Shown: positions 1 to 64,000 of the stretch, piece by piece
Layout: each line of letters begins with the position of its first letter
Position numbering within the stretch: the stretch's first letter is position 1
Source of the DNA: Bdellovibrionales bacterium
Lineage (GTDB): Bacteria > Bdellovibrionota > Bdellovibrionia > Bdellovibrionales > UBA1609
Assembly: GCA_050246815.1 (NCBI GenBank)
Contig: JBFWVI010000009.1
Coordinates: 3,238-67,237, forward strand
DNA: 64,000 nucleotides
Reading direction: 5' to 3'
Made by a program: the position numbers and the translations under genes
Notes under the pieces: model-generated
What the model was told of the DNA's origin: nothing
Database searches by the model: none
Seen by the model: only the letters and a program-made list of their open reading frames with translations

Positions 1-208
1 CTGTGTAGTTGACCGCAAACCAAGGCGCTGTGATCTCCACTTCATTGTCGGTGCCTGCATTCAGTGTGAAATCCGACAAAATCACAATGGGAGTTTTGGG
101 GTGAATTTGAAAATTGACCTGCTTGCTGATGGTGTTTTCATCACCACAATTCACAAGGCTCATCATGGCCATCGCGACCAAGCTCAGTCGTAACCCCAGT
201 TGTTTCAT
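1..208 (-). CDS. Small secreted/lipoprotein-like protein, N-terminal part only (gene runs off the window start); paralog of 1715..2224
   Basis: Reverse-strand ATG at 208-206 gives MKQLGLRLSLVAMAMMSLVNCGDEN... (signal peptide ending in Cys). It continues ...PIVILSDFTLNAGTDNEVEITAPWFAVNY, which aligns with PVVILSDFTLNPGKDTEREIRAPWFATTY of the 1715..2224 product. It is absent from the ORF track because no stop lies in the window. Confidence 0.45.
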   Translation of the reverse strand, partial: MKQLGLRLSLVAMAMMSLVNCGDENTISKQVNFQIHPKTPIVILSDFTLNAGTDNEVEITAPWFAVNYT

Positions 209-353
209 CCGGCCCTCCGTGGAAGGTCTTCAATTGCTTAAGGATTTCCATATCCATTATCGGCATAAATCGTCGTTTTTTTGAGATCTTAAGGTCGCCT
301 TGTCTCATTTCTAGACAATGGACAGGGCGTTAAAAGCATAATAAACCAGAGGC

Positions 354-1697
354 ATGGATTTATTCACCCAAAGTGCCAACAATTTCGCAGCACAAATGGG
401 ACCTTTGGCCGAACGCCTAAGGCCCACAACAGCGAAAGATTTGGTTGGTCTGCCGCGTGACACGGGCCCGTGGCGATTGGTGTGGCGCGCCCTTGAGGGC
501 CATGGGCTGTCCACCAATCTGATTTTTTGGGGACCACCCGGAACTGGTAAGACCTCTTTGGCTCGCGTTCTTGCCACGGTCTGCGAAGCCCATTTTGTTG
601 CGGTGAACGCTATCGATTCGGGCGCTAAAGAATTGCGCCAAATTGGGGAACAGGCCCGCTACCGCCGCGGCCAAGACCAACGTCCAACAGTTTTGTTTAT
701 TGATGAAATCCATCGTTTGAACAAAGGTCAGCAAGATGTGCTGTTGCCATTCAGCGAGCGCGGTGATTTTGTTTTAATTGGCGCCACCACCGAAAACCCC
801 TCTTATGAGTTGAACCAGGCCTTGCTCAGCCGCTGCCAAGTGGTGAAGTTTGAACGCTTGGTGGAATCTGATCTGCTCCAATTACTCGAAAAGGCCTCCG
901 CCAAAGAGCAAGCAGACTTGGATCAAATTCTGACTAAGCCGGCACAAGAGCAACTGCTGCGCTCAAGTGACGGCGATGCCCGCCGCCTGCTGACCCAGTT
1001 TGAGTCCATTTTGCTTTTAACCCGTGCCGATGTGAGCATCATCACTCCTTTAACTCCTGAAAGCATGACAACCCTTCTGGACAAACCAACACTGGGTTAT
1101 CAAAAAACCGGTGATGATCACTACGATTGCATTTCGGCCTTTATCAAAAGTGTGCGTGGCAGCGATCCTGATGCTGCTGTTTATTATTTGGTGCGTATGC
1201 TGGAAAGCGGTGAAGACCCGGTGTTCATCGCCCGCCGCCTGGTGATTTTGGCATCGGAAGACATTGGCAACGCGGATCCACGTGGTCTCAGCGTGGCGGT
1301 GGCGGGACTGCAAGCCGTCGAATTGGTCGGTATGCCCGAAGCCTCCATCAGTCTTGCACAAGTGACCACCTACCTCGCTTCTGCGCCAAAATCGAATGCT
1401 TCCTACATGGCGCTTAAAAATGCAGAAAAAGTGGTCCGCGAAACGGGGCGTGAAGAGGTGCCGCTGGCTTTGCGTTCATCAAAAACCCAACTCAACAAGG
1501 GCATGGGCTACGGCAAAGGCTATCTGTATTCGCACGATGGTCCGCGCGGCTTCCAAGCCCAAGAATTTTTACCCGAACGTCTGCGCGGCCAAAAATTTTA
1601 CGAGCCTAAAGAGCTGGGCTTCGAAAAAAACATCCGCCAATATCTGGCCTGGATCCGCGGTCAAAAAAGAACTGGTGCAGAATCGGGCGAATCTTAA
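354..1697 (+). CDS. rarA: Replication-associated recombination protein A (RarA/MgsA AAA+ ATPase)
   Basis: 447-aa ORF with Walker A GPPGTGKTSLARV and Walker B VLFIDEIHRLNK. It has the RarA-type C-terminal helical domain (DPDAAVYYLVRMLESGEDPVFIARRLVILASEDIGNADP). An AGAGG-like RBS precedes the ATG. Confidence 0.9.
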   Translation: MDLFTQSANNFAAQMGPLAERLRPTTAKDLVGLPRDTGPWRLVWRALEGHGLSTNLIFWGPPGTGKTSLARVLATVCEAHFVAVNAIDSGAKELRQIGEQARYRRGQDQRPTVLFIDEIHRLNKGQQDVLLPFSERGDFVLIGATTENPSYELNQALLSRCQVVKFERLVESDLLQLLEKASAKEQADLDQILTKPAQEQLLRSSDGDARRLLTQFESILLLTRADVSIITPLTPESMTTLLDKPTLGYQKTGDDHYDCISAFIKSVRGSDPDAAVYYLVRMLESGEDPVFIARRLVILASEDIGNADPRGLSVAVAGLQAVELVGMPEASISLAQVTTYLASAPKSNASYMALKNAEKVVRETGREEVPLALRSSKTQLNKGMGYGKGYLYSHDGPRGFQAQEFLPERLRGQKFYEPKELGFEKNIRQYLAWIRGQKRTGAESGES

Positions 1698-1714
1698 GTC
1701 TGGCGCGGTGAGTT

Positions 1715-2224
1715 TTATTTCGTCTCGAACGAGTAGCTTTTACTTAGGCGGTCCACCGGCATTTGTGGGGTGCCAAACCAACCCATAATTTCCACGGTCA
1801 CGCGAAATTGAGTGTGGTTGTTTGGATCAAAAAGCCCATCGATAAAGAGGGGCAGGCAGGCCTCCACTTCGGATTCGGCAGGTATAAAATCCAAGTACGC
1901 GGGATTATGTTCGCGGCCGCAAGCGTCCACACCCGCATAATCGCTCGCCTTTAGAATGATTTTAGTTTCCCTTCCCCCTGAATTCACCACGGTGAATTTA
2001 AGCGTTTGCAGGGTGATTGATGTGTTCGAGCCATTTTTAATGGAGTAGGTCGTGGCAAACCAGGGTGCGCGAATTTCTCGTTCGGTGTCTTTGCCTGGAT
2101 TGAGAGTGAAGTCAGACAGAATGACCACAGGCAAACTCGGGTTCATTTTAAAATCGATTTGTTCATTTTGCGCGGCCTGTGCCAACTGACTGGCCAAACA
2201 TAAAGCCAAAATCTGAGCTCGCAT
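1715..2224 (-). CDS. Hypothetical secreted protein (paralog of the partial gene at 1..208)
   Basis: I prefer the ATG at 2224 (MRAQILALCLASQLAQA, signal-peptide-like), which is preceded by a GGGGGGA RBS, over the longer 2254 start in the ORF track. No recognisable catalytic motif. Confidence 0.55.
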   Translation of the reverse strand: MRAQILALCLASQLAQAAQNEQIDFKMNPSLPVVILSDFTLNPGKDTEREIRAPWFATTYSIKNGSNTSITLQTLKFTVVNSGGRETKIILKASDYAGVDACGREHNPAYLDFIPAESEVEACLPLFIDGLFDPNNHTQFRVTVEIMGWFGTPQMPVDRLSKSYSFETK

Positions 2225-2267
2225 AAGTCCCCCCGTGAAGACAGCAGGACTCAAGTGTAAGGAGGAG

Positions 2268-2678
2268 TTAGCCGCGTTGCAAGCGGTTCCAAATACTCTG
2301 CAACTTGGTTTTGATGGTGGATTCGCTGAACGGTTTCACCACATAATCCGAAACCCCTAAGGCCACCGCGCGCAGCACGTAATCGCGCTCGCTTTCGATG
2401 GTGATCATCAAAAAGGGCACATTGACGAAGCGCGGATCCGCATTACGCGCTTCAAGCAAATCCAAACCCGTCATATTGGGCATATTCCAGTCGCAGATGA
2501 TAAACTGAAAAGGGTTTTTTTCGGCGATAGCCGACTTCATCATCGACAGCGCCTGTTGGCCGTCTTCGGCTTCGTGGACATCGTTAAAGCCCAACTTTTC
2601 CAAAATATCGCGCAACATGGTGCGAATGGTTTTGGTGTCGTCGGCAATCAAAAATTTAGTCGAACTATCAAACATCAT
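2268..2678 (-). CDS. Single-domain CheY-like response regulator receiver
   Basis: 136 aa. Acidic pocket LIADD, phospho-acceptor-type Asp in FIICDWNMPNMTGLDLL, conserved Lys in YVVKPF, and no output domain. Confidence 0.85.
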   Translation of the reverse strand: MMFDSSTKFLIADDTKTIRTMLRDILEKLGFNDVHEAEDGQQALSMMKSAIAEKNPFQFIICDWNMPNMTGLDLLEARNADPRFVNVPFLMITIESERDYVLRAVALGVSDYVVKPFSESTIKTKLQSIWNRLQRG

Positions 2679-2768
2679 CCGGCCTTTAAAGAATCCTAAC
2701 GGCGTCGTCCGGATTGCGCAACCCCGACACTGTTAAAATTTTCTCGCGCTTCGAAGTGAAGCAGGCAG

Positions 2769-3074
2769 TCAAAACGTTTTCTGGGCACAGATACATAGAC
2801 AAGGTTGTTCGCCCTCAACATGTTTTGAATGGCGTGTGTTCGATGGAATGATGATTTTATCTCCCGCCCGAAGCAGCAGTCGATTGCCGGCGATGTCCAG
2901 CATCATTTGTCCTTCGGCCACCATGCGCACTTCATCAAATGGATGGCGGTGGTCCGCCACATTGGTCTGTGGCGGGAACAGTTCTTCGTAGGGGGTCAAG
3001 CCCTCCGCTTCGAACATCATTTTGATTTGCTGTTTGGTCGGCACCATGGGTGCCTGCCACCGAGTGACCAACAT
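2769..3074 (-). CDS. Cupin domain protein
   Basis: Cupin metal-site-like motif HRHPFDEVRMVAEGQ...IIIPSNTRHSKHVEG. I prefer the ATG at 3074 (MLVTRWQAP...) because a GAGGAG RBS sits 4 nt upstream. The ORF-track start at 3218 would overlap the divergent gene. Confidence 0.7.
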   Translation of the reverse strand: MLVTRWQAPMVPTKQQIKMMFEAEGLTPYEELFPPQTNVADHRHPFDEVRMVAEGQMMLDIAGNRLLLRAGDKIIIPSNTRHSKHVEGEQPCLCICAQKTF

Positions 3075-3220
3075 CCGACTCTCCTCGCTCTGCTGTCTAA
3101 ACAGTTGACGAATTATGCGCTCATTAGGTTGTGCCACCTCGTCACCCGTCGGGTCAATTTGTCTTGAAGTGAGTCTATCTTCGCCAAAGAGCGATATTGA
3201 TACAGGACAATACTCCAAAA

Positions 3221-3817
3221 ATGGGGCCGTTTCTTAAGTCCGTTGACGAGGGGGTCGAAGAGAGGGTTGTCCAAGGCTCGAGTAGCTTTGCTGGAGGACT
3301 GAACTTGAACAGCGTCAATGACCCAAGCCAAAATGGCCCGAATGTGCGAAAAATCGCCGATTTCGTTGCGCAGAGCGCCGGGCTCAAGTCCTGGTGCCTT
3401 AACGACCGCATTGAAATCCTGCAGAAAACCGATGGCAAGCGACTGGCCTTTCACGACACGGATGTGGACGAAGTCATCCCGCGTTTGGATTCCGATGGTC
3501 AGCCTTTTCTGCAAATTAACTTTAACTCAGGTAAAAAAATTCTTCTGACAGATAACTTTATTGGTTTTAAGCCCGCTCAATGTGTGGGCCTTGATATGGA
3601 CCGCCTGCCGAAGGTCGTCACCACTCCCGATTTGATCAGCGTCGTCGAGGCGATCGAAGAGAGCATGACCACGCAAATCACCAATGAAGAAGTCGATGTT
3701 TTGCGCCGCGTGTTTGACTCCGTCTTAAAGGGGGGCGAATCGATTGGTTTTGATCTCACCTCTGAACGCATGTGGCTTCAGCGCATAACCAAGTCGACAG
3801 GCAAAGCTTCTGCTTAA
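3221..3817 (+). CDS. Hypothetical protein
   Basis: This is the longest ORF in the interval (track: 3197..3817 from a TTG; first ATG at 3221). The C-terminal half (LQINFNSGKKILLTDNFIGFKP...LPKVVTTPDLISVVEAIEESM) looks protein-like. I do not recognise a family. Confidence 0.4.
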   Translation: MGPFLKSVDEGVEERVVQGSSSFAGGLNLNSVNDPSQNGPNVRKIADFVAQSAGLKSWCLNDRIEILQKTDGKRLAFHDTDVDEVIPRLDSDGQPFLQINFNSGKKILLTDNFIGFKPAQCVGLDMDRLPKVVTTPDLISVVEAIEESMTTQITNEEVDVLRRVFDSVLKGGESIGFDLTSERMWLQRITKSTGKASA

Positions 3818-4028
3818 TAAATAAATATAATTTATATTAATCAATTTCGCTCAAGTGGCTTGCCGTTTTAAGCCCTTCTTCGGGCTCCCGTCCCCCAGTT
3901 TTTAAAAACCAACCCCCTCAAACCTCAAATCCCGGTTTTTAGGCCCTAAAACAGCTTTTTTTCGCCGCCGCTTGACTGTCTGCCCGCGATTAAGCATCTT
4001 AGCCCCTCGCGCGATTTGCGAAGCCCGT

Positions 4029-4104
<76 letters not shown>

Positions 4105-4254
4105 CTAAAGCTTCGCCGATTAAGCGATAAGGTGTTGTAAACACTTGAGTTTTTCGCCCACTCGAAACTGCAAAACTTTTCTTCGAAAAAGATTGCGAAT
4201 TGAGATTGACGTGAGCCCCTCAAGTCCATTAGAACCCTTAGCTCTGCAAAAAAC

Positions 4255-4267
4255 TGCTCTTTGAAAA
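4255..4267 (+). promoter_or_regulatory. boxA-like rRNA antitermination element in the 16S leader
   Basis: TGCTCTTTGAAAA compared with the enterobacterial boxA consensus TGCTCTTTAACAA. It lies between tRNA-Ala and the 16S gene. Confidence 0.5.
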
Positions 4268-4305
4268 CTAAATAGCTAGTCAACACAAGAAGGTTTTAGG
4301 TCTCG
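4257..4305 (+). other. 5' half of the 16S precursor processing stem (pairs with 6001..6040)
   Basis: Leader AAAACTAAATAGCTAGTCAA is the reverse complement of spacer TTGACTAGCTGTTTAGTTTT (6014..6033), allowing one U-G pair. Flanking bases extend the complementarity. This is a typical RNase III-type stem enclosing the 16S. Confidence 0.6.
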
Positions 4306-4430
4306 ATCCTTTGAAGACCGCAAGGTCGGCTAAAGGAACGAGTCAATGAATTTTTAGTTTTGTCATGCAATACGTTGAAAAACGATTTGATGCTTAGACA
4401 AACTATTTTGTTTAAAAATTTAAAAGTTTA

Positions 4431-5955
<1,525 letters not shown>

Positions 5956-6096
5956 TTTAGACTGTCGAACGGTGTTCGGCACGTCTCACTTCGTTGGTCA
6001 TCCCTAAGACCTTTTGACTAGCTGTTTAGTTTTGAGAGAGCACAAAGCCACTTTGCGGTACGTTGTTTCTGGTGGCGGTGTAGATAGAAGACCTAG

Positions 6097-6173
<77 letters not shown>

Positions 6174-6241
6174 TCTTTTCAAGCAAGAGTTCGCGGAAGC
6201 GAAAGTTTGCTTGAGAATATGAGAGGCGAAAGCTTTCTCTG

Positions 6242-6254
6242 TGATCTTTGAAAA
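6242..6254 (+). promoter_or_regulatory. Second boxA-like element in the 16S-23S spacer
   Basis: TGATCTTTGAAAA resembles the leader copy at 4255..4267 and lies upstream of the 23S, as in many rRNA operons. Confidence 0.4.
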
Positions 6255-6404
6255 TAGAATATATTTGTTATCGATAGTTAAGTTTTTAACTATCAGCAAA
6301 AAAACCATAAGTTTTTTATTTTTTAGATTAGAGAAAAGATAAGAATTACTACCTAACAAAAATTAGGTTCAAGTAATTCTTAGCAAGGTGAGTTCAAATA
6401 CGAA

Positions 6405-9387
<2,983 letters not shown>

Positions 9388-9434
9388 TTTATTTGAACTC
9401 AATCCTTGCTAAGAATGACTTGTGCTTAATTTTT

Positions 9435-9550
9435 GCTGGTGTCTATAGCGGCGGGGCCACACCTGATCCCATCCCGAACTCAGAAGTTAAGTCCGCCAGC
9501 GGCGATGGTAGTGCAGCGGTAACGCTGTGGGAGAGTAGCACGATGCCAGC
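9435..9550 (+). rRNA. rrf: 5S ribosomal RNA
   Basis: About 116 nt. The terminal helix is GCTGG.../...CCAGC, and the conserved core CCCATCCCGAACTCAGAAGTTAAG is present. Confidence 0.85.
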
Positions 9551-9560
9551 TTTTTTTTGT

Positions 9561-9598
9561 AAAGCCCGTCTTGGGAGACCAAGACGGGCTTTTTTTTT
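9561..9598 (+). terminator. Rho-independent terminator of the rRNA operon
   Basis: A perfect 12-bp stem AGCCCGTCTTGG / CCAAGACGGGCT with a GAGA loop, followed by T8. Confidence 0.8.
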
Positions 9599-9705
9599 GC
9601 CTTTTTGAGGTCATTGCCATGACTTTGCCCGCCTTGATTCGTTTTCGTGATTCCCCGTAGAATTCCAAATGGTTTTTTAGTCCATTCGAAGGCAGTGGGA
9701 AACAT

Positions 9706-11034
9706 TTGAACTGTAGCGCCTATTTCAAATTGCTTGTGGGGCTTTTGCTTGGACTTTGTGCCGAGGCTTGGGCCGCCACTGATGGGCTGGTGGGCATGCG
9801 CTCCCTGCTGAGTTGGGCAAAAGAAAGCCAAGTGGATTGGCGCGAGGCTACTTACGCACGAGAAAAAGCCGGGATGAGTGTCACTTCGGCGCGCTCGGTG
9901 TTCTTGCCGGATTTAGGTCTGCGCTCGACGTATACTTACGACTGGCAACTTGATGATGCGAAAAGTGACTCGGTTTCATCTGAGGCAATGATCGTTTCGA
10001 CCTGGTCGCTTTATGACAATGGGACTTCGTTTCGAACTTTTCGCATTCGCAATTTGGAATTGGAAAAGGCCAAACTTCAGGAAACCACAGCACACAACTC
10101 AGTGAGCTATGAGGTTTTTGATCGTTACTTGCGCCACCTGTTGGCTCGTCGCCAAAAGGAAATCACCACAGGCAAACTGAATCTTTTGGTGGGGCAGTAT
10201 CGCTTGACTCAGCAACAGTATCGTCAAGGTTTGAAGACACGTCGCGATTACCAGCGGCTCGAGTCCGAGACGGAGCGGGCGCGCCTGAATCTGCTTCGCC
10301 AGGAAAACTCGGAGAAAGATTCTTTCGATGAGCTGAAACGCTATTTGGGCGTAAGTGGCGCGGCACTGACTTCGATGGAAAAATTAAAGATTGTACCGGT
10401 CGCGAGTTTTTTACCAGCCATGCAGCGTATGCGGGATTTTAATAAAATCAAAAAGGACCAAGTTCTAACTGTGCGAACTGCCGAGCTGGACAAAGATGTA
10501 CGCCGGTTACAGAGTTTGCAGGCCGACACGCCGCTTTGGCCAATGGTGGATTTGAATGGTCAGGTGGGTTACGGCTCGCAATCCTTTGCGGGATTTGGCG
10601 AAAGCTGGCGTGATCAGGATCGTTTCTATGGTCAGGGGCTGGTTCAATTCAGCTGGAATTTGTGGGATTGGGGCGGGCGGCGCAGTACGGCTCGTGCGGC
10701 TCAGCTTGATGAAAGGCTTTCTCATTTGCGGTTCGATCAAAGTCGTTTGAACGCAGATGCGGAATTTGAAAGATTGTTGCGCGATTATCTGCGGCTTGAA
10801 AAGTCTTTGGCCGTTGTGCGCAAGGTGCACTCCATCGAATTGAGCACATTTCGTGATATTGAAGTCGAATATCGTGAAGGGCGCGCCTCTTACTTGGACT
10901 TGATCACCAGTTTGGATCGGCGTTCGCAGGCCGAGCTGGACGTGGAGCAAGAAACGGTGGCGATGCTTTTGAATATGTCACAGCTCTTGAGAATGACGGG
11001 GGACCTGTATGAAGCTTGCCTGCAGTTGGACTAA
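9706..11034 (+). CDS. TolC-like outer membrane efflux protein
   Basis: 442 aa from a TTG start. It has a signal peptide (...LGLCAEAWA) and an outer-membrane-factor-like N-terminal pattern (ARSVFLPDLGLRSTYTY). It is the first gene of an overlapping three-gene efflux set. Confidence 0.7.
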   Translation: MNCSAYFKLLVGLLLGLCAEAWAATDGLVGMRSLLSWAKESQVDWREATYAREKAGMSVTSARSVFLPDLGLRSTYTYDWQLDDAKSDSVSSEAMIVSTWSLYDNGTSFRTFRIRNLELEKAKLQETTAHNSVSYEVFDRYLRHLLARRQKEITTGKLNLLVGQYRLTQQQYRQGLKTRRDYQRLESETERARLNLLRQENSEKDSFDELKRYLGVSGAALTSMEKLKIVPVASFLPAMQRMRDFNKIKKDQVLTVRTAELDKDVRRLQSLQADTPLWPMVDLNGQVGYGSQSFAGFGESWRDQDRFYGQGLVQFSWNLWDWGGRRSTARAAQLDERLSHLRFDQSRLNADAEFERLLRDYLRLEKSLAVVRKVHSIELSTFRDIEVEYREGRASYLDLITSLDRRSQAELDVEQETVAMLLNMSQLLRMTGDLYEACLQLD

Positions 11035-11860
11035 TTTTAACCTGGTGATGATGGCAGGGGCGCTCGCTGTGAGTTGCACTAAAAAAATCGATTCCACTGT
11101 CAAAACCGGAAAAGTTGAAAAGACCGACGTTATTCAGCGTACCACATTGAATGGCAGCCTACGTGGCAATCGGCAGAGCCAGATCCAGCCGGGGTACTCT
11201 GGTTATGTGGGCAAAGTTTTTGTGAAGGTCGGTGAAGACGTGAAGGCTGGACAGGCTTTGGTGAGCATCACGCAGACGATCAACCAAAACTTGAACGAAG
11301 TATTTCCGATACGTGCGCCGTTTGCGGGAAAGGTGACTCAAATTCTGAAGCAAGAGGGCGAATACATTTCGACGTCGAGCAGCAACAACGCTTTGTTGGT
11401 GCTGGATGATCTGACCTCGATGTGGATTGATGCCAATATCCCCGAGGTCGACATTGCCAAGGTATCTTTAGGGCTTGAGGCGCAAATTCGTGCCAATGCT
11501 TTGCCCGGACGCACTTACAAGGGGGCGGTACAGACCCTGTCACTGTCTTCCAAGGCCGCCACGGATCGTTGGGACCGAGGCCGGGTGGAGTTTCCGGCTG
11601 AAATTCGAGTGCTGGATCCGGATCAAGATCTGAAGCCCGGCATGACGGTTGTGGTGGATGTGATTTCGGCCAAAGTAGAAGGGGTACTGGCGGTGCGACA
11701 TGAATTTGTGCATCGCGAGCGTGGGGATGTTTTTTTGATCGACAAAAATGATCGGCGTTATCCGGTTGAGCTGGGACTTTCAAATGAAGACATGGTGGAA
11801 ATTCGCAGCGGTGTAAGTGAAGGTTTTGAAGTCAAAATGAAGGACTTCACAAAACTTTGA
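11009..11860 (+). CDS. Efflux pump periplasmic adaptor (MacA/HlyD-family membrane fusion lipoprotein)
   Basis: Lipoprotein-type signal (...MMAGALAVSC). Lipoyl-like hairpin halves GYVGKVFVKVGEDVKAGQALVSI and IRAPFAGKVTQI are present. It overlaps both the upstream and downstream genes. Confidence 0.75.
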   Translation: MKLACSWTNFNLVMMAGALAVSCTKKIDSTVKTGKVEKTDVIQRTTLNGSLRGNRQSQIQPGYSGYVGKVFVKVGEDVKAGQALVSITQTINQNLNEVFPIRAPFAGKVTQILKQEGEYISTSSSNNALLVLDDLTSMWIDANIPEVDIAKVSLGLEAQIRANALPGRTYKGAVQTLSLSSKAATDRWDRGRVEFPAEIRVLDPDQDLKPGMTVVVDVISAKVEGVLAVRHEFVHRERGDVFLIDKNDRRYPVELGLSNEDMVEIRSGVSEGFEVKMKDFTKL

Positions 11861-13950
11861 TGGAGCTGCTGCTTGAAACCCGCAATTTGGGCTTTTCTTA
11901 TAAGACAGGGCCGCCTGTTTTAAAGGGTATTTCGTTTGGAATTCGGCATGGCGAATTTGTGGCAATCACAGGTCCATCGGGCTCGGGCAAGTCGACTTTG
12001 TTTTATTTGTTGGGTGCGCTGACTTCTAAATTCAAAGGCGATATTTTTTTTGAAGGCATTTCTTACCGCACCATGAGTGCCGAGAAAGCCGCCGTGTTTC
12101 GCAATCAAAATATCGGCTTTGTATTTCAGCAGTTTTACCTGCTGCCGCGGGCGAATGTTTTGGACAACATATTGTTACCAGCAAATTATCCCTTTGAAAC
12201 TTCGCGCCCCACACTGGTGGACCAAGAACGAGCTAAAAATTTAGCTCATGAGTTGGGAATAGAGCATTTACTAGAGCGCGGACCACAACAGCTTTCGGGC
12301 GGGCAGCAACAACGAGTGGCGATTGCGCGAGCCCTGCTGCGAGACCCAGATTTGATTTTGGCTGATGAACCCACGGGAAATTTGGACAGTCACTCGAGTG
12401 AGGCGGTTTTTGGCTTGCTGCGCGAGATGAATCGCAAAGGAAAAACCGTGGTTTTGATTACTCACAGCCAAGAACTAGCCAATCAGTGCGAGCGAATCAT
12501 TCGCTTTAAAGATGGTGAAATCGAAGAGGATGTGAAAAATGGATCTAAATCGGCAGAGGGTTCTGTTCAAGAGTCAAAGGGGGCGCTTGAAGGACTGAAT
12601 CTTTCGGACATCGCCAAATTTCGTATGCGGGAACCTTTGGCCCCCGGGTCGCGTTGGATGCAGTTTTTGGCCACATGGTCTTTGGTTTCTTATTGGCGAT
12701 CGCTTCGGCCTGCCATAGAAAATATCCGGCGCAGTAAGGCCAAATCTTTTTTGACGATGCTGGGTGTGGTGCTGGGGATCGCGGCGGTTTTGAGTACGAT
12801 GAGTCTGGGCGATTTTACCAAACGGCGGGTGCTGGCCGGCTATGAGTCAATGGGTGTTAATAACTTGAATTTGAATGGTTATCCAAATTGGCGCCGCAGC
12901 TCGCGTGAATATGCCCCAGCTATTTTTCAGGCCTTTGATTGGCGGCGGGACTTGTTACCATTACAAAAAATATTCACTGAAATTGAGGCCATGTCACCCG
13001 TGCTGCAAGTGTGGAGCCCTAAATTTAATTTCGGCGGTAACACTTTGTCAGACGACACGACCTTGCTGGGGGTGAATGAAGACTATTATATGATCACTAA
13101 TCAGCAGCTTAAGGAGGGGCGACGCTTGATGTGGTTGGACGTCGAGAACGCCCATCCGGTGTGCGTGATTGGCTCAGGCGTGCAGAAGAAACTGTTCCGC
13201 CATGATGCTGCCCTGGATCGCATCGTCACCATTTTGCCGCAAAATCAAGAAAGTGAAATTCCGTGTCGCGTGGTGGGCGTATACAAACCTCAGCCGTCGC
13301 AAAATGCCAACAACCAGCCCGATGATATGATTTACGCACCTTACACCTACTTGCAGCGCGGTTTGACCAATCCTTGGGAGCGGGACATGCGCGGAGTTTC
13401 GATCAAAATCAGTTCCGGTTTTGACCCGGATAAAATGGGCAAACAATTTGAAGGGTATTTTAAGTCCCGCTATGGCAACACGGGCCAATTCAATTCCAAT
13501 TCGAATGCGAAGGCCATCGCCGAGATGCGACTTTTTGTGGCCATTTTTTCATCGCTTTTGACTGCGGTGGCGCTGATCGCCTTGATTGTTGGCGGGGTTG
13601 GGATCAACAACATGATGTTGGTGAATTTATCAGAGCGATTAAAGGAGCTGGGCTTACGCAAGGCCTTGGGCGCGACACCACAGCAGATTCGCGCACTGCT
13701 GCTGACCGAGTCTTTGGTTTTGTGTCTGATCGGCGGTGTGGTGGGTTTGATTTTAGGATTTTGTGGATACCACGGCTTGATCTATGCCGCGACGAAGTTA
13801 ATTCCAAACCTTGAGTTTCAGTGGGTTGTGCTATGGGGGGCTGTGCTGCTGTCGGGAGGCGCGGTCATCATCACGGGACTTTTAAGTGGCATGACTCCGG
13901 CGCTCAAAGCGGAACGTCTTCAAGTTATCGATGCGCTAAGACAGGAATAG
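11860..13950 (+). CDS. macB: MacB-type ABC transporter (fused ATPase + FtsX-like permease)
   Basis: Walker [10 protein letters not shown], signature [15 protein letters not shown] and Walker [13 protein letters not shown]. These are followed by a large periplasmic loop and C-terminal TM helices. The ATG at 11860 overlaps the adaptor stop (TGATG). Confidence 0.85.
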
Positions 13951-14123
13951 CATTTTTTTTCGCAGATAAATTTGTCCAAAAAATATTCAGATTCAACCTG
14001 ATCCCGATTTGGTTGGGGTAAGATGTCTCACTTTGAGACCGTTCGTATTTAAATAAATCTGAAGCTTCTCTCCAAGTTTAAATTGGCTGATAATGGGAGC
14101 AGTAGACTTATGCCGGGGTACCC

Positions 14124-14948
14124 GTGAAAAGAAGCAGTCTTCTTCAAAACCTGAGTGTCATCGTGTTTTTTGCCGGCATGATTTTTTTGTTTCAGAATTG
14201 CAATGTGTTAAGCCGGCCTCAGGCGGTCGACATGTCATCACTTTCGTTGCTTTTATTTCATGACAACTTTGATGTGGCGACTTTACAATGTATGGATTGT
14301 CATGAAAGTGATCGAAAAGACGTCGCTCACTTTGCAGGGCAAGACTGTGCCGGTTGCCATGTGCCTGGCCCAGGTTGGGCTGTAAGCGCGGATGCCGCAC
14401 ATAACCCAGTACCAGTTCAATGCAAATCCTGCCATGCTGATGGAGCCACTTACGATCGATATCCTGTTGGTCATATGGCAATTGCAAGTGGCAGTGATTG
14501 TATTGACTGCCATAAGGCGTCCATCAGTGCGGGCTTTATGGATTGGAAGGGTGGTTTATTTGCACACGATGCTACATTAATCGCAGGAAGAAACTGTTCA
14601 AGCTGCCATGCTGCAGATCGCCCCCCGATCGTTAATTCAACGAACATCAACCCCAGTATCAATGATGCCCGTGTCGTGGATAAAACTCACTTTGCGGCCA
14701 AAGATTGCTTTTACTGCCACAATGCACCACCGACAGGAAACTCGTGGCGAGGTGCCAGTGCCAATCAGTATGAACACACCGATGCATCAGGAATCAAACT
14801 CAATTTCTGCCTCTCTTGCCACATGAGAAGTGAGCATGTGGGCGTACACGGCTCGGTCAACTCGGACTTAGACACAGACGGAAAGTGCCAGCAATGTCAC
14901 CAGAAACGAAGAAGCTGGGACAAATCGCCGCGCAATCCAAACTTGTGA
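14124..14948 (+). CDS. Octaheme c-type cytochrome, probable lipoprotein
   Basis: 274 aa from a GTG start. Eight CXXCH motifs: CMDCH, CAGCH, CKSCH, CIDCH, CSSCH, CFYCH, CLSCH, CQQCH. The signal peptide ends ...IFLFQNC. Confidence 0.8.
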   Translation: MKRSSLLQNLSVIVFFAGMIFLFQNCNVLSRPQAVDMSSLSLLLFHDNFDVATLQCMDCHESDRKDVAHFAGQDCAGCHVPGPGWAVSADAAHNPVPVQCKSCHADGATYDRYPVGHMAIASGSDCIDCHKASISAGFMDWKGGLFAHDATLIAGRNCSSCHAADRPPIVNSTNINPSINDARVVDKTHFAAKDCFYCHNAPPTGNSWRGASANQYEHTDASGIKLNFCLSCHMRSEHVGVHGSVNSDLDTDGKCQQCHQKRRSWDKSPRNPNL

Positions 14949-14950
14949 TT

Positions 14951-15541
14951 TTACTCTTTCAAAAGACGCGACATTTCTTGAATCGACGCAGGGCTTTGCC
15001 AATCTCTAAAACCACTAATCTTGCGGTAAAACTTCAAGCCTTTTTTTAAAATATAGCTTTCAGGCAGCGCTGAAGTTCCATAACTATTAGCGGTCTGTCC
15101 GAATGGGTCCAGCAATGTAATGAAATTCGAACTTGGTTTGATTTTTAAGTTTTTAAAAAAATCGAGCACCACGGACGAATTCTTGTCTTGCGAGATCGCG
15201 AGGATAAGAATTTCTTTTTCAAAGCTTCTTGAAAATTGAAGAAGAGAGGGCAGTTCGTCCAAACAGGGTTTGCACCAGGTAGCCCAAAAGTTAACGATCA
15301 CAATCTTATCTGTATGGTCTTGAATGGCAAATGGGCTTCCGTTCAAGTCAAGAAGCGAGAAGTGCGGCGCTTGTTGAAAGGGCGTCTGTAGAGTCGCAAT
15401 ATCAAGGTCCGAGGGATTGATTTCTGGATTCACAACATAGCGATCGACAAGTTTGTAGGTGCCGAAGGCGATGGCCACTACCGCGAGCAAAATCAGCGTT
15501 GTGGTTAAAGTCCGAGATCGAATGTGAACTGGTTGTGACAT
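14951..15541 (-). CDS. Membrane-anchored TlpA/ResA-like thiol-disulfide oxidoreductase
   Basis: 196 aa with an N-terminal TM helix (TLILLAVVAIAFGTY) and a thioredoxin-fold active site, FWATWCKPCLDELP. Its start overlaps the 3' end of the 30-heme gene by 37 nt. Confidence 0.8.
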   Translation of the reverse strand: MSQPVHIRSRTLTTTLILLAVVAIAFGTYKLVDRYVVNPEINPSDLDIATLQTPFQQAPHFSLLDLNGSPFAIQDHTDKIVIVNFWATWCKPCLDELPSLLQFSRSFEKEILILAISQDKNSSVVLDFFKNLKIKPSSNFITLLDPFGQTANSYGTSALPESYILKKGLKFYRKISGFRDWQSPASIQEMSRLLKE

Positions 15542-17985
15542 TTATTACATTCCTGCACGCCTAAAATTGGTGCGTGATTGAAGGTGGAGTTATCGACGTT
15601 GTTGCGATGGCAGTCTGTGCAGCTTGAGTAAGTGCCCTGGTAGACTCCATTGTTGTGGCACGAGAAACAATCCAAAGCTCGATGACTCCCGCGAAGCGGG
15701 AAGGCTGTCATGGAGTGGCGAAATTTTGAATGCTCCCAAAATGTTTGTCGGTGGCATTCGCTGCAATTGGGTAAGGAGCCATTGTGGACGTCGTCTTTTT
15801 GGTGGCAGACAGAGCAGCTTTCGCTGAGGCCCGAAAGTTTACGATCTTCTCGGTGGCACTCCACGCAAGACAGCGTAAAGTGGCTCGCATGCAAAGTGAA
15901 ATTGCGGTGAAAGTCCTTTACGATGGACCAACCTTTGTCGATGTGGCAGCTTTGGCAGCGATTGCCGAATTGCCCCTTATGGGTATCATCTCTTTTGTGG
16001 CAGTCGACGCAATCGGTTGAGAGTGGCCGATAGAGAGTTAATCTGTAGGCCTTCTGGTCGGGGCCAAATTGCACGCGCTTAGTTTCGTGGGGTTTATGGC
16101 AATCGCTGCATTTTGTCTTGACGTGTTTACCCGATAGCGCAAACCGTGTGCCCTTGTTGTGATTGAAGTTGGTCGGCGACCACTTTTTTTCGTTATGACA
16201 ATTTTGGCAGCTGATTCCTAATTGGCCAGCATGAAAATCAGAGTGACAAGTGGTGCAGGATTTTTTTTCCAGATCTGGGAAAAGAAAGCGGTGCCAAACT
16301 ACTTCTTTTTGTCCGTAAGTCGAGCGGTTCAATGGCTTGTGACAATCGGCGCATTTAAGATCTTTGTGCCGCCCTTTAAGGGAAAATGCGGTTCGCTCAT
16401 GGTCAAAGGATTTGAGATCAGAAAAGCGAGTGGTGGTATGGCATTCGGTGCAATTTTTTGCCGAAAATGCGGTGTGGAATTGATCCAAGTGAGGGTTGCG
16501 ATGACAATCGAGACAAAATCCGGATTCAAAGCTTGGAAACTTAAAGACTTGCTTGCCGTTTTGATTGTGGCACGAGGAGCATTTAAGATTTTGATGCTGG
16601 CCGCTGAGCTGGAATCGGGTTTGATTGTGATCGAAAGTTCCTTTTTTGTCATTGGGTTGCAGATGCCAGCCCTCTGTAATATGGCAAGTGCTGCACTTTT
16701 TATTTGTAAAAGCCTTTGATGGAGAGCCCAAGTGAGGGTTTTGGTGGCAGGCGTTGCAGCTGGCGGAGGTTAGGTTGTGCCATAAATATCGGCCTGGCTT
16801 GTTGGCCCTATGCAGTGGCATCAAGAGTCCAGCTTTCTTTTTTTCCGGTAGATGGCAGTCCGCGCAAGACAGTGCGCTGTGTTTGCCATCGATTTCAAAG
16901 CGAGTGTTTGTTGAGTGGTTGAAGTCGTGAGTTTTCTTCCAATCGGATTCGGAATGACAGGATAAGCAGTTGTTTGGATTTTTTATGCGTGGAGATTTGT
17001 AGGCGCCAAACAAATGCTGATCTTTATGACAAGTGAGGCAGGCTTGTGAGAGGCCTTTGTAGTTGAGTTGGGCCGCTTTGGGCCGGCCGGCGTTTTGTTT
17101 ATGACAGTCTGTGCAGCGAAGCTGGGCGTGTTTGCCGCGAAGCGGATAGCCGGTGTTTTGGTGTGGGAAGCTTGTTGTCTTCCAGCTAGTTTGATTGTGG
17201 CATGTGGTGCAATTGCCGTTTTGATATTTAGCCGAAAGATTTTGTCGGTGAGGCGATTCATGACAGCTAAGGCACTTTGAGCTTGAAAGCTGTTTCCAAT
17301 GATAGCGCGCAGGTGACTTGGGGGTGGTCGGCTTCTGAGGGGAGTGACAGTCTTGGCACTTTAACTGAGCGTGCTTTTCTTCAAGCTGAAATCGCGTATC
17401 CCGATTGTGATCAAATTTGGTTACTGTTTTCCAGGCCTGACTGTTGTGGCATGCATCACAGTCCTTTCGGGCCCACTTATCCGTGAACTGATGAATGTCG
17501 TCTTTGCGGTGGCAAGAGATGCAGCTTGAGATCTGCCCAATGTAGCGGACCCCGTCGGGTCGAATAGGCTTTTGTGAGCGCTTTTGTTTGTGGCAGTCCG
17601 TGCACTTGAGTTGAGCGTGTTTGCCCGTCAGCGAAAGGCCTGTGATGTCATGGTTGAACTTGGCTTCGTTCAAAATTGTTGTATCATGTTGGCGACCTTG
17701 GTGGTCGGAATGGCAGTCCTGGCACTTTTTATCTGTGCGTCCGTGCAGTCCGCGTTTTTCATTTACGAACGGCAGGATCTCCTTATGGCATTCAAGGCAT
17801 TTTTGGCTGGGCAGTCCTTTGCCCGCATCGTGGCATTTCATGCAGTCCGTGGCCTCTAAGTCTTTGTGCCCTTCGATAAGGGGGCCTGGTGCAAAGAGTT
17901 TATTGAGCAGGGCTTCCCGACTGGCCTCTTGGGCTTGCAGGACAACAGGTATCAAAACCAGTAGGGTATAGAGCCAACGCTTCAT
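15505..17985 (-). CDS. 30-heme c-type cytochrome (secreted)
   Basis: 826 aa with a signal peptide (LIPVVLQA/QEA). I counted 30 CXXCH motifs. The segment F-x-H-x(2-4)-T-x-F-x-L-x-G-x-H-x2-L-x-C-x2-CH recurs nine times, at hemes 4, 7, 10, 13, 16, 19, 22, 25 and 28. Confidence 0.85.
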   Translation of the reverse strand: MKRWLYTLLVLIPVVLQAQEASREALLNKLFAPGPLIEGHKDLEATDCMKCHDAGKGLPSQKCLECHKEILPFVNEKRGLHGRTDKKCQDCHSDHQGRQHDTTILNEAKFNHDITGLSLTGKHAQLKCTDCHKQKRSQKPIRPDGVRYIGQISSCISCHRKDDIHQFTDKWARKDCDACHNSQAWKTVTKFDHNRDTRFQLEEKHAQLKCQDCHSPQKPTTPKSPARYHWKQLSSSKCLSCHESPHRQNLSAKYQNGNCTTCHNQTSWKTTSFPHQNTGYPLRGKHAQLRCTDCHKQNAGRPKAAQLNYKGLSQACLTCHKDQHLFGAYKSPRIKNPNNCLSCHSESDWKKTHDFNHSTNTRFEIDGKHSALSCADCHLPEKKKAGLLMPLHRANKPGRYLWHNLTSASCNACHQNPHLGSPSKAFTNKKCSTCHITEGWHLQPNDKKGTFDHNQTRFQLSGQHQNLKCSSCHNQNGKQVFKFPSFESGFCLDCHRNPHLDQFHTAFSAKNCTECHTTTRFSDLKSFDHERTAFSLKGRHKDLKCADCHKPLNRSTYGQKEVVWHRFLFPDLEKKSCTTCHSDFHAGQLGISCQNCHNEKKWSPTNFNHNKGTRFALSGKHVKTKCSDCHKPHETKRVQFGPDQKAYRLTLYRPLSTDCVDCHKRDDTHKGQFGNRCQSCHIDKGWSIVKDFHRNFTLHASHFTLSCVECHREDRKLSGLSESCSVCHQKDDVHNGSLPNCSECHRQTFWEHSKFRHSMTAFPLRGSHRALDCFSCHNNGVYQGTYSSCTDCHRNNVDNSTFNHAPILGVQECNKCHNQFTFDLGL

Positions 17986-19313
17986 AAGCGTCCCCGCGGT
18001 GGCGTGCCGTCTCGGAGCGGAGAAATTTTTTGATTGCCGAACAAAAGTGTGACTTGGAAGAGCGCAGAATAGATTTCAACTTTTTCGTCTCGTTGGTACT
18101 GTAGACTGGCGGCGCCAAAAAAACGCCGTGAGACTTGGAAGGCATAAGTGGCTTCACCGATGATCGGGTGCAGGTGTTGACCCGTGGTCTCAGTTTCAGC
18201 GCCAAGGTCAATTGAGAACTCATACTCATCTTTGTCGGTGAAATAGCCAAAGCTGTATCCGCCATAAGTGCCAGTTTTCGTAAATTCCTTTTTTTGTGCA
18301 AGTCGGTAAGACATATCGATGTTTTTGGAGTGTATTCTTGGCGTTTTACATTCGCCAGTGACATTTAAGCGCTCCAAGTCATCCGCGCTTCGTTTTCCGT
18401 AGCGGGTTTGGAGGGTCCAGCGAAGCGTTGGACTAGAGAGCAGGGTGCCACGAAGAGACGCTTCTTTGTATGGGCTGGGCTCTAATTGTTCGCGTAGGTC
18501 CTGGGCACGGCGATATTCGACAACGTCGTAGGCGCTCAGACCTAATTGAGTGAAAAAGCGGGATGTCCATTTTTGGTCATAGAGAGCCAACCCATTTTGA
18601 ACGTAAGTGCGAGGCACAAAATCCAAGTACACCATACTTGAGACTTGGCTCCCCACGGCCCATTGATAGGCGCTTCTTTGGTAGAGGTACTGGCGATCAG
18701 TTTGGCCATCGTATTGTTGTGTGACGTGGGCCACATGAAGTTCTTTGCGTGTAGTCCATGACGGTGTTTTGGGAGTCAGCGAAGCTATCGCGCCGAAGGT
18801 GGTGGCCTTTTCGCGAAACTGGAGATAGCTTTTGTCATATTGTTTTGGGTTAAGGCCGGCAAAGGCTTCGGCGCTAAAACTTTGCGACAGCCGCCATCCA
18901 ATGCTCGCGCCATCGTTGAATGTAGCGCCAGCATCTGGTATCGCATAGCGGCCGACCTCAAAAATAAGACCTTCTGAATTGGGATTTTTTCGTAAGGAGA
19001 GTTGGCGGACTTGGAATGAGTTGTGATCTGTCAGTTCCTGTCTTTCGCGGTCTAGCTTATTGAAAAAATCATGTTTGTCCCTGAGATCCGAGGTGAAGAC
19101 CCACTCGCGCGTGAGCAGGTCCCCCGCACGATAGTAAAACCGGGCCGACGAAGTGGCAAAATCATTGTTGTCGGTGCTGAAGGGCTCGGGCTCATGTTTT
19201 TCATGGGAGAAAAAGGCGCCAAAGCTAAGGCGCCCGTGTTCATCAAAGGCAAAAGTGGGGACCGCAAAGACGGCCCCAAACAACATCGGGATAAGTAAGC
19301 TTTTACTTTTCAT
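17982..19313 (-). CDS. Putative outer-membrane beta-barrel (porin-like) protein
   Basis: 443 aa with a signal peptide (MLFGAVFAVPTFA/FDEH). It shows alternating hydrophobic/polar stretches rich in Y/F/G (for example YEFSIDLGAETE...ATYAFQVSRRFFGAASLQYQ...IYSALFQVTLLF). Its stop overlaps the cytochrome start (ATGA). No family was recognised by eye. Confidence 0.5.
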   Translation of the reverse strand: MKSKSLLIPMLFGAVFAVPTFAFDEHGRLSFGAFFSHEKHEPEPFSTDNNDFATSSARFYYRAGDLLTREWVFTSDLRDKHDFFNKLDRERQELTDHNSFQVRQLSLRKNPNSEGLIFEVGRYAIPDAGATFNDGASIGWRLSQSFSAEAFAGLNPKQYDKSYLQFREKATTFGAIASLTPKTPSWTTRKELHVAHVTQQYDGQTDRQYLYQRSAYQWAVGSQVSSMVYLDFVPRTYVQNGLALYDQKWTSRFFTQLGLSAYDVVEYRRAQDLREQLEPSPYKEASLRGTLLSSPTLRWTLQTRYGKRSADDLERLNVTGECKTPRIHSKNIDMSYRLAQKKEFTKTGTYGGYSFGYFTDKDEYEFSIDLGAETETTGQHLHPIIGEATYAFQVSRRFFGAASLQYQRDEKVEIYSALFQVTLLFGNQKISPLRDGTPPRGRL

Positions 19314-19342
19314 TTCAATCAGGCTCTGTCTAGAATGCTAGC

Positions 19343-21085
19343 GTGGGATGGCTTAAACGTCAGCTTTTGTTCAAAATCTTTTCCTCGGTCAAATTCGCCG
19401 TCCCGTTGCTGTTGGTCATCGCGGCGGTGATCGCGGCCGGGACCTTGGTTGAGAGTCGATACAACGCCAGCTATGCACAAATGCGAGTCTATGAAACCTG
19501 GTGGTTTCGCGCTCTGATGGGCTGTTTGGGGCTTTCTGTTTTCACGGCGGCATTGTCACGCTGGCCATGGCAAAAGCGCCACGTGGGTTTTTTAGTCACG
19601 CATCTAGGTATTTTGATGATGCTGGCGGGAGGCGTGGTCACAAAACTTTGGGGCATTGATGGTCAGTTGCAGATACCCGAAGGAAAGTCGGGGCAGCAGG
19701 TGTTTATTTCGGAGCGTGTCTTTGAGTACTCAGGACCAAGAGATTTTAAGAAAATTCTCATCCCCACAAGCGCGAGTGCGTGGCGTGAAGGGTGGTTGAG
19801 CCCGGTCAGGCAGGAGCCGGATTCACCTGCGCAAGTCGTGGGATTTGAGCCTTTTGTACGACCTCGTGCTCAAAGCGGCCCCCGGGGAGCAGGGGGGAAG
19901 TTCATTGCGTTTCGCCTGCAAAGCCAGTTTTTTGATCAGGAGGAATGGCTGGACTCCGTTGAGCGACCACAAATTCAAATGGGGCCGGCGCTGATTCGCT
20001 TTGGTATGCAAGAAAAGATGCTCGTGCCAAAGCAGGAGCCGCTGCATAAAAAAGACTTTGTGGGACTGTTTATTCGAGACGCCGATGGCGAAGCCGTTGC
20101 CAAACGTCTAGACATTGGTCTTGGGCAGCGCGAAGCCCGCATCGGGGCTGTGAAAATTCAGGTGAAGCAAGTTCTGAAGCGTGCCACTGTGGCGGACAAC
20201 AAGATCGCGGAGGGCGATAGCGGCCCGCTTAACCCAGCACTGGAGATTGAGATCTTAGCGAATGGAAAAACATATCGCGATGTGATTTTCTCGCGCTTCC
20301 CAAGCTTTTCCCTTCTGAAAGAAAATCCAACTCGCTTTCGCTTCGAATACGTGGCTGGAGGTTCGGGAGAATCGCTACAAAATGAGGATGCCGCGCGCAA
20401 TTTAATTGAATTTATTCCTTCGCCTGAGCAATCGGACAAAGCCATTTTGAGGTTGTCCAAGCAAGGCAAAGTCATTTTAGAGAAAGAAGTAAAAGTCGGA
20501 GAGCCAACCGATACTCCATGGATGGGTATGAAAGTGACTTTAGTTTCCTTAACTGCGCCTGAAACCAATACAGCGCAGGCGGAGAAAATTGAGACTATTC
20601 GCCCCACGCCTAAACAGCCCAATTTGCCGCCGAGTGCAATTTTAGTTCGTGTGGCAGGCGAGCAACCTCCTTTTTGGCTGGTGGAGGGCGATATCAAGGA
20701 TGTTCAGGTTCGAGGAGAGCGTTACCAGTTCTATTATGGGCTTAATTCCATTCGCTTGCCGTTTGCGCTTGAGCTCTTAAAATTTACAAAAGTTGACTAT
20801 CCGGGAACTGAGACTGCGATGTCGTTTGCGAGTGACGTTCGCGTCGTAACAGACCAAAGTCGACATACAATTTCGATGAATGAACCATTGAAACGAGATG
20901 GTTACACTCTTTATCAGAGCAGTTATGATCTACAACCGGGACGCCCTGCGCTTTCGATCTTTTCTGTGAATCGGGACCCTGGGCGTTGGATCAAATACAT
21001 GGGCGGATTGGTTTTAGCATTTGGGATTGTCACGCTGACCATAACGAGAAGCCGGATGGCGCGGCGGAGCGGGAAACAAGTATGA
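19343..21085 (+). CDS. ccsB: Cytochrome c biogenesis protein CcsB/ResB (System II)
   Basis: 580 aa from a GTG start. The ResB-like N-terminus is KFAVPLLLVIAAVIAAGTLVESRYN..., followed by a large periplasmic domain and a C-terminal TM. It overlaps ccsA by 4 nt. Confidence 0.8.
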   Translation: MGWLKRQLLFKIFSSVKFAVPLLLVIAAVIAAGTLVESRYNASYAQMRVYETWWFRALMGCLGLSVFTAALSRWPWQKRHVGFLVTHLGILMMLAGGVVTKLWGIDGQLQIPEGKSGQQVFISERVFEYSGPRDFKKILIPTSASAWREGWLSPVRQEPDSPAQVVGFEPFVRPRAQSGPRGAGGKFIAFRLQSQFFDQEEWLDSVERPQIQMGPALIRFGMQEKMLVPKQEPLHKKDFVGLFIRDADGEAVAKRLDIGLGQREARIGAVKIQVKQVLKRATVADNKIAEGDSGPLNPALEIEILANGKTYRDVIFSRFPSFSLLKENPTRFRFEYVAGGSGESLQNEDAARNLIEFIPSPEQSDKAILRLSKQGKVILEKEVKVGEPTDTPWMGMKVTLVSLTAPETNTAQAEKIETIRPTPKQPNLPPSAILVRVAGEQPPFWLVEGDIKDVQVRGERYQFYYGLNSIRLPFALELLKFTKVDYPGTETAMSFASDVRVVTDQSRHTISMNEPLKRDGYTLYQSSYDLQPGRPALSIFSVNRDPGRWIKYMGGLVLAFGIVTLTITRSRMARRSGKQV

Positions 21086-22725
21086 AAAGAAACTGGCTCG
21101 TCTTGATATGTATGCTGTGCATTCCCTCATCGGTCATGGCCCTGACAGATCCGCATGAGGCATTTTTAAGTCATGGCCGACAGATTCGAAGCCAGCTTTT
21201 TGAAACTTTGCCTGTACATGATCGTGGACGTATTAAGCCGGCACATACTTTTATGCGCGAGGCGATTTTATTTGTAACGGGAGGTTATAACTTCAGCGGG
21301 CTGGATGCCGTACAAACTTATCTGAGTCTTATCGGCTTTTCTGAAATTGAGCGGCTCAAAGTATTGAACGTCAGGCATGTGCCTGTGCGCAAAGCCTTGG
21401 GTTTGAACGCGTCAGCGAGATTTTTTTCAACGGCGGATATCGAAAGCAGTAAGTTATTGGAATTTGCTCAGCCGTTGTTGGAAAAGGAAGAGAAAAATTC
21501 GCGAGCGCTTGAGCCCCACGAAAAAAACCTGCTTGAAATCTACAACCAGTATTGGCTGTTAAAAAATATTCATTCAGGCCAACACTTGCTGCGGGCCGTG
21601 GATGCAAATGAGGTGGGACATGCGGCTGAATTCCACCAAGAGCCGACCGGCGAAGCGGTGCAAAAAGTTAGAGATTGGTTACAGGCGACTATCGATGGGA
21701 ATTGGAACTTAGTTTCGGAGTTGCGTTCACTTACATTCGAAGCTGTACGCCAACAACATTGGCCCGAGCTTTTTGCCAAGCAATTTGAGCACCTAGAAAG
21801 AGAAGTTCAGTACAACAAAATTCGCCCATTTTTAATCGCAGGCCTGCTTTTTTTAATTCTTGGCGCGAGCTTGGCGTTTAAGGACCATGTGCCGTTTCTA
21901 TCGAAGGTTAACTTTGGTTATTTACTTGTGCTGCCTTTTTTTCCGCTGGCCTATGGCCTTTATCTAAGAGTGATCATCACCGGGTTTGCGCCTGTGACCA
22001 ATATGTACGGAACCATGATCTGGGTTTCGTTTGGTATAGGGCTGTTCAGTCTAGTTTTATGGTATCTGTATCAAAAGCACCGTTTTGTCGGCGGCCTTTG
22101 GATCGCCGCCGCGGCAACACTTTTTTTAACTGAGAGTATTCCGCTGGTTCTAAGCCCGGATCTTGACCCAATTGTCGCTGTTTTACGGTCGAATCTGTGG
22201 CTGACCATCCATGTGCTCACGATTGTCATTTCTTATGCGGCCTTTGCTATTGCGATGATCCTTGGCAATATCGTTTTGATTCGTACTTTGCGTCGGCCTG
22301 TCTATGATGATCCTGCCATTCGCGATGCCGCCAAATCTTGCTACAGAATGATCCAGCTTGGCGTTTTTTTACTTTCCGGAGGCATTATTTTAGGAGGTGT
22401 CTGGGCGGATTACTCTTGGGGGCGTTTTTGGGGGTGGGATCCGAAAGAAACATGGGCCTTAATCGCAGATCTTGGCTTTTTGGCCATTCTACATGCGAAA
22501 TACGTCGGATGGCTGGGGGCCTATGGTCTGTTGGCGGCCTCGACTGTTGCATTTTTGCTTGTGATCATGGCCTGGTACGGCGTCAATTTTATACTTGCGG
22601 CGGGCCTGCACTCTTATGGCTTTTCGAGCGGCGGAGCGACAATGGTATTGGTTTTCGTGATCATGCAATTGGGGTTGTTGGCCGCCTCTCTTATGCGTTA
22701 TTCGCGGAGTAAAGTGGTAAGGTGA
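21082..22725 (+). CDS. ccsA: Cytochrome c biogenesis protein CcsA/ResC (System II heme handling) with a long N-terminal periplasmic extension
   Basis: Trp-rich WWD-type heme motif WGRFWGWDPKETWALI and multiple TM helices. The ATG at 21082 (MKRNWLVLICML...) overlaps the ccsB stop (ATGA). The ORF-track start at 20986 lies inside ccsB. Confidence 0.85.
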   Translation: MKRNWLVLICMLCIPSSVMALTDPHEAFLSHGRQIRSQLFETLPVHDRGRIKPAHTFMREAILFVTGGYNFSGLDAVQTYLSLIGFSEIERLKVLNVRHVPVRKALGLNASARFFSTADIESSKLLEFAQPLLEKEEKNSRALEPHEKNLLEIYNQYWLLKNIHSGQHLLRAVDANEVGHAAEFHQEPTGEAVQKVRDWLQATIDGNWNLVSELRSLTFEAVRQQHWPELFAKQFEHLEREVQYNKIRPFLIAGLLFLILGASLAFKDHVPFLSKVNFGYLLVLPFFPLAYGLYLRVIITGFAPVTNMYGTMIWVSFGIGLFSLVLWYLYQKHRFVGGLWIAAAATLFLTESIPLVLSPDLDPIVAVLRSNLWLTIHVLTIVISYAAFAIAMILGNIVLIRTLRRPVYDDPAIRDAAKSCYRMIQLGVFLLSGGIILGGVWADYSWGRFWGWDPKETWALIADLGFLAILHAKYVGWLGAYGLLAASTVAFLLVIMAWYGVNFILAAGLHSYGFSSGGATMVLVFVIMQLGLLAASLMRYSRSKVVR

Positions 22726-22729
22726 ACAT

Positions 22730-24073
22730 ATGAAATGGCTGGTGATGTTGTTAGACCATCTTTGGATCTGGGGTTTACTTATTTTTGGTGGACTGGCCTA
22801 TTACGGTGTCGCAAAAAAAAATCGGCAAGAAAATCAGGCAAAAAAAATTTTGCAAAAAGCTGTGGCGACCGGGCTTGATGAGCCGTTGAGTCTGCACCCA
22901 GAGGTCGACCCGGCGAAATGCGCGGGTTGTGGCGCCTGCACGAAGGTTTGCCCCGAAGGTGACATTCTTAAAATGATCAACAGCAAGGCTGTTTTGGTTT
23001 CACCAACGAAGTGTGTGGGCCACGGCGAATGCGAGCGCGCCTGCCCCTTTGGCGCCATTGACTTGGTATTTGGCACTAAAAAACGTGGTGTCGATATTCC
23101 ACGCCTTTCTAAGAACTATGAAACAAATGTACCTGGACTGTATATTGCGGGTGAGTTGGGCGGCATGGGGCTGATCCGCAATGCGATCAAACAAGGCCAT
23201 CAGGCTGCAGATCATGCCTTGAGCAATTTAAATCCCAGCGTGAAATCCGACACGGATGTGCTTGTCGTTGGGGCTGGTCCCGCCGGATTGGCGGTATGCC
23301 TGACGGCGATCGTGCATAAAAAGCGTTATCTATGTATTGAGCAGAATACGGCCGGTGGTACGGTTTATAATTTTCCTCGGCAAAAAGTTGTGATGACCCA
23401 TCCAGCGGATCTGCCGGGTGTAGGGAAAATGAAGTTTCCGCGTAATGTGGTTTCAAAAGAGGAGCTGTTGCACTATTGGAATCAAGTGCGGCAAAAGGTC
23501 GGAATTAAGATTAGAGAAAATGAAAAATTTGAGGGACTTGAAAAGGTCGGAGATCATTTCAAAGTCAAGACCTCAAAGGCGGAGTACATGGCCCAAAAGG
23601 TTGTCTTGGCTATGGGTGTGCGAGGCTCGCCTAGGCGCTTGGGCTTGCCAAATGAAGACACGACAGGTGTGGCTTATAACTTGATTGATCCGGCACAATA
23701 TACGAACAAAAAAATCGCGGTGGTGGGCGGCGGTAATGCCGGTGTGGAAGCTGCGCAGATGCTGGCTAACCCTAAATATAAAAATCAGGTGACTTTGTTG
23801 GTGCGTGGTCCTGCATTTGATCGTTGCAATGAGGACAATAAGCGAATTATTGAGGATATGGCCCAAAAAAAAATGGTCCAAATTTGGTATGAAGCCCAAG
23901 TGAAGGAAATTAAAAAAGACCAGCTGAATATTGAGCGTGCGGGGCAATTGCTGGACATCGAGAATGATCAGCTTTTTGTATTCGCAGGCGCCGAGATGCC
24001 GTTTAAGTTTTTGATGAGCTTAGGAGTCGAAATTAATAAAGCTTTTGGTCAGAAATTGAAGTCGGGTGGATAA
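22730..24073 (+). CDS. Membrane-anchored 2x[Fe-S] ferredoxin-domain / FAD-NAD(P)H oxidoreductase
   Basis: 447 aa. The N-terminal TM helix is followed by a K/R-rich stretch. The first cluster motif is CAGCGACTKVCP; the second is CVGHGECERACP, with His where the second Cys is expected. Two Rossmann motifs are present: VLVVGAGPAGLA and IAVVGGGNAGVEAA. No CXXC dithiol occurs outside the Fe-S domain. Confidence 0.8.
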   Translation: MKWLVMLLDHLWIWGLLIFGGLAYYGVAKKNRQENQAKKILQKAVATGLDEPLSLHPEVDPAKCAGCGACTKVCPEGDILKMINSKAVLVSPTKCVGHGECERACPFGAIDLVFGTKKRGVDIPRLSKNYETNVPGLYIAGELGGMGLIRNAIKQGHQAADHALSNLNPSVKSDTDVLVVGAGPAGLAVCLTAIVHKKRYLCIEQNTAGGTVYNFPRQKVVMTHPADLPGVGKMKFPRNVVSKEELLHYWNQVRQKVGIKIRENEKFEGLEKVGDHFKVKTSKAEYMAQKVVLAMGVRGSPRRLGLPNEDTTGVAYNLIDPAQYTNKKIAVVGGGNAGVEAAQMLANPKYKNQVTLLVRGPAFDRCNEDNKRIIEDMAQKKMVQIWYEAQVKEIKKDQLNIERAGQLLDIENDQLFVFAGAEMPFKFLMSLGVEINKAFGQKLKSGG

Positions 24074-24943
24074 ATGATCGCGTGGTTCGGCCGACAATTG
24101 ATTTTGCTTTGGTTTTTTATCGCGCTGATCCTGTGTTGGGAGTACTTAGCCTTGAACTACAGTCCTGGCTTAAGTCTATTGTTGTTTGCAAAAATAAAGT
24201 GGCCCTATTGGGCAGAAGTCGATTTTTCGACAAAACCTGGAAAGCCGATCAGCTATGCATTGGGTTGGATCGGTTTTGGGTTTATGGTCTCTACAAACTT
24301 TTATATTTTGCGTAAGCGTTTGGGCATTATGCAAAAGTGGGGCAACCCATCGGTCTGGCTGGATTATCATATTTTTTGTGGTTTGATCGGCCCCACTCTT
24401 ATTATTTTTCATACTGACTTTAAAGTTCGTGGCTTGGTCGCAATTAGTTTTTGGTCCATGATGATCGTTGCGGGCAGCGGTATTTTAGGACGATATCTGT
24501 ATATGAAGGTCTTGATTGGCGCAGCCGAATTGAGGGGGCAGATTCAAGAGTGGGATAAAAAAATTTCGACCTTAATCACATCCAGCAAAAAAAATGTGAC
24601 CGAAGCTGAGATCGCGGGCTTAAAAGGGATGGCACTGCAATACGCGGGGGCCACGCCGCTGACGGAAGAGGTCGTGGGGTTGAGTGGATTATTTAAAATC
24701 GTTTGGTTTTCTGTTGTTGGCGATATCAAAATATTTTTTTCGCATGCGGGGATTGGACGCCATCTTCATCCGTTGGCACCTATTGTACTTTTAAATTACG
24801 CCACCACGGTCCGGCGCGAACTCACGCTTGAACCCTTTCGCCGTCTTTTGGGCTACTGGCATGCGTTTCATGTGCCCTTTACGTTCGCGATGTACATCAC
24901 GGCTATCATCCACATCGTGGTCGTCTCGCTGCTGCGGGTCTAA
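24074..24943 (+). CDS. Integral membrane protein with two H-x13-H helices (candidate di-heme b-type cytochrome)
   Basis: 289 aa with about 5 hydrophobic helices. YHIFCGLIGPTLIIFH and FHVPFTFAMYITAIIH each carry two His separated by exactly 13 residues. The start codon abuts the upstream stop with zero gap. Confidence 0.6.
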   Translation: MIAWFGRQLILLWFFIALILCWEYLALNYSPGLSLLLFAKIKWPYWAEVDFSTKPGKPISYALGWIGFGFMVSTNFYILRKRLGIMQKWGNPSVWLDYHIFCGLIGPTLIIFHTDFKVRGLVAISFWSMMIVAGSGILGRYLYMKVLIGAAELRGQIQEWDKKISTLITSSKKNVTEAEIAGLKGMALQYAGATPLTEEVVGLSGLFKIVWFSVVGDIKIFFSHAGIGRHLHPLAPIVLLNYATTVRRELTLEPFRRLLGYWHAFHVPFTFAMYITAIIHIVVVSLLRV

Positions 24944-24951
24944 TGTCGCTT

Positions 24952-26253
24952 TTACTGCGGAACGACCCGCCAAATGGATCCTGAGTCGGTGGCCACGTAC
25001 AAATTGCCGTCGGGACCCTGGACCAAAGAGCGAATGCGCTGCGCGGGTAAACCCACTTGAGTAACGCTGGCCACGCTATTGTTGGCATTGAGGCGCAGGC
25101 GATCTAGTCGTGTGGCAGCCATGACCCCTACCAAAAGACTGCCTTCCCACGCTTTCCACTGTGTGCCGTATAAAAACACGCTGGGGCCCATACCTTGGGA
25201 TTGGCCGTTGTTGGTGTACACCGGCATCATGGCGTTCACGAACTTGCCAGTGTCGGTCATTGGAGTCAGGGCGCCGTTGGTTTTGTTGGAAACATAACCA
25301 CAGTAGTTGTCGTTGCAGGTGACTCCGGCTTCGGGTCTTGGGTCCCAGCCTGAGTTGCCGCCAGCCGCGAGGGGTGTGACTTCATCGGTGTGGCCGGGGC
25401 CGTGCTCAGAGGAAAATGGTTGATTGGAACCAGGGCGAAAGGCGATCCCTTGAACATTTCGATGACCAAAAGTAAAAATGCGCGGATCGGCCCCGGCGGG
25501 AGCGTTGTTGCCAGGAGCGGCGGTGCCGTTACCGGTCACGCGTAAAACTTTGCCCCCCAAGCGGGTCAGATCTTGTGGCAGCGGACCGTTGTGATTGTCG
25601 CCCGTGGTGACATACAAATAGCCGTCAGGTCCGAAGCGCAAACGTCCGCCGCTGTGAGCGCCCGCCCCACCCCAGCTGTTGCCTGCGTTTTTATAAGCAA
25701 TGTCGGTGATGATGTCCGTGCGGTTGGCGACCATTGTGTAGCCGGCATCTACCGTCAGGCGAATCACGCGATTGGTGCGGGGGTTGGTGGACAGATTTGA
25801 GGCCATATAAACATAGATCGTACGGTTTGTGGCGAAGTTGGGGTCCACCGCCACGCCGAGCATGCCGCTTTGGCCCTCACAGAACATATCAGCAGCCACA
25901 AGGGCCGAGCCCGCAGAGCCAAACAAGCGCGTCACTGAACCATCCGCACGGCGAACTGAAAGGCCGTTGCAACGTTCGGTGAACAGCATGGCATTGTCGG
26001 GAGTGAAGGCCAAATCCCAAGGATTGCTCAAGCCTGTCATGAAATCCGTGCGCTGCAAAGTGGGCTCGACATTGCTTGAGGGCTCAAGAGGTGTGCCGCT
26101 GCCAGGGGGGGGAGGGGTGCCACCACCGGGACCGCCACTGCTGCCTTGATTGTTAGCTTGTTGCGAGTCAAAGCCACCGGTGCAGTTTTGAGCAATGACA
26201 ATGGAGCTAGCCAAAATGGCCAGTAACCCCAGCATTTTCACCCGACGACGCAT
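24952..26253 (-). CDS. PQQ-dependent (soluble aldose/sorbosone-type) sugar dehydrogenase, lipoprotein
   Basis: Family-typical motifs FGHRNVQGIAFRP and EHGPGHTDEV. The ATG at 26253 follows an AGGGGGA RBS. The signal is ...LASSIVIAQNC, followed by a Gly/Pro-rich tether. Confidence 0.8.
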   Translation of the reverse strand: MRRRVKMLGLLAILASSIVIAQNCTGGFDSQQANNQGSSGGPGGGTPPPPGSGTPLEPSSNVEPTLQRTDFMTGLSNPWDLAFTPDNAMLFTERCNGLSVRRADGSVTRLFGSAGSALVAADMFCEGQSGMLGVAVDPNFATNRTIYVYMASNLSTNPRTNRVIRLTVDAGYTMVANRTDIITDIAYKNAGNSWGGAGAHSGGRLRFGPDGYLYVTTGDNHNGPLPQDLTRLGGKVLRVTGNGTAAPGNNAPAGADPRIFTFGHRNVQGIAFRPGSNQPFSSEHGPGHTDEVTPLAAGGNSGWDPRPEAGVTCNDNYCGYVSNKTNGALTPMTDTGKFVNAMMPVYTNNGQSQGMGPSVFLYGTQWKAWEGSLLVGVMAATRLDRLRLNANNSVASVTQVGLPAQRIRSLVQGPDGNLYVATDSGSIWRVVPQ

Positions 26254-26436
26254 AATATTCCCCCTGATTGCGGTTTGATCTAAACCTGGTCTCATTGGGA
26301 TCTATTGTGAGATTGTTGGGGCGGGTTTGTCCAGAGCAAGATGGGCATAGGCAGAATACGGTTTAGTTTAACGCGATTGTGTGTAGGTTTGCCGACAATT
26401 TGAAAAGGGAGCGCAAGCAGCTCCCCTTTCGATCAT

Positions 26437-27036
26437 TTATTTTTGAATCGAGCAGACTTGTTTGGTTTGCAGGATGGTCATAACGCCATCTGGCACTTCG
26501 AAAGTTTCTGGTTCGTTGTTGAAGTAGCTTTCGTAGCTGAAGCCGTCAGGGCCCTCGATCGCGAATTCGGTACCCGAGATCGGCAGGCTTTGGCCATCTT
26601 GCATTGCGCTGACGAGTGTTTTGGTGCCGTCGAGTTCACGTTGGTAAACATTTTCTGTACGACTGGTTCGGGTTTTGCTTTCGCTGCCGTTGAAAGTTGT
26701 GGTGGTGGTGATGTCTGAAATTTCTTTGAATTGGCCGCCGTTCAATTCTTGCGAGGTGGTGGTGCGGACCGCGCTGTAGGCGTAAACCACTTGTCCGTTC
26801 TGATCTAACTGTTCGCCGGTGGTGCGGTATTCCGCCGCATGAGCTTGCAATGTTTTGGTGCGAGTGGCGCGAAGCATACTTTTTACGACTTCGATCGGAT
26901 GTTGTTCCCCTTTGTCTGCTGTGAACTGTTGATAGCTGGTGCTTATGCAGCTAATTTTTTCGGTCGTGGTCAGAGACGCGTGAGCAGCGGCGCCGGTGAA
27001 GCTTAGGGCAAGTGCGAGCCCAATCGTTAATTTCAT
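26437..27036 (-). CDS. Hypothetical secreted protein
   Basis: The internal ATG at 27036 gives MKLTIGLALALSFTGAAAHA (signal peptide). The protein is Thr-rich and no family was recognised. Confidence 0.5.
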   Translation of the reverse strand: MKLTIGLALALSFTGAAAHASLTTTEKISCISTSYQQFTADKGEQHPIEVVKSMLRATRTKTLQAHAAEYRTTGEQLDQNGQVVYAYSAVRTTTSQELNGGQFKEISDITTTTTFNGSESKTRTSRTENVYQRELDGTKTLVSAMQDGQSLPISGTEFAIEGPDGFSYESYFNNEPETFEVPDGVMTILQTKQVCSIQK

Positions 27037-27160
27037 CGAGTTCCCCCTCGTCGAATGTTGTGAGCGGCAGATTAAGGGGGGCATCTGCGCGAGTCCAGAT
27101 TCGCGTAAAGAGTGAAACCTTTACAGAACTCAATTGAGGACAAAGCGGCGGATTTTGCCG

Positions 27161-28618
27161 CTACGTCACTTTGATTTTTTCGACTTCAGCCAGATATTTT
27201 TTGGTTCCCTCTGGAAGTTCGCGCCACAGTTTGACGGCAAAGAACAGCCCCAGCAGAGTGAACGGAATTAAAAACGCGGGCCAATAATGCCAAGTATGGG
27301 CCGAAACCAGTGCGCCCAGCACAAATTCTTGAAATGAAGAGCCCAGCTTCGAGAACCCATCCGCAACTCCGGTGGCGGTGGCGGCGCGGCGGCGGCCACC
27401 AAAATCGGCGGTGGCTGTACCCGACATAATCGAGTGAACGCCAATCACCGCCATCATGATCACGAGGGCGCCTGCACCCACAACATGGGGATTGTTGCTG
27501 ATGGTGAGTAGCATGCAAAGAGCCGCGATAAACATCACAACTTGCATCATGCCAGCGACCGGCGCCCGGCGAGAGTGGAAGAACTTATCGGAAACCCAGC
27601 CCGCGAAGAAGGCGCCGATGATACCCGTGACGCAGGCCCACAGACCCCAGTTGTGGGTGATGATATCCACGCCCATATTGGTGTCTTTGACGAACAGGCG
27701 GTACCATTTCATCACACCGTCACGCAAAACACCTGACGTGAACTCGATGATCCCAATCATGAGCAAGACGCGGTTTGAAAGTACCGATTTAATCACTTTC
27801 CACCATGTGCTGAGGTCGGTGTTGTCGTCATGGGAGGCATCATGGGTTTCAAGCCGCCCAAAGCCCGCTTCATCGGGCGAGTCTTTGATCAAAATCAAAT
27901 CGATAAATGCCCACAAAAGCAAAAATCCGGCGGGAATAAAGAACAGCAGCCAAAACGCTGAGACCTCGGCCATGTGAAGGCCAAAGAGGCTTTGCATAAA
28001 TTCACGAAATGGGTAGCTGTCACCTTCAAACTGCACATTGACCGCTCTGACAATGGCTTCGGTCCAGTCAAAGGCAAAATACACTCCCAAAGAAATAAGC
28101 GTGCCGAAGATCGCACCAAAAGTGCCGCGCTCGCGCACATGAAACCAAAAAGATTTCACTTTGATCGTCGAGATCGCACCAAAACTTTGAAAGAACATAT
28201 TGCACGAATAAAGTACCGACAAAACGATCACGATGTTCATGGACACTGAGTCGTGCAAGTAAAGATAAAGTGCCCAGCCCATCAGTATATTGAAAATCGC
28301 AGCACCCAGGCTTGCCAAAATCATCCCCTTTTTGCCGCCCACGCGGTCAATCAGGGGGCCTGTGGTGAAGAGCGCGGCAGCATAGATGAAAAAACCCCAG
28401 CCGGAGATCTGGCTCTTTTGCGCCTTGGTGATGACCTCGGCCGTGGCCAGGGCATCCAGGTTATAACGGGCCATGTACATGAAGGCATAGGTCATACCGA
28501 GCGGGAACCAACTTAAGAATCGGCGCCACATGAATTTCTTGCTGTGATTCATGGGGTTGCGCATGAAATAAAGCGTGATGATGTAAGTGATCAGGCCGCT
28601 GACAATCAACAGCTGCAT
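27161..28618 (-). CDS. MFS transporter (organophosphate:phosphate antiporter-like)
   Basis: 485 aa, about 12 TM helices. The N-terminal region WRRFLSWFPLGMTYAFMYMARYNL resembles GlpT/UhpC-type OPA-family starts. It is the last gene of the phnDCE strand block. Confidence 0.75.
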   Translation of the reverse strand: MQLLIVSGLITYIITLYFMRNPMNHSKKFMWRRFLSWFPLGMTYAFMYMARYNLDALATAEVITKAQKSQISGWGFFIYAAALFTTGPLIDRVGGKKGMILASLGAAIFNILMGWALYLYLHDSVSMNIVIVLSVLYSCNMFFQSFGAISTIKVKSFWFHVRERGTFGAIFGTLISLGVYFAFDWTEAIVRAVNVQFEGDSYPFREFMQSLFGLHMAEVSAFWLLFFIPAGFLLLWAFIDLILIKDSPDEAGFGRLETHDASHDDNTDLSTWWKVIKSVLSNRVLLMIGIIEFTSGVLRDGVMKWYRLFVKDTNMGVDIITHNWGLWACVTGIIGAFFAGWVSDKFFHSRRAPVAGMMQVVMFIAALCMLLTISNNPHVVGAGALVIMMAVIGVHSIMSGTATADFGGRRRAATATGVADGFSKLGSSFQEFVLGALVSAHTWHYWPAFLIPFTLLGLFFAVKLWRELPEGTKKYLAEVEKIKVT

Positions 28619-28700
28619 AGGTCCCCCGGGAAATATTTGGTTACTTTGGAGTATCGGGGGGCTGCAGTTTAGTCAACATAGGGAAGGGCCACACACCGCG

Positions 28701-29726
28701 CTATTTTAGCGCTTCGCGTAGGTAGGCGCTGGAAATATCGAGCAGCCAGACCACGGCAGCAATAACCGCGATCAGACAGCTGACTTGGGGCCACTGCGCG
28801 CGCATGGAATACTGGTACAAAAGCGTGCCAATGCCACCGCCGCCTGCAAAACCGATAATAGTCGCCATTCGCACGTTGGTGTCCCAGCGGTAAATCGTAA
28901 ACGAGATGTAGGGCAAAAGCACTTGTGGCACAACGCCATACCAGATGGTTTGCATCTTATTGGCGCCAGTGGCCGCAATGCTGTCGATTGGGCCGGCCTG
29001 AGCGCTTTCAATCAGCTCAGAGTATTGTTTGGTCAAGGAAGCAATGGATTGCATCATCAGCGCCAACATGCCGGCAAAGGGGCCAACGCCCACCCACACG
29101 GCAAAAATAATGGCCCAGATCACAGGTTCGACAGAGCGGATGATATTAAAGAGCGTGCGCAATGTGCCATAAAGCATAAAAGCCGCAGGATGGCTCATCA
29201 AATTTTTAGCGGCGAAGAAGGCCAAAACAAAGGCTATTGGCACGGCCAACAAGGTGGCGATCAAAGCGATATAAATCGTTTCGATGACTTTTTGCACGGC
29301 AACTGCAAGCAGTGTCCAATCGGGTTGAAGCAAACCAAAAAATAATTTTTGCGCAGAGCCAAAACCATCCGAGTCCATGAGCTCGTAAAACGAGAATTCT
29401 GTCTGGCGAGCCCCCATTAGAATCGCAATTAAAAGAGTTAGCAGGAGCTGCCAGCCCCAGACCGAGCGCCACAGCGGTGCATGCGCCGTCAGCCGACTTT
29501 GCCGAGCAAAAAGCAGTGCGCCTAGAGTGATCACATGAAAACGGTTGGCGATCAGCGACAGTGTTAACCCCAGGATAAAGCCGGCCAAGAGAACCCAGGC
29601 ACCGGCAGCAAGGTCAAAATTTTGATTTTGCTCATGAGGGCCAAAAAGGCCCAGGCTCATGGTCAAAAGGATGGCGCTGTTGCAGCCGTCAAAGACCCAT
29701 GGTTTGAGGTTAATTGATTTGAACAT
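28701..29726 (-). CDS. phnE: Phosphonate ABC transporter permease PhnE
   Basis: Polytopic permease. Its context and order match phnD-phnC-phnE. I prefer the start MFKSINLKPW at 29726, which overlaps the phnC end by 17 nt. Confidence 0.8.
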   Translation of the reverse strand: MFKSINLKPWVFDGCNSAILLTMSLGLFGPHEQNQNFDLAAGAWVLLAGFILGLTLSLIANRFHVITLGALLFARQSRLTAHAPLWRSVWGWQLLLTLLIAILMGARQTEFSFYELMDSDGFGSAQKLFFGLLQPDWTLLAVAVQKVIETIYIALIATLLAVPIAFVLAFFAAKNLMSHPAAFMLYGTLRTLFNIIRSVEPVIWAIIFAVWVGVGPFAGMLALMMQSIASLTKQYSELIESAQAGPIDSIAATGANKMQTIWYGVVPQVLLPYISFTIYRWDTNVRMATIIGFAGGGGIGTLLYQYSMRAQWPQVSCLIAVIAAVVWLLDISSAYLREALK

Positions 29727-30486
29727 CTTTGGCCTCAGCCCCGTAAATTTGTTTGAACCAATCTTGGGTGATTTCTTGTGGTGAGCCAGTGAACACCAGG
29801 CGGCCATCGCGTAGGGCGATCACGCGGCTGGCGTATTGGCGGACCAGGCTTAGGAAGTGCAGATTGCAGATGACTGTCAGACCCATCTCTTGATTTATTT
29901 TTTTTAAATAATCCATGATGGAGTGACTGGTTGCGGGATCAAGGCTGGCAACGGGTTCGTCGGCCAGTAAAACACTGGGCTTTTGAGCCAAGGCGCGAGC
30001 AATGGCCACCCGCTGCTGTTGGCCGCCAGACAATTGATCGGCGCGCACGTAGGCTTTCTCCTCGAGACCTACCATGCGTAGCAGCTCGGTGGCGATTTGC
30101 TGATCTTGACGGCTGAATACGTGCAATAAGCTTTTCATGGTGCTGGTATGGGACAAACGGCCCATTAAGATATTGCTTAAGACGTTTTGGCGAGGCACTA
30201 AGTTGTAGCTTTGAAAGATCATCGCGACCTGCTGACGCAGCTGCCGCACCTGCTGGCCAGTCACATGCGTGACGTCTTGGCCTTTGTAAAGCACTTTGCC
30301 ATCACTTGGGTCCAAAAGGCGATTCAGACTGCGCAACAGCGTTGACTTGCCCGAGCCCGAAAGTCCAATCACCACCAAAAATTCGCCGGGTTGCACTTTG
30401 AAGCTGACATCATTAAGCGCCCGGACCCCGTCGGGGTACTGGTGCGACAGATGTTGAACTTCAATAATGGGTGAGTCGGCGGCCAC
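29710..30486 (-). CDS. phnC: Phosphonate ABC transporter ATP-binding protein PhnC
   Basis: Walker A GLSGSGKST, signature [15 protein letters not shown] and Walker B LLADEPVASLD. The GTG at 30486 sits 8 nt after an AGGAA RBS and just downstream of the phnD stop. The ORF-track N-terminal extension overlaps phnD. Confidence 0.85.
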   Translation of the reverse strand: MAADSPIIEVQHLSHQYPDGVRALNDVSFKVQPGEFLVVIGLSGSGKSTLLRSLNRLLDPSDGKVLYKGQDVTHVTGQQVRQLRQQVAMIFQSYNLVPRQNVLSNILMGRLSHTSTMKSLLHVFSRQDQQIATELLRMVGLEEKAYVRADQLSGGQQQRVAIARALAQKPSVLLADEPVASLDPATSHSIMDYLKKINQEMGLTVICNLHFLSLVRQYASRVIALRDGRLVFTGSPQEITQDWFKQIYGAEAKDVQIN

Positions 30487-30499
30487 TTTTTGTTCCTGT

Positions 30500-31414
30500 T
30501 TATTGAGCTGGGTTATTCTGTTCGCTGGCTTCCAGTTCGGCAAACATTTTTCTTGCGGCTTGATAGTCTTGATCGGTCGCCGGCTTGAAGCCACTGACCG
30601 TGAATGTGCTTTCAAGGGCGGCACGGCCCTGGGGCGTGGCGATGAAATCAATCAAGCCTTGGCTGATCGTTTGTTTTATTTCTTCAGGCAAGTCATGACG
30701 AAAGACGATGGCATCGTTGGGAATGGAGTCTGTTAGCTGCACGATTTTGATTTTCTCAATCACATCCGGGTACTGGGTCAAAACCAAACGTCGCGCATCC
30801 TGGATGTCGTTGCCTTCCGGGGGTGAATAGTAAATCGCCCCGGCATCCACTTGCCCCTGATAGATCATCGAGATCACGTTGTCATGGCGTTGGGCATAGA
30901 TGGTCTGCTTGGGTTTGATTTTATTCTCTTTAAACAGGTGGTTGGGCAAAATGTAGCCCGAAGTCGAAGTCGGATCGACAAAAGCAAAACGCTTGCCGTT
31001 GATATCGCTTAATTTTTTAATGCCGCTTTTAACGTGAGCGATAATCGCGGACTGGTAAGTGCTCTGCCCGTTGCGGATCACCGTGAGGCGAGCCTGAGCC
31101 TTATATTTTTGATGGGCCAATACATAACCGTAGGTGTTCAGTGAAGCTACGTCGGCGCGTTTAGAGCCAAAAGCCTCGACCACCGCAATGTAGCTGGTGG
31201 GAACAGAGACTTTGTATTTATATTTGGTGTGAGCCTCGAGGTAGTCTTTGATGGCCTGACCACTTTCTTCAAGCACATTGTGCTCAACCGAAGGTAGCAA
31301 AAAAAATTTAATGGGATTTTGGGTCGAGCCCAACTCACCTTTGGTTTTTGTGCAGGATGTGACGCCCAAAAGCAGCAGGGCAAGGCCGATTGAAAAGGCT
31401 TGGCGTCGCAGCAT
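30500..31414 (-). CDS. phnD: Phosphonate/phosphite ABC transporter substrate-binding lipoprotein PhnD
   Basis: 304 aa with lipobox LLGVTSC and a PhnD-like body (GKRFAFVDPTSTSGYILP). An AGGAG RBS is present. Confidence 0.85.
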   Translation of the reverse strand: MLRRQAFSIGLALLLLGVTSCTKTKGELGSTQNPIKFFLLPSVEHNVLEESGQAIKDYLEAHTKYKYKVSVPTSYIAVVEAFGSKRADVASLNTYGYVLAHQKYKAQARLTVIRNGQSTYQSAIIAHVKSGIKKLSDINGKRFAFVDPTSTSGYILPNHLFKENKIKPKQTIYAQRHDNVISMIYQGQVDAGAIYYSPPEGNDIQDARRLVLTQYPDVIEKIKIVQLTDSIPNDAIVFRHDLPEEIKQTISQGLIDFIATPQGRAALESTFTVSGFKPATDQDYQAARKMFAELEASEQNNPAQ

Positions 31415-31574
31415 CGATCACTCCTATCAAGGGCGTCATTCGCTCTTAGCAAACTATAGGGGCTGTCATCAGAATTGAAGCACTTCAGGTGTTTACGCTC
31501 CTTGTCATGGGGCTAAGGTTTGGCCTTTTCTGCCTCAGGAGCTAAGCTCGTGAGATCCAATCAGGGGAGGGGTT

Positions 31575-33692
31575 ATGATTCAGCGCCATTTGTGGGCAGT
31601 TTTGCTGCTCTGTTTTGCGGGGAGCTGCGCCTCAGCCCCCAAACAGGATGCATTTTCAAAATCAACGGCTTGGCTGGAGGAAGTGGAGGGCGAAAAGGCG
31701 CTCAATTGGGTAAGGGCCGAAAATCTGCGTACGCAAACGCGTCTTGAGGCCGATCCTCGTTTGGCAAAGTTTCGTGGGCAGTTTGAAAAAGTGTTGATGG
31801 CCAAGGACCGTATCCCTTTTGGATGGTTTGAAGGTTCTCGAATTCACAATTTTTGGCAAGACGATAAAAGCGTACGCGGCATTTGGCGTCGGACCACCCT
31901 GGACGAATACAAAAAAACCAAACCCAGTTGGGAAACTATTTTGGATTTGGACAAATTAGCGACCACCGAAAAAGAAAATTGGGTTTTCAGCAATGTGCAT
32001 TGTTTGCCTCCCGCAGAGGGACGCTGCCTGATGAGCCTGTCACGCGGCGGTAAGGACGCAGACGTGCTGCGCGAATTTGATTTGGCCAACAAAAGTTTTG
32101 TGAGTGACGGGTTTATTTTACCCGAGGCGAAGTCCTCGTTTTCTTGGTGGGACGAAAATACGATTCTGGTCGGCACGGATTGGGGCAAAGGCACACTAAC
32201 CCGCTCAGGTTATCCGCGCCAAGTGCGTGTTTGGCGACGTGGCCAAGATTACCGCAGGCTGCCTGTGTTATTTGAAGTGAAAGAAGAAGATTTGGCGGCG
32301 GGTGCGCTTGTTTATCAGCGCCCCGAAGGTCAATATGTTTTTGTGAATCGTCAGATTGATTTTTATTCGCAAGAATTTTTTTGGGTGCGCCCCGATTTTC
32401 AAGAGCTGCGCAAGATGCCGCTCCCTTTGGACGTAGATGTGATCGGCTTGCACAAAGGTCAGTTTATCATGAGCGTGCGAAAGCCGTGGATTGCGGATAC
32501 GGCGGATGGCGCACGCGCTGTTGCGTCGGGCGAGGTGGTGTCGTTTGATTTTGAAGCGTGGCTAAAAAACGGCAAATTGACTAAGGTCCGAACTATTTTT
32601 AAGGCCACCGAGCAGCAGGCTTTTCAGAGTTTGCGGCAGACCGCATCCGCCGTTTATGTCAGTTATCTTGAAAATGTTCAAGCCCGCGTGAATGAATTGA
32701 AATGGCAAGAGGGTGAATGGACTTCCACCCCAGTGTCCGTTGGCGACGGATTGAATATGAGTCTTTCAACCACCTCGGTCTATCGTGATGACATGATGTT
32801 GCGGGTGGAAAGCTTTTTGGCGCCCACCCAACTTTGGTATCGGGGCGAAAAAGACACCGGCTTTAAAACTCTGCGGAAAATGCCGGACCGTTTTAGTGCC
32901 AAAGGGTTGCAGGTTGAACAATTGTGGGCCACTAGTGCCGACGGCACCAAGATTCCCTATTTTTCAGTCGGCCCTAAAGAAAACAAGGTGACCGCGCGTC
33001 CCACTGTGCTTTCGGCCTATGGCGGTTTTGAAATTCCGCTCACCCCTTACTATTCGGGGGGCCTGGGCAAAGTTTGGATGGAGCGCGGCGGACGCTACAT
33101 CGTGGCGAATATTCGCGGCGGTGGCGAGTTTGGACCGCGTTGGCATCAAGCCGGCATCAAAGAAAATCGACCGCGGGTGTATGAAGACTTTATTGCCGTG
33201 GCCGAAGATTTGATCAGGCGGGGTTTGACCACGCCGAAGCAGCTGGGAATTATGGGTGGAAGCAACGGCGGATTGCTGGTGGGGGTGGCCTTCACCAAAC
33301 GCCCTGACCTTTTTGCAGCGGTGGATTGCCAAGTGCCACTTTTAGATATGATGAACTATCACCGGTGGCTGGCGGGAGCGAGCTGGGTGGGTGAGTATGG
33401 CGATCCAGAGGACTCTAAGATGCGTCAAGTGCTGCTTTCTTATTCGCCGCTGCACAACTTTCACGCGGACCGGACTTATCCAGAAATTCTTTTTGTGACT
33501 TCGACAAAAGATGATCGCGTGCACCCGGCCCACGCTCGCAAGATGGCCTATTTGATGCGTGAAAGTGGCAAGCCTTTTTTGTATTATGAGAACATCGAAG
33601 GTGGTCATGGGGCTGCGGCCAACTTGAAGCAAAGAGCCTATAAGTCGGCGCTCGAATTCACTTATTTCTCACAAAAATTAGGCTTGCCGTAA
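31575..33692 (+). CDS. S9 prolyl oligopeptidase-family serine peptidase, lipoprotein (paralog 1)
   Basis: 705 aa with lipobox CFAGSC and an N-terminal propeller region. The catalytic elements are GGSNGGLL (Ser), STKDDRVHP (Asp) and EGGHGAAA (His). Confidence 0.85.
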   Translation: MIQRHLWAVLLLCFAGSCASAPKQDAFSKSTAWLEEVEGEKALNWVRAENLRTQTRLEADPRLAKFRGQFEKVLMAKDRIPFGWFEGSRIHNFWQDDKSVRGIWRRTTLDEYKKTKPSWETILDLDKLATTEKENWVFSNVHCLPPAEGRCLMSLSRGGKDADVLREFDLANKSFVSDGFILPEAKSSFSWWDENTILVGTDWGKGTLTRSGYPRQVRVWRRGQDYRRLPVLFEVKEEDLAAGALVYQRPEGQYVFVNRQIDFYSQEFFWVRPDFQELRKMPLPLDVDVIGLHKGQFIMSVRKPWIADTADGARAVASGEVVSFDFEAWLKNGKLTKVRTIFKATEQQAFQSLRQTASAVYVSYLENVQARVNELKWQEGEWTSTPVSVGDGLNMSLSTTSVYRDDMMLRVESFLAPTQLWYRGEKDTGFKTLRKMPDRFSAKGLQVEQLWATSADGTKIPYFSVGPKENKVTARPTVLSAYGGFEIPLTPYYSGGLGKVWMERGGRYIVANIRGGGEFGPRWHQAGIKENRPRVYEDFIAVAEDLIRRGLTTPKQLGIMGGSNGGLLVGVAFTKRPDLFAAVDCQVPLLDMMNYHRWLAGASWVGEYGDPEDSKMRQVLLSYSPLHNFHADRTYPEILFVTSTKDDRVHPAHARKMAYLMRESGKPFLYYENIEGGHGAAANLKQRAYKSALEFTYFSQKLGLP

Positions 33693-33699
33693 GGTGGTC

Positions 33700-35772
33700 A
33701 TGTCACGTCTTTGGGTCCTCTTATCGTTTCTGCTTCTGATGGTTGCCTGTGCCAGTTTTCGCTTTGGCAAAGTCGACGAGCCGCCATCTTGGCTAGAAAA
33801 TGGCAAGGCCCCCCAAACCATCGCATGGGTGCAGGCCGAGAACGAGAGGGTGAAGCGGGACTTCGCTGATCACGCCGACTTCAAGGGTGTATATGATCGT
33901 GTGCTTGATTTTTATGAAAGCGGAACCCGCCTACCGCAGGGAATGATCCATGGCGTGCACTTTTACAACTTGATGCAAAATACGGCGCATCCGCGCGGAC
34001 TTTGGCGGCGGGTAAGCACGAAAATTTTTCGACACCACGGTCGTCCAGCTGCCGAGCACTGGGAGATTCTTCTTGATGTGGATCAGCTTGCAGTCTCACA
34101 AGGTAAAAACTGGGTTTTTCAGAACGCGATTTGCTGGAAAATGCAGCGTTGCCTTTTGTTTTTGTCTAATGGCGGCAGCGAAAACATGGAAATGCTGGAG
34201 TTCAGTCTGCTCGAAAAGAAAATCGTAATCAATGGTTTTCAACTGCCTGAGGGGCGGCATCGCGTGGCATGGCTAAGTGGCGACCAGATTGTGTTGGCGA
34301 CTAAGCGCGAAGATAAGTGGTCTATAGGACAGGTGCGAGTGTGGCAACGAGGCCAAACCTTGGCCGAAGCGGAGGTGGTGAGAGGAATTGAGCTGGATAA
34401 GGCGATTTTGACGCCACTGACTCAAGGTTTAAATCCGGGTCAGATTTTTTTCATTCGCAAACACTCACTTTTTGCTCAAGATTATTTGTTGGTGACCAAA
34501 GATCGGCATGTTTTTCCGGTGAAAGTTCCGCCCACCGCGCAACTTTTGGAGGTTGACGCACATCGCGGATATTTTTTCTTGAGGCGTCCCTGGCCGCAGG
34601 CCGGCCCACAGTTCACTGCTGGCGCGGTGGTGGCGGTTTCATGGGACAACTTGGTTGTGCCGCCAGAGTTGGTATGGCCCGGTTCAGAAGGGCAAATGGT
34701 GGTTGGCGCCAAGTCGCTGAAGTCATCGTTGCTGCTGAATGTTTTGAAAAACCTAAAAAGCGAGGTGATCGAGCTTCGCCGCAGTGCCAAAGGGTGGGCG
34801 GGTGAGACGTTGGGTGTGCCAACTCTCGGAAACGTTACGTTTATTGAAGGCGAAGGAAGGCCCGATGAAGCGTGGATAGTAAACGATTCTTATTTAATTC
34901 CGACGCGTCTAATGAGCTGGCGGGTGGGGGAGAAAAAATTTGTCGTGGAAGCAAAATCCAAGCCTTCTTTTGCAACCGAAAACCTGGAGCGAATTTCAGA
35001 TGAGGCGGTAAGTGAAGATGGCACCCGAATTCCGTATGTGGTGATCAAACCTAAAAATTTGCCTATGGGCGCCAGAACTCCCGCTTTGTTGAATGGCTAT
35101 GGTAGCCTTGTCTTTTTGGGGCTTGAAACGTATTTGGGCGCAGTTGGTGCAACATGGCTTAAGGACGGTGGAATTTGGGCTTTCGCCCATGTGCGAGGTG
35201 GGCTGGAGCTTGGTCCTGATTGGACCTTTGCCGCGCACCGTGAAAATCGCGCGAAGGCTTATGCGGATTTGCATGCCGTAGCCAAAGCGATTCATCAAAA
35301 AGGCTGGAGCAGTCCTGCGCACACAGGGTTGTTTGGCAACAGCAAAGGCGGCTTGTTGGCGGCGGCCACGGCGACCACCTATCCGGCCGATTTTGGCGCT
35401 GCTGTTTTGCGTGTCCCAATTTTGGATTTGTTGAATTTTTCACGTTGGCCCAACGGTGCCAGTTGGACAGACGAGCTGGGAGAGCCTCGCTCAGAGAGCG
35501 ATAGAGCTTTTCTTAAAAAGCACTCCCCCGTGCAACCAGAAAAAGTGGTGGGCAAGCTTCCCGCATTCTTGCTGCTTACAGCCACTGACGATGATCGAGT
35601 TGCTCCGGCTCATGCGCGTCGCATGGCGTGGTTGCTGCAAAGAAACGATCAGAAATTTTATTACTTTGAAAGTGAAGAGGGGGGGCATGCACTTTCGAAT
35701 AATCCCCTTCAACGAGCCTTTCGAACGGCTCTGGAATTGACATGGCTTAAACGCGAGCTGTCAAAGCCCTAA
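33700..35772 (+). CDS. S9 prolyl oligopeptidase-family serine peptidase, lipoprotein (paralog 2)
   Basis: The ATG at 33700 follows an AAGGTGG RBS. It has lipobox LLMVAC, and catalytic elements GNSKGGLL, TATDDDRVAP and EEGGHALS. Confidence 0.85.
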   Translation: MSRLWVLLSFLLLMVACASFRFGKVDEPPSWLENGKAPQTIAWVQAENERVKRDFADHADFKGVYDRVLDFYESGTRLPQGMIHGVHFYNLMQNTAHPRGLWRRVSTKIFRHHGRPAAEHWEILLDVDQLAVSQGKNWVFQNAICWKMQRCLLFLSNGGSENMEMLEFSLLEKKIVINGFQLPEGRHRVAWLSGDQIVLATKREDKWSIGQVRVWQRGQTLAEAEVVRGIELDKAILTPLTQGLNPGQIFFIRKHSLFAQDYLLVTKDRHVFPVKVPPTAQLLEVDAHRGYFFLRRPWPQAGPQFTAGAVVAVSWDNLVVPPELVWPGSEGQMVVGAKSLKSSLLLNVLKNLKSEVIELRRSAKGWAGETLGVPTLGNVTFIEGEGRPDEAWIVNDSYLIPTRLMSWRVGEKKFVVEAKSKPSFATENLERISDEAVSEDGTRIPYVVIKPKNLPMGARTPALLNGYGSLVFLGLETYLGAVGATWLKDGGIWAFAHVRGGLELGPDWTFAAHRENRAKAYADLHAVAKAIHQKGWSSPAHTGLFGNSKGGLLAAATATTYPADFGAAVLRVPILDLLNFSRWPNGASWTDELGEPRSESDRAFLKKHSPVQPEKVVGKLPAFLLLTATDDDRVAPAHARRMAWLLQRNDQKFYYFESEEGGHALSNNPLQRAFRTALELTWLKRELSKP

Positions 35773-35871
35773 AATTAAATTTTGGAAACCTTCTCATTTT
35801 CTCAAAAAAGACGCCTCATTTTGAGACCGCGGCTTAAGGTCGAGTTCACTTTATCCGATCATATAGACGAG

Positions 35872-38800
35872 ATGGTTGAACGTGGATTGATAAGCTCAAT
35901 TATAACTGCTTGGAGTCGGCGCTTTGCGCCTGCGGTTTTTTTGCTTTCAGCCATTGCACTTTCGGGCTGTAAACTAGAAACCAATATAAAAGACCTGACT
36001 GAGCCAGCATCCGACATTCCGATTTTATCCACTCAAGACGTGAGCATTACCGAAGGCACAACGGCGGCTTACTTGGTGACCATGAACCGGTCGTCCTCGA
36101 TGCCGGTGGTGGTGGTTTATCAGACGCTGCCGCAAACAGCCACCAGTGGCGCGGACTACACGGCGTTGTTTGGTTTGTTGACTATTCCTGCGGGGCAGAC
36201 TTTTGGTTATCTGCCGCTAGCGGCGCTTGAAGATCCCAACTACGAAGGCAATGAAATTTTTCGTGTTGAGTTGAGTGCGGCGAGCAATGCCGTGATGGCG
36301 TCTGCGACCTTGGCCAAAAACATCACGATCCTGGACAACGAGAACCGCCCGAAAGTTTTCATTTCGGATGCGACGGTTGGAGAAGGCGGCACGCTGACGT
36401 TCAACGTGACGACGGATGTGCCGTCGGAGCTCGAGGTGGCGTTCAACTATGCTTCGGTTGCGGGATTGGATCCGGATCCGCTGATGAGAGCTTCGGCCGG
36501 GGCAGATTTTACGAGTGTGGCGGGTCGGATCACCTTGGCGGCGTTGTCGATGGCGACATCGATCCCTGTTATTTCGCTTCAAGACATTTTGGATGAGAAC
36601 GACGAGCTCTTTCATGTGACTTTGACTTCGCTTTCGAACTCGGATCCGGGTGATGTGTCAGGCCTTGGTGAGATCACGGACGATGATCTTGCACCCGTGC
36701 TGTCGGTTTCGGATTTGAGCATCAATGAAGGCGACACGGGCTCTTTGGCAGTGAGTTTGTCGGTGATCTCGGGATTGCCGGTGGTGTTTGACATCGCGAC
36801 CAGCAACGGCTCCAACGTCGACCCGACGTTGAATGCGCAAGCGCCCGGTGATTACACGGCGAAGAGTTTGGTGTCGGTCACGATTGCGGCGGGGCAAGCG
36901 CAAGTGATCGTGACGTTGGTGACAATCGAAGACCTTGTGGATGAGCAAGACGAAGGGTTTTTTGCCACAGTTTCAAATGTGACCAATGCGGGCACCGGTC
37001 AGTTGATTTCAAATGTCACCATTGTTGACGATGATGGCCCACCCTTGATCTACATCACCGACACTGCGGTTGTGGAAGGTGGAACGTTGGCATTTGTGGT
37101 GTCGTTGACCGCACCATCGGCGCTGGATGTGACCTTTAACTTTCAAAGCTTTGATGGCACGGCCACCACGGCTGACAGCGATTACACCGGCATCAACAGC
37201 GCCGGTACGATCCCCATGGGCTCTTTGACGACCCTAGTCTATGTTATCACTACAGCCGACACCAAGTACGAAGCCAACGAGACCATGACCGTGTCTTTGT
37301 CGGCGGTGGTGAACGCGGGCAATGGTGATTTACTGGCCACAGGTACGATAACCAACGATGATTCACCCCCCGGTCTTTATATTACAGATGCGGCTGTGCT
37401 TGAAGGCGAGACAGCGCACTTTGTGATTTCTTTAAGCGAGATCTCTTCGCAAGATGTGACGGTGAATTGGTTCACAGCCAATGGCACGGCAACCACGTCT
37501 GACAGCGATTACACGGGCGTGGCATCAACACTGGTCACGATTCCAGCCGGCTCTTTGACAGTTGGTGCCGCGGTTATCACCGTTGAAGACACGCGCTACG
37601 AAGCCAATGAAACTTATAACGTCAGTCTGCAAACGGCCACTGGTGCCACCATCGTGGATAACACAGGGGTCGGCACGATCACCAATGACGATGTTTTGCC
37701 AACGATCTACATCGATGACTTGACCATGAGCGAAGGTGAGACCGGGCAGTTTGTGGTGTCGTTGTCGACTGCTGCCGGCCTGCCTGTGGTGTTTGATTGG
37801 CAAACTTTCGCCGCAACCGCCACGGCGCCTGGTGACTTTACGGCCGTGACGACCACCACCAGAACTATCCCCGCGGGCACCTTGTTCGTGAATGTTGCCG
37901 TGATCACCACGGAAGACGCCCTGAACGAAGTGAGTGAAAATTTTCAAGTTTCATTGTCTTCTTTAACCAACGCGGCGGCCGGTGACTTGCTTGCAACCGG
38001 CACCATCACCGATGATGATGCGGCCCCCAGCCTTTATATTGTAGACGCCGCAGCCGTGAGCGAAGGTCAAACCAGCGTCTTTTGGGTGACCATGACTGCG
38101 GCCTCGGGCCTTGACGTGACCTTTAACTATCAAAGCGTCGATGGCACCGCAGTTTCAACCCAGGACTACACGGCCGTGGCCTTGACCATGGGCACGATCC
38201 CAGCGGGCAGCTTGTCGGTGGCCATCAATGTAGTGACCATCGATGACCTGGTCGATGAGACCAGCCCTGAAAACTACACCGTCACCTTAACATCTCCCAC
38301 CAATGCCACCATTTCCGATGGCATCGGCCTTGGCACGATCAATGACAACGACAACCCACCCTTACTTTATGTCCTAGACTCTTCTGTCAACGAAGGTGAA
38401 ACGCTGACCTTTTATGCGACCTTGTCGCAAATTTCGGATTTAGACGTGGTGTTTAACTACACTTCATTAGACGGAACCGGTGGTGATCGGGCCCAAGCTC
38501 CTGGCGATTACACTTCGGTGTCGAACCAAACTATGACGATCCCGGCGGGTAGCCTGTCGGTGGCCATGCAGGTGGTCACAGTTGAAGATGTCACCTTTGA
38601 AGCAGACGAAAAGCTCAATATCACTTTGTCTTCTTTAAGCAACGTCACCTTAGGCGATGACGGTCTAGGCGAAGGCACGATCTTAAATGATGACGCTGGC
38701 CCCTTGATCTTTATCGGCGATGCCAGTGTGACCGAAGGTCAAACAGCGGTGTTTGCGGTGACGATTTCTGCTTTGAGCAGCGTGGATGTGATTTTCACCT

Positions 38801-41800
38801 GGAACACCACAAACGACACGGCGACCGGAGGTTCGGATTACACGGCAGTCGGTGCGACAGTTGTGACGATCCCGGCCGGCAGTTTAACCACGGCCGTGAG
38901 TGTTGTGACAATAGATGATGTGGTGGCGGCAGAGCCGGCCGAGACCTTCAACGTGACGTTGACCGGTTTAACGAACGTGAACTCTGGCGACATCAACGGT
39001 GTTGGCACTATTAACGATAACGACACGTCGACGCTTTATATCGGCGATGCCTCTGTGACCGAAGGTGGCACGCTGATTTTTGCGGTGACTTTATCTTTGG
39101 CCACGGGCGTGGATGTGACATTTAACTTTCAAACGGTGGATGGCACGGCGACGACAGCAGACAGCGATTACACCTCGATTGCATTGACTGCGATGACGAT
39201 CCCAGCGGGAAGTTTGACCAGCTTCTTGGCTGTTGTGACCGCTGCGGACACGAAGTATGAAAACAATGAAACGCTGAACGTGACGTTAACGTCAGCGGTG
39301 AACGCCGGCGCTGGTGACATGAACGGCGTGGGTACGATCAACAATGATGATTCGGTGCCTGGGGTCTATATTAATGATGTCACGGTTATTGAAGGCGGTA
39401 CGGCGAATTTCAGTATCTCTTTAAGCGCGGTCTCTGGTGTGGATGTGACTGTGAACTGGGCAACGATTGACGGCACAGCCACCACCGCAAACAGTGATTA
39501 CACGGGTGTCGGAACGACACTGGTCACGATCCCTGCAGGATCGCTCTCGGTTGTAGGCCCGGTCATCACATTGCAAGACACCCTACATGAGAACAGCGAG
39601 ACCTACACAATCACGCTGACTTCGGCCACGGGTGGCACAATCGTCGATGGCTTGGGGCTTGGCACGATCACCGACGATGACACGGCTCCGCAGTTGTCGA
39701 TCTATGATTTGACGATCTTAGAGGGTGAAACCGGCCAGTTTGTGGTGAGTTTGTCGGCGCTTTCGGGGCTTGAGACCGTGTTCTCATGGCAGACGTTTTT
39801 TGGTACGGCCACGGCGCCTGATTTCACGGCTGTTTCAACCACCGTGATCACGATTCCGGCGCTCACAAGTTCGGTGCAACTGCCCTTGATCACGACTGAA
39901 GATCTTTTAAATGAAGGTGATGAGACCTTCTTGGCTTCTTTGTCGGCGGCAAGCAATGCCACGTTCTTAGATGATCTGGCCACAGGCACAATTACTGATG
40001 ATGATGGTCCGCCGATGCTGTATGTGCTGGATGCGGCAAGTGTGACCGAAGGTCAAACAAGTCTGTTTTGGGTGACGCTCACGGCGGCCTCGGGCCTTGA
40101 TGTGACCTTTAGCTATCGCACTTTTAATGACACGGCTGTTTCGACTCAAGATTACACTGCGGTTGGGCTGACCAGTGCGACGATCCCGGCGGGCTCTTTA
40201 AGTGTCAGCTTTAACGTGGTGACGATCGATGACACTCAAGATGAGGTTTCGCCAGAGTATTTTGATCTTTCGATTTCGGCCCCAAATAACGCGACCATTG
40301 CGGATGCTTTAGGCAAGGGCGGCATTACCGATAACGACAACCCGCCCGAGATCTTTATTGCGGATGTCGCGGTGAGCGAAGGTGGGACGCTTGGTTTTTG
40401 GGTGACCTTGTCGGCGCTTTCAGATTTGAATGTGGATTTTAGCTATGTGACGAACGATGGTTTAGGCACAGACAAGGCCGAGGCTCCTGGCGATTACACC
40501 GCGATCACGCTGACGGCGGGTCAAATCCCGGCGGGCTCTTTAAGTCTGTTGATTAATGTGGTGACGATTCAAGAGAGCATTTTTGAGGTGAACGAGCAGT
40601 TGACCGTCACCTTAAGTGCGCTTTCCAACGCCACTTACGGTGATGACGGCATCGCCACGGGTACGATCACCAATGACGATGCGGGGCCAAGTATTTTCAT
40701 TGGTGATGCCAGCGTGACCGAAGGTCAAACGGCGGTGTTTGCAGTGACGATTTCTGCTTTGAGCAGCGTGGATGTGATTTTCACTTGGAACACCACAAAC
40801 GACACGGCGACCGGTGGTTCGGATTACACCACAGTCGGTGCGACAGTTGTGACGATCCCGGCTGGAAGCTTAACCACGGCCGTGAGTGTTGTGACAATAG
40901 ATGATGTGGTGGCAGCAGAGCCGGCCGAGACCTTCAACGTGACGTTGACCGGTTTAACGAACGTGAACTCTGGCGACATCAACGGTGTTGGCACTATTAA
41001 CGATAACGACACGTCGACGCTTTATATCGGCGATGCCTCTGTGACCGAAGGTGGCACGCTGATTTTTGCGGTGACTTTATCTTTGGCCACGGGCGTGGAT
41101 GTGACATTTAACTTTCAAACGGTGGATGGCACGGCGACGACAGCAGACAGCGATTACACCTCGATTGCATTGACTGCGATGACGATCCCAGCGGGAAGTT
41201 TGACCAGCTTCTTGGCTGTTGTGACCGCTGCGGACACGAAGTATGAAAACAATGAAACGCTGAACGTGACGTTAACGTCAGCGGTGAACGCCGGCGCTGG
41301 TGACATGAACGGCGTGGGTACGATCAACAATGATGATTCGGTGCCTGGGGTCTATATTAATGATGTCACGGTTATTGAAGGCGGTACGGCAAATTTCAGC
41401 ATCTCTTTAAGCGCGGTCTCTGGTGTGGATGTGACTGTGAATTGGGCTACGGTTGACGGCACGGCCACCACCGCAAACAGTGATTACACGGGTGTGGGAA
41501 CAACACTGGTCACGATTCCTGCAGGATCGCTCTCGGTTGTAGGCCCGGTTATCACATTGCAAGACACCCTACATGAGAACAGCGAGACCTACACAATCAC
41601 GCTGACTTCGGCCGCAGGTGGCACAATCGTCGATGGCTTGGGTCTTGGCACGATCACCGACGATGACACGGCTCCGCAGTTGTCGATCTATGATTTGACG
41701 ATCTTAGAGGGTGAAACCGGCCAGTTTGTGGTGAGTTTGTCGGCGCTTTCGGGACTTGAGACCGTGTTCTCATGGCAGACGTTTTTTGGCACGGCCACGG

Positions 41801-44800
41801 CGCCTGATTTCACGGCTGTTTCAACCACTGTGATCACGATCCCGGCGCTCACAAGCTCGGTGCAACTGCCCTTGATCACGAGCGAAGATCTTTTAAATGA
41901 AGGTGATGAGACCTTCTTGGCCTCTTTGTCGGCGGCAAGCAATGCCACGTTCTTAGATGATCTGGCCACAGGCACAATTACCGATGATGATGGTCCACCG
42001 ATGCTGTATGTGCTGGATGCGGCTAGCGTGACCGAGGGGCAAACAAGTCTGTTCTGGGTGACGCTCACGGCGGCCTCGGGCCTTGATGTGACCTTTAGCT
42101 ATCGCACTTTTAATGACACGGCTGTTTCGACTCAAGATTACACCGCGGTTGGGCTGACCAGTGCGACGATCCCGGCGGGCTCTTTAAGTGTCAGCTTTAA
42201 CGTGGTGACGATCGATGACACTCAAGATGAGGTTTCCCCAGAGTATTTTGATCTTTCGATTTCGGCCCCAAATAACGCGACCATTGCTGATGCTTTAGGC
42301 AAGGGCGGCATTGCCGATAACGACAACCCGCCTGAGATCTTTATCGCGGACGTTGCGGTGAGCGAAGGTGGGACGCTTGGTTTTTGGGTGACCTTGTCGG
42401 CAGTTTCAGATCTGAACGTGGATTTTAGCTACGTGACGAACGATGGTTTAGGCACAGACAAGGCCGAGGCTCCTGGCGATTACACGGCGATCACGCTGAC
42501 AGCGGGTCAAATCCCGGCGGGCTCTTTAAGTCTGTTGATTAATGTGGTGACGATTCAAGATGTGGTGGCGGAACCCAGTGAGTTGTTGACTATGACTTTA
42601 AGTGCGCTTTCAAACGCCGCCCATGGTGATGACGGCATCGCCACGGGTACGATCAACGACAATGACGTGGTGCCGTTCACTTGGGTGGGCACGACGGGCG
42701 ATGGTTTGTGGTCGACGGCCGGTAACTGGTCAGGCCTTACGGTTCCGACGGCGGCCAATGTGGCCACATTCACAAACGTTTGTTTGGGGGCAAATTGCAA
42801 TGCCACTGTGGACGTGGCGGTGGATGTACAGGGTCTCAATATGACCTCGGCTTATTCGGGCACGATCACTCAAGCTGCAGGCGTGGCGCTGCGCACAGGA
42901 AATTCAGATTGGCTGATGGCGGGCGGTGCGTTTATCGGTTCAAGTGGTGCGATCACGATCAACCGCGATTTCAATCAATCGGGCGGTACGTTCACGGCAG
43001 GTACGCAAACGATTGAGGTGCAACGCAATTGGACGAGCACAGCCGGTGCTATGAATATGACGGGATCGACGGTGGAATTCAAGGGCGCAAGCGGCACCAC
43101 AATCAATATTGGCGCACAACAATTCTATAATTTGAGTTTATTAAAAGACGCATGGACGGCCGCGGCGGCGACCGGAAGCGTCACTATAGCAAATGATTTT
43201 AGTTTAAATCAGGGGTTTAATGCATTTAACCAGGGACGAGTGACAGGCGGCACATTTGATGTCGTCAATCGTGTCAATCTAGGCCTCAATAATGGTGGCT
43301 ATGGGCCTTGGGCGTTGCGGTTGGTGGGTACGGGAGCTCAAACCATCGCGGGTGGAATCGATAGCGAATCTGCATTAAACCAACTTCATATCGCGAAGCC
43401 GTCAGGCTTGGTCAGCGTCGAAGGCACGATTGGTATTGACTCAGATTTTACATATATGAGTGGCTCAACATTCAATGCCGGAACTAGCGCGATACATTTT
43501 ATTAACGGCTATGGAACGCTAAGCCTAGCCTCGGATTTAGATTTTTACGACGTTAAGATCGCCAAATACCAGTATGCCAATGTGACGATTGTCGGCGCCG
43601 GTACGATGCAGGTGAATCATGACCTCACCTTGGATGCTTCAAACGTGCTATTAGGTGGGGCGCTTTTGGGCGGAAGCATTCGCGCAATGGGCAATGTCTA
43701 TGCCAACAGCACGGGTGGTTACTTGGGTGGTAGCACGACAGTTTTGTATTTGGCGGGTACGGGGGCGCAAACGATCGTGGGTGGCGACGGCGACCTGCCA
43801 AGCGTTGTGATAAATTCAACAGGAACTGTTGATTTGACGGGCACATTTGCAGTGGTTGGGTCGTTTATTCATACCAACTCTGCCGGGCTAAGTGCTGGAA
43901 CTTCAACTGTGTACCTGGAATCCACCGGCACATCCACAGTGAGTATGGGTGCACAGTCTTTGAACAATGTGAATGTCAGTTCGGGCAGCGGACGTTCAAT
44001 GGTGATTGCTGGGGCTTTAACGATTAACGGCAATGCGGAGCTGAGCGGTTCTGCAGGCGGTAACACCCTAGATGGTGGCACGTTGGTGGCCAAGAAGAAC
44101 GTTTCGATTACGTCGGCGGACTTTGATGGTGGCACGGCCTCGATTCTGTTGAATGGAACGGGAGCGCAAACGATCAGCAATCCAGGCGGTGGCGCCTGGA
44201 CATCGGGCAAAAACTACGTGGATAAAGTAAGTGGTGCGGTGGAGCTTGCAGGTAACACCACCTTTGCATTGGCTCAAGACATGGATTTCACGTCCGGCAC
44301 GATCAATATGCGTGGTTATGATTTGGGTATTCGCGACGCATTGACGATGGCCTCGGGCACAACAATCTACACAGATTGTGGCGTCTTAACCTACAACGGT
44401 GGCTCATCCAGTTTAGGCGGCACAATCATTGACGGCACGCCAGGAGCATTATTGTCGGTGAACGACGTGACGGTCAGCGAGTCGGCAGGCAATGCCACCT
44501 TCACGGTGACATTGGCGGCACCCTCTTGCGCACCGACAATCTTTAACTTCGCAACCGTCAACGGCACGGCCGTCCAGCCCGGTGATTACACTTCGACATC
44601 AGGCGTGGGCACAATCCCGGCCGGTCAGCAATCATGGACAACAAACGTGCCGATCATCGACGATACGCTGTATGAAGGTGCCACCGATGAGACCTTCACA
44701 TTCTCGTTGTCGGCGGTGATGGGAGCGCCTGTTTTAGATCCTTTGGGCGTGGGCTCGATCACCGACAACGATGCGCAGCCCAATATTTTCGTTAATGATG

Positions 44801-47800
44801 TGACCGTGACCGAAGGTCAGACGGCGAATTTTGTGATCAGCTTGTCGAACGCAACCACTTCGGATGTGACCTTTACGTGGGAAACGGTGAACGGCACGGC
44901 GACTTCGGGTGCGGATTACACCGGGGTTGGTGCGACCAGCGCCACGATCGCGGCCGGCCAGTTGGCGATCACTGTCGCCGTGGTGACGACGGATGATGTG
45001 GTCTTTAGCGAGGGCGATGAAAACTACAACGTCACGTTAACTTCTATCGCTAATGCCAGTGCGGGCGACACCAACGGCGTGGGCACGATCAATGACAATG
45101 ACAACGCCTTCTTGTTTATTGCGGATGCCGATGTGGTCGAAAGTGGCACGTTGCTATTCGTGGTGACAATGAGCGCTGTCAGTGGGTCTGAAGTGACCTT
45201 TAGCTTCCAATCTTACAGCGGTTTGAACTCGGTGATGGGTGGAGCCGCTGCGACCTCGGGCACGGATTTCACCGCGATCAGCGGCACGGCCACGATCAGC
45301 GCCGGCGTATTGGCAGTGACTTTGCCTGTGGTGACCACGGTGGATGCGACTTACGAAGGCTTGGAAAATTTAAGTGTCACGATCAGCGCACCAGTGGGTG
45401 CGTCGATCACGGATAGCACAGGCCTTGGTTTCATCCACAACGACGACTGCCCAGCCACCGGCTGGTGCCAGCAGGCTTATATCAAGGCGATCAATGCGGA
45501 TGCGGGCGATATCTTCGGCGAGGGCGTTTCTATAATGGATGATACCCTTGTGGTCGGCGCTCCTTACGAATTAAGCAGTCAGACCACGATTACCAATGAT
45601 ACCACGGCTTCATCGGATAACTCGGCCTCACAAAGCGGCGCGGCTTATGTGTACGTGCGCAGTGGCAACACATGGGTGCAGCAAGCTTATATCAAACGCG
45701 GTAAACACGATGGTTACTTTGGTCGCTCTGTTTCAATCAATGGCGACACGCTGGCCATTGGGGCCTTTCTTGACGTGAGCGGCAGCACACAAATTTTTAA
45801 TGGCACGGGCATGGCCTATGATTCACCCGGAGGTGCCGAGTACGGCGCTGTCCACATCTACAAACGAACGGGCAGCACTTGGGTACAAGAGGCCTTTATT
45901 AAAGCATCGAATTCAAGGGCTAACACTGATTTTGGCAATGGATTAAATTTGGCGAAAGACTCCTTGGTCGTGGCATCGGCCTCGGAAAGTAGCAACCAAT
46001 CATATATCACCCAAGGCACAGGAAGTTCCACTGATGCTTCAAGCGCCGCGGCTGGGGCAGTTTACATTTATAGAAGAACTGGCAACACTTGGGTACAAGA
46101 GGCTTACGTCAAGGCCAGCAATCGTAACAACAACGATCGTTTTGGTTTTGGCACGGCTTTTGACGGCCAGACCCTGGCTGTGGGGGCGATCTATGAGGAC
46201 AGCAATGGCACGGGTGTTTATAATGGCACGGGTGCTTCAGCCGATAATAGCTCGGCCGATTCTGGTGCTGTTTACGTGTATGCACGAAGCGGCACATGGG
46301 TTCAGCAAGCGTATATCAAATCTGCGTTGACCGGCGGTTCGGCGTATTTTGGTTATGATGTGGCCTTGTCCGGAGACACCTTGGTTGTCGGTGAACCGCT
46401 TGGCCGTGCCAGTGCTGTATTGATCAACGGCACGCAGGCCCCAGTGGATGAAAACGTCTATGGGACGGCGACTGTTTACAAGCGTACCGGCAGCACATGG
46501 GTACAACAAGCTATATTGAAGCCTCCGGTTCAAAACTACGCCCAAATATTTGGCGCGGCGGTAGCCATCAGTCAGGATCGTGTAGCCGTGGCTGCATACG
46601 CCGAAACAAGTTTAGAAAGCCAGGTCTTCAATGGCACAGCCGTGCCAAATCCCAATGCCGGTACAGACGAAACTGGAGCGGTATTTGTGTATGCGCGCAC
46701 AGGCAGCACGTGGGTGCAGCAGGCCACCTTAAAGCCCAGTAATCCCGATAATGTGTCTAGTTTCGGGGCGCCAGCGTACGATACGGCAACATTTTCACCT
46801 CACCGCAGTTTGGCAATTTCGGGCGATACGATTGTGGTAGGATCAAATGCCGAACGCAGCAATCAACGTGGCATCACCAATGGTCCATGGGCATCCCTTA
46901 ACCGAAGCGCGATAAGTTCTGGCGCAGCCTACGTGTTCCATTACAAGGGCGCACCTCAGGTGACCATCCAGCAGGCCGCCACACAAGTGGATCCGGCATC
47001 CAGCTTGCCGATTGAGTTCAGTGTGGACTTCGGTAAGGCGATAAGCACCGCCACTTTCACCGATGCAGACATCACGCAAAATGGCACAGCGACCGGCATT
47101 ACCTGGTCGATTACGAATCCGTCGGGCGACAATCGCAACTTTGTGTTGCAAGCCACTGGTGGCACGGCGGGCACATACACTCCAAGCGTGGCTGCCGGCT
47201 TAGTGACGGATGTGGATGGCAACACCAACTTGGCGTCTTCAACTGAATACGACAACAGCGTGACGTACAATATTCCGCGCAATTTGTTTATCACCGATGC
47301 CGAAGTTGTTGAAGGCGGCACCATGGTCTTCACTGTGAGTCTTGATGGCACAGCCGGCAGTGATGTGACATTTAACTATCAGTCGTACAGTGGTTTGAGT
47401 ACTCAGTTGGGTGGAGCCGCTGCTGCACAAGGCACAGATTTTACTGCGACTAGTGGTGCTGCAACTATTCCGATGGGCTCATTGACGTTGGCACTTTTGG
47501 TGGTGACGACAGTGGATGCGACTTATGAAGGCATGGAGAACTTAAGCTTGACCTTGAGTTCAGCAAGCGGCGCCACGATCAGCGACTCAACGGGTTTAGG
47601 CTTCATCCACAACGACGATTGCCCAACAACGGGCTGGTGCCAGCAGGCGTATTTAAAGGGCGCCACCGCCGACGCCAATGATCTGTTTGGCTATTGGACA
47701 GCAATTCACCGGGACACCGTGGTGGTCGGTGCGCCGTACGAGTCTGCGGACACGTCCTCTGTGCTAAATGGCACAGGAGGATCTTCAAGCAATGGCCGCA

Positions 47801-50800
47801 GCCGCACAGGTGCAGCCTACGTCTACAAGCGCACCGGTGGCACATGGGTGCAAGAAGCTTATTTGAAGGGTGCCACAACAGATGTAGACGACTTTTTTGG
47901 CGATACTGTGGCGATCCATGAAGACACCATCGTGGTCAGTTCTTACGGCGAGGGTTCAAGCTCAAGCACAATTGTCAACGGCACAGGCGGGTCCAGCAAC
48001 AATTCGCACAGCAATGGTGGTGCAGCCTATGTGTTCAAACGAACCGGTAACACATGGGTCCGAGAAGCTTATTTGAAAGCCGGTACCCCCAAGGATTCTT
48101 CTTATTTTGGAGAAGCCGTGAGTATTCATGGCGACACTATTTTGGTCACTGCACTTTCAGACTCGAGCGGTGTCAGTGGTGTGCTCAATGGCACGGGTGG
48201 CTCGACAGACACCTCGGTGTCTTCAGCCGGTTCGGCCTACATTTTTAAGCGCACAGGCAACACGTGGGTGCGTGAAGCTTACTTAAAGGCAGCCAATCCA
48301 GATGCAAGCGATTATTTTGGCAGTTCTGCGGCATTGGATCGCGACACGGCCGTGATTACGGCCGCGTGGGAGAGCAGTGGCACAAGTACCGTCCTGAATG
48401 GCACAGGAGGCTCTGCAGATAATTCTGTCAACCAAGTTGGCGCGGCTTATGTGTTTAAGCGCACAGGCAACACGTGGGTGCAAGAAGCCTATCTGAAACC
48501 TTATACGGCAATCGTGGCCTACATGTTTGGTCAATATGACACTGCCATCAGCGGTGACACGATTGCCATTGGCGCGAATGGCGACAGCAGCAACGCGACG
48601 GGCATTACTCACGGGACGGGTGGGCCTGCCGACACTTCGGGTTCAAGCTATTCAGGCGCGGTTTATATCTTCAAACGCACGGGCAGTACATGGGCGCGTC
48701 AAGCCTTTATCAAAGCCACAAACGCAGGGTCTTGGGATCAGCTGGGTAGCTGGGTTTCTTTGTCGGGCGATTTGTTGGCGGCGGGTGCTGATAGCGAGGA
48801 CAGCTATCAGAGTCTGGTTTCCAGCGGAACCTTGGCTTCGTCCACCAATGACGGAACAGATATTGGTGCTGCATATATTTTCCGTCGTACGGGCAATACT
48901 TGGGTACAGGATGCATATATTAAACCTTCAAATGGTGATACGGGCGACTTATTCGCGAGTGTTCGAATTGATGGTGACACCTTGGTGGTTGGTGCAAGAG
49001 GGGAATCCTCTAATTTGACGGGTGTGATCAACGGCCCGTACGCTTCGATCAACAACAGTGCCGTCAGTTCTGGCGCAGCCTACGTGTTCCATTACAAGGG
49101 CGCGCCTCAGGTGACCATCCAGCAGGCCGCCACACAAGTGGATCCGGCATCCAGCTTGCCGATTGAGTTCAGTGTGGACTTCGGTAAGGCGATAAGCACC
49201 GCCACTTTCACCGATGCAGACATCACGCAAAATGGCACAGCGACCGGCATTACCTGGTCGATTACGAATCCGTCGGGCGACAATCGCAACTTTGTGTTGC
49301 AAGCCACTGGTGGCACGGCGGGCACATACACTCCAAGCGTGGCTGCCGGCTTAGTGACGGATGTGGATGGCAACACCAACTTGGCGTCTTCAACTGAATA
49401 CGACAACAGCGTGACGTACAATATTCCGCGCAATTTGTTTATCACCGATGCCGAAGTTGTTGAAGGCGGCACCATGGTCTTCACTGTGAGTCTTGATGGC
49501 ACAGCCGGCAGTGATGTGACATTTAACTATCAGTCGTACAGTGGTTTGAGTACTCAGTTGGGTGGAGCCGCTGCTGCACAAGGCACAGATTTTACTGCGA
49601 CTAGTGGTGCTGCAACTATTCCGATGGGCTCATTGACGTTGGCACTTTTGGTGGTGACGACAGTGGATGCGACTTATGAAGGCATGGAGAACTTAAGCTT
49701 GACCTTGAGTTCAGCAAGCGGCGCCACGATCAGCGACTCAACGGGTTTAGGCTTCATCCACAACGACGATTGCCCAACAACGGGCTGGTGCCAGCAAGCC
49801 TATATGAAAGTGCAGTGGGGTAAGCGCCTGGGCGAGTCGACGTCGGTCCATAATGACACGGTTGTTGTGGGTGCGACCACTCACAGCGGCACAGATTCTG
49901 GCGTGATCAATGGTACAGGGATGCCCGGCGACAGTGCACCGCTTAACTCAGGAATGGCTGTTGTGTACGCTCGCAGCGGCAGCACCTGGGTTCGTCAGGC
50001 CACTTTGTTGCCGCCGGCCCCTGACACTTTTGACTATTTCGGTCGAAAAGTCCGAGTGTCTGGCAATACTGCGGTGATGAGCACGGGTGATGAAGACAGT
50101 TTGGCTACTGGCGTGATCAACGGCACGGGCGCGGCGTTTAACGAAGGCGCCAGCGCATCGGGTGCGGCCCTAGTTTACAAAAGAACCGGTAACACTTGGG
50201 TGCAAGAGGCTTATCTAAAAGCCAGCAATGCGGAAGCGGATGACGGCTTTGGTTTTGCCATTGATCTAGACGAAGATACGGTCGTTGTTGGCGCTTACAA
50301 AGAAGACAGCTCCGTGACCGGAATCACGGCCGGCACTGGCGGTTCAAGCGACAACACAGCCGCCGATGCTGGCGCTGTCTATGTCTTTAAACGCACCGGC
50401 AACACTTGGGTGCAAGAAGCTTTCTTGAAGGCCAACAACACGGGGGCAGACGACCAATTTGGTTACAGCGTGGCCGTTTCGCAAAATACGGTTGTGGTGA
50501 CAGCTCCGAATGAGGATTCGAGCTTAACGGGTGTTTCAAATGGCCCCGGCTTCACCGACAACGAATTGGGCGCCAATGACGGTTCTGCCTATGTTTTTCG
50601 AAGAACAGGCAGCACTTGGGTGCAAGAGGCGATTTTGCGTTCTTCTGGTGCAGGTGGGCAGCTCTTCTTTGGTAATGATATCGATATCAGCGCCGATTCG
50701 ATCATTGTTGCCAACTACTTGGATTACAGCGACGAAACCGGTGTTAAAAACGGCACCGACGGTCCGATCAATTCAGATGCCTCAGCTTCTGGCGCGGCCT

Positions 50801-53800
50801 ACATCTTTAAACGAACCGGTCTGACTTGGGTTCAAGAATCTTACCTCAAAGCCGGTAACAGTGAAGCCAACGACGAGTTCGCCCGGGGCGGAGTTGCCAT
50901 TTCGGGTAATTTAGCGGCCGTGGGTTCGATTCGTGAGGATAGTATCAGCAGTCAAGTGATCAACGGCACGGCCTCGGCAACTGATAACGATGGGGTTAAT
51001 TCTGGCGCGGTCTATGTGTATCGGCGCACCGGCAACACCTGGGTGCAAAGCGCCTACTTAAAAGCCAGCAACGGAAAAGCCGGTGATTTATTTGGTAGCA
51101 GTGTCGCAATCGATGGTGACACTTTGATTGTGGGGGCAGAAGAGGAGTCCTCCACCGCCACTCAAGTGGCGAATCAAGCTTGGGCGCCTGCATTCGCGCA
51201 AGGCAGTTCAATCGGTGCGGCCTATGTGTTCTATTACAAGGGTGCGCCCGAGGTGGTTATCCAGCAAGCTTCCACGCAGGCTGATCCAACTTCAAGCCTG
51301 CCCATCGCGTTCAACGTCGCCTTTTCGAAACCAATTTCGGCCGGCACCTTCACCGATGCCGACATCACTCAAGGCGGCACAGCGACGGGCATCACTTGGT
51401 CGATCACCAATCCGTCGGGCGATAATCGCAACTTCGTTTTACAGGCAACGGCGGGCACAGCGGGCACTTACATTCCAAGCGTGGCGGCCGGCCTAGTGAC
51501 AGATGTGGATGGCAACACCAACTTGGCGTCTTCGAGCAGCTTTGATAACAGCGTCACATATGCACCGCCGAGTTATTTATATATTAGTGACGCCTCGGTT
51601 CTTGAAGGGGGCACGCTTGTATTCAATGTGAGCCTTGATGTTACATCCACCAGCGAAGTGACGTTTAACTATCAAACAGTCAATGGTACGGCCACCACCG
51701 CCGACAGTGATTACACCTCAGTGGCATTGACCGCATTTACAATACCCGCCGGCACATTGACCACCAGCTTGTTTGTGGTCAGCACGCCGGATACTCGCTA
51801 CGAAAATGACGAGACTTTGAGTGTCACTTTAACCTCGATTGTGACCGCGATCCCAGGCGATACGGACGGCTTAGGCACTATCCAAAACGACGATGCCGTG
51901 GTTGGCATCAGCGTCTATGATGTGGCGATCAATGAAGGCGAAACCGCACAATTTGTGGCAAGCTTAAGTGCCGTTTCAGGCTTAAATGCAGTCTTCCAGT
52001 GGCAAACCATCAACGGAACCGCGACTTCAGCTAGCGATTACACCGCGGTCAGTTTGACCACTGTGACCATTGTGGCCGGTCAGCTAACCATCTTGCTGCC
52101 GGTCATCAGCACAGAAAATGCGACTGCAGAACCCACGGAGCAGTTCACAGTGAGCCTGAGTTCAGCCACCAACGGGAATTTTGTCGACCCGGTGGCGATT
52201 GGAACTATTTTAGATGATGATGTGGCCGCGTTCACTTGGGTCGGCACCACGGGTGATCAAAAGTGGACCACTGCGGCCAACTGGTCCACCGGCACTGTGC
52301 CGGGAAGTGCGGATATTGCCATCTTTAATAATGTTTGTGCGACTCTTTGCGCTGCCAATATTGATGGCAACATCACGGTGAGCGGTATTCTTTTAGAGTC
52401 CACTTACACGGCGACACTTTCACAAAATACGGGTCAGCCGATCACCGTTGGTTTTGATGATTTGATCATTGCTGGTGGAGCGTTCCAGGCGAGCAATGCG
52501 GATATCCGCTTAAACGATGCGGTTTGGCAGCAAGGTGGCACGGTCAATATGGGTTCGGCCAATTGGTACTTTGATAACTGCCGAATTGACGCCGGCACGT
52601 GGAATGCGCAGACCTCAACAGCTCACATGAATGGGTCGGGATTTTCTGGGTCACTTATCGGGGCGGCCACATTTAACAATTTATCTTTAGTGCGTGATAC
52701 GTCTTTAGGAAATCCAACCGAGGCTCAAGTCAATGGAACGATCACAGTGGCAGGAACACTGTTACTCGATAAGGTCGGCTCCAACGCGCATCAATTGACG
52801 GCGGTTGGCAGTTCGAAAATCGTCGCTCTTGGCAATGTGAACGCGGTTGATTTTGACGGTGGTGACACCGGCTTAATTGAAATCGGCGGCACCGGAGTTC
52901 AGACCCTCACGGGTGGGATCGGTGGACAACTGCCCAATGTCGCTGTGATCAAAACGGGTGGTTCGCTCGATTTGGTGGGCACCATCGACTTTGCGGAAAG
53001 TCTCGGTATGGCTTCGGGAACCGTGAATGCCGGCACATCGACAGTACGATTCGTCAACACGGGTAGCATCACGGTGGTTCAGGGTGGCGTTGATTTTTAC
53101 AATATGGAATTTCGCAAAGACACATCTGCTGGTAATTTGACAGTGACCTTGGGTGCTGGGAGCCATTTGTTTGCGGATGGGGACGTGCTTTTTGAAAGCA
53201 CGGGTTCTAATCGAATGAACGTCGTTCATCCCAGCTCGAGCAGTATTGTTGTTCAAGGGGATATCACTGCGACTAAGGTTTACGATACGCCATCATTGCG
53301 TACTAATAAGCCCAGTGGGACACAAACGATTACGGGGGTCGCGGGGGCACAGCTTGGGGCAATACACCTAGGCAGCGCATCCACGGTTAATTTAGTTGGT
53401 ACCATAGACATCTTGGAAGGCTTCGAGAACTTGAGTACCGCGACAGTTAATCCTGGCACTTCGCTGGTTCGATTTATTAACGCGCCAGATGTGGCCGCCA
53501 ACAGCTCCGCAATTAATTTGGGTGCTGGAAATTACCTCAACCAAGTTGTTTTCAATAAATCGTCTGTATGGAACACAATAAACGGAGTGGTGACCATCAC
53601 CGGGAACTTGACGATCGACAATAGCAACACAGGTAACGGGATTAATTCCGCACCGGTGCAAGTGCAAGGCAATGTAGTGATGTTGGACAACGATGAGGGC
53701 ACCGGCCGCATCGAAATGACAGGGGCCGCCCATACCACCGTCACCATGGTGGCAAGTTCGGCTTGGCCCACGGGCGGCTGGACTGTGAATAAACCCGGAG

Positions 53801-56800
53801 CCAGTGTCAGATTGCTTTCAAACATCACGCTGTCACCCGCAGGAACGGACTTAACTCTGACGGCGGGAACAATCAGCCTATCGGGTTACCACTTAAGCGT
53901 ACGCGATGTTTTGACCATGGCCTCGGGTACCGTGATTGACAAAGGTTGCGGCACCGTGCGTGTCAATGGCACGTTGTTGCCAGATGGCCCCTACAGTTCC
54001 GGAACCATTACCAACACATCTCCATCCATCAACCTTTCCGTCAATGATGTGACCGTTGGTGAGGCCGATGGCAACGCCACATTTACCGTGACTCTCAGTG
54101 GGGCACATTGTGCAGCGGTGACATTTAATTACGCGACCGTCAATGGGACGGCGGCGCAGCCTGGTGATTACACGTCAACTTCTGGGGTGGGCACGATTGC
54201 TGCGGGACAGCTGACGTTGGCGGTGAATGTGCCGATCATCAATGACTCAGATTACGAGGGGTCAACAGATGAGACCTTCACGCTTTCGCTCTCTGGAGTT
54301 TCGGGTGTGGCCGTGCTGGATCCTTATGGTGTGGGTTCCATCACCGACAACGATGCCGCGCCAGTTCTTTTTATCTCTGACGCCACCGCCACAGAAGGCG
54401 GAACACTCGACTTCATAGTGACTTTGGCCAGCAGCAGCGGTAGCGAAATCACATTCAACTTCCAGACCTACAACGGAACCGCCACCACGGCTCAAGATTA
54501 CACGGCACAAAGCGGATCGGCCACCATTGCGATAGGCGCCACTTCGGTGACCATCAGCGTGGTGACACTTGATGACACAACTGATGAGGAGAGCCCTGAA
54601 AGCTTAACCCTCACAATTAGTTCAGCAACCAATGCCGCGATTGTCGACACCACCGGAGTCGGCTCGATCAACGACAACGACAATGCGCCTTTGATTTTTG
54701 TCAATACGGCTTCCGTCAACGAGGGTGGGACGCTTCAATTTGGTGTTTCGCTTTCGCAGAGTTCGGATCGAGAAATCACCTTTCAGTACAGCACAAATGA
54801 TGGCGCTGGTTCAGACAAGGCTGAGGCCCCCGGTGATTACACGGCGGTGACAAATCAAGTTGTGACTATTGCGGCGGGCAGCCTCACCACAAGCCTTGGC
54901 GTTGTCACTGCGCAAGAAACTACTTTCGAAATGAACGAGAAAATGAAAGTGGTGTTGTCTTCTTTAGTCAACGTCACCTCTGGCGACACAGGGGAGGCCG
55001 AGGGTACGATTAGCAATGAAGACACTTTCACGCCTGTGGTTGTCGCAGTTTATCCGACCAATGGTGCGAACTGGAACGACTACGTCAAGTACGACAATGA
55101 TAACGGCGGCACCAATACTTTCAATCAAGACGACATAGCCTGCACGGGTGCCGAAACCGGCCGCTATGGCCAATTGAACGGTTGTATCCACGGTGGTGAA
55201 AGGCGCAAAGTCACTGTCACCGGTTATACTTCGTGCGCGAACTTAACCATGACGGATTCTGTTGGCGCCTTTGATTGGAAGTGTATCGTCTCTGGGGGCA
55301 CAGCCACGTTTTACTCCACAAGCTTTAACTCGGGCAAAGGTTTGGCGGATCTTATTAATGCAACGTCTTGGAAGAACATAACCGTCACGGTTTTAGATGG
55401 TGTGACCACGCTGGGGACTTCGGCCGCCGCCGCATGGGCATCAAATATCGTAGCGGCGTTGCCTGATAATAACAGCACTGGTGCAGTCGTTCAACTTGAC
55501 GGCACTGATGATGACACCAGTGGGCCCGATTTCGGCATTACGGCGGGTTCGATCCTGACGCGCTCGACGGACATGACTGCAAGCCGTGGGTTTAACCTGA
55601 ATGCGGATAGACTTAGCATCGTGACTCTTGGCACGGCCAGAATCACTTACGATCCAAGTGCGGGAGCAGTTTGTGATTGGACGACAGGTGAAACGACCGG
55701 CGCAACTACGTCAGTATTTCTCTGCACCGGAGGTCAAAAATTTATATGGATTGAAGGCAATTTTGCTGGGGATACCTCGTCGACCAATGACTTGCTCATG
55801 ACTCTGGTGAATACAAAGCATTCGCGAGTTCATAAAACACGATTGACTCGATCTGAATACGAAACATTTTATTTGTACAATTCGAACTCAAACATGGTGA
55901 CGGATTTGGCGATCCATACCGGCAGTGCATACTACAACACGTTCGGTGTTGACGCTTCTTCATACAACACATTTGTTGGGGTCAAGGTTTCAAACTCAAT
56001 TGCAGCCAATCCTTATGTCGCGATCTATGTGACGGGAGCTTCGTCTTACAACGTTTTTCACGAGATCGCGCTTTCAAATGCCCCACACTATGGCTTTTTT
56101 CTTGAAAACGGCACCAATAACACGATTTCAAAAGTGGTTTTGGCCAACACCACCGGTCGCGCGTATTATATTAGTGGAGCTCAGGGTTCTGTGGCCCGAA
56201 ATACCACAAGTCACCTGACGATGGCCAACGCCGAAGGGATCATTTTAGAAGGGTATACCTTTGGGGCTGATTACCAGACCCTCAACCAGGCTGTGGTTGC
56301 CAACGGAAGTGACTATGCCGCGCTCTATGTCTATGGTGCGAACAATGCAAAAATATCGCAATTTGTAAGCGGTCATAATTCGGTGGACCTGACCGCGAGC
56401 GGCAGCAATGGATTTTTCACGAACAATATGCTGATTGGCCCGTCGGCATCGGGGGCATGTAATGGCAATACCGGGACAAACACCGGTCTTGGCGCATTTA
56501 CCTGTACAAACCAAGGATCTTCGGACGCCAACTTTGTCATCGGCAGCTCGATTGACCTGACCAACTCATTTGTTGGCAAAGCGACTAGTGATTCGGCCAA
56601 CACATCTGACACATCCGGTACTGCGGCATACAATACGATCACTGACTTTTTGAACTTTGAAAATTTCTATCGTCTATGGGGGCTTGATGGTTCGGGAGCC
56701 TTCCCTCATGCCAGCCAAGAGGGTCGTTGTTCAGGCACCAGCACTTGTCGAATTTGGGATTGGCGTTTGAAATCCACGGATACTGTTCTTCGTAATAAGA

Positions 56801-57111
56801 GCAATGATGGCTCCACTTCGAACGACGCCTTTACGGCCAACAGCACTTGCCCGGCCGCAGTCCATGGCAACAAGGCCCTGGCGGATCAACAGACCTCGGT
56901 CAACACCTTCTTGATCAACGCCCAAGAGATCATGTTGGACGGCGTGGGCGACGACGACGGCCTGTGCGAAAGCAGCGAAGAGTGTATCTATTCACCGAAC
57001 TTCGGGGCCTATCAAGGTGAGGGTAATTATAAAGCGGGTGGCACGTGCACCTTCCAAAACGGCACGATCACCGGCGTGATCATGTATGCTTATCCAACCA
57101 ACGGTGGCTAA
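35872..57111 (+). CDS. Giant modular surface lipoprotein (about 7,080 aa from ATG 35872; ORF open from 35782)
   Basis: A single uninterrupted frame of 21.3 kb. The ATG at 35872 gives MVERGLISSIITAWSRRFAPAVFLLSAIALSGC, a canonical lipobox. I counted 30 Calx-beta-like domains, 21 propeller blades in three groups of 7, three Ig-like segments and two beta-solenoid modules. The protein ends in a Cys-rich beta-helix C-terminal module. Confidence 0.85.
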   Translation: MVERGLISSIITAWSRRFAPAVFLLSAIALSGCKLETNIKDLTEPASDIPILSTQDVSITEGTTAAYLVTMNRSSSMPVVVVYQTLPQTATSGADYTALFGLLTIPAGQTFGYLPLAALEDPNYEGNEIFRVELSAASNAVMASATLAKNITILDNENRPKVFISDATVGEGGTLTFNVTTDVPSELEVAFNYASVAGLDPDPLMRASAGADFTSVAGRITLAALSMATSIPVISLQDILDENDELFHVTLTSLSNSDPGDVSGLGEITDDDLAPVLSVSDLSINEGDTGSLAVSLSVISGLPVVFDIATSNGSNVDPTLNAQAPGDYTAKSLVSVTIAAGQAQVIVTLVTIEDLVDEQDEGFFATVSNVTNAGTGQLISNVTIVDDDGPPLIYITDTAVVEGGTLAFVVSLTAPSALDVTFNFQSFDGTATTADSDYTGINSAGTIPMGSLTTLVYVITTADTKYEANETMTVSLSAVVNAGNGDLLATGTITNDDSPPGLYITDAAVLEGETAHFVISLSEISSQDVTVNWFTANGTATTSDSDYTGVASTLVTIPAGSLTVGAAVITVEDTRYEANETYNVSLQTATGATIVDNTGVGTITNDDVLPTIYIDDLTMSEGETGQFVVSLSTAAGLPVVFDWQTFAATATAPGDFTAVTTTTRTIPAGTLFVNVAVITTEDALNEVSENFQVSLSSLTNAAAGDLLATGTITDDDAAPSLYIVDAAAVSEGQTSVFWVTMTAASGLDVTFNYQSVDGTAVSTQDYTAVALTMGTIPAGSLSVAINVVTIDDLVDETSPENYTVTLTSPTNATISDGIGLGTINDNDNPPLLYVLDSSVNEGETLTFYATLSQISDLDVVFNYTSLDGTGGDRAQAPGDYTSVSNQTMTIPAGSLSVAMQVVTVEDVTFEADEKLNITLSSLSNVTLGDDGLGEGTILNDDAGPLIFIGDASVTEGQTAVFAVTISALSSVDVIFTWNTTNDTATGGSDYTAVGATVVTIPAGSLTTAVSVVTIDDVVAAEPAETFNVTLTGLTNVNSGDINGVGTINDNDTSTLYIGDASVTEGGTLIFAVTLSLATGVDVTFNFQTVDGTATTADSDYTSIALTAMTIPAGSLTSFLAVVTAADTKYENNETLNVTLTSAVNAGAGDMNGVGTINNDDSVPGVYINDVTVIEGGTANFSISLSAVSGVDVTVNWATIDGTATTANSDYTGVGTTLVTIPAGSLSVVGPVITLQDTLHENSETYTITLTSATGGTIVDGLGLGTITDDDTAPQLSIYDLTILEGETGQFVVSLSALSGLETVFSWQTFFGTATAPDFTAVSTTVITIPALTSSVQLPLITTEDLLNEGDETFLASLSAASNATFLDDLATGTITDDDGPPMLYVLDAASVTEGQTSLFWVTLTAASGLDVTFSYRTFNDTAVSTQDYTAVGLTSATIPAGSLSVSFNVVTIDDTQDEVSPEYFDLSISAPNNATIADALGKGGITDNDNPPEIFIADVAVSEGGTLGFWVTLSALSDLNVDFSYVTNDGLGTDKAEAPGDYTAITLTAGQIPAGSLSLLINVVTIQESIFEVNEQLTVTLSALSNATYGDDGIATGTITNDDAGPSIFIGDASVTEGQTAVFAVTISALSSVDVIFTWNTTNDTATGGSDYTTVGATVVTIPAGSLTTAVSVVTIDDVVAAEPAETFNVTLTGLTNVNSGDINGVGTINDNDTSTLYIGDASVTEGGTLIFAVTLSLATGVDVTFNFQTVDGTATTADSDYTSIALTAMTIPAGSLTSFLAVVTAADTKYENNETLNVTLTSAVNAGAGDMNGVGTINNDDSVPGVYINDVTVIEGGTANFSISLSAVSGVDVTVNWATVDGTATTANSDYTGVGTTLVTIPAGSLSVVGPVITLQDTLHENSETYTITLTSAAGGTIVDGLGLGTITDDDTAPQLSIYDLTILEGETGQFVVSLSALSGLETVFSWQTFFGTATAPDFTAVSTTVITIPALTSSVQLPLITSEDLLNEGDETFLASLSAASNATFLDDLATGTITDDDGPPMLYVLDAASVTEGQTSLFWVTLTAASGLDVTFSYRTFNDTAVSTQDYTAVGLTSATIPAGSLSVSFNVVTIDDTQDEVSPEYFDLSISAPNNATIADALGKGGIADNDNPPEIFIADVAVSEGGTLGFWVTLSAVSDLNVDFSYVTNDGLGTDKAEAPGDYTAITLTAGQIPAGSLSLLINVVTIQDVVAEPSELLTMTLSALSNAAHGDDGIATGTINDNDVVPFTWVGTTGDGLWSTAGNWSGLTVPTAANVATFTNVCLGANCNATVDVAVDVQGLNMTSAYSGTITQAAGVALRTGNSDWLMAGGAFIGSSGAITINRDFNQSGGTFTAGTQTIEVQRNWTSTAGAMNMTGSTVEFKGASGTTINIGAQQFYNLSLLKDAWTAAAATGSVTIANDFSLNQGFNAFNQGRVTGGTFDVVNRVNLGLNNGGYGPWALRLVGTGAQTIAGGIDSESALNQLHIAKPSGLVSVEGTIGIDSDFTYMSGSTFNAGTSAIHFINGYGTLSLASDLDFYDVKIAKYQYANVTIVGAGTMQVNHDLTLDASNVLLGGALLGGSIRAMGNVYANSTGGYLGGSTTVLYLAGTGAQTIVGGDGDLPSVVINSTGTVDLTGTFAVVGSFIHTNSAGLSAGTSTVYLESTGTSTVSMGAQSLNNVNVSSGSGRSMVIAGALTINGNAELSGSAGGNTLDGGTLVAKKNVSITSADFDGGTASILLNGTGAQTISNPGGGAWTSGKNYVDKVSGAVELAGNTTFALAQDMDFTSGTINMRGYDLGIRDALTMASGTTIYTDCGVLTYNGGSSSLGGTIIDGTPGALLSVNDVTVSESAGNATFTVTLAAPSCAPTIFNFATVNGTAVQPGDYTSTSGVGTIPAGQQSWTTNVPIIDDTLYEGATDETFTFSLSAVMGAPVLDPLGVGSITDNDAQPNIFVNDVTVTEGQTANFVISLSNATTSDVTFTWETVNGTATSGADYTGVGATSATIAAGQLAITVAVVTTDDVVFSEGDENYNVTLTSIANASAGDTNGVGTINDNDNAFLFIADADVVESGTLLFVVTMSAVSGSEVTFSFQSYSGLNSVMGGAAATSGTDFTAISGTATISAGVLAVTLPVVTTVDATYEGLENLSVTISAPVGASITDSTGLGFIHNDDCPATGWCQQAYIKAINADAGDIFGEGVSIMDDTLVVGAPYELSSQTTITNDTTASSDNSASQSGAAYVYVRSGNTWVQQAYIKRGKHDGYFGRSVSINGDTLAIGAFLDVSGSTQIFNGTGMAYDSPGGAEYGAVHIYKRTGSTWVQEAFIKASNSRANTDFGNGLNLAKDSLVVASASESSNQSYITQGTGSSTDASSAAAGAVYIYRRTGNTWVQEAYVKASNRNNNDRFGFGTAFDGQTLAVGAIYEDSNGTGVYNGTGASADNSSADSGAVYVYARSGTWVQQAYIKSALTGGSAYFGYDVALSGDTLVVGEPLGRASAVLINGTQAPVDENVYGTATVYKRTGSTWVQQAILKPPVQNYAQIFGAAVAISQDRVAVAAYAETSLESQVFNGTAVPNPNAGTDETGAVFVYARTGSTWVQQATLKPSNPDNVSSFGAPAYDTATFSPHRSLAISGDTIVVGSNAERSNQRGITNGPWASLNRSAISSGAAYVFHYKGAPQVTIQQAATQVDPASSLPIEFSVDFGKAISTATFTDADITQNGTATGITWSITNPSGDNRNFVLQATGGTAGTYTPSVAAGLVTDVDGNTNLASSTEYDNSVTYNIPRNLFITDAEVVEGGTMVFTVSLDGTAGSDVTFNYQSYSGLSTQLGGAAAAQGTDFTATSGAATIPMGSLTLALLVVTTVDATYEGMENLSLTLSSASGATISDSTGLGFIHNDDCPTTGWCQQAYLKGATADANDLFGYWTAIHRDTVVVGAPYESADTSSVLNGTGGSSSNGRSRTGAAYVYKRTGGTWVQEAYLKGATTDVDDFFGDTVAIHEDTIVVSSYGEGSSSSTIVNGTGGSSNNSHSNGGAAYVFKRTGNTWVREAYLKAGTPKDSSYFGEAVSIHGDTILVTALSDSSGVSGVLNGTGGSTDTSVSSAGSAYIFKRTGNTWVREAYLKAANPDASDYFGSSAALDRDTAVITAAWESSGTSTVLNGTGGSADNSVNQVGAAYVFKRTGNTWVQEAYLKPYTAIVAYMFGQYDTAISGDTIAIGANGDSSNATGITHGTGGPADTSGSSYSGAVYIFKRTGSTWARQAFIKATNAGSWDQLGSWVSLSGDLLAAGADSEDSYQSLVSSGTLASSTNDGTDIGAAYIFRRTGNTWVQDAYIKPSNGDTGDLFASVRIDGDTLVVGARGESSNLTGVINGPYASINNSAVSSGAAYVFHYKGAPQVTIQQAATQVDPASSLPIEFSVDFGKAISTATFTDADITQNGTATGITWSITNPSGDNRNFVLQATGGTAGTYTPSVAAGLVTDVDGNTNLASSTEYDNSVTYNIPRNLFITDAEVVEGGTMVFTVSLDGTAGSDVTFNYQSYSGLSTQLGGAAAAQGTDFTATSGAATIPMGSLTLALLVVTTVDATYEGMENLSLTLSSASGATISDSTGLGFIHNDDCPTTGWCQQAYMKVQWGKRLGESTSVHNDTVVVGATTHSGTDSGVINGTGMPGDSAPLNSGMAVVYARSGSTWVRQATLLPPAPDTFDYFGRKVRVSGNTAVMSTGDEDSLATGVINGTGAAFNEGASASGAALVYKRTGNTWVQEAYLKASNAEADDGFGFAIDLDEDTVVVGAYKEDSSVTGITAGTGGSSDNTAADAGAVYVFKRTGNTWVQEAFLKANNTGADDQFGYSVAVSQNTVVVTAPNEDSSLTGVSNGPGFTDNELGANDGSAYVFRRTGSTWVQEAILRSSGAGGQLFFGNDIDISADSIIVANYLDYSDETGVKNGTDGPINSDASASGAAYIFKRTGLTWVQESYLKAGNSEANDEFARGGVAISGNLAAVGSIREDSISSQVINGTASATDNDGVNSGAVYVYRRTGNTWVQSAYLKASNGKAGDLFGSSVAIDGDTLIVGAEEESSTATQVANQAWAPAFAQGSSIGAAYVFYYKGAPEVVIQQASTQADPTSSLPIAFNVAFSKPISAGTFTDADITQGGTATGITWSITNPSGDNRNFVLQATAGTAGTYIPSVAAGLVTDVDGNTNLASSSSFDNSVTYAPPSYLYISDASVLEGGTLVFNVSLDVTSTSEVTFNYQTVNGTATTADSDYTSVALTAFTIPAGTLTTSLFVVSTPDTRYENDETLSVTLTSIVTAIPGDTDGLGTIQNDDAVVGISVYDVAINEGETAQFVASLSAVSGLNAVFQWQTINGTATSASDYTAVSLTTVTIVAGQLTILLPVISTENATAEPTEQFTVSLSSATNGNFVDPVAIGTILDDDVAAFTWVGTTGDQKWTTAANWSTGTVPGSADIAIFNNVCATLCAANIDGNITVSGILLESTYTATLSQNTGQPITVGFDDLIIAGGAFQASNADIRLNDAVWQQGGTVNMGSANWYFDNCRIDAGTWNAQTSTAHMNGSGFSGSLIGAATFNNLSLVRDTSLGNPTEAQVNGTITVAGTLLLDKVGSNAHQLTAVGSSKIVALGNVNAVDFDGGDTGLIEIGGTGVQTLTGGIGGQLPNVAVIKTGGSLDLVGTIDFAESLGMASGTVNAGTSTVRFVNTGSITVVQGGVDFYNMEFRKDTSAGNLTVTLGAGSHLFADGDVLFESTGSNRMNVVHPSSSSIVVQGDITATKVYDTPSLRTNKPSGTQTITGVAGAQLGAIHLGSASTVNLVGTIDILEGFENLSTATVNPGTSLVRFINAPDVAANSSAINLGAGNYLNQVVFNKSSVWNTINGVVTITGNLTIDNSNTGNGINSAPVQVQGNVVMLDNDEGTGRIEMTGAAHTTVTMVASSAWPTGGWTVNKPGASVRLLSNITLSPAGTDLTLTAGTISLSGYHLSVRDVLTMASGTVIDKGCGTVRVNGTLLPDGPYSSGTITNTSPSINLSVNDVTVGEADGNATFTVTLSGAHCAAVTFNYATVNGTAAQPGDYTSTSGVGTIAAGQLTLAVNVPIINDSDYEGSTDETFTLSLSGVSGVAVLDPYGVGSITDNDAAPVLFISDATATEGGTLDFIVTLASSSGSEITFNFQTYNGTATTAQDYTAQSGSATIAIGATSVTISVVTLDDTTDEESPESLTLTISSATNAAIVDTTGVGSINDNDNAPLIFVNTASVNEGGTLQFGVSLSQSSDREITFQYSTNDGAGSDKAEAPGDYTAVTNQVVTIAAGSLTTSLGVVTAQETTFEMNEKMKVVLSSLVNVTSGDTGEAEGTISNEDTFTPVVVAVYPTNGANWNDYVKYDNDNGGTNTFNQDDIACTGAETGRYGQLNGCIHGGERRKVTVTGYTSCANLTMTDSVGAFDWKCIVSGGTATFYSTSFNSGKGLADLINATSWKNITVTVLDGVTTLGTSAAAAWASNIVAALPDNNSTGAVVQLDGTDDDTSGPDFGITAGSILTRSTDMTASRGFNLNADRLSIVTLGTARITYDPSAGAVCDWTTGETTGATTSVFLCTGGQKFIWIEGNFAGDTSSTNDLLMTLVNTKHSRVHKTRLTRSEYETFYLYNSNSNMVTDLAIHTGSAYYNTFGVDASSYNTFVGVKVSNSIAANPYVAIYVTGASSYNVFHEIALSNAPHYGFFLENGTNNTISKVVLANTTGRAYYISGAQGSVARNTTSHLTMANAEGIILEGYTFGADYQTLNQAVVANGSDYAALYVYGANNAKISQFVSGHNSVDLTASGSNGFFTNNMLIGPSASGACNGNTGTNTGLGAFTCTNQGSSDANFVIGSSIDLTNSFVGKATSDSANTSDTSGTAAYNTITDFLNFENFYRLWGLDGSGAFPHASQEGRCSGTSTCRIWDWRLKSTDTVLRNKSNDGSTSNDAFTANSTCPAAVHGNKALADQQTSVNTFLINAQEIMLDGVGDDDGLCESSEECIYSPNFGAYQGEGNYKAGGTCTFQNGTITGVIMYAYPTNGG
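36031..42666 (+). other. Array of 20 consecutive Calx-beta-like domains within the giant protein
   Basis: About 110-aa units with the pattern (I/V)xDxxVxEGxxxxFxVxLSxxSxxxVxVxxxTxDGTAxxxxDYTxxxxTxxIPAGxxxxxxxVxxxxDxxxExxExxxVxLxxxxN, each ending G(T/S)IxDDD or xNDN. Confidence 0.75.
38690..42666 (+). repeat. Tandem in-frame duplication, 2 x 1986 bp (6 Calx-beta-like domains per copy)
   Basis: Copy A (about 38690..40675) and copy B (about 40676..42661) align at an offset of exactly 1986 nt (662 codons). Only about 6 aa differences occur over the first 620 aa or so. 38929..39404 and 40915..41390 are identical by eye (476 bp). The copies diverge near 40570/42556. Confidence 0.9.
42667..44444 (+). 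other. Beta-solenoid-like module 1 of the giant protein
   Basis: Begins VPFTWVGTTGDGLWSTAGNWSGLTVPTAANVATFTN. It continues as about 590 aa of Gly/Thr/Asn/Ala-rich, loosely periodic sequence. It is a diverged paralog of 52228..54010. Confidence 0.55.
46915..47645 (+). repeat. Dispersed direct repeat, copy 1 (about 730 bp; Ig-like + Calx-beta-like segment)
   Basis: Nearly identical to 49066..49796 at an offset of 2151 nt (717 codons). I found a single mismatch (GGCGCACCT vs GGCGCGCCT). The encoded 243 aa are identical. Confidence 0.9.
49066..49796 (+). repeat. Dispersed direct repeat, copy 2
   Basis: See 46915..47645. The duplicated antisense ORFs in the track (46956..47351 / 49107..49502 and 47239..47430 / 49390..49581) mirror this repeat. 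Confidence 0.9.
52228..54010 (+). other. Beta-solenoid-like module 2 of the giant protein
   Basis: Begins AAFTWVGTTGDQKWTTAANWSTGTVPGSADIAIFNN. Its length and composition match module 1. Like module 1, it is followed by three Calx-beta-like domains, the first with an internal Cys (GAHCAAV versus APSCAPT). Confidence 0.55.
55024..57111 (+). other. C-terminal Cys-rich module with right-handed beta-helix-like repeats
   Basis: About 695 aa bracketed by AVYPTNGANW at its start and MYAYPTNGG-stop at its end. A central run of roughly 22-25-aa repeats reads ...YNTFVGVKVSNS..., ...YNVFHEIALSNA..., ...NNTISKVVLANT... (pectate-lyase-fold style). Many Cys occur in the flanks. Confidence 0.5.
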
Positions 57112-57263
57112 GAAGTAACCCCAGTCTTTTGGGGCAATTTTCTCGCCATTCGTAACATGTTGAAAATAAAGGTATTTTTTGCCGTCCGTGGAGTTCTTGT
57201 GATGGGCCTGCCTTCCGGCCCAAATTCTCATGGGGCAGGCTTGTCTGGGGCGGGCAAAACTCT

Positions 57264-57291
57264 TTGACTTTATGCGCTTAAGATCTATAAA
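57264..57291 (+). promoter_or_regulatory. Candidate sigma-70 promoter of rpsA
   Basis: TTGACT (57264-57269), a 16-nt spacer, then TATAAA (57286-57291), about 100 nt upstream of the rpsA ATG. Confidence 0.45.
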
Positions 57292-57389
57292 CCTACGCCA
57301 TCACCATGTTCCTTTCATTTAACCAAAAAGGCATAGGTGTACGGTCGTCGTCGCTTAAGACGGTGACCCTGAGGAGGTACGATTTGCGT

Positions 57390-59210
57390 ATGGCAGAAAC
57401 TAGTGGTGGGTCCAAAAAAAGCAAGGCCCAGATCGCGCGCGAGCAGGTGCTGGCGCAGCTGGATGAGGCTGATAAAGAGGTCCCCGCCAATCCCGGATTG
57501 CTTCGTGCAACATCCGGCGGTGAAGAGTTCGCCGCATTGTTTGAAAAATCGTTGGGTGAGCGCGACTCCAAAGTGGGTGACATCGTCACCGGCCGGGTGG
57601 TCGAAGTTCAAAGCGATTACGTCTTAGTCGACATCAATTACAAAAGTGAAGGTTTGATCCCGATTTCAGAATTTCGCGTGGTTGAAGGTCAGCGCATGAT
57701 CGAAGTGGGTCAAGAGGTCGAAGTTTACATCGACCGTGTTGAAAACGAAAACGGCATGGTTGTTTTGTCGAAAGACAAAGCCGACATGATGCGCGCTTGG
57801 AACGATATTTCGCGCGCGGCTGAAAACGAAGAAGTGATCGAGGGCACGATCATCGCCAAGGTCAAAGGCGGTCTCAGCGTGGACATCGGCGTGAAAGCCT
57901 TCTTGCCGGGCAGCCAAATCGATCTGCGTCCGGTCCGCAACATGGATGCCTACATCGGCAAACGTTTCAAATTTAAAGTGATCAAATTCAACAAAAAACG
58001 TGGCAACATCGTATTGTCTCGCCGTGCATTGCTGGAGCAAGAGCGCGAAACCCTTCGCACTCAAACTTTGGACGCGATGAAAGAGGGCTCTATCGTCAAA
58101 GGGATCGTCAAGAACATCACCGACTACGGTGCGTTCATCGACCTGGGCGGCATGGACGGTCTTTTGCACATTACCGACATGAGCTGGGGCCGAGTGAAAC
58201 ATCCTTCGGAAATCCTGCAAGTCGGCGACGAAATCGAAGTCAAAGTTTTGAAGTTCGACAACGAAAAAGAACGCGTCAGCCTGGGCTTGAAACAACTGAA
58301 AGCCGATCCTTGGGAACAAGTGGTCGCTGAGTTTAAAGTCGGTGCCAAAACCAAAGGCAAAGTGGTCTCGTTGGCTGACTACGGCGCGTTTATCGAATTG
58401 GCCGAAGGCATCGAAGGTTTGATCCACGTTTCCGAGATGAGCTGGACCAAACGCGTGAAGCACCCTTCGCAACTGGTGAAAGCCGGTGACGAAGTGGACG
58501 TTCAAGTGCTTGAAATCGACATGGCCAACCGCCGCATCAGCCTTGGCATGAAGCAGCTGGAAGCCAACCCATGGGTGGAGCTGAAAGAAAGCTATGCACC
58601 GGGCACGATCATCGAAGGCGAAGTGAAGTCGGTCACCGATTTCGGCGTGTTTGTAGGTGTAGAAGACGGCATCGATGGTCTGGTTCACATTTCGGATTTC
58701 TCGTGGACCAAACGTATCAACCATCCCTCGGAAATGTTCAAAAAAGGCGACAAAGTTCGTTGCGTGGTTTTGGGCGTGGACATCGAAAACGAGCGTTTCA
58801 GCCTTGGCGTGAAACAGCTTGAGGGTGATCCGTGGTCGAATATCGACGAAAAATATCGCATTGGTAGCCAGCATGACGTGAAAGTCACCAAGACCGCCGA
58901 CTTTGGCGTGTTCGTGGAGCTTGAGGCCGACATCGAGGGTTTGATCCACATCAGCGAGCTCAGCACCAAGCGTGTTGAAAAGCCCGAAGACGTGGTCCAA
59001 GTGGGCGAAACCGTGAAAGCGGAAGTCATCAGCATCGACAAAGACGCGCGCAAGATCGGCTTGAGCGCGAAACTGGTGAAGCTGCGTGAAACTCAAGGCG
59101 ACGTTGAAGATTACGTCAAAAAGGCCACGGCCACTTCAAAAACCAGCCTTGGCGATCTGTTCGGTGACACGCTGAAAGCCTCCCTGGGCGAAGGCGATAA
59201 AAAGAACTAA
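57390..59210 (+). CDS. rpsA: 30S ribosomal protein S1
   Basis: Six S1 (OB-fold) repeats, for example G.IV.G.V......GA.V..G..EGL.H.SE.S. The ATG at 57390 (MAETSGG...) follows a GAGGAGG RBS. The ORF-track start at 57306 is probably too early. Confidence 0.9.
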   Translation: MAETSGGSKKSKAQIAREQVLAQLDEADKEVPANPGLLRATSGGEEFAALFEKSLGERDSKVGDIVTGRVVEVQSDYVLVDINYKSEGLIPISEFRVVEGQRMIEVGQEVEVYIDRVENENGMVVLSKDKADMMRAWNDISRAAENEEVIEGTIIAKVKGGLSVDIGVKAFLPGSQIDLRPVRNMDAYIGKRFKFKVIKFNKKRGNIVLSRRALLEQERETLRTQTLDAMKEGSIVKGIVKNITDYGAFIDLGGMDGLLHITDMSWGRVKHPSEILQVGDEIEVKVLKFDNEKERVSLGLKQLKADPWEQVVAEFKVGAKTKGKVVSLADYGAFIELAEGIEGLIHVSEMSWTKRVKHPSQLVKAGDEVDVQVLEIDMANRRISLGMKQLEANPWVELKESYAPGTIIEGEVKSVTDFGVFVGVEDGIDGLVHISDFSWTKRINHPSEMFKKGDKVRCVVLGVDIENERFSLGVKQLEGDPWSNIDEKYRIGSQHDVKVTKTADFGVFVELEADIEGLIHISELSTKRVEKPEDVVQVGETVKAEVISIDKDARKIGLSAKLVKLRETQGDVEDYVKKATATSKTSLGDLFGDTLKASLGEGDKKN

Positions 59211-59231
59211 TTGGTCCGAAGTTCCATATTG

Positions 59232-59303
59232 ACCCACTGAGTCTCATTGGGTGACTGCCTAAGCAGTCACCCAATATCTGGTCCAGTGGGTTTTTTGTTT
59301 TTG
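59232..59303 (+). terminator. Rho-independent terminator after rpsA (nested hairpins)
   Basis: The inner 13-bp stem is ATTGGGTGACTGC / GCAGTCACCCAAT with loop CTAA. The outer stem is ACCCACTG / CAGTGGGT, followed by TTTTTTGTTTTT. Confidence 0.7.
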
Positions 59304-59357
59304 GCTTACGCCTGAGGGCTTGATAAAACTTCAGGGCTCACTTTGAAAGGGGCCCGC

Positions 59358-60281
59358 ATGCGTAAATTCTTAAGTACTTTCTTCACTGGCGTTGGCATTT
59401 TGGTGGTGGGTGGTTGCCTGCTTGGCATCGGCAGCATGTTCGCGGTGGTTCAACCCACGGAATTGCGAATCAAAAAGAACAGCATTTTATTTTTAAAACT
59501 CGATGGCGTGATCATGGATGGCGAAAAGTTTTTAGAGAAACTGCGCCGCTATCGCAAAGAGGACTCCATTAAAGGCGTATTGGTGCAGATCAATTCGCCC
59601 GGCGGGGCGGTGGGCCCCAGTCAAGAGATCTACGCCGAACTCAAGCGCACGCGGGAAGAGTTTAAGAAACCTGTCGTCGTTTCTTGTTTGAGTGTGGCCG
59701 CAAGTGGCGCCTATTATGCGGCCGCTGCAGCGGATAAGTTTATCACCACCCCGGGCTGCATGGTCGGCTCGATCGGCGTGATCATGGAGTTCGCCAATTT
59801 AGAAAAGCTTTTCGACTGGGCAAAGGTGAGCCGCTATTCGATCAAGACCGGTAAATTCAAAGACACCGGTGCCGAATACCGTGGCATGACCGAAGAAGAG
59901 CGACAGCTGATGCAGGGTTTGGTCAACGATGTGTTGGTGCAATTCAAATCCGACATTGTGAATGGCCGCAAGATGAAGCCAGAGGTGGTGGATTATTATG
60001 CTGATGGACGCGTGTTCACCGGCGCCATGGCGGTCAAGTATGGATTCGCCGATCAAACAGGAACTTTAGACGACGCCAAAAAAGTGGTGGGTGAAATGGT
60101 GGGGCTTGGGGCCCACCCCGAGTTGTTTAAGCCGCGCAGTTGGTCACGAGATGATTGGCGCATGTTTTTTGAAGAAGAGGAAAGCTCTTCGAAAATGCTA
60201 CATCGTTTAATGGATGGCGCGGTGGGCCTGCAGATGCGCGGTCAGCCTTTGTTGATTTGGCCCGGGGCTTTGGGAATTTAG
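59358..60281 (+). CDS. sppA: Signal peptide peptidase SppA (36K type, S49 family)
   Basis: N-terminal TM helix, then INSPGGAVGPSQEIY, the Ser region VAASGAYYAA, and GSIGV. The ATG at 59358 follows a GAAAGGGG RBS. Confidence 0.85.
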   Translation: MRKFLSTFFTGVGILVVGGCLLGIGSMFAVVQPTELRIKKNSILFLKLDGVIMDGEKFLEKLRRYRKEDSIKGVLVQINSPGGAVGPSQEIYAELKRTREEFKKPVVVSCLSVAASGAYYAAAAADKFITTPGCMVGSIGVIMEFANLEKLFDWAKVSRYSIKTGKFKDTGAEYRGMTEEERQLMQGLVNDVLVQFKSDIVNGRKMKPEVVDYYADGRVFTGAMAVKYGFADQTGTLDDAKKVVGEMVGLGAHPELFKPRSWSRDDWRMFFEEEESSSKMLHRLMDGAVGLQMRGQPLLIWPGALGI

Positions 60282-60282
60282 T

Positions 60283-60882
60283 ATGGCAAAATCGGGTGCG
60301 AAGAAAAAAGCCAAGAAGCTCAAGGCGGGCACAAAGGGCAAAAGCGCCGGGCGGCGCACGGGTGTTGTCGCCCTTTCGCACGATATTTGGCCGCAAGAAC
60401 GCGATGTGATGGCGCGCCCTGAACGTTACAAATATGTGCGTCAGCTGATCAAAACTGAAGGCTGTGTGTTTTGTTCGGCACTGAAGAAAGGTCTTGGGGC
60501 CGAAAGTCTGGTGCTTTATAAAAACGACAAGGCCATGGTGATGCTGAACAAATATCCATACAACAGCGGCCATTTGTTGGTGTTGCCCACGCGTCATGTC
60601 GGTAATTTAATGGAACTGAAAGACGAAGAGTATTTGGAGGTCCAGCGTCAATTGCGTCGGGCCGCCAAGGCCGTGATAGACTGCTACCAGTGCACGGGTT
60701 TTAATTTGGGATTGAACCATGGCAAAGTGGCTGGTGCGGGAATCCCGGATCACTTGCATTGGCATGTGGTTCCCCGTTGGGCAGGCGACACTAACTTTTT
60801 TCCGCTGATTGCGGAAACCAAGGTGCTGATCGAAACTTTGGATCAGACGTTTGATCGCCTAAAAAACTTTTTTAAAGAGTGA
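60283..60882 (+). CDS. HIT-family nucleotide hydrolase/transferase (Ap4A-phosphorylase-like) with a Lys-rich N-terminus
   Basis: Histidine triad HLHWHVVPRW, LNKYPYNSGHLLVLPTRH, and an upstream CVFC motif. The N-terminal 25 aa are MAKSGAKKKAKKLKAGTKGKSAGRR. Confidence 0.8.
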   Translation: MAKSGAKKKAKKLKAGTKGKSAGRRTGVVALSHDIWPQERDVMARPERYKYVRQLIKTEGCVFCSALKKGLGAESLVLYKNDKAMVMLNKYPYNSGHLLVLPTRHVGNLMELKDEEYLEVQRQLRRAAKAVIDCYQCTGFNLGLNHGKVAGAGIPDHLHWHVVPRWAGDTNFFPLIAETKVLIETLDQTFDRLKNFFKE

Positions 60883-60887
60883 GTTGA

Positions 60888-61325
60888 ATGGACCCATTTT
60901 CTAACAGCAGCGAATTCAAATTGGATCACATCGGCATTGCCGTACAAAACCTCGAACAGGGCGCAGCCTTTTACAAGGCCCTGGGTTTTTTGGGCATGCA
61001 CATCGAAGTGGTGCCCACCGAAAAAGTGAAAGTGGGCATGTTCGAGTTGGCCAACCAGGCTCGTGTTGAGTTACTTGAGCCGGTGACACCCGATTCTGCG
61101 GTGGGCAAGTTCTTGGAAAAGCGGGGGCCTGGTATTCACCACATCTGCTTTAAAGTGAAAGACATTCGCTCGATCATGCGCCGTTTGGAAGAGGCCGGCA
61201 TGCAGCTAATCAACAAAGAGCCCACCCCTGGCGCCCACAACTGTCTGGTGGCCTTTGTGCACCCAAAATCGACAGGTGGCGTGTTGATTGAGCTCAGTGA
61301 ATCTCAGGCCCAAGGAGACGACTGA
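60888..61325 (+). CDS. mce: Methylmalonyl-CoA epimerase (VOC/glyoxalase fold)
   Basis: 145 aa with LDHIGIAVQNLE...VELLEP...FLEKRGPGIHHICFKV...HPKSTGGVLIEL, the characteristic epimerase pattern. Confidence 0.8.
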   Translation: MDPFSNSSEFKLDHIGIAVQNLEQGAAFYKALGFLGMHIEVVPTEKVKVGMFELANQARVELLEPVTPDSAVGKFLEKRGPGIHHICFKVKDIRSIMRRLEEAGMQLINKEPTPGAHNCLVAFVHPKSTGGVLIELSESQAQGDD

Positions 61326-62086
61326 TGCAGGGGCCCCAACTGCAGTTGGCTGTGCCGATGACCCCCATGGTGAAGCGACTCATCATCGCCAACATGGCGC
61401 TGTGGGTGGGCCTGATTTTAATCCTGCAAAAATGGATATTGAATCAGCCGTATATTTTCAGTTGGTTTGGTTTTGTACCGTCCTCGGTTTTGCTGGATTT
61501 TTGGCTTTGGCAGCCCTTTACATACATGTTCATCCACTCGGACAATGTTTTCCACGTTATCTTCAATATGTTGGTGGTGTGGTGGTTTGGGGCCGACCTT
61601 GAGTCCCGTTGGGGAGGGCGCTTTTTTTTGCTCTACTACCTGGTGTGTGGTGCGGGTGCGGCATTTTTGTATTTAGGCGCGGTGGTGGTTTACAGTCTGG
61701 CGACCGGTGATTCGCTGCCCTTGTCTGCCCCGGTGGTGGGCGCCTCGGGTGCTGTATTTGGCCTGATGTACGCCTATGGTAAGTTGTTTGGCGACCGCAT
61801 GATCTATTTTATGATGATGTTCCCCATGAAGGCGCGCATGTTTGTGATGCTGATCGGGGCTGTGGAGGTTTTGAACCTGCTGAGCAGTGGTCTGCAGTCG
61901 CAAACAGCCAACTTGGCCCATCTGGGGGGGCTCGTAGTGGGTTTTGGATTCTTGAAGTTTTGGGACAATTGGCAGAGCCGTGGCCCACGACGCCGGGCGG
62001 CGCAAAAGCATGGACGAACCCTGAAACTCGTAGTAAATAACGAGACTTCCAGTGGGGATAAAAATCCCCCCCGTTACTGGAATTGA
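61325..62086 (+). CDS. Rhomboid-family intramembrane serine protease
   Basis: Six or more TM helices, the catalytic Ser in VVGASGAVFGL and catalytic His in NLAHLGGLVVG. The ATG overlaps the mce stop (TGATG). Confidence 0.85.
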   Translation: MQGPQLQLAVPMTPMVKRLIIANMALWVGLILILQKWILNQPYIFSWFGFVPSSVLLDFWLWQPFTYMFIHSDNVFHVIFNMLVVWWFGADLESRWGGRFFLLYYLVCGAGAAFLYLGAVVVYSLATGDSLPLSAPVVGASGAVFGLMYAYGKLFGDRMIYFMMMFPMKARMFVMLIGAVEVLNLLSSGLQSQTANLAHLGGLVVGFGFLKFWDNWQSRGPRRRAAQKHGRTLKLVVNNETSSGDKNPPRYWN

Positions 62087-62110
62087 TGATTTTTCTGCGG
62101 AGGTTTTAAG

Positions 62111-62296
62111 ATGGAACTGCATGAGGCTTTACAACTGGTGAAGTTCGATAAGCGTCTGCTGGATTGGCACATCCGCCAAGGCACCATCACGGCCGCGGAT
62201 GTTGAAAAGCACATCAAATCCTTGCCGGATTCATCCGCACAAGCCATGCAAATCGAGCTGGATAGCGACAACAACAGCTCCGATTTCGAACAGTAA
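62111..62296 (+). CDS. Small hypothetical protein (61 aa)
   Basis: The ATG is preceded by GGAGG at about 8 nt. The C-terminus is acidic and no family was recognised. Confidence 0.4.
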   Translation: MELHEALQLVKFDKRLLDWHIRQGTITAADVEKHIKSLPDSSAQAMQIELDSDNNSSDFEQ

Positions 62297-62514
62297 TTCA
62301 GAAGCAGAGACCCCTGAGACTGGGGCCTGTCGGCTGAGGCCGAGAACTGTTACGGTTAGATCCAATTTTCGTTTCAAGTTGAGACAGTCCAACGTTTGAG
62401 GACGCTGTTGATTTCCTGCTCATGTATAAGCCTTGGCGCGCCAGATCCATCAAGTGCAATTTAAAAGAGACCCTATTTTGCATCACTTAAAACGGTTACA
62501 AACGGGGGACGTGT

Positions 62515-64000
62515 ATGCGCATTTCAATCAACAAAATTGTCAAACTTCTATGCGGTATTGGTGCCGCGAGTTTGTTAATCGTAGGATTTCAAAACTGTTC
62601 GCAGGGATTTAATACACCAACATCTTCAACCTCGGGTGCATCAGGGCTTCCTGGCGGTTCTTTGCCGCCACCGCCCAATGTGACCGACGGGTTGAAACTG
62701 AATGTTTCATATGTCGACCAGACTTCTGCCCAATTCGTCACTTTCAAAGGGGTCGTCGACGCGGCTATGGCGGGTAACCCCGACTATGGTTTTGAACCTC
62801 AACACGCGGCCCTGATGTTTCGAATCACGGGTGAAACTCGCTATTGCGATTACGCAATTGAGTTCGCAGAAACCTGTCCGTCTCGTTACGAAGACGCCAC
62901 CTGTGGCGTGCGCGGCGCCGAGGCCGCGATTGCCGCAGGCAATCGACCACGAGTCAGCGGAGATTCTTATCTGGAGGTCGGTCCCATTGTCGGCTCTTTG
63001 GCCTTGACCTACAGTTGGTGCGGCAATCGGATGAGCAACGAGCAAAAAGCGCGTTGGGCCAACTATATCAATCAGGCGATTTTCAATGTTTGGCACCCCG
63101 AGGAGGCCACTTGGGGTGGCCGTGCCGCCACGTGGTCGGGATGGTCGATCAACAACCCGGGCAACAACTACTACTACAGTTTTTTAGAAGCGACGATGTA
63201 CTGGGCCTTGGCGACCAATGACACCGCGCTATTGAACTTCCTGCGCGACAACAAACTTAAAGCTTTGACTGATTACTATGCGTTGATTCCCGGCGGTGGC
63301 AGTCTTGAAGGCACCGGCTACGGTGCCGCGCACATGCGGCTCTTTCATCTTTATCAAGTTTGGAAAGATTCAACAGGTCAGGATTTAAGCCAAGTGAGCA
63401 GTCATTTGAATGACAGCATTCGCTATTGGGTTCACGCGACAACTCCGAATCGCGCCTATTACGCGCCGATAGGTGATTTGGCGCGGTCGTCGTTCCCGGA
63501 TCTGTTCGATTACCATCGTCGGATTGTGCTGGAAGCTCGTCACCTGACACCCAACGTGGAGTTGCAAAACTTAGCTTCATGGTGGCTGAATCATATTTCA
63601 GTTCCGCGCATGAGTCGTCGTATTGATTCACAGTGGGATCTTTTGCCGGCAGGCACGAATATGGCGGCCGCACCCAATGAACCTTTGGTTTATCGTGCGA
63701 CGGGTGTGGGTCGAATCTTTGCACGTACCGGCTGGGACACGGGCGCCTTATGGATGACTTTTGGCGCGGGCCCTTACAATGAAAGTCACGCTCACCAAGA
63801 TCAGGGCTCTTTTGAACTGGCCAACAACAACTGGCTGGCCGTGACCAATAATATTTATTCGGCCAGTGGAATAGAGCAAGCCACAGATTATCAAAACATC
63901 GTGAGGTTCGTCCAAAATGGCAACCTTGTTCCACAGAGGGAAGGCACAACCTCCACGATGGTGGTCAATCAGATGGCGCCGACTGGTGAATTGGATGTCA
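62515..64000 (+). CDS. Heparinase II/III-like (polysaccharide-lyase-fold) lipoprotein, partial (runs off the window end)
   Basis: Not in the ORF track because no stop lies in the window. The ATG at 62515 follows a GGGGGA RBS. The signal MRISINKIVKLLCGIGAASLLIVGFQNC is followed by a Pro-rich tether. The frame stays open for 495 codons and contains PYNESHAHQDQGSFEL, the H-x-H-x-D-x-G-S-F pattern typical of heparinase II/III-family proteins. Confidence 0.6.
   Translation, partial: MRISINKIVKLLCGIGAASLLIVGFQNCSQGFNTPTSSTSGASGLPGGSLPPPPNVTDGLKLNVSYVDQTSAQFVTFKGVVDAAMAGNPDYGFEPQHAALMFRITGETRYCDYAIEFAETCPSRYEDATCGVRGAEAAIAAGNRPRVSGDSYLEVGPIVGSLALTYSWCGNRMSNEQKARWANYINQAIFNVWHPEEATWGGRAATWSGWSINNPGNNYYYSFLEATMYWALATNDTALLNFLRDNKLKALTDYYALIPGGGSLEGTGYGAAHMRLFHLYQVWKDSTGQDLSQVSSHLNDSIRYWVHATTPNRAYYAPIGDLARSSFPDLFDYHRRIVLEARHLTPNVELQNLASWWLNHISVPRMSRRIDSQWDLLPAGTNMAAAPNEPLVYRATGVGRIFARTGWDTGALWMTFGAGPYNESHAHQDQGSFELANNNWLAVTNNIYSASGIEQATDYQNIVRFVQNGNLVPQREGTTSTMVVNQMAPTGELDV

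Follow-up and report, generated by a model that had tools for sequence, protein, structure and literature searches.

The window, the whole stretch of 64,000 nucleotides from a Bdellovibrionales bacterium that was analysed, contains the following eight genes between positions 14124 and 24943:

14124–14948, plus strand: octaheme lipoprotein cytochrome c of 274 aa (8 CXXCH motifs, lipobox Cys)
14951–15541, minus strand: membrane-anchored ResA/TlpA-like thioredoxin with a WCKPC motif (Pfam)
15505–17985, minus strand: secreted 30-heme cytochrome c of 826 aa, composed of ten tandem triheme c7-like units (CXXCH count, Pfam)
17982–19313, minus strand: predicted 22-strand outer-membrane beta-barrel of 443 aa with a Sec signal peptide (AF2, Foldseek)
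19343–21085, plus strand: ResB/CcsB, cytochrome c synthase subunit of System II (Pfam ResB, 3e-24)
21082–22725, plus strand: CcsA/ResC, heme-handling subunit of System II (Pfam Cytochrom_C_asm, 2.3e-26)
22730–24073, plus strand: membrane-anchored flavoprotein with a 2x[4Fe-4S] ferredoxin domain and a TrxR-fold FAD/NAD(P)H domain (Pfam Pyr_redox_3, Fer4)
24074–24943, plus strand: five-TM protein of 289 aa, putative diheme cytochrome b (invariant His residues, weak DUF4405 similarity)

A preliminary description had proposed the first four of these genes (14124–19313) as a porin-cytochrome-like cluster. All four open reading frames are present at the coordinates given there, including the gene for the octaheme lipoprotein, which converges on the other three from the plus strand. 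The gene overlaps it reported occur as well: an ATGA at positions 17982–17985 is common to the stop codon of the barrel gene and the start codon of the 30-heme cytochrome gene, and the 3' end of the latter overlaps the TlpA-like reading frame, counted from its first ATG, by 37 nt (15505–15541). The proposed extent, however, covers only half of the unit; as judged from the sequence, the conserved functional unit runs to position 24943 and takes in an inner-membrane entry module. The ResB gene is oriented divergently from the barrel gene, and in the junction sequence the start codons are 29 nt apart. The CcsA reading frame is listed from 20986, and its likely start lies at 21082 within an ATGA overlapping the ResB stop codon. 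The putative cytochrome b gene follows the stop codon of the flavoprotein gene with no base in between. A scan of positions 13800–25200 for promoters and terminators yielded counts no higher than in shuffled sequence, and the operon boundaries are therefore drawn from the gene overlaps only. Neighbouring MacAB-TolC-like efflux genes (9706–13950) and a GSDH-like gene (24952–26295) were rejected as parts of the system, as neither recurs in related loci.

Approximately 40 related loci were compared, all from Bdellovibrionota and with a barrel identity of 23–57%; as far as these loci show, the gene set is confined to this group. In every locus examined, the barrel gene is adjacent to a gene for a cytochrome with 3n hemes, and the two coding regions usually overlap. 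This conserved placement of a barrel gene beside that of a secreted multiheme cytochrome is the generic hallmark of porin-cytochrome systems. Thirty loci were informative for the flavoprotein and the putative cytochrome b, and in 27 of them both are encoded alongside. They do not occur nearby in L006, L030 and L032, which have adequate flanks, and this counts against the conduit reading. A lipoprotein cytochrome with 4–42 hemes is usually present; L039 has no second cytochrome. In 8 loci (L003/L021, L009, L017, L019, L033, L035, L036) and in the Oligoflexia loci L038–L040, the operon consists of the genes for cytochrome b, flavoprotein, a small cytochrome, the barrel and the long cytochrome, and no maturation genes are found nearby. 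An extra thioredoxin gene adjoins the flavoprotein gene in L004. The related MAGs were recovered from lakes, groundwater and sludge.

The long cytochrome has exactly 30 CXXCH motifs, the number stated in the preliminary description, and neither CXXCK nor CX3-4CH motifs. All 60 Cys residues fall within heme motifs, and a Sec signal peptide is present. The motifs are ordered as ten triheme repeats that align as W..F.H..T.F.L.GKH..L.C..CH ... C..CH ... C..CH, a regularity that makes a chance pattern impossible. Pfam Cytochrome_C7 (PF14522) matched seven stretches with 130 bits (cut-off 24.8), and the nanowire_3heme model TIGR04257 remained just below its cut-off of 40 with 36.7 bits. Thus, the protein has the tandem c7 triheme domains that characterize c7-type polymer cytochromes. 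In a search of the PDB with a profile of the repeat unit, MtrA was the best match (6R2Q_A, 3.4e-10), followed by MtrC, and fragments of GSU1996 were matched weakly (3OUQ at E=0.009). The whole protein returned nothing from the PDB by phmmer at E<=1e-3; what resembles MtrA is the repeat unit only. Just four Met residues occur in the protein; its hemes are thus presumably bis-His-ligated and of low potential, which would be in keeping with electron supply by NAD(P)H. A role as a nitrite or hydroxylamine enzyme was rejected, because neither CXXCK, which the preliminary description had not seen either, nor any other catalytic motif is present and the NrfB and NrfH models scored far below their cut-offs.

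Orthologues of this cytochrome carry 21, 24, 27, 30 or 33 hemes, that is, 7–11 triheme units in steps of three hemes. Units have been gained or lost internally, while units 1–2 and 9–10 are always kept. This modular length suggests, at the level of sequence, that the cytochrome directly bridges both membranes. Wire models with 27 hemes have been predicted to extend over approximately 350 Å, and the periplasm measures approximately 170 Å (PMC11492766).

For the 443-aa protein, which had been described as barrel-like with a signal peptide, AF2 on a 59-sequence alignment predicted a 22-strand beta-barrel (pLDDT 87, pTM 0.78). The structure prediction that the preliminary description had called for thus gave neither a soluble nor a non-barrel fold. 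Among the Foldseek matches listed from the PDB, only outer-membrane barrels were found, with TM-scores of 0.5 or less; they are barrels of the usher and porin types, and no chain of 6R2Q, MtrB included, is among the 50 matches listed. At the sequence level the barrel had no Pfam and no NCBIfam match, and its family profile found chance-level matches only among PDB sequences, with MtrB not among them. A search of 1.84 billion sequences placed 334 representatives in the family (E<=1e-3), and ten of its weakest listed members gave no Pfam match. By these searches, the barrel protein founds a family without any annotation. The longest non-strand segment of the model is approximately 19 aa, so that the barrel is predicted to have no plug. 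To our knowledge, no solved barrel of at least 22 strands is empty; each contains either a plug domain or another protein as partner. An empty barrel of this size would be an open hole, and something must therefore fill it; we propose that the barrel could act as a sheath for the 30-heme cytochrome. The C-terminus, a conserved disordered tail (...PPRGRL) in place of the usual aromatic residue, counts against the conduit reading.

The 274-aa plus-strand protein contains 8 CXXCH motifs, and its N-terminal hydrophobic segment ends in ...LFQNC. Wherever the N-terminus of a homologous second cytochrome is complete, a Cys closes this segment (FQNC, LQGC, VGC and similar), so that the earlier assignment as a lipoprotein holds. 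The lipobox and the N-terminal segment following it are conserved, while the number of hemes varies from 4 to 42; a conserved N-terminus with free length is a better fit to an appendage projecting outward than to a bridge, whose span would be fixed. Lipoprotein sorting is not predictable from sequence, and the octaheme protein would be placed at the cell surface on the basis of this pattern. In E. coli, Asp at position +2 is a signal for retention in the inner membrane. Two of the orthologous lipoprotein cytochromes carry Asp at this position, which counts against surface location.

The flavoprotein matched Pfam Pyr_redox_3 (2e-39) and Fer4 families, and its closest PDB entries are YpdA/Bdr (7A76 and 7A7B), TrxR and TrxR-type FNR. 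Residues 170–447 contain no CxxC, and the sequence GAGPAG stands in place of GxGPCG; both the YpdA-type Cys and the CxxC of TrxR are thus missing, and TIGR04018 scored 154.6 bits against a cut-off of 339.9. Lacking these redox-active Cys residues, the protein would fall outside both YpdA/Bdr and the thioredoxin reductases. In all 28 flavoprotein orthologues, a stretch rich in Lys and Arg comes directly after a TM helix at the N-terminus, which indicates that the catalytic domain faces the cytoplasm. Also conserved in 28 of 28 is the motif pair CxxCxxCxxxCP ... CxxHxxCxxxCP, in which a conserved His replaces one Cys of one [4Fe-4S] cluster motif.

The AF2 model of the 289-aa protein encoded next to it (pLDDT 92) has five predicted TM helices, with an inserted helical region of approximately 110 aa on the cytoplasmic side. 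Four His residues (H99, H113, H266, H280) are invariant in 62 of 62 sequences and form two Hx13H pairs within predicted TM helices, the arrangement of four His on two helices seen in diheme cytochromes b of the DUF4405/ferric-reductase type. A significant match to a profile of these families was not obtained: DUF4405 was weakly matched by 50 of the 62 family members (best 7e-5) and Ferric_reduct by nine (best 0.027), and the window's own protein had no Pfam match even at E<=1. Foldseek found no match to the model in the PDB below E=0.8, and the fold could therefore not be tied structurally to MsrQ or NOX. Heme binding is thus suggested by the His pattern together with weak similarity at the family level, and we regard the protein as a putative diheme cytochrome b with remote kinship to the TM domains of DUF4405 proteins and ferric reductases. 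For one DUF4405 protein, binding of heme b has been demonstrated experimentally by pyridine hemochrome, and a function as transmembrane electron carrier was proposed (PMC11334425).

The remaining three genes point to cytochrome c maturation by System II. ResB, Cytochrom_C_asm and AhpC-TSA/Redoxin all scored above the Pfam gathering thresholds, and the TlpA-like protein, which begins with a TM helix and contains the WCKPC motif, also matched Thioredoxin_8 above cut-off. Its best NCBIfam match was ResA (69.9 bits, cut-off 170), and CcsA reached 131 bits with TIGR03144 (cut-off 187.6); both scores are under the equivalog cut-offs and mark divergent members. The TlpA-like gene occurs only in loci that also carry ResB and CcsA, and clusters of the Oligoflexia type have none of the three genes. 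A membrane-anchored TlpA-like gene is thus present as first described, but it is best explained, from its distribution and motifs, as ResA/CcsX, responsible for thiol reduction in a System II set whose ResB and CcsA genes lie just beyond 14124–19313, and not as a part of the conduit. As in known ResA-ResB-ResC and CcsX-CcsB-CcsA systems, ResB, Cytochrom_C_asm and an anchored CxxC thioredoxin are adjacent; in contrast to these, no CcdA or DsbD was matched by Pfam among the cluster proteins, and the maturation genes are interleaved with those of their presumed chief substrate.

The arrangement of a barrel gene with those of a secreted and a lipoprotein multiheme cytochrome is shared with MtrCAB, MtoAB and PioAB, as is the proposed insulation of a cytochrome by the barrel. 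The components differ, in agreement with the earlier remark that sizes and heme counts match neither Mtr nor Pcc. MtrB has 26 strands and approximately 700 aa, compared to 22 strands and approximately 420 mature residues here, and the barrel has neither a match to Pfam MtrB_PioB nor the 26–28 strands of that family. The long cytochrome, with 30 and not 10 hemes, scored 88.4 bits with the DmsE/MtrA decaheme model TIGR03508 (cut-off 192.2). The octaheme protein scored 26.5 bits with the OmcA/MtrC model TIGR03507 (cut-off 209.3) and 27.6 with Pfam Mtrc-MtrF_II-IV_dom (cut-off 30). In Mtr, the electrons are supplied by CymA, a quinol dehydrogenase, and by soluble carriers of the periplasm, whereas here a flavoprotein and a putative cytochrome b are encoded in the same cluster and the periplasm may be spanned by the cytochrome itself. 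The Geobacter clusters (OmaB-OmbB-OmcB, ExtABCD and relatives) likewise combine a porin-like protein, a periplasmic multiheme cytochrome and an outer-membrane lipoprotein cytochrome, and they, too, arose independently of Mtr. Their cytochromes have 8 and 12 hemes, in contrast to 30 and 8 here, and the barrel is without detectable sequence relation to any annotated family. With NCBIfam models of these systems, the 30-heme protein remained below threshold (ExtN 30.6 versus 200, GSU2203 family 48.2 versus 325) and the barrel matched none, although the libraries may hold no OmbB-specific model. The Geobacter conduits are fed from quinol through ImcH, CbcL or CbcBA and PpcA-type carriers (PMC11492766, in part). 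The c7-polymer nanowire cytochromes (GSU1996/OmcQ with 12 hemes, and 27-heme relatives) are also linear wires of tandem triheme c7-type units; those of Geobacter are not encoded beside a barrel, and GSU1996 has one His-Met heme per unit, whereas the hemes here are presumably all bis-His. To the extent that profile searches reveal, the module appears to be built from protein families other than those that make up the Shewanella and Geobacter conduits.

At the inner membrane, the closest parallels are NADPH oxidases and ferric reductases, Fre-MsrQ and DUF4405 proteins, in which an NAD(P)H flavoprotein passes electrons to a membrane protein with two b hemes and His pairs 13 residues apart. In NOX, the FNR-type dehydrogenase domain is fused to the heme-binding TM domain; here, the dehydrogenase is a separate TrxR-fold (Pyr_redox_3) polypeptide with a fused 2x[4Fe-4S] domain. 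The 289-aa protein further differs from these systems by its five predicted TM helices, the insert of approximately 110 aa and the missing structural neighbour in the PDB. The acceptors of NOX, ferric reductase and MsrQ are O2, Fe(III) chelates and MsrP, while here the acceptor would be a multiheme cytochrome.

Taken together, we consider it on balance probable that positions 14124–24943 encode a five-part electron conduit spanning the envelope, along with its own cytochrome c maturation genes. The flavoprotein, tethered to the inner membrane on the cytoplasmic side, would oxidize NAD(P)H and pass the electrons through FAD and two [4Fe-4S] clusters to the five-TM cytochrome b, which would carry them across the inner membrane via one heme near each face (H99/H266 and H113/H280). 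The chain of ten triheme units would then bridge the periplasm, with the conserved N- and C-terminal units serving as docking ends and one end of the chain residing inside the plug-less 22-strand barrel, as MtrA does inside MtrB. At the surface, the conserved N-terminal heme domain of the lipoprotein cytochrome would take over the electrons for delivery to an acceptor outside the cell. Attachment of the 38 hemes would fall to ResB, CcsA and the TlpA/ResA-like protein. The proposal of an undescribed porin-cytochrome-type conduit other than Mtr and Pcc is strengthened by the plug-less barrel, its constant coupling to the cytochrome, the lipoprotein cytochrome, the lack of a catalytic motif and the lack of a characterized homologue or paper; the role of TlpA and the extent of the cluster had to be corrected.

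The flavoprotein/cytochrome b module would imply feeding by NAD(P)H and not by quinol, which changes the mechanistic picture. More tentatively, the whole might form a hard-wired machine from NAD(P)H to the outside, an NADPH oxidase extended over the envelope, sidestepping both the quinone pool and soluble periplasmic carriers, and with a single 21–33-heme polypeptide bridging the membranes. Should this hold, it could take up surplus electrons when oxygen is limiting, or act through reduction or ROS formation on prey or in the acquisition of iron. Such export bypasses the quinone pool and would consume membrane potential instead of building it, which counts against this direction.

Inward flow through the same hardware would build membrane potential. 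Electrons taken up from minerals, reduced humics or prey outside the cell, or handed over by donors in the periplasm, would then reach a cytoplasmic acceptor through the cytochrome b and the FeS-flavoprotein, as in Hmc/Tmc. Mtr-type porin-cytochrome complexes run in both directions (MtoAB and PioAB, from the literature), and Hmc/Tmc of the sulfate reducer Desulfovibrio follow a similar logic, in which a high-molecular-weight periplasmic multiheme cytochrome is connected by a cytochrome b in the membrane to an FeS protein in the cytoplasm, with quinones not obligatory and electrons moving inward; a weak NCBIfam HmcA match (40.8 bits) was also obtained. Hmc/Tmc use HdrD-like FeS and NarI/NrfD-type subunits and have neither a flavoprotein nor an outer-membrane component. 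What counts against inward flow is that NAD(P)+ (approximately -320 mV) could be reduced against the membrane potential only by a donor well under -400 mV, seldom available in lakes, groundwater and sludge, and that the flavoprotein shows neither a disulfide nor another evident site for an alternative acceptor. We therefore regard uptake as unlikely.

Still less probable is a division of the locus in which the flavoprotein and cytochrome b substitute for CcdA/DsbD, reducing the ResA/TlpA-like protein for maturation of the heme-rich cytochromes, and the barrel-cytochrome pair is fed from the quinone pool by proteins encoded elsewhere. This would account for the missing CcdA/DsbD match, for the position of the two genes next to ResB-CcsA and near the ResA-like gene in the window and most Bdellovibrionales loci, for the kinship of the flavin domain with thiol-disulfide reductases and for the additional thioredoxin gene of L004. 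It is at odds with at least 11 loci that keep flavoprotein and cytochrome b in the operon of the barrel and cytochromes and have no ResA, ResB or CcsA in the neighbourhood, with the lack of both CxxC and the YpdA-type Cys in the flavoprotein, and with the lack of any known electron-transfer route from heme b to a thioredoxin disulfide. Equally improbable is that no wire crosses the outer membrane and that the 30-heme protein is a periplasmic store, as discussed for Geobacter c7-polymer cytochromes such as GSU1996 (PMC10138318), or a carrier for some periplasmic enzyme, with a barrel unrelated in sequence to MtrB acting as an ordinary channel or assembly factor that shares the operon: the adjacency of barrel and cytochrome persists over deep divergence, a plug-less barrel needs a filler, the repeat unit is closest to that of MtrA, the sole cytochrome known to thread a barrel, and the lipoprotein cytochrome co-occurs with both.

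Bdellovibrionota are known for predation and aerobic growth. All well-studied outer-membrane conduits we know of (Mtr, Pcc/Ext, Cyc2) belong to a few metal-respiring or iron-oxidizing lineages and are fed from the quinone pool via diffusing periplasmic carriers. In the literature on multiheme cytochromes, porins and EET in Bdellovibrionota, on DUF4405 and on Oligoflexia porin-cytochromes, we found no published description of the cluster, nor a homologous cluster already characterized with a different function, a possibility raised in the preliminary description. Surveys so far have flagged just generic 'EET-like' cytochromes in Bdellovibrionota, and one preprint contains generic EET-type matches in Bdellovibrionia MAGs. 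The module would add an independently evolved barrel family, a cytochrome of modular length (7–11 triheme units) and a co-encoded inner-membrane entry that apparently draws on NAD(P)H, and would place extracellular electron transfer in Bdellovibrionota. With five structural and three maturation genes, the set is compact and thus tractable for heterologous reconstitution, and it provides a defined marker for metagenome surveys.

The cluster is predicted from its genes to be, functionally, a porin-cytochrome conduit. The ORFs and motifs given for it in the preliminary description were confirmed by ORF listing and motif counting, and together with the neighboring maturation genes and inner-membrane pair they are arranged as follows:

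14124-14948, plus strand, second cytochrome, 274 aa, 8 CXXCH motifs, signal peptide ending LFQNC
14951-15541, minus strand, TlpA-like protein, 196 aa, N-terminal transmembrane (TM) helix, WCKPC thioredoxin motif
15505-17985, minus strand, long cytochrome, 826 aa, exactly 30 CXXCH motifs
17982-19313, minus strand, barrel, 443 aa, Sec signal peptide
19343-21085, plus strand, ResB, across the divergent gap from the barrel gene
likely start 21082, plus strand, CcsA, next after ResB
22730-24073, plus strand, flavoprotein, 447 aa, TM anchor, two [4Fe-4S] motifs, Pyr_redox_3 domain
24074-24943, plus strand, membrane protein of 289 aa, without Pfam matches

The barrel stop codon and the start of the 30-heme cytochrome share an ATGA, as had been described, and the TlpA-like gene, counted from its first ATG, shares 37 nt with the 3' end of the gene for the cytochrome. 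The octaheme gene on the plus strand is convergent with this operon. All 60 cysteines of the 30-heme cytochrome lie inside CXXCH motifs; neither CXXCK, whose absence had been reported before, nor CX3-4CH was counted within its 826 aa. The ResB stop codon and the likely CcsA start also overlap as ATGA, and the start codon of the 289-aa gene immediately follows the flavoprotein stop codon. The barrel gene and resB are divergent, with 29 nt (19314-19342) between their start codons; in the closest relative, L005, this gap is 3 nt. With so short a distance, the promoters of both operons would lie inside coding sequence, or both genes are regulated in an unusual manner. A tripartite efflux operon (9706-13950, plus strand) lies immediately upstream of the octaheme gene. 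It encodes a TolC-like channel of the outer membrane, a lipoprotein membrane-fusion adaptor (...AVSC), and a MacB-like pump in which ABC and FtsX parts are fused. In the other loci, this operon is not found beside the module.

Related loci were collected by exact-protein look-up, by scanning the GTDB species, each represented by one genome, and through distant homologues of the 289-aa protein. The species scan yielded 32 loci. Apart from two, they bear the names of Bdellovibrionota taxa, among them Bdellovibrionales, Pseudobdellovibrionaceae, Bacteriovoracaceae, Oligoflexia, and Pseudobacteriovorax. According to a BLAST-based synteny table of the collected loci, the long cytochrome directly follows the barrel in every locus, with 21, 24, 27, 30, or 33 hemes (29 in one locus). 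The flavoprotein and the 289-aa protein occur in 27 of the 30 loci with enough flanking sequence, and a second cytochrome with a lipoprotein signal, carrying 4 to 42 hemes, in nearly all. ResB, CcsA, and the TlpA-like gene adjoin the module in most loci, those nearest to the arrangement in the window. All three are absent from the neighborhood in L003/L021, L009, L017, L019, L033, L035, L036, and the Oligoflexia loci L038-L040. Operons without maturation genes read cytochrome b, flavoprotein, (small cytochrome), barrel, long cytochrome, or flavoprotein, cytochrome, cytochrome b, barrel, long cytochrome. This pattern indicates that the conserved functional unit comprises five genes, and the three maturation genes are, by this comparison of gene content, a lineage-specific addition. 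The barrel, long cytochrome, and lipoprotein cytochrome of the originally proposed cluster recur; the TlpA-like gene is best assigned to the maturation set. In L011 (4224-8073) the flavoprotein and CcsA are broken into several ORFs, by frameshifts or long-read assembly errors, and in L004 an extra thioredoxin gene (1069-1509) adjoins the flavoprotein.

The barrel had been described as beta-barrel-like with a signal peptide, and structure prediction bore this out. Based on an alignment of 59 relatives (31-57% identity), AlphaFold2 gave a confident model of 22 beta-strands (pLDDT 87, pTM 0.78). No stretch outside the strands exceeds about 19 residues, indicating a barrel with neither a plug domain nor a long constriction loop. 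By our own calculation from standard geometry (n = 22, shear about 24), the C-alpha diameter would be near 40 Å, and a pore of this size would have to be filled by something; the free diameter expected of a 22-stranded lumen is about 25-30 Å. The 50 listed Foldseek matches against the PDB are outer-membrane barrels only, led by the ushers FimD and PapC and followed by porins, with TM-scores of at most about 0.5; no chain of 6R2Q, MtrB included, is among them. The barrel has no Pfam or NCBIfam match and its family profile matched no PDB sequence, leaving the family without annotation in all three. Those relatives named by their source are all labelled 'hypothetical', and nearly all of these come from MAGs labelled as Bdellovibrionales-type. 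When 1.84 billion cluster representatives were searched exhaustively with the profile, only 334 proteins were retrieved at E<=1e-3 and 144 at E<=1e-30; full-length relatives among the 150 matches listed have about 420-500 aa, and ten of the weakest listed (nine full-length) contain no Pfam family. A C-terminal tail, P.RDGAPPRG.L (the last 11 residues, window 17982-18017), is conserved after the last strand and disordered in the model (pLDDT below 40). The cytochrome or the BAM machinery could dock on this peptide. In the family alignment, the barrel lacks the C-terminal aromatic residue that is usual in outer-membrane proteins.

The 30 heme sites of the long cytochrome are grouped into ten tandem units, each 64-92 residues long, with the common pattern W..F.H..T.F.L.GKH..L.C..CH ... 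C..CH ... C..CH. At the domain level the protein is, judged by these repeats, a c7-type polymer; the solved structures closest to the unit profile are MtrA (3.4e-10), then MtrC. As the whole protein contains only four Met, bis-His coordination throughout is likely. Units 1-2 and 9-10 are kept in all 27 aligned orthologues, unit 9 being the best conserved, and shorter orthologues lack internal units (3-5 and 8). Behind the signal peptide, an N-terminal segment, GLLNKLLAPGPL.xGH, is near-invariant. Such a layout, in which the ends are conserved and the identical spacers between them vary in number, is as expected for a strut docked at both ends. GSU1996 holds 12 hemes within ~12 nm and MtrA 10 within ~8 nm; at such packing, 30 hemes would span roughly 24-30 nm. 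For a wire cytochrome of 27 hemes, a published model gives a length of ~350 Å, compared to a periplasm of ~170 Å (PMC11492766).

In every complete N-terminus of the second cytochromes, a Cys closes the hydrophobic segment, with FQNC as the common form in this lineage, and a conserved stretch, ..P.V.D......F.H, lies between the lipobox Cys and the first heme site. The remainder ranges in length between 131 and over 1200 residues. Conservation of the docking end, combined with unconstrained length, favors an outward-projecting surface component over a bridge inside the periplasm, and we infer such a role for this cytochrome. A GSDH-like protein (24952-26295, minus strand; Pfam GSDH 1e-67), similar to PQQ-type glucose/sorbosone dehydrogenases, has a signal peptide ending ...IAQNC; the unusual 'QNC' in both this and the octaheme protein suggests a lineage-typical lipobox. 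Dehydrogenases of this type are able to donate electrons to cytochromes. The GSDH-like protein is unrelated to the octaheme protein, and its gene is not conserved beside the module in related loci.

The family of the 289-aa protein, a putative diheme cytochrome b, comprises 140 clusters at 90% identity. Across 62 sequences, H99, H113, H266, and H280 are invariant and form two Hx13H pairs, located within long helices in the AlphaFold2 model (pLDDT 92). From helix boundaries and the positive-inside rule, we infer five TM helices that begin on the inside (N-terminus) and end on the outside (C-terminus). H99/H266 would then lie near the cytoplasmic face and H113/H280 near the periplasmic face, and a helical insert of ~110 residues would face the cytoplasm. 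Foldseek found no neighbor of the model in the PDB. Weak DUF4405 matches occur in 50 of 62 family members, the ferric-reductase TM domain was matched, also weakly, by 9 of the 62, and PepSY_TM or Ni_hydr_CYTB by single members, all being two-heme membrane cytochrome families. A purified DUF4405 protein binds heme b, and its proposed role is to carry electrons across the membrane (PMC11334425).

The flavin domain of the partner protein is nearest to YpdA/Bdr (7A76, 7A7B), thioredoxin reductases, and TrxR-type ferredoxin-NADP reductases. It has both dinucleotide-binding motifs and lacks the TrxR CxxC and the YpdA Cys (here GAGPAG). In all 28 orthologues, a TM helix at the N-terminus precedes a Lys/Arg-rich stretch, which points to a cytoplasmic catalytic part. 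The same 28 carry CxxCxxCxxxCP and, 19 residues on, CxxHxxCxxxCP (window 22916-23062, residues 63-111), the latter reading CVGHGECERACP, so that a conserved His replaces one cluster cysteine. A His-ligated [4Fe-4S] cluster may sit at the electron exit. To our knowledge, no ferredoxin-domain family defined by CxxHxxCxxxCP has been described. In effect, the predicted protein joins a ferredoxin to an FNR-like reductase and is tethered beside the putative diheme cytochrome b. This pair resembles the two-component NOX-like system (Fre-MsrQ) in logic but differs in family, and we know of no counterpart to such an inner-membrane feed among described porin-cytochrome systems. Membership tests of the window proteins for the Mtr barrel, MtrA, and MtrC families all failed, and no tie to Geobacter Pcc or Ext proteins was obtained. 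Literature searches brought up no account of the cluster, in line with its initial designation as a previously undescribed candidate.

The most economical reading of these genes is a path from NAD(P)H to the outside, with activity, contacts, localization, and direction all proposed. Electrons would pass from NAD(P)H via FAD, two [4Fe-4S] clusters, the inner and outer hemes b, the 30-heme wire, the barrel, and the lipoprotein cytochrome to an external acceptor, and the products of the neighboring System II genes would attach the 38 hemes c. A path of this kind avoids the quinone pool and uses up membrane potential rather than generating it, suggesting an electron sink or a device reducing something outside the cell and not a coupling site. 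Electrons might instead flow inward, as in Hmc/Tmc; outward flow is favored because bis-His coordination, apparently shared by all hemes, makes them low-potential, and because reduction of NAD(P)+ driven from outside, against the membrane potential, would need an unusually strong reductant. That the flavoprotein and cytochrome b supply reductant for cytochrome maturation is less probable, as the unit also occurs in loci without maturation genes. A periplasmic capacitor beside an unrelated channel is disfavored, as barrel and cytochrome are coupled without exception and the barrel has no plug.

Elsewhere, the window contains a complete rRNA operon and a further tRNA:

4029-4101, further tRNA
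4430-5947, 16S rRNA
6097-6170, tRNA
6405-9386, 23S rRNA
9435-9551, 5S rRNA

ORFs listed within 4029-9551 are accordingly spurious; the 16S sequence is usable for precise taxonomy. Two tandem prolyl-oligopeptidase (S9) paralogues of 705 and 692 aa are encoded at 31575-35772 (plus strand). A single ORF of 7109 aa at 35782-57111 (plus strand), rich in Calx-beta and FG-GAP repeats, presumably encodes a giant surface adhesin-like protein.

Follow-up and report, generated by a model that had tools for sequence, protein, structure and literature searches.

The 826-aa product of a gene from Bdellovibrionales bacterium is a 30-heme c-type cytochrome built of nine tandem triheme modules behind a divergent three-heme head, and it is probably the periplasmic wire of a PCC3-like porin-cytochrome conduit. 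The gene (15505..17985, minus strand) was analyzed within a window of 64,000 nt, comprising positions 3,238 to 67,237 of the forward strand of contig JBFWVI010000009.1 (assembly GCA_050246815.1); coordinates below are those of the window. Electron transfer across the 20-30 nm periplasm is debated, with diffusing small cytochromes set against static wires. The cytochrome family described here offers a natural test, being a single polypeptide with constant ends whose 21 to 36 hemes change by threes and whose gene always accompanies those for an outer-membrane barrel and a candidate di-heme protein of the inner membrane.

Heme content and modular architecture

Formal motif counting gave exactly 30 CXXCH motifs in the 826-aa cytochrome, the number claimed in the earlier note, and 27.5 residues per heme, in agreement with its estimate of roughly 27. 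All 60 cysteines fall within these motifs, and a motif scan of the protein for CX3CH, CX4CH and CXXCK variants found none. Composition-preserving shuffles of the cytochrome contained a mean of 0.4 and a maximum of 4 CXXCH. The whole protein matched Pfam Cytochrome_C7 (PF14522) in 7 stretches (E 2.8e-38, 130 bits; gathering threshold 24.8 bits) and has more than 100 full-length homologs. A single-sequence phmmer search against PDB sequences returned 0 matches, with solved structures reached only via the module profile described below. Residues 1-19 (MKRWLYTLLVLIPVVLQAQ; 17929..17985, minus strand) form a predicted Sec signal peptide lacking a lipobox Cys, with the cleavage site judged by eye from the translation.

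A long signature precedes hemes 4, 7, 10, 13, 16, 19, 22, 25 and 28. This placement is as the earlier note had proposed, but of the 9 sites the pattern as literally written there fits only 3, a relaxed form 7 and the core H-x9-13-H-x4-5-CXXCH 8, the heme-25 site being shortened to H-x8-H-x4-C. The architecture suggested in the same place, nine triheme modules plus three extra hemes, was borne out by alignment, profile and HMM repeat tests. In this single sequence, local alignment of the nine modules in pairs gave z-scores of 7.4 to 24 relative to shuffles, at 30-49% identity. Profile-profile comparison of module against module, using family sub-alignments, yielded probabilities of 94.5-99.9% with near end-to-end alignment. 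Furthermore, a module HMM, itself built partly from the 826-aa cytochrome, produced nine full-length matches, none overlapping, at residues 106-183, 187-266, 268-347, 350-438, 447-519, 524-600, 602-683, 687-748 and 750-819. The modules measure 66-95 aa each (about 80) and hold three CXXCH apiece.

All parts of the gene are on the minus strand. The head (aa 38-103, hemes 1-3; 17677..17874) is followed by module M1 (aa 104-185, hemes 4-6; 17431..17676), delimited by profile comparison, Pfam, the module HMM and relatives. Central modules M2-M7 (aa 186-682, hemes 7-24; 15940..17430), which start at residues 186, 267, 350, 445, 521 and 602, were defined by profile comparison, the module HMM and relatives. 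The tail, defined by profiles and relatives, comprises the compact, 66-aa M8 (aa 683-748) and M9 (aa 749-826) and carries hemes 25-30 (15508..15939). Profile-profile alignment of the head to the modules was partial, covering 35-49 columns at 92-97% probability, and the head sub-profile (N) was detected in all family variants. The head is best read as a divergent triheme unit and may be a degenerate tenth module.

Full-length homologs in Bdellovibrionota contain 21, 24, 27, 30, 33 or 36 hemes, with few off by one, and in nearly all relatives the number of module HMM matches equals one-third of the heme count minus 1. The head with M1 and the tail pair M8+M9 are constant among relatives; central modules alone are gained, lost or duplicated. 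Turnover of entire modules in this way is consistent with a beads-on-a-string arrangement, not with a compact globule, and indirectly supports an extended chain. The AlphaFold2 model of the cytochrome, computed without hemes, had a pTM of 0.35, with low confidence in the tail despite its high conservation, and a Foldseek search of PDB with this whole, loop-rich model gave 0 matches, a result uninformative for a model of that kind.

Heme ligation and comparison with Geobacter cytochromes

Alignment of 76 30-heme homologs revealed all CXXCH motifs to be invariant or nearly so. Outside the motifs, exactly 30 histidines are invariant or at least 90% conserved: H40, 81, 95, 112, 123, 165, 193, 205, 246, 275, 286, 324, 357, 369, 418, 453, 464, 499, 529, 540, 585, 609, 621, 669, 693, 702, 734, 757, 768 and 804. 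The same alignment contained no conserved Met. Because 30 conserved non-motif histidines accompany zero conserved methionines, conservation implies that all 30 hemes are bis-His ligated. The third distal His of each module lies after the second heme motif; in c7 the equivalent ligand precedes that motif. Being clearly bounded, this all-bis-His module could serve protein engineers as a unit from which heme wires of chosen length are assembled.

Per module, PF14522 gave E-values of at most 0.004 throughout and was the top-scoring family for 7 of 9. When modules were scanned alone, M1, M2, M3, M6 and M7 scored 27.6-32.2 bits, above the 24.8 cut-off, and M4, M5, M8, M9 and the head 17.5-21.2 bits, below it. 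The nanowire_3heme model (TIGR04257) scored 36.7 bits against the whole cytochrome and 26.2 against the best single module, both under its cut-off of 40. Among solved structures, GSU1996 (3ov0) was the best match of the module profile, four stretches aligning in register with its four domains; matches to OcwA (6i5b), UndA and MtrA were almost as good. Comparison of the profile with PpcA placed the motifs in register at a probability of only 29%.

Geobacter 'nanowire' cytochromes include GSU2210 (27 hemes) and GSU1996 and GSU0592 (12 hemes) (PMC10138318); by heme count, GSU2210 would consist of nine triheme modules (27 = 9 x 3). The cytochrome resembles these three in being one periplasmically exported polypeptide of tandem triheme domains of ~75-80 aa, with ~26-28 residues per heme, and its heme motifs a, b and c fall in register with those of the four GSU1996 domains. 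Each GSU1996 domain, however, contains one His-Met heme (PMC10138318) and has a conserved Met-containing stretch before the second heme motif, whereas the cytochrome here places its third distal His after that motif. Unlike the Geobacter nanowire proteins, it would be bis-His only and has a long F-x-H...G-x-H leader, an extra 3-heme head, a specialized tail, a barrel gene partner and a host in Bdellovibrionota. Of the likeness to Geobacter cytochromes raised in the earlier note, the c7-like character seen by Pfam and the top rank of GSU1996 among solved structures hold up, but the nanowire_3heme cut-off is missed and the His-Met heme is absent. We regard the link to the Geobacter polymers as a resemblance rather than demonstrated family membership.

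Gene neighborhood

Directly upstream of the cytochrome, on the same strand, lies a gene for a 443-aa outer-membrane beta-barrel (17982..19313) with a signal peptide, a conserved C-terminal tail and 22 predicted strands (AlphaFold2 pLDDT 87, pTM 0.78). The barrel stop codon and the cytochrome start codon overlap (ATGA). Foldseek matched the model to outer-membrane barrels, with FimD/PapC ushers on top, followed by porins; these matches were generic, all but one having TM-scores of 0.26-0.49, and MtrB was absent from the top 50. None of the Pfam and NCBIfam family models names the barrel. Wherever a related locus is long enough to show it, the barrel gene immediately precedes the cytochrome gene. 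The two genes stay adjacent, in most cases overlapping by 4 bases, at barrel identities of 25-57% and across Bdellovibrionaceae, Pseudobdellovibrionaceae, Bacteriovoracaceae and Oligoflexia.

On the other side, directly downstream of the cytochrome, is a gene for a membrane-anchored ResA/TlpA-like thiol-disulfide oxidoreductase with a WCKPC motif (14951..15541, minus strand; Pfam AhpC-TSA, Thioredoxin_8), which scored 69.9 bits, under the cut-off, against the NCBIfam ResA subfamily model. Beyond it, a small gene divergently oriented from that of the 30-heme cytochrome (14124..14948, plus strand) encodes a 274-aa Pfam C7 cytochrome with 8 CXXCH and a signal peptide ending in Cys (..LFQNC), a candidate lipoprotein and outer partner. 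A second multiheme gene, for 7-41 hemes, also occurs in related loci, and a Cys-ending signal peptide is present in all copies whose N-terminus is complete.

The genes following the barrel gene are on the plus strand. ResB (CcsB-type; 19343..21085; Pfam ResB, E 3e-24), a System II cytochrome c maturation protein whose gene is beside the barrel gene in most loci, is followed by a System II CcsA-type heme lyase/heme exporter (21082..22725; Pfam Cytochrom_C_asm; 131 bits with TIGR03144, the NCBIfam 'ccsB' model). The open reading frame of the latter is listed from 20986; the translation suggests ATG 21082 as its likely start. Next comes a 447-aa Fe-S flavoprotein (22730..24073) with an N-terminal TM helix, a 2x[4Fe-4S] ferredoxin region and a thioredoxin-reductase-like FAD/NAD(P) domain (Pfam Fer4_x, Pyr_redox_2/3). 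It is kept in related loci, and its nearest NCBIfam models, YpdA/TrxR, scored under cut-off.

The adjoining gene (24074..24943) encodes a 289-aa inner-membrane protein with two W-x3-H-x13-H motifs (W95..H113, W262..H280) and SGILG, and with about 4-5 hydrophobic segments in a crude hydropathy scan. Across 37 homologs, residues H99, H113, H266, H280 and S135-G136-x-x-G139 do not vary, and all motifs are kept in 22 of 26 related loci. These features make the protein a candidate di-heme b transmembrane electron carrier. A 678-aa relative, P0423 (RMG15855.1), has 4Fe-4S motifs in its N-terminal part; it was considered as evidence of fusion and judged weak, its similarity to the Fe-S flavoprotein being limited to the 4Fe-4S motifs (E 0.001).

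In most of ~30 loci the cytochrome gene is accompanied by genes for System II maturation, the Fe-S flavoprotein, a lipoprotein multiheme cytochrome and the inner-membrane protein. Six loci place five of the genes on a single strand, and 4 of the 6 arrange them as flavoprotein, second cytochrome, inner-membrane protein, barrel and finally the modular cytochrome; the other two have the same five genes in another order. Promoter and terminator scanning of 13900-25200 found no more sites than in shuffles, and operon boundaries were not derived from it.

Comparison with porin-cytochrome systems

PCC3 systems of Sideroxydans, Leptothrix and other Proteobacteria combine an outer-membrane barrel, a heme-rich repetitive periplasmic cytochrome, a second, outer cytochrome and an inner-membrane protein, and the window holds a matching parts list in which the 8-heme candidate lipoprotein would be the outer cytochrome. 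As in PCC3 clusters, the genes for the barrel and the heme-rich periplasmic cytochrome adjoin. PCC3 periplasmic cytochromes of 21-27 hemes are proposed to span the periplasm (bioRxiv 10.1101/2023.01.26.525709); that range is for Gallionellaceae, and the PCC3 median is 21. PCC3/PCC4 inner-membrane proteins are defined by two W-x3-H-x13-H motifs plus SGxxG in ~300 aa with five TM helices (He et al. 2017, PMC5566968), and all three motifs are present in the 289-aa window protein. The putative link to the proteobacterial PCC3/PCC4 proteins is drawn from these motifs. As here, an Fe-S gene adjoins the inner-membrane protein gene in PCC4 subgroup II.

Several features set the present cluster apart. 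PCC3 barrels have up to 42 predicted membrane regions, and the 22-strand window barrel is smaller. Unlike PCC3, the conserved cluster includes the NAD(P)/FAD Fe-S flavoprotein and System II maturation genes, and its hosts are Bdellovibrionota and Bacteroidota (an Emticicia plasmid), both absent from published lists; the supplements of He et al. list neither Bdellovibrio nor Emticicia. Searches of the literature on Bdellovibrio and Bdellovibrionota for multiheme cytochromes, porin-cytochrome systems or PCC3 uncovered no description of such a system.

In MtrCAB of Shewanella (PDB 6R2Q), the paradigm of such conduits, a multiheme cytochrome is threaded into an outer-membrane barrel and a lipoprotein cytochrome sits outside. 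MtrA was matched by the module profile with E 1.2e-11, yet its 10 hemes show no triheme periodicity, in contrast to the 30 hemes in triheme period found here. MtrB has 26 strands versus 22 in the window barrel, and gene order is reversed relative to Mtr. Membership in the DmsE/MtrA family (TIGR03508) was rejected at 88.4 bits against a cut-off of 192.2, and scores for OmcA/MtrC, HmcA and NrfH were far under curated cut-offs.

Proposed role

Because barrel and inner-membrane redox genes adjoin the cytochrome, it would most likely serve as the long middle wire of a system that conducts electrons through the envelope. Electrons would start at the membrane-anchored, cytoplasmic Fe-S flavoprotein, pass to the ferric-reductase-like di-heme-b inner-membrane protein and move along the Sec-exported soluble chain of ~30 hemes. 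One chain end would dock in or at the 22-strand barrel, and at the outer membrane a lipoprotein multiheme cytochrome would receive the electrons last. Heme attachment would fall to the adjacent System II genes (ResB, CcsA-type, ResA-like), although their clustering could reflect heavy heme-attachment demand alone. Also against this role, the barrel has fewer strands than MtrB, which is not among its top 50 structural matches, and could be plugged or have another purpose, and the 8-heme gene of the window is small and divergently oriented. Formation of a complex, the docking site of each end, the direction in which electrons move and the chain length are inferences; a linear chain would be roughly 25-30 nm, taking GSU1996 (12 hemes, 12 nm) as the guide.

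A more elaborate version of this role is advanced tentatively. The cytochrome might act as a single-polypeptide, length-adjustable periplasmic ruler, with fixed head and tail docking to a NOX/ferric-reductase-like inner-membrane module (NAD(P)H -> FAD -> 2x[4Fe-4S] -> two b hemes) and to the 22-strand barrel, and with central modules (3 to 8) setting the span. The result would be a quinone-independent, hard-wired path from cytoplasm to surface. The cassette encoding it, self-contained and with its own System II genes, has a wide distribution in Bdellovibrionota and a further instance on a Bacteroidota plasmid.

Instead of connecting two membranes, the cytochrome might be free in the periplasm, undocked, and act as an electron store (capacitor), buffering when acceptors are scarce. 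We consider this unlikely. A capacitor role has been proposed for GSU1996 and GSU2210, with which it shares a tandem triheme build and very low residue-per-heme ratio (PMC10138318); GSU1996 is also the best solved match of the module profile, and the lack of a lipobox is consistent with a free protein. Spanning is nonetheless favored over storage because of the overlapping barrel gene and the conserved envelope redox genes: in all loci the cytochrome gene is strictly coupled, also in translation, to that of the barrel, and inner- and outer-membrane redox partners are conserved nearby. Constant ends around a middle of variable length likewise suggest two docking ends, and storing and conducting are compatible with each other. 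Alternatively, the neighborhood would be coincidental, the cytochrome serving ordinary periplasmic enzymes beside an unrelated porin. That reading accommodates a barrel with generic porin/usher matches and no naming family model, but it is highly improbable given an adjacency retained, mostly with the 4-base overlap, at 25-57% barrel identity across four groups.

The same envelope-spanning complex might also run inward, taking up extracellular electrons, for instance from another cell or by oxidizing Fe(II) or Mn(II), in the manner suggested for PCC3 in iron oxidizers. The inner-membrane signature and the parts list match PCC3/PCC4, which occur in Fe(II) oxidizers and are modeled as uptake conduits (PMC5566968), and all-bis-His multiheme chains are reversible in principle (Mtr/Mto; cited in bioRxiv 10.1101/2023.01.26.525709). 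We nevertheless hold inward flow to be quite improbable, since the predicted cytoplasmic partner is an NAD(P)/FAD and 2x[4Fe-4S] protein beside a ferric-reductase-like membrane protein. In NOX/FRE enzymes such a layout moves electrons outward. Moreover, no carbon-fixation or iron-oxidizer markers were seen in the 64-kb window, although direction is not readable from sequence.

Bdellovibrionota are known mainly for predatory aerobes, and such a porin-cytochrome conduit would put extracellular electron transfer in this phylum. A like cluster with its own ccsA is carried on plasmid pEMTOL02 of Emticicia oligotrophica, a cultured strain that would provide an experimental entry point.

A 30-heme cytochrome composed of triheme modules

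The cytochrome ORF (15505..17985, minus strand) encodes 826 aa containing exactly 30 CXXCH motifs, the number counted in the earlier note, compared with a mean of 0.4 motifs in shuffled versions of the sequence. All 60 cysteines fall within these motifs, and a motif scan of the 826-aa protein revealed no variant heme motifs. A long sequence signature had been described before hemes 4, 7, 10, 13, 16, 19, 22, 25 and 28. The positions are correct, but only 3 of these 9 fit the literal pattern, against 7 for a relaxed form and 8 for the core H-x9-13-H-x4-5-CXXCH. The site preceding heme 25 is shortened.

Formal delimitation of the repeats, proposed earlier as a check, upheld nine modules by pairwise, profile-profile and HMM tests. 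Within the single sequence, pairwise comparison of the nine segments gave 30–49% identity and z = 7.4 to 24 versus shuffles. When 76 homologs of 30 hemes each were aligned and the alignment was cut at module boundaries into sub-profiles, all module pairs aligned nearly end to end with 94.5–99.9% probability. Furthermore, an HMM derived from modules of several cytochrome family members produced nine full-length, non-overlapping matches on the window cytochrome. In each module, heme a (F-x-H...T-x-F-x-L-x-G-x-H-x4-CXXCH) is followed by a loop of 22–36 residues, then by heme b (CXXCH-x2-4-H) and heme c (CXXCH), with Trp often next, at the junction. The three extra hemes claimed previously are located at residues 38–103, where profile-profile alignment covers only part of a module; we treat this region as a divergent head.

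Conserved ends and a variable middle

More than 100 full-length homologs with 35–59% identity were identified, none carrying a functional name. Named sources are Bdellovibrionaceae, Pseudobdellovibrionaceae, Oligoflexus and related metagenome-assembled genomes. The best 120 homologs have 27, 30 (n = 77), 33 (n = 30) or 36 hemes, with 6 proteins off by one, and related genome loci additionally encode proteins with 21 and 24 hemes. In nearly all family cytochromes, the number of module HMM matches equals one third of the heme count minus one. Assignment of the modules of length variants to the sub-profiles of the window cytochrome showed that a head (hemes 1–3 plus module M1) and a tail (M8 plus M9) are present in every family protein, with deletion or duplication limited to central modules M2–M7. 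Such tolerance for losing or gaining as many as five whole modules between conserved ends makes a linear chain of modules very likely for the cytochrome; it offers the strongest indirect answer to the choice between compact packing and a modular chain posed in the earlier note. The AF2 model of the cytochrome has a mean pLDDT of 73 and a pTM of 0.35, with low confidence across the conserved tail (residues 695–826), and a Foldseek search of this model against the PDB returned 0 matches.

In the alignment of 76 30-heme homologs, each CXXCH is invariant or nearly invariant. Outside the motifs, exactly 30 histidines are either invariant or conserved to at least 90%, with the head and each module contributing three; no Met is conserved. 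Given this pattern of conservation, the simplest reading is that all 30 hemes are bis-His, low-spin, electron-transfer hemes and that the protein lacks an open catalytic site.

Relation to c7-type heme polymers

The likeness to Geobacter c7 polymers noticed earlier holds as a resemblance, short of demonstrated family membership. Pfam Cytochrome_C7 matches the whole cytochrome with an E value of 2.8e-38 in 7 stretches; it also matches all single modules at E ≤ 0.004, is the top family for 7 of 9, and exceeds threshold alone for 5. When the module profile was searched against PDB sequences, GSU1996 (3ov0) ranked first (E 2.4e-13), with motifs a, b and c in register with all four of its domains. 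OcwA (6i5b), UndA and MtrA came next, within two orders of magnitude, and matches nearly as good as these weaken the case for membership of the Geobacter family. The 40-bit cut-off of NCBIfam nanowire_3heme was missed by both the cytochrome (36.7) and its single modules (at most 26.2). PpcA, represented by an approximate sequence, aligned in register with the module profile with a probability of only 29%. GSU1996 contains one His-Met heme in each domain (PMC10138318), whereas the window cytochrome, judged by conservation, has none. Collectively, the sequence comparisons suggest a protein resembling a c7-type polymer in looks and working, short of demonstrated Geobacter-family membership. The concept of a heme polymer is already known, as GSU2210 has 27 hemes (PMC10138318).

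A conserved locus pairing the cytochrome with a predicted barrel

A scan of species-representative genomes yielded 32 related loci, all in Bdellovibrionota-type genomes. Wherever the contig extends, a gene encoding a predicted outer-membrane barrel is followed directly by the family cytochrome. Other recurrent products are ResB, CcsA-type and ResA-like thioredoxin proteins; an N-terminally membrane-anchored flavoprotein with 2x[4Fe-4S] and FAD/NAD(P) domains; a ~285-aa membrane protein; and a second multiheme cytochrome carrying 7–41 hemes. At six of the loci, all five genes (flavoprotein, second cytochrome, membrane protein, barrel and family cytochrome) share a strand, and four of these six keep that order. 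Wherever the N-terminus of the second cytochrome is complete, its signal peptide ends in Cys; the same holds for the window's 8-heme protein (14124..14948).

The barrel gene (17982..19313, minus strand) is directly upstream of the cytochrome gene, its stop overlapping the cytochrome start codon (ATGA). The encoded protein carries a signal peptide and matches no Pfam or NCBIfam family; the named sources of its 58 homologs in a protein search all belong to the same organism group as the cytochrome family. AF2 gave a confident model of 22 antiparallel strands (pLDDT 87, pTM 0.78), which Foldseek placed among outer-membrane barrels, with FimD/PapC usher pores as top matches. The last ~18 residues (17982..18035, minus strand) form a conserved tail, P-x-R-D-G-x-P-P-R-G-x-L, that follows the last predicted strand (a YRF-like motif) and is disordered in the model (pLDDT below 50). 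The even strand number should place this tail in the periplasm, which makes it a candidate peptide for docking the cytochrome. Only 29 bases (19313..19343) separate the annotated start of the barrel gene on the minus strand from that of resB on the plus strand, too few for two divergent promoters; the true start of one or both genes may be internal to the annotated ORF. At other loci, resB-ccsA is upstream of the barrel gene on the same strand.

The inner-membrane protein (24074..24943) displays W95-x3-H99-x13-H113, S135-G-x-x-G139 and W262-x3-H266-x13-H280, with the four His and SGxxG invariant in 37 homologs. This signature exactly matches that of the conserved inner-membrane protein of porin-cytochrome clusters PCC3 and PCC4, which has been likened to a di-heme ferric-reductase domain (PMC5566968). 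Family matches are weak (DUF4405 in 28 of 37, Ferric_reduct in 6 of 37). An exhaustive profile search found relatives in 3114 representative clusters, indicating a large family. One relative, P0423 (RMG15855.1, a 678-aa protein of a Deltaproteobacteria MAG), carries the domain at residues 427–676 fused to an N-terminal part with several 4Fe-4S cluster motifs, an arrangement that weakly backs a direct electron link from Fe-S clusters to the membrane protein.

Proposed electron path

In PCC3 clusters, a porin and a repetitive periplasmic cytochrome with a median of 21 hemes are joined by an extracellular cytochrome and this type of inner-membrane protein (PMC5566968); a reach across the whole periplasm has been proposed for the periplasmic cytochrome (bioRxiv 10.1101/2023.01.26.525709). 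The window cluster has the same parts list, with the second multiheme protein as a candidate outer cytochrome; unlike PCC3, it also includes an Fe-S flavoprotein and dedicated maturation genes, and its barrel is smaller. Most likely, the cytochrome would wire the periplasmic section of a porin-cytochrome conduit. The flavoprotein has positive charges after its anchor helix and no twin-arginine motif, features that probably place it on the cytoplasmic side. With a ferric-reductase-like protein as its partner in the membrane, such a location suggests that electrons would flow outward, from NAD(P)H. The architecture of the cytochrome is also compatible with a capacitor role of the kind suggested for GSU1996, which may apply here. 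The observation in the earlier note stands, its interpretation only in part. Heme polymers of c7-like type and porin-cytochrome clusters of PCC3 type are kinds already known; apparent additions are the fixed ends with a variable middle, the putative all-bis-His chain and the Bdellovibrionota host.

A like cluster resides on plasmid pEMTOL02 of the cultured Bacteroidota member Emticicia oligotrophica DSM 17448 (NC_018749.1, 4198..15996). Neither Bdellovibrio nor Emticicia is in the published PCC lists of He et al. (PMC5566968). The plasmid encodes, in order, ccsA, an inner-membrane protein homolog with both W-x3-H-x13-H motifs, an Fe-S/NAD(P) flavoprotein homolog (E 7.8e-112), a 23-heme cytochrome (E 7e-88) with head and modules as in the window cytochrome, a 40-heme cytochrome with 13 strict triheme repeats (13 copies of the heme spacing 34-15-25), and a hypothetical protein of 538 aa, perhaps the barrel counterpart. 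The presence of its own maturation gene suggests a self-contained cassette.

Neighboring genes

Just upstream of the cytochrome cluster is a tripartite efflux operon (9706..13950, plus strand) encoding a TolC-like outer-membrane factor, an HlyD-type adaptor and a MacB-type ABC transporter. Elsewhere in the window, two tandem prolyl-oligopeptidase (S9) genes (31575..33692 and 33694..35772) precede a single ORF of 7109 aa (35782..57111, plus strand), with abundant Calx-beta (E 5.8e-118 in one half and 3.5e-47 in the other) and FG-GAP repeats, encoding a giant, repetitive protein of surface or adhesin-like type.

Follow-up and report, generated by a model that had tools for sequence, protein, structure and literature searches.

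An iron-sulfur flavoprotein and a four-histidine membrane protein as a candidate electron-input module of a PCC3-like cytochrome conduit in Bdellovibrionota

Two abutting genes of a Bdellovibrionales bacterium, located in a 64,000-nucleotide stretch of contig JBFWVI010000009.1 (hereafter the window), encode a membrane-anchored Fe-S flavoprotein and a four-His inner-membrane protein, and together probably feed electrons, at the inner membrane, into a PCC3-like cytochrome conduit across the cell envelope. More tentatively, and with rather less than even confidence, the whole module may be a quinone-independent, NAD(P)H-fed outlet, in which an NADPH flavoprotein with a His-ligated exit cluster would deliver electrons to a di-heme b protein and then to a single ~30-heme cytochrome, long enough to span the periplasm and thread the barrel. 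The membrane-protein family had already been seen in silico in 2017, but its NAD(P)H partner had not (PMC5566968). What is new is that NAD(P)H would feed in through an Fe-S flavoprotein of unusual build, and that the system extends to Bdellovibrionota and Bacteroidota.

Gene organization of the window

Both open reading frames are present, at 22730..24073 (+, 447 aa) and 24074..24943 (+, 289 aa), and the stop codon TAA of the flavoprotein gene lies directly against the ATG of the four-His gene, with 0 bp between them, as the initial annotation had stated. The flavoprotein matches Pfam Pyr_redox_3 (2.3e-39) and Fer4 families and was analyzed in a 60-sequence alignment. Its neighbor is predicted to be a di-heme b cytochrome of the PCC3/PCC4 "IMP" type. 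Preceding the flavoprotein gene in this gene string are a ResB-like System II cytochrome c synthase subunit (19343..21085, +; Pfam ResB, PF05140, 3e-24) and a CcsB/ResC-like System II subunit (20986..22725, +; Pfam Cytochrom_C_asm, PF01578, 2.3e-26), the end of which is separated from the flavoprotein start by 4 bp. The CcsB/ResC-like protein scores 131 bits (4.9e-38) against the TIGR03144 cut-off of 187.6 and is thus a divergent member. Its start as called mechanically lies 100 bp inside ResB, so that the true one is probably more downstream.

The opposite strand carries a porin-like partner, an outer-membrane beta-barrel of ~22 strands with a signal peptide (17982..19313, −), for which the AF2 model is all-beta (pLDDT 87.4) and gives 247 Foldseek PDB matches at E<=1e-3, every one of them an outer-membrane barrel. 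A 30-heme cytochrome c of 826 aa with a signal peptide (15505..17985, −) contains 30 CXXCH motifs at a density of 27.5 aa per heme and matches Cytochrome_C7, c3, and MtrC-F domains. Also present is a ResA/TlpA-type periplasmic thioredoxin-like protein (14951..15541, −; AhpC-TSA, Thioredoxin_8, and Redoxin matches), whose homologues bear WCxPC; no CcdA was noticed within the cluster that holds it. An 8-heme cytochrome c on the forward strand (14124..14948, +; 8 CXXCH, Cytochrome_C7 match) is possibly a lipoprotein, judging from its N-terminal hydrophobic segment ending in FQNC. The 30 and 8 CXXCH motifs of the two cytochromes account for the 38 nearby hemes counted in the initial annotation.

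The Fe-S flavoprotein

Hydropathy analysis places a single transmembrane (TM) anchor at the N-terminus of the 447-aa flavoprotein (aa 4-25; 22739..22804, +), followed by a basic cluster, KK.R...KK, and the same succession of a TM helix and a K/R cluster occurs in every homologue inspected. This arrangement implies that the bulk of the protein is cytoplasmic; no twin-arginine motif is visible in its sequence. Two ferredoxin-type motifs follow the anchor. The first (22919..22954, +), C64-x2-C67-x2-C70-x3-C74-P75, reading C64-A-G-C-G-A-C-T-K-V-C74-P, is canonical, and its four Cys and Pro are invariant in 60/60 homologues. The second (23012..23047, +), C95-V-G-H98-G-E-C101-E-R-A-C105-P106, has His in place of the second Cys, and C95, V96, G97, H98, G99, C101, C105, and P106 are likewise invariant in all 60. 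Fer4_6, Fer4_10, and Fer4_7 score above threshold, and the ferredoxin domain is a candidate for the 2x[4Fe-4S] type. The invariant His for the second Cys suggests that the second cluster would be either a His-ligated [4Fe-4S] or a [3Fe-4S] cluster.

The FAD dinucleotide motif is G181-A-G-P-A-G186 (23270..23287, +) and the NAD(P)H dinucleotide motif is G333-G-G-N-A-G-V-E340 (23726..23749, +), with conserved R359 and R365 downstream; the region of the latter aligns with the "VTVLYRG" region of YpdA. All seven Cys together with His98, GxGxxG, and GxGxxG/A..E are invariant or nearly so among the 60 homologues. A "GD-type" FAD-binding motif, VPGLYIAGELGGMGL (aa 134-148; 23129..23173, +), in which Y138, G141, E142, L143, and G145 are invariant in the alignment, is located upstream of the first Rossmann motif and aligns with residues ~245-345, the C-terminal FAD motif, of glutathione reductase (GR), LipDH, TrxR, and FNR chains. 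Its position indicates a circular permutation of the FAD/NAD(P)H module of the flavoprotein. The YpdA match ends at residue 275 of 326, so the C-terminal piece of YpdA is missing from the C-terminus of the flavoprotein. 

The closest solved relative is the bacillithiol-disulfide reductase YpdA/Bdr (PDB 7a76, 7a7b; E 8e-26, aa 176-441), which also lacks the CxxC of TrxR. The flavoprotein differs from it in carrying the C-terminal FAD motif at the front and in the addition of the TM anchor and the 2x Fe-S domain. Assignment to YpdA/Bdr itself was rejected (TIGR04018, 154.6 bits against a cut-off of 339.9): the Cys of GGGPCG, conserved in YpdA, is replaced by Ala185, and Ala occupies this position in 57/60 homologues. 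YpdA/Bdr uses NADPH. Thioredoxin reductase was rejected as well (TIGR01292, 92.6 bits against 343), the redox-active CxxC of the NADPH domain being absent; outside Fe-S motif 1, the flavoprotein sequence has no CxxC. The features read from this protein in the initial annotation, namely one N-terminal TM helix with a basic stretch, two ferredoxin-type motifs of which the second is C-x2-H-x2-C-x3-CP, FAD and NAD(P)H Rossmann motifs, and no CXXC dithiol of a thioredoxin-reductase-type disulfide enzyme, are all borne out, and His98 is kept in 60/60 homologues.

The four-His membrane protein

Combination of the AF2 model (pLDDT 89.6) and hydropathy gives five TM helices at residues 8-28, 58-79, 93-113, 120-142, and 258-287. 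TM3 carries W95-LDY-H99-x13-H113 (24350..24412, +; model helix 92-113) and TM5 carries W262-HAF-H266-x13-H280 (24845..24934, +), in agreement with the earlier observation of two helices each with His-x13-His. All 38 close homologues keep the four His, as do 110/110 relatives of 22-60% identity, a set made up of close homologues and distant representatives at 22-44% identity, in which W262 is also invariant (110/110). With eight His in the protein, shuffled sequences have a mean of 0.18 H-x13-H pairs, and the probability of at least two is 0.012. TM4 contains S135-G-I-L-G139 (SGxxG; 24476..24490, +), conserved in 107 (S135), 110 (G136), and 110 (G139) of the 110 sequences. Conserved Cys pairs are absent, C102 being C in 27/38 and F in 11/38 close homologues.

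Between TM4 and TM5 lies a helical insertion (aa 143-257; 24500..24844, +) formed by long extensions of these two helices (model helices 120-170 and 235-287), with a mean K+R of 17.4 versus a D+E of 11.0. The positive-inside analysis assigns this insertion and loop 80-92 to the cytoplasm. Independently, a fusion found in one lineage (P0250), in which Fe-S domains precede TM1, indicates that the N-terminus is inside.

No Pfam or NCBIfam match was obtained for the four-His protein, family models searched over it and its relatives gave none at cut-off, and a profile search of PDB sequences returned nothing real. In Foldseek, the model had no solved-structure match (best E 0.73; 201 matches at E<=10), and NOX, STEAP, and MsrQ-like chains were not among the best 50 of the 201 matches. 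Sub-threshold profile matches on the two His hairpins were found in the 38 close homologues for DUF4405 (32/38), Ferric_reduct (12/38), and cytochrome b561 (4/38). In individual scans, the best relative for DUF4405 (PF14358), P0109, reached 25.8 bits versus a gathering threshold of 26.7, and the window protein had no match to this family at E<=10. Membership in the ferric reductase domain (FRD) family (PF01794) was rejected by profile (best family E-value 0.027, 15 bits versus a cut-off of 28), with FRD-like bis-His pairs, H-x13-H, present on both TM3 and TM5 of the window protein (the FRD spacing being 13/12-13). For cytochrome b of bc1/b6f, an 8-TM protein with H-x13-H on helices B and D, no match to Cytochrom_B_N or related families was found at E<=10, and the motif spacing alone is in common. 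The initial annotation had likened the protein to bc1 and NOX in ligand geometry. The likeness stands for the H-x13-H motifs on two helices, whereas it does not extend to profiles or fold: the DUF4405, Ferric_reduct, and b561 matches in relatives all remained below threshold and no fold match emerged.

Conservation of the gene pair and the module

A module consisting of the flavoprotein, the four-His protein, the 30-heme cytochrome c, the ~22-strand barrel, and a small heme lipoprotein, often with a System II set, was found in 334 species genomes, mostly of Bdellovibrionota. Synteny was counted in 80 loci from several phyla. The flavoprotein gene was within reach in 62 of the 80 and directly adjacent in 43 of these 62, in either gene order; a multiheme cytochrome was encoded in 58-67 and the barrel in 61. 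resB and ccsB occurred in 29 and 31 loci, respectively, an 8-heme cytochrome in 22, and a ResA-like thioredoxin in 19. In Oligoflexus tunisiensis, the module is a single co-directional operon. The cultured Emticicia oligotrophica carries the whole module on a plasmid, with a flavoprotein of 42% identity that keeps CVGHG and with the pair directly downstream of a fused ccsA; its membrane protein is WP_015031196.1. In distant relatives, a gene for a 30-heme-like (MHC826-like) cytochrome is directly downstream of the four-His gene. The pair is nearly always clustered with a giant multiheme cytochrome and a barrel, which upholds its proposed tie to multiheme cytochromes; the locus survey did not find it to be common in genomes without periplasmic cytochromes, the situation that the initial annotation had named as contrary to its reading.

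The reductase partner is variable among relatives. In the P0250 lineage, the Fe-S domains, a polyferredoxin, are fused N-terminally to the membrane domain. At one locus (L089) and on a Methylophaga plasmid, where ccm genes lie close to this variant, the four-His gene adjoins an FNR-type reductase (FAD_binding_6, NAD_binding_1, and Fer2) with FAD, NAD, and [2Fe-2S] modules, which is unrelated to the flavoprotein and holds the same position. At loci L084-L087 and L090, no recognizable NAD(P)H reductase is encoded next door. The occurrence of an unrelated FNR-type partner or of fused Fe-S domains elsewhere argues for a chain from NAD(P)H via flavin and Fe-S clusters to two b hemes and then to c hemes.

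Proposed electron path and alternative explanations

We propose that the flavoprotein, tethered by one TM helix to the cytoplasmic face, would oxidize NAD(P)H, probably NADPH, at FAD and pass the electrons through two ferredoxin-type clusters, of which the second, His-bearing one is taken as the exit cluster. The electrons would then enter the four-His protein, predicted to have five TM helices with the N-terminus inside, the C-terminus outside, and TM3 parallel to TM5. Here, H99/H266 would hold one heme b on the cytoplasmic side and H113/H280 a second one ~21 Å away on the periplasmic side, and these two hemes would carry electrons across the inner membrane. Onward transfer may proceed via the 30-heme cytochrome c and the small heme lipoprotein to the ~22-strand barrel and an external acceptor, with the neighboring ResA, ResB, and CcsB probably serving as a dedicated maturation set for the heme-rich proteins. 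The sequence-level elements of the NAD(P)H-FAD-Fe-S-heme b-heme b chain suggested in the initial annotation hold in conservation, topology, and comparative genomics: the cofactor motifs and their invariance, the topology, the barrel fold, the clustering, the Fe-S fusion, and the reductase replacement were computed directly. From these we infer NAD(P)H use by the flavoprotein with a preference for NADPH, complex formation, heme b binding, quinone independence, and outward flow.

Several alternatives need to be weighed. A quinone-linked cytochrome b is unlikely but carries an appreciable chance; following the PCC3/PCC4 model, the four-His protein would exchange electrons between the quinone pool and a periplasmic multiheme cytochrome, like CymA, CbcL, or the b subunits of hydrogenase and bc1, and the flavoprotein would be an accessory (an NAD(P)H:quinone reductase acting via the same b hemes, or a regulatory or repair reductase) rather than the obligatory donor. 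To our knowledge, every inner-membrane entry point so far characterized for extracellular electron transfer in Gram-negative bacteria is a quinol dehydrogenase. Exactly such a role was proposed by He et al. (2017; PMC5566968), and it fits the relatives L084-L087 and L090 without an adjacent reductase. However, the cytoplasmic Fe-S partner takes three non-homologous forms (TrxR-type, FNR-type [2Fe-2S], and fused polyferredoxin), a recurrence that would be difficult to account for if the cytoplasmic face were not where electrons enter or leave. Moreover, the nearest recognizable families, DUF4405, FRD/MsrQ/NOX, and PepSY-TM, are trans-membrane conduits and not quinone enzymes, and a non-rigorous look for quinone-site motifs brought none to light. 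The heme b binding of the related DUF4405 (cf. PMC11334425) also tells against the idea that the four His bind a non-heme metal site or are structural and that the gene adjacency reflects a non-redox function, which we regard as very improbable even though no profile at curated threshold and no structural match were found. Two parallel TM helices with H-x13-H on each are known from cytochrome b and FRD as the classic bis-heme geometry, 14 residues corresponding to about 21 Å with the two His on nearly the same helix face; in addition, the four His show no variation at all and come with W-x3 and SGxxG, and the partners are always redox proteins.

The direction of flow could also be reversed, with an external donor (Fe(II), a reduced mineral, humics, or a prey-derived reductant) feeding the barrel and wire, the b hemes, the flavoprotein, and finally NAD(P)+. 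In iron oxidizers, PCC3 has been proposed to bring electrons inward; in Gallionellaceae, its role is discussed in terms of iron oxidation or electron uptake, one PCC3 copy has its inner-membrane component up-regulated in iron-oxidizing cells, and the cofactor chain is reversible in principle. Nevertheless, inward flow is improbable here, as it opposes the inside-negative membrane potential, Fe(II)-class donors could reduce NAD(P)+ (-320 mV) only against a steep energetic gradient, no coupling device is visible, and the hosts, Bdellovibrionota and Emticicia, are heterotrophs, for the latter also by its record. Still less probable is a helper role in cytochrome c maturation, whereby the pair would reduce the periplasmic side for CcsBA/ResA and keep the heme ferrous or the apocytochrome thiols reduced for 38 or more hemes. 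The placement of the window pair directly downstream of resB-ccsB (4-bp gap) and of the Emticicia pair directly downstream of a fused ccsA, the ResA-like thioredoxin in a cluster where no CcdA was noticed, and the ccm genes near the Methylophaga variant are all compatible with such a role. On the other hand, resB/ccsB are found in merely 29-31 of the 80 loci versus 58-67 for the cytochrome and 61 for the barrel, in the Oligoflexia operons and in distant lineages the pair goes with cytochromes and the barrel in the absence of ccs genes, the same membrane-protein class exists in System I organisms, and the four-His protein has no conserved Cys pair. The link to a ccsBA operon drawn in the initial annotation is correct for the window but not general, and reflects co-inheritance of the maturation system rather than the pair's own function.

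If the outlet reading is true, mostly aerobic, predatory or oligotrophic bacteria (Bdellovibrionota, Emticicia) would gain a self-contained and horizontally mobile route from cytoplasmic pyridine nucleotide to the exterior, which may be used for redox venting in hypoxic prey or biofilm, for extracellular Fe(III) reduction in iron supply, or for NOX-like oxidant production against prey. It would also be the first Gram-negative extracellular-electron-transfer entry point at the inner membrane that bypasses the quinone pool, and the PCC3-type systems of iron oxidizers would need re-examination. Export of NAD(P)H electrons that conserves no energy brings no obvious gain for aerobic predators, a point that speaks against the proposed electron path as a whole.

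Comparison with known systems

In the Hmc/Tmc complexes of sulfate reducers, a cytoplasmic Fe-S protein is linked through a membrane cytochrome b to a periplasmic multiheme cytochrome c, independently of quinones. These complexes use NarI-type b subunits and HdrD-like CCG Fe-S proteins, without a flavin/NAD(P)H module or an outer-membrane barrel, and no homology to them was detected. The proposed order of cofactors, NAD(P)H to flavin, two stacked b hemes (TM3/TM5), and a trans-side acceptor, resembles NOX, the fungal and plant ferric reductases (FRE/FRO), and the split MsrQ-Fre system, and the FNR-type FAD/NAD module of the L089 and Methylophaga relatives belongs to the same superfamily as the NOX dehydrogenase domain. 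Unlike in NOX, the window dehydrogenase is of the TrxR/YpdA type, is a separate polypeptide, and has two Fe-S clusters predicted between flavin and heme; the acceptor would be a cytochrome c wire instead of O2 or Fe(III) directly. Neither in sequence nor in fold does the four-His protein significantly match the solved structures of NOX or STEAP.

Four central conserved His on TM helices and a presumed role in trans-membrane electron transfer are shared with DUF4405, MsrQ, PepSY-TM (FoxB), and FezC. A DUF4405 protein, from a family with four central His and six TM helices, binds heme b experimentally (PMC11334425). In contrast to the six TM helices of the DUF4405 group, the four-His protein has five and a 115-aa cytoplasmic helical insertion, and its gene lies among those for a multiheme cytochrome, a barrel, and a cytoplasmic Fe-S flavoprotein rather than for ApbE-flavinylated extracytosolic proteins.

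The closest counterpart is the inner-membrane protein (IMP) of the PCC3/PCC4 porin-cytochrome clusters (He, Barco, Emerson & Roden, 2017, Front Microbiol 8:1584; PMC5566968). Found by genome analysis, IMPs are described as five-TM proteins of ~300 aa in which TM4 bears SGxxG and TM3 and TM5 each bear W-x3-H-x13-H; they were predicted to be di-heme b proteins and assumed to be linked to the quinone pool in Fe(II) oxidation (PMC5566968). The window protein has 289 aa, five TM helices, two W-x3-H-x13-H motifs, and SGxxG, and is clustered with a barrel and cytochromes. By motifs and gene context, it can be placed in the IMP class, every described feature of which it displays; between the IMPs of PCC3 and PCC4, the authors themselves found no significant homology (PMC5566968). 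Fe-S genes beside or fused with IMP genes, and unspecified "other redox proteins," had been noted as well (PMC5566968). Similar to PCC3/PCC4, the present cluster combines a porin-like barrel with two cytochromes, one of them a "wire" very rich in heme (about 27 aa per heme). However, PCC3/PCC4 were described from Proteobacteria, comprising iron oxidizers and their relatives (He et al., 2017), whereas the clusters here are from Bdellovibrionota and also Bacteroidota, with a TM-anchored NAD(P)H/FAD/2xFe-S flavoprotein as the partner and often with System II genes of their own.

The flavoprotein and its cofactor domains

The initial annotation described two adjoining genes as a candidate split electron shuttle, running from NAD(P)H through FAD and Fe-S clusters to two b hemes and across the inner membrane. 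Both ORFs are real. The first (22730–24073, +) starts 4 bp after the end of the CcsB-like ORF and encodes a 447-aa Fe-S flavoprotein, and its TAA stop directly abuts the ATG of the second (24074–24943, +), which encodes a 289-aa membrane protein, so that the gap is indeed zero. The features ascribed to the flavoprotein were all recovered, including an N-terminal hydrophobic helix followed by a basic cluster, two Fe-S motifs (C64-x2-C-x2-C-x3-CP and C95-V-G-H98-G-E-C-x3-CP), two dinucleotide motifs (GAGPAG at aa 181 and GGGNAG at aa 333), and no CxxC beyond the first Fe-S motif. Pfam assigns aa 56–110 to a 2x[4Fe-4S] ferredoxin domain and aa 176–438 to a two-dinucleotide module (Pyr_redox_3/Pyr_redox_2).

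All 60 of the 60 aligned homologues keep the seven cluster Cys, His98, and the flanking V-G/G without change, and in every one of them the second Cys of the second cluster motif is a His. In ferredoxins, His in place of the second Cys leads to a His-ligated [4Fe-4S] or a [3Fe-4S] cluster, and the motif-2 cluster is predicted to be one of these two types. The closest curated family and solved structures are those of YpdA/Bdr (TIGR04018; 7a76, 7a7b). Nevertheless, the flavoprotein is not a YpdA/Bdr, as it scores 154.6 bits against a TIGR04018 cut-off of 339.9 and the Cys of the YpdA motif GGGPCG is replaced by Ala in 57/60 homologues. A disulfide reductase of the thioredoxin reductase (TrxR) type was likewise rejected, as the score is under the cut-off and CxxC is absent.

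The invariant segment YIAGELGGMGL (23129–23173, +; aa 134–148) lies upstream of the first GxGxxG motif for FAD (23270–23287, +), and aligns with the FAD-binding 'GD' motif that is normally C-terminal in glutathione reductase, lipoamide dehydrogenase, TrxR, and FNR. The YpdA alignment, in turn, ends about 50 residues before the YpdA C-terminus. The leading position of the 'GD' motif and the early end of this alignment indicate that the FAD domain of the two-dinucleotide fold is circularly permuted across the whole flavoprotein family. The Arg residues after the second Rossmann strand are conserved (R359 in 53/60 and R365 in 57/60 homologues) and their region aligns with the YpdA segment 'VTVLYRG'. 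Since YpdA/Bdr uses NADPH, we infer by analogy that NADPH is also the preferred cofactor of the flavoprotein. The N-terminal TM helix and the following basic cluster are conserved in the family, and no twin-arginine signal was found in the flavoprotein sequence, which together place the cofactor domains in the cytoplasm, the ferredoxin domain being nearest the membrane. Both the invariant cluster motif C-x2-H-x2-C-x3-CP and the circular permutation of the YpdA-like module stand out as unusual enzymology in themselves.

The four-His membrane protein

The membrane protein contains the two annotated H-x13-H helices, W95-LDY-H99-x13-H113 and W262-HAF-H266-x13-H280. Two such pairs are only moderately unlikely from composition alone (P = 0.012 in 200,000 shuffles), and it is their conservation that marks them as meaningful: the four His are fully conserved among the close homologues (38/38) and remain so in 110/110 sequences after the addition of 109 distant cluster representatives (22–44% identity, median 30%). 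No Pfam or NCBIfam model matched the protein.

An AlphaFold2 model built from the 38 homologues (pLDDT 89.6, pTM 0.75) places TM helices at about 8–28, 58–79, 93–113, 120–142, and 258–287, with TM4 and TM5 running on as 50-residue helices into a helical insertion of 115 residues. Family-wide, loop 80–92 carries 4.3 K+R within its 13 residues, and for the insertion the count is 17.4 K+R versus 11.0 D+E. By the positive-inside rule, these counts place both regions in the cytoplasm and give an N-in, C-out topology with five TM helices; the fusion protein P0250, in which Fe-S domains precede TM1, independently requires the N-terminus to be inside. A reading of helix 203–222 as a sixth TM helix, which would flip TM5, was rejected on its mean hydropathy of 0.94 and approximately three charged residues, and also on the extension of TM4 and TM5 into the K/R-rich domain. 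In this topology TM3 and TM5 are parallel and run from inside to outside, which puts H99/H266 near the cytoplasmic face and H113/H280 near the periplasmic face. The 14-residue step from one His to the next along each helix corresponds to about 21 Å and returns to nearly the same helical face. Cytochrome b and ferric-reductase domains show this bis-heme geometry, with H-x13-H on parallel helices.

The likeness to NOX and cytochrome b proposed in the initial annotation was seen at the level of motifs and sub-threshold profile matches. A permissive scan of the 38 members gave matches to DUF4405 (32), Ferric_reduct (12), and prokaryotic cytochrome b561 (4), all below threshold and always on the TM2–TM3 hairpin or TM5. 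A purified DUF4405 protein binds heme b via four central His (PMC11334425). Support from known folds was not obtained: a Foldseek search of the whole model against the PDB returned nothing alike (best E 0.73), only spurious long-helix matches such as those to ABC exporters and BAR domains, and the search is probably dominated by the long cytoplasmic helices. The family profile HMM against PDB sequences likewise gave coiled-coil noise in the insertion and no real match.

Gene neighborhood in the Bdellovibrionota

With each species represented by one genome, a genome scan turned up relatives in 334 genomes, and gene context was counted in the best 80 loci, nearly all from Bdellovibrionota/Oligoflexia and including Oligoflexus tunisiensis Shr3. 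The 826-aa cytochrome (15505–17985, −) has counterparts in 58–67 of the 80 loci, the flavoprotein in 62, the 443-aa barrel protein (17982–19313, −) in 61, CcsB (20986–22725, +) in 31, and ResB (19343–21085, +) in 29. Loci without the flavoprotein are mostly cut by contig ends or frameshifted. The flavoprotein gene is directly next to the membrane protein gene in 43 of its 62 loci, and the order varies, with the flavoprotein first in 17 and the membrane protein first in 21.

The 826-aa protein has a signal peptide and 30 CXXCH motifs, one per 27.5 aa. With the heme spacing of MtrA as a yardstick, a chain of 30 hemes could be about as long as the periplasm is wide, resembling the 'periplasm-spanning' cytochromes discussed for PCC3. 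The 443-aa protein was modeled as a barrel of about 22 strands (pLDDT 87.4), and all of its 247 PDB fold matches at E<=1e-3 are outer-membrane barrels. The cytochrome gene overlaps the stop of the barrel gene by 4 bp.

The window cluster also contains an 8-heme cytochrome (14124–14948) and a ResA/TlpA-type thioredoxin (14951–15541, −). In the Oligoflexia, the membrane protein, the flavoprotein, a 4-heme lipoprotein cytochrome, the barrel, and the large cytochrome form one tight co-directional operon. In 17 loci of the Oligoflexia type (e.g., L058 12289–12729 and L038 12092–12514), the flavoprotein gene is separated from the barrel gene by one for a lipoprotein-like tetraheme cytochrome c of about 140 aa, with a lipobox-like L-x-x-C-G, and the separately encoded 8-heme cytochrome appears to replace it in the window. 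ResB and CcsB, each about 580 aa, score under the NCBIfam equivalog cut-off and are thus divergent. The CcsB ORF as mechanically called from a TTG start overlaps the ResB end by 100 bp (20986–21085), and its true start is probably further downstream. No CcdA/DsbD-type thiol-reductant transporter was noticed in the window cluster beside its own ResA/TlpA-like thioredoxin, ResB, and CcsB.

A tripartite efflux system (OEP/TolC-like, HlyD-like, and MacB-type ABC; 9706–13950, +) lies directly upstream of the cytochrome cluster in the window, but other loci with the module do not share it. A PQQ-dependent glucose/sorbosone dehydrogenase-like gene (24952–26295, −) converges on the four-His gene with the stop codons 8 bp apart; it occurs in 0/80 related loci and is therefore probably unrelated to the module. 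A promoter and terminator scan gave the same counts as shuffled background.

Distant relatives and plasmid-borne modules

An exhaustive profile search found 3,039 cluster representatives of the four-His family at E<=1e-3, from which the following cases are a sample. In two loci (L083/L088), the membrane protein occurs with flavoprotein homologs (42% and 37% identity) and multiheme cytochromes, and in four others (L084–L087) a cytochrome like the 826-aa protein is directly downstream of it. In P0250 (L081/L082 8001–10037), the membrane domain is joined to a cNMP-like domain and to Fe-S domains of the ferredoxin type, and the genes that come next encode a 30-heme cytochrome and a 530-aa protein with a signal peptide. 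The N-terminal cyclic-nucleotide-binding-like domain of P0250 is a weak Pfam match under threshold, and hints at ligand regulation of electron flow in some family members. At another locus (L089), a different TM-anchored reductase (FAD_binding_6, NAD_binding_1, and [2Fe-2S] Fer2) lies 3 bp upstream of the membrane protein and a cytochrome of at least 34 hemes follows.

A complete module was found in Emticicia oligotrophica DSM 17448 (Bacteroidota) on plasmid pEMTOL02 (L091; NC_018749.1 78197–89995), in the order fused ResB-CcsA, membrane protein, flavoprotein homolog, 23-heme cytochrome, 40-heme cytochrome, and 538-aa hypothetical protein. The flavoprotein homolog shares 42% identity and keeps CVGHG, FIAGELGGMGL, and GAGPAG. 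Such a location, on a plasmid (100 kb) from a cultured isolate, points to horizontal mobility. A short variant on a Methylophaga pinxianii plasmid (L092; NZ_CP095734.1) consists of a 612-aa FNR-type [2Fe-2S] reductase, a 252-aa four-His protein, and a 7-heme cytochrome, which fits the 'MHC + IMP + other redox protein' class in Table S6 of He et al. It is flanked by a heavy-metal P-type ATPase cluster on one side and by a full ccmA-F System I operon on the other.

Three cytoplasmic Fe-S partners that share no homology thus occupy the same position, and on the periplasmic side the partner is in every case a multiheme cytochrome. This pattern is the strongest argument that the four-His protein carries electrons across the membrane, between an NAD(P)H/flavin/Fe-S donor in the cytoplasm and the c hemes of the periplasm.

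Proposed electron route and alternatives

The proposed chain from NAD(P)H to heme b is supported as far as sequence analysis reaches. Taken as a whole, the evidence is probably best explained by a chain fed by NAD(P)H that leads through the pair to the barrel and the outside. Electrons would move from NAD(P)H through FAD and the [4Fe-4S] cluster to the His98 cluster, then to the cytoplasmic-side heme b (H99/H266) and the periplasmic-side heme b (H113/H280), and finally via the 30-heme cytochrome and the small heme lipoprotein to the barrel and an external acceptor; the ResA, ResB, and CcsB genes would be a co-inherited maturation set. We favor outward flow, which follows the inside-negative membrane potential and the redox gradient down from −320 mV.

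The published PCC3/PCC4 model would instead make the membrane protein a quinone-linked cytochrome b, a reading that we consider unlikely given the recurring cytoplasmic Fe-S partners and the fusion. Less probable still is the identical chain running inward, since it must reduce NAD(P)+ against both the membrane potential and the redox gradient, with no coupling device visible. A helper role in cytochrome maturation is hard to square with ccs genes lying beside the pair at only about 30/80 loci and missing from the Oligoflexia operons and the distant loci. Linkage to the cytochrome and barrel is about twice as frequent as linkage to ccs genes and persists at loci devoid of them, so maturation was rejected as the main function and even a helper role seems very improbable. 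A non-heme role for the four His, set beside their bis-heme spacing, is the most far-fetched of these readings.

To our knowledge, every characterized Gram-negative extracellular-electron-transfer pathway enters the envelope via a quinol dehydrogenase (such as CymA, ImcH, CbcL, or CbcBA). If the pair does couple NAD(P)H to the cytochrome wire, it would constitute a quinone-independent entry or exit point. The cultured carriers E. oligotrophica DSM 17448 (pEMTOL02) and O. tunisiensis Shr3 make the hypothesis directly testable.

Comparison with PCC3 and PCC4

PCC3 and PCC4 porin-cytochrome clusters were defined in iron oxidizers and other Proteobacteria (He et al., 2017, PMC5566968), and clusters of this type serve as marker genes in iron-cycling surveys. 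Their inner-membrane protein (IMP) has about 300 aa, five TM helices, SGxxG on TM4, and W-x3-H-x13-H on TM3 and TM5; it was likened to ferric-reductase domains and cytochrome b, predicted to bind two b hemes, and modeled as quinone-active (PMC5566968). The same study listed 'MHC + IMP + other redox protein' clusters, leaving the redox proteins unspecified, and already recorded an Fe-S gene adjoining or fused to the IMP (PMC5566968). In later papers, PCC3 is still described as functionally unverified and an NAD(P)H flavoprotein is unmentioned. Searches of open-access text turned up no account of the module from Bdellovibrionota or Bacteroidota, and nothing relevant on multiheme or porin-cytochrome systems in Bdellovibrionota/Oligoflexia.

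The window membrane protein shows every motif of the PCC3/PCC4 IMP, and by its sequence the window system is a variant of these in silico-recognized conduits and their IMP. What is new is the identification and anatomy of a putative NAD(P)H Fe-S flavoprotein input, the evidence that this input reductase undergoes non-orthologous replacement, the dedicated System II genes found with the module, its wide spread in Bdellovibrionota, and its occurrence on a Bacteroidota plasmid. On these findings, a complete trans-envelope conduit is encoded by a large share of a phylum not usually thought electroactive, and, if the proposed coupling is true, PCC3/PCC4-type clusters would gain a concrete biochemical function for their 'IMP' and their 'other redox protein'.
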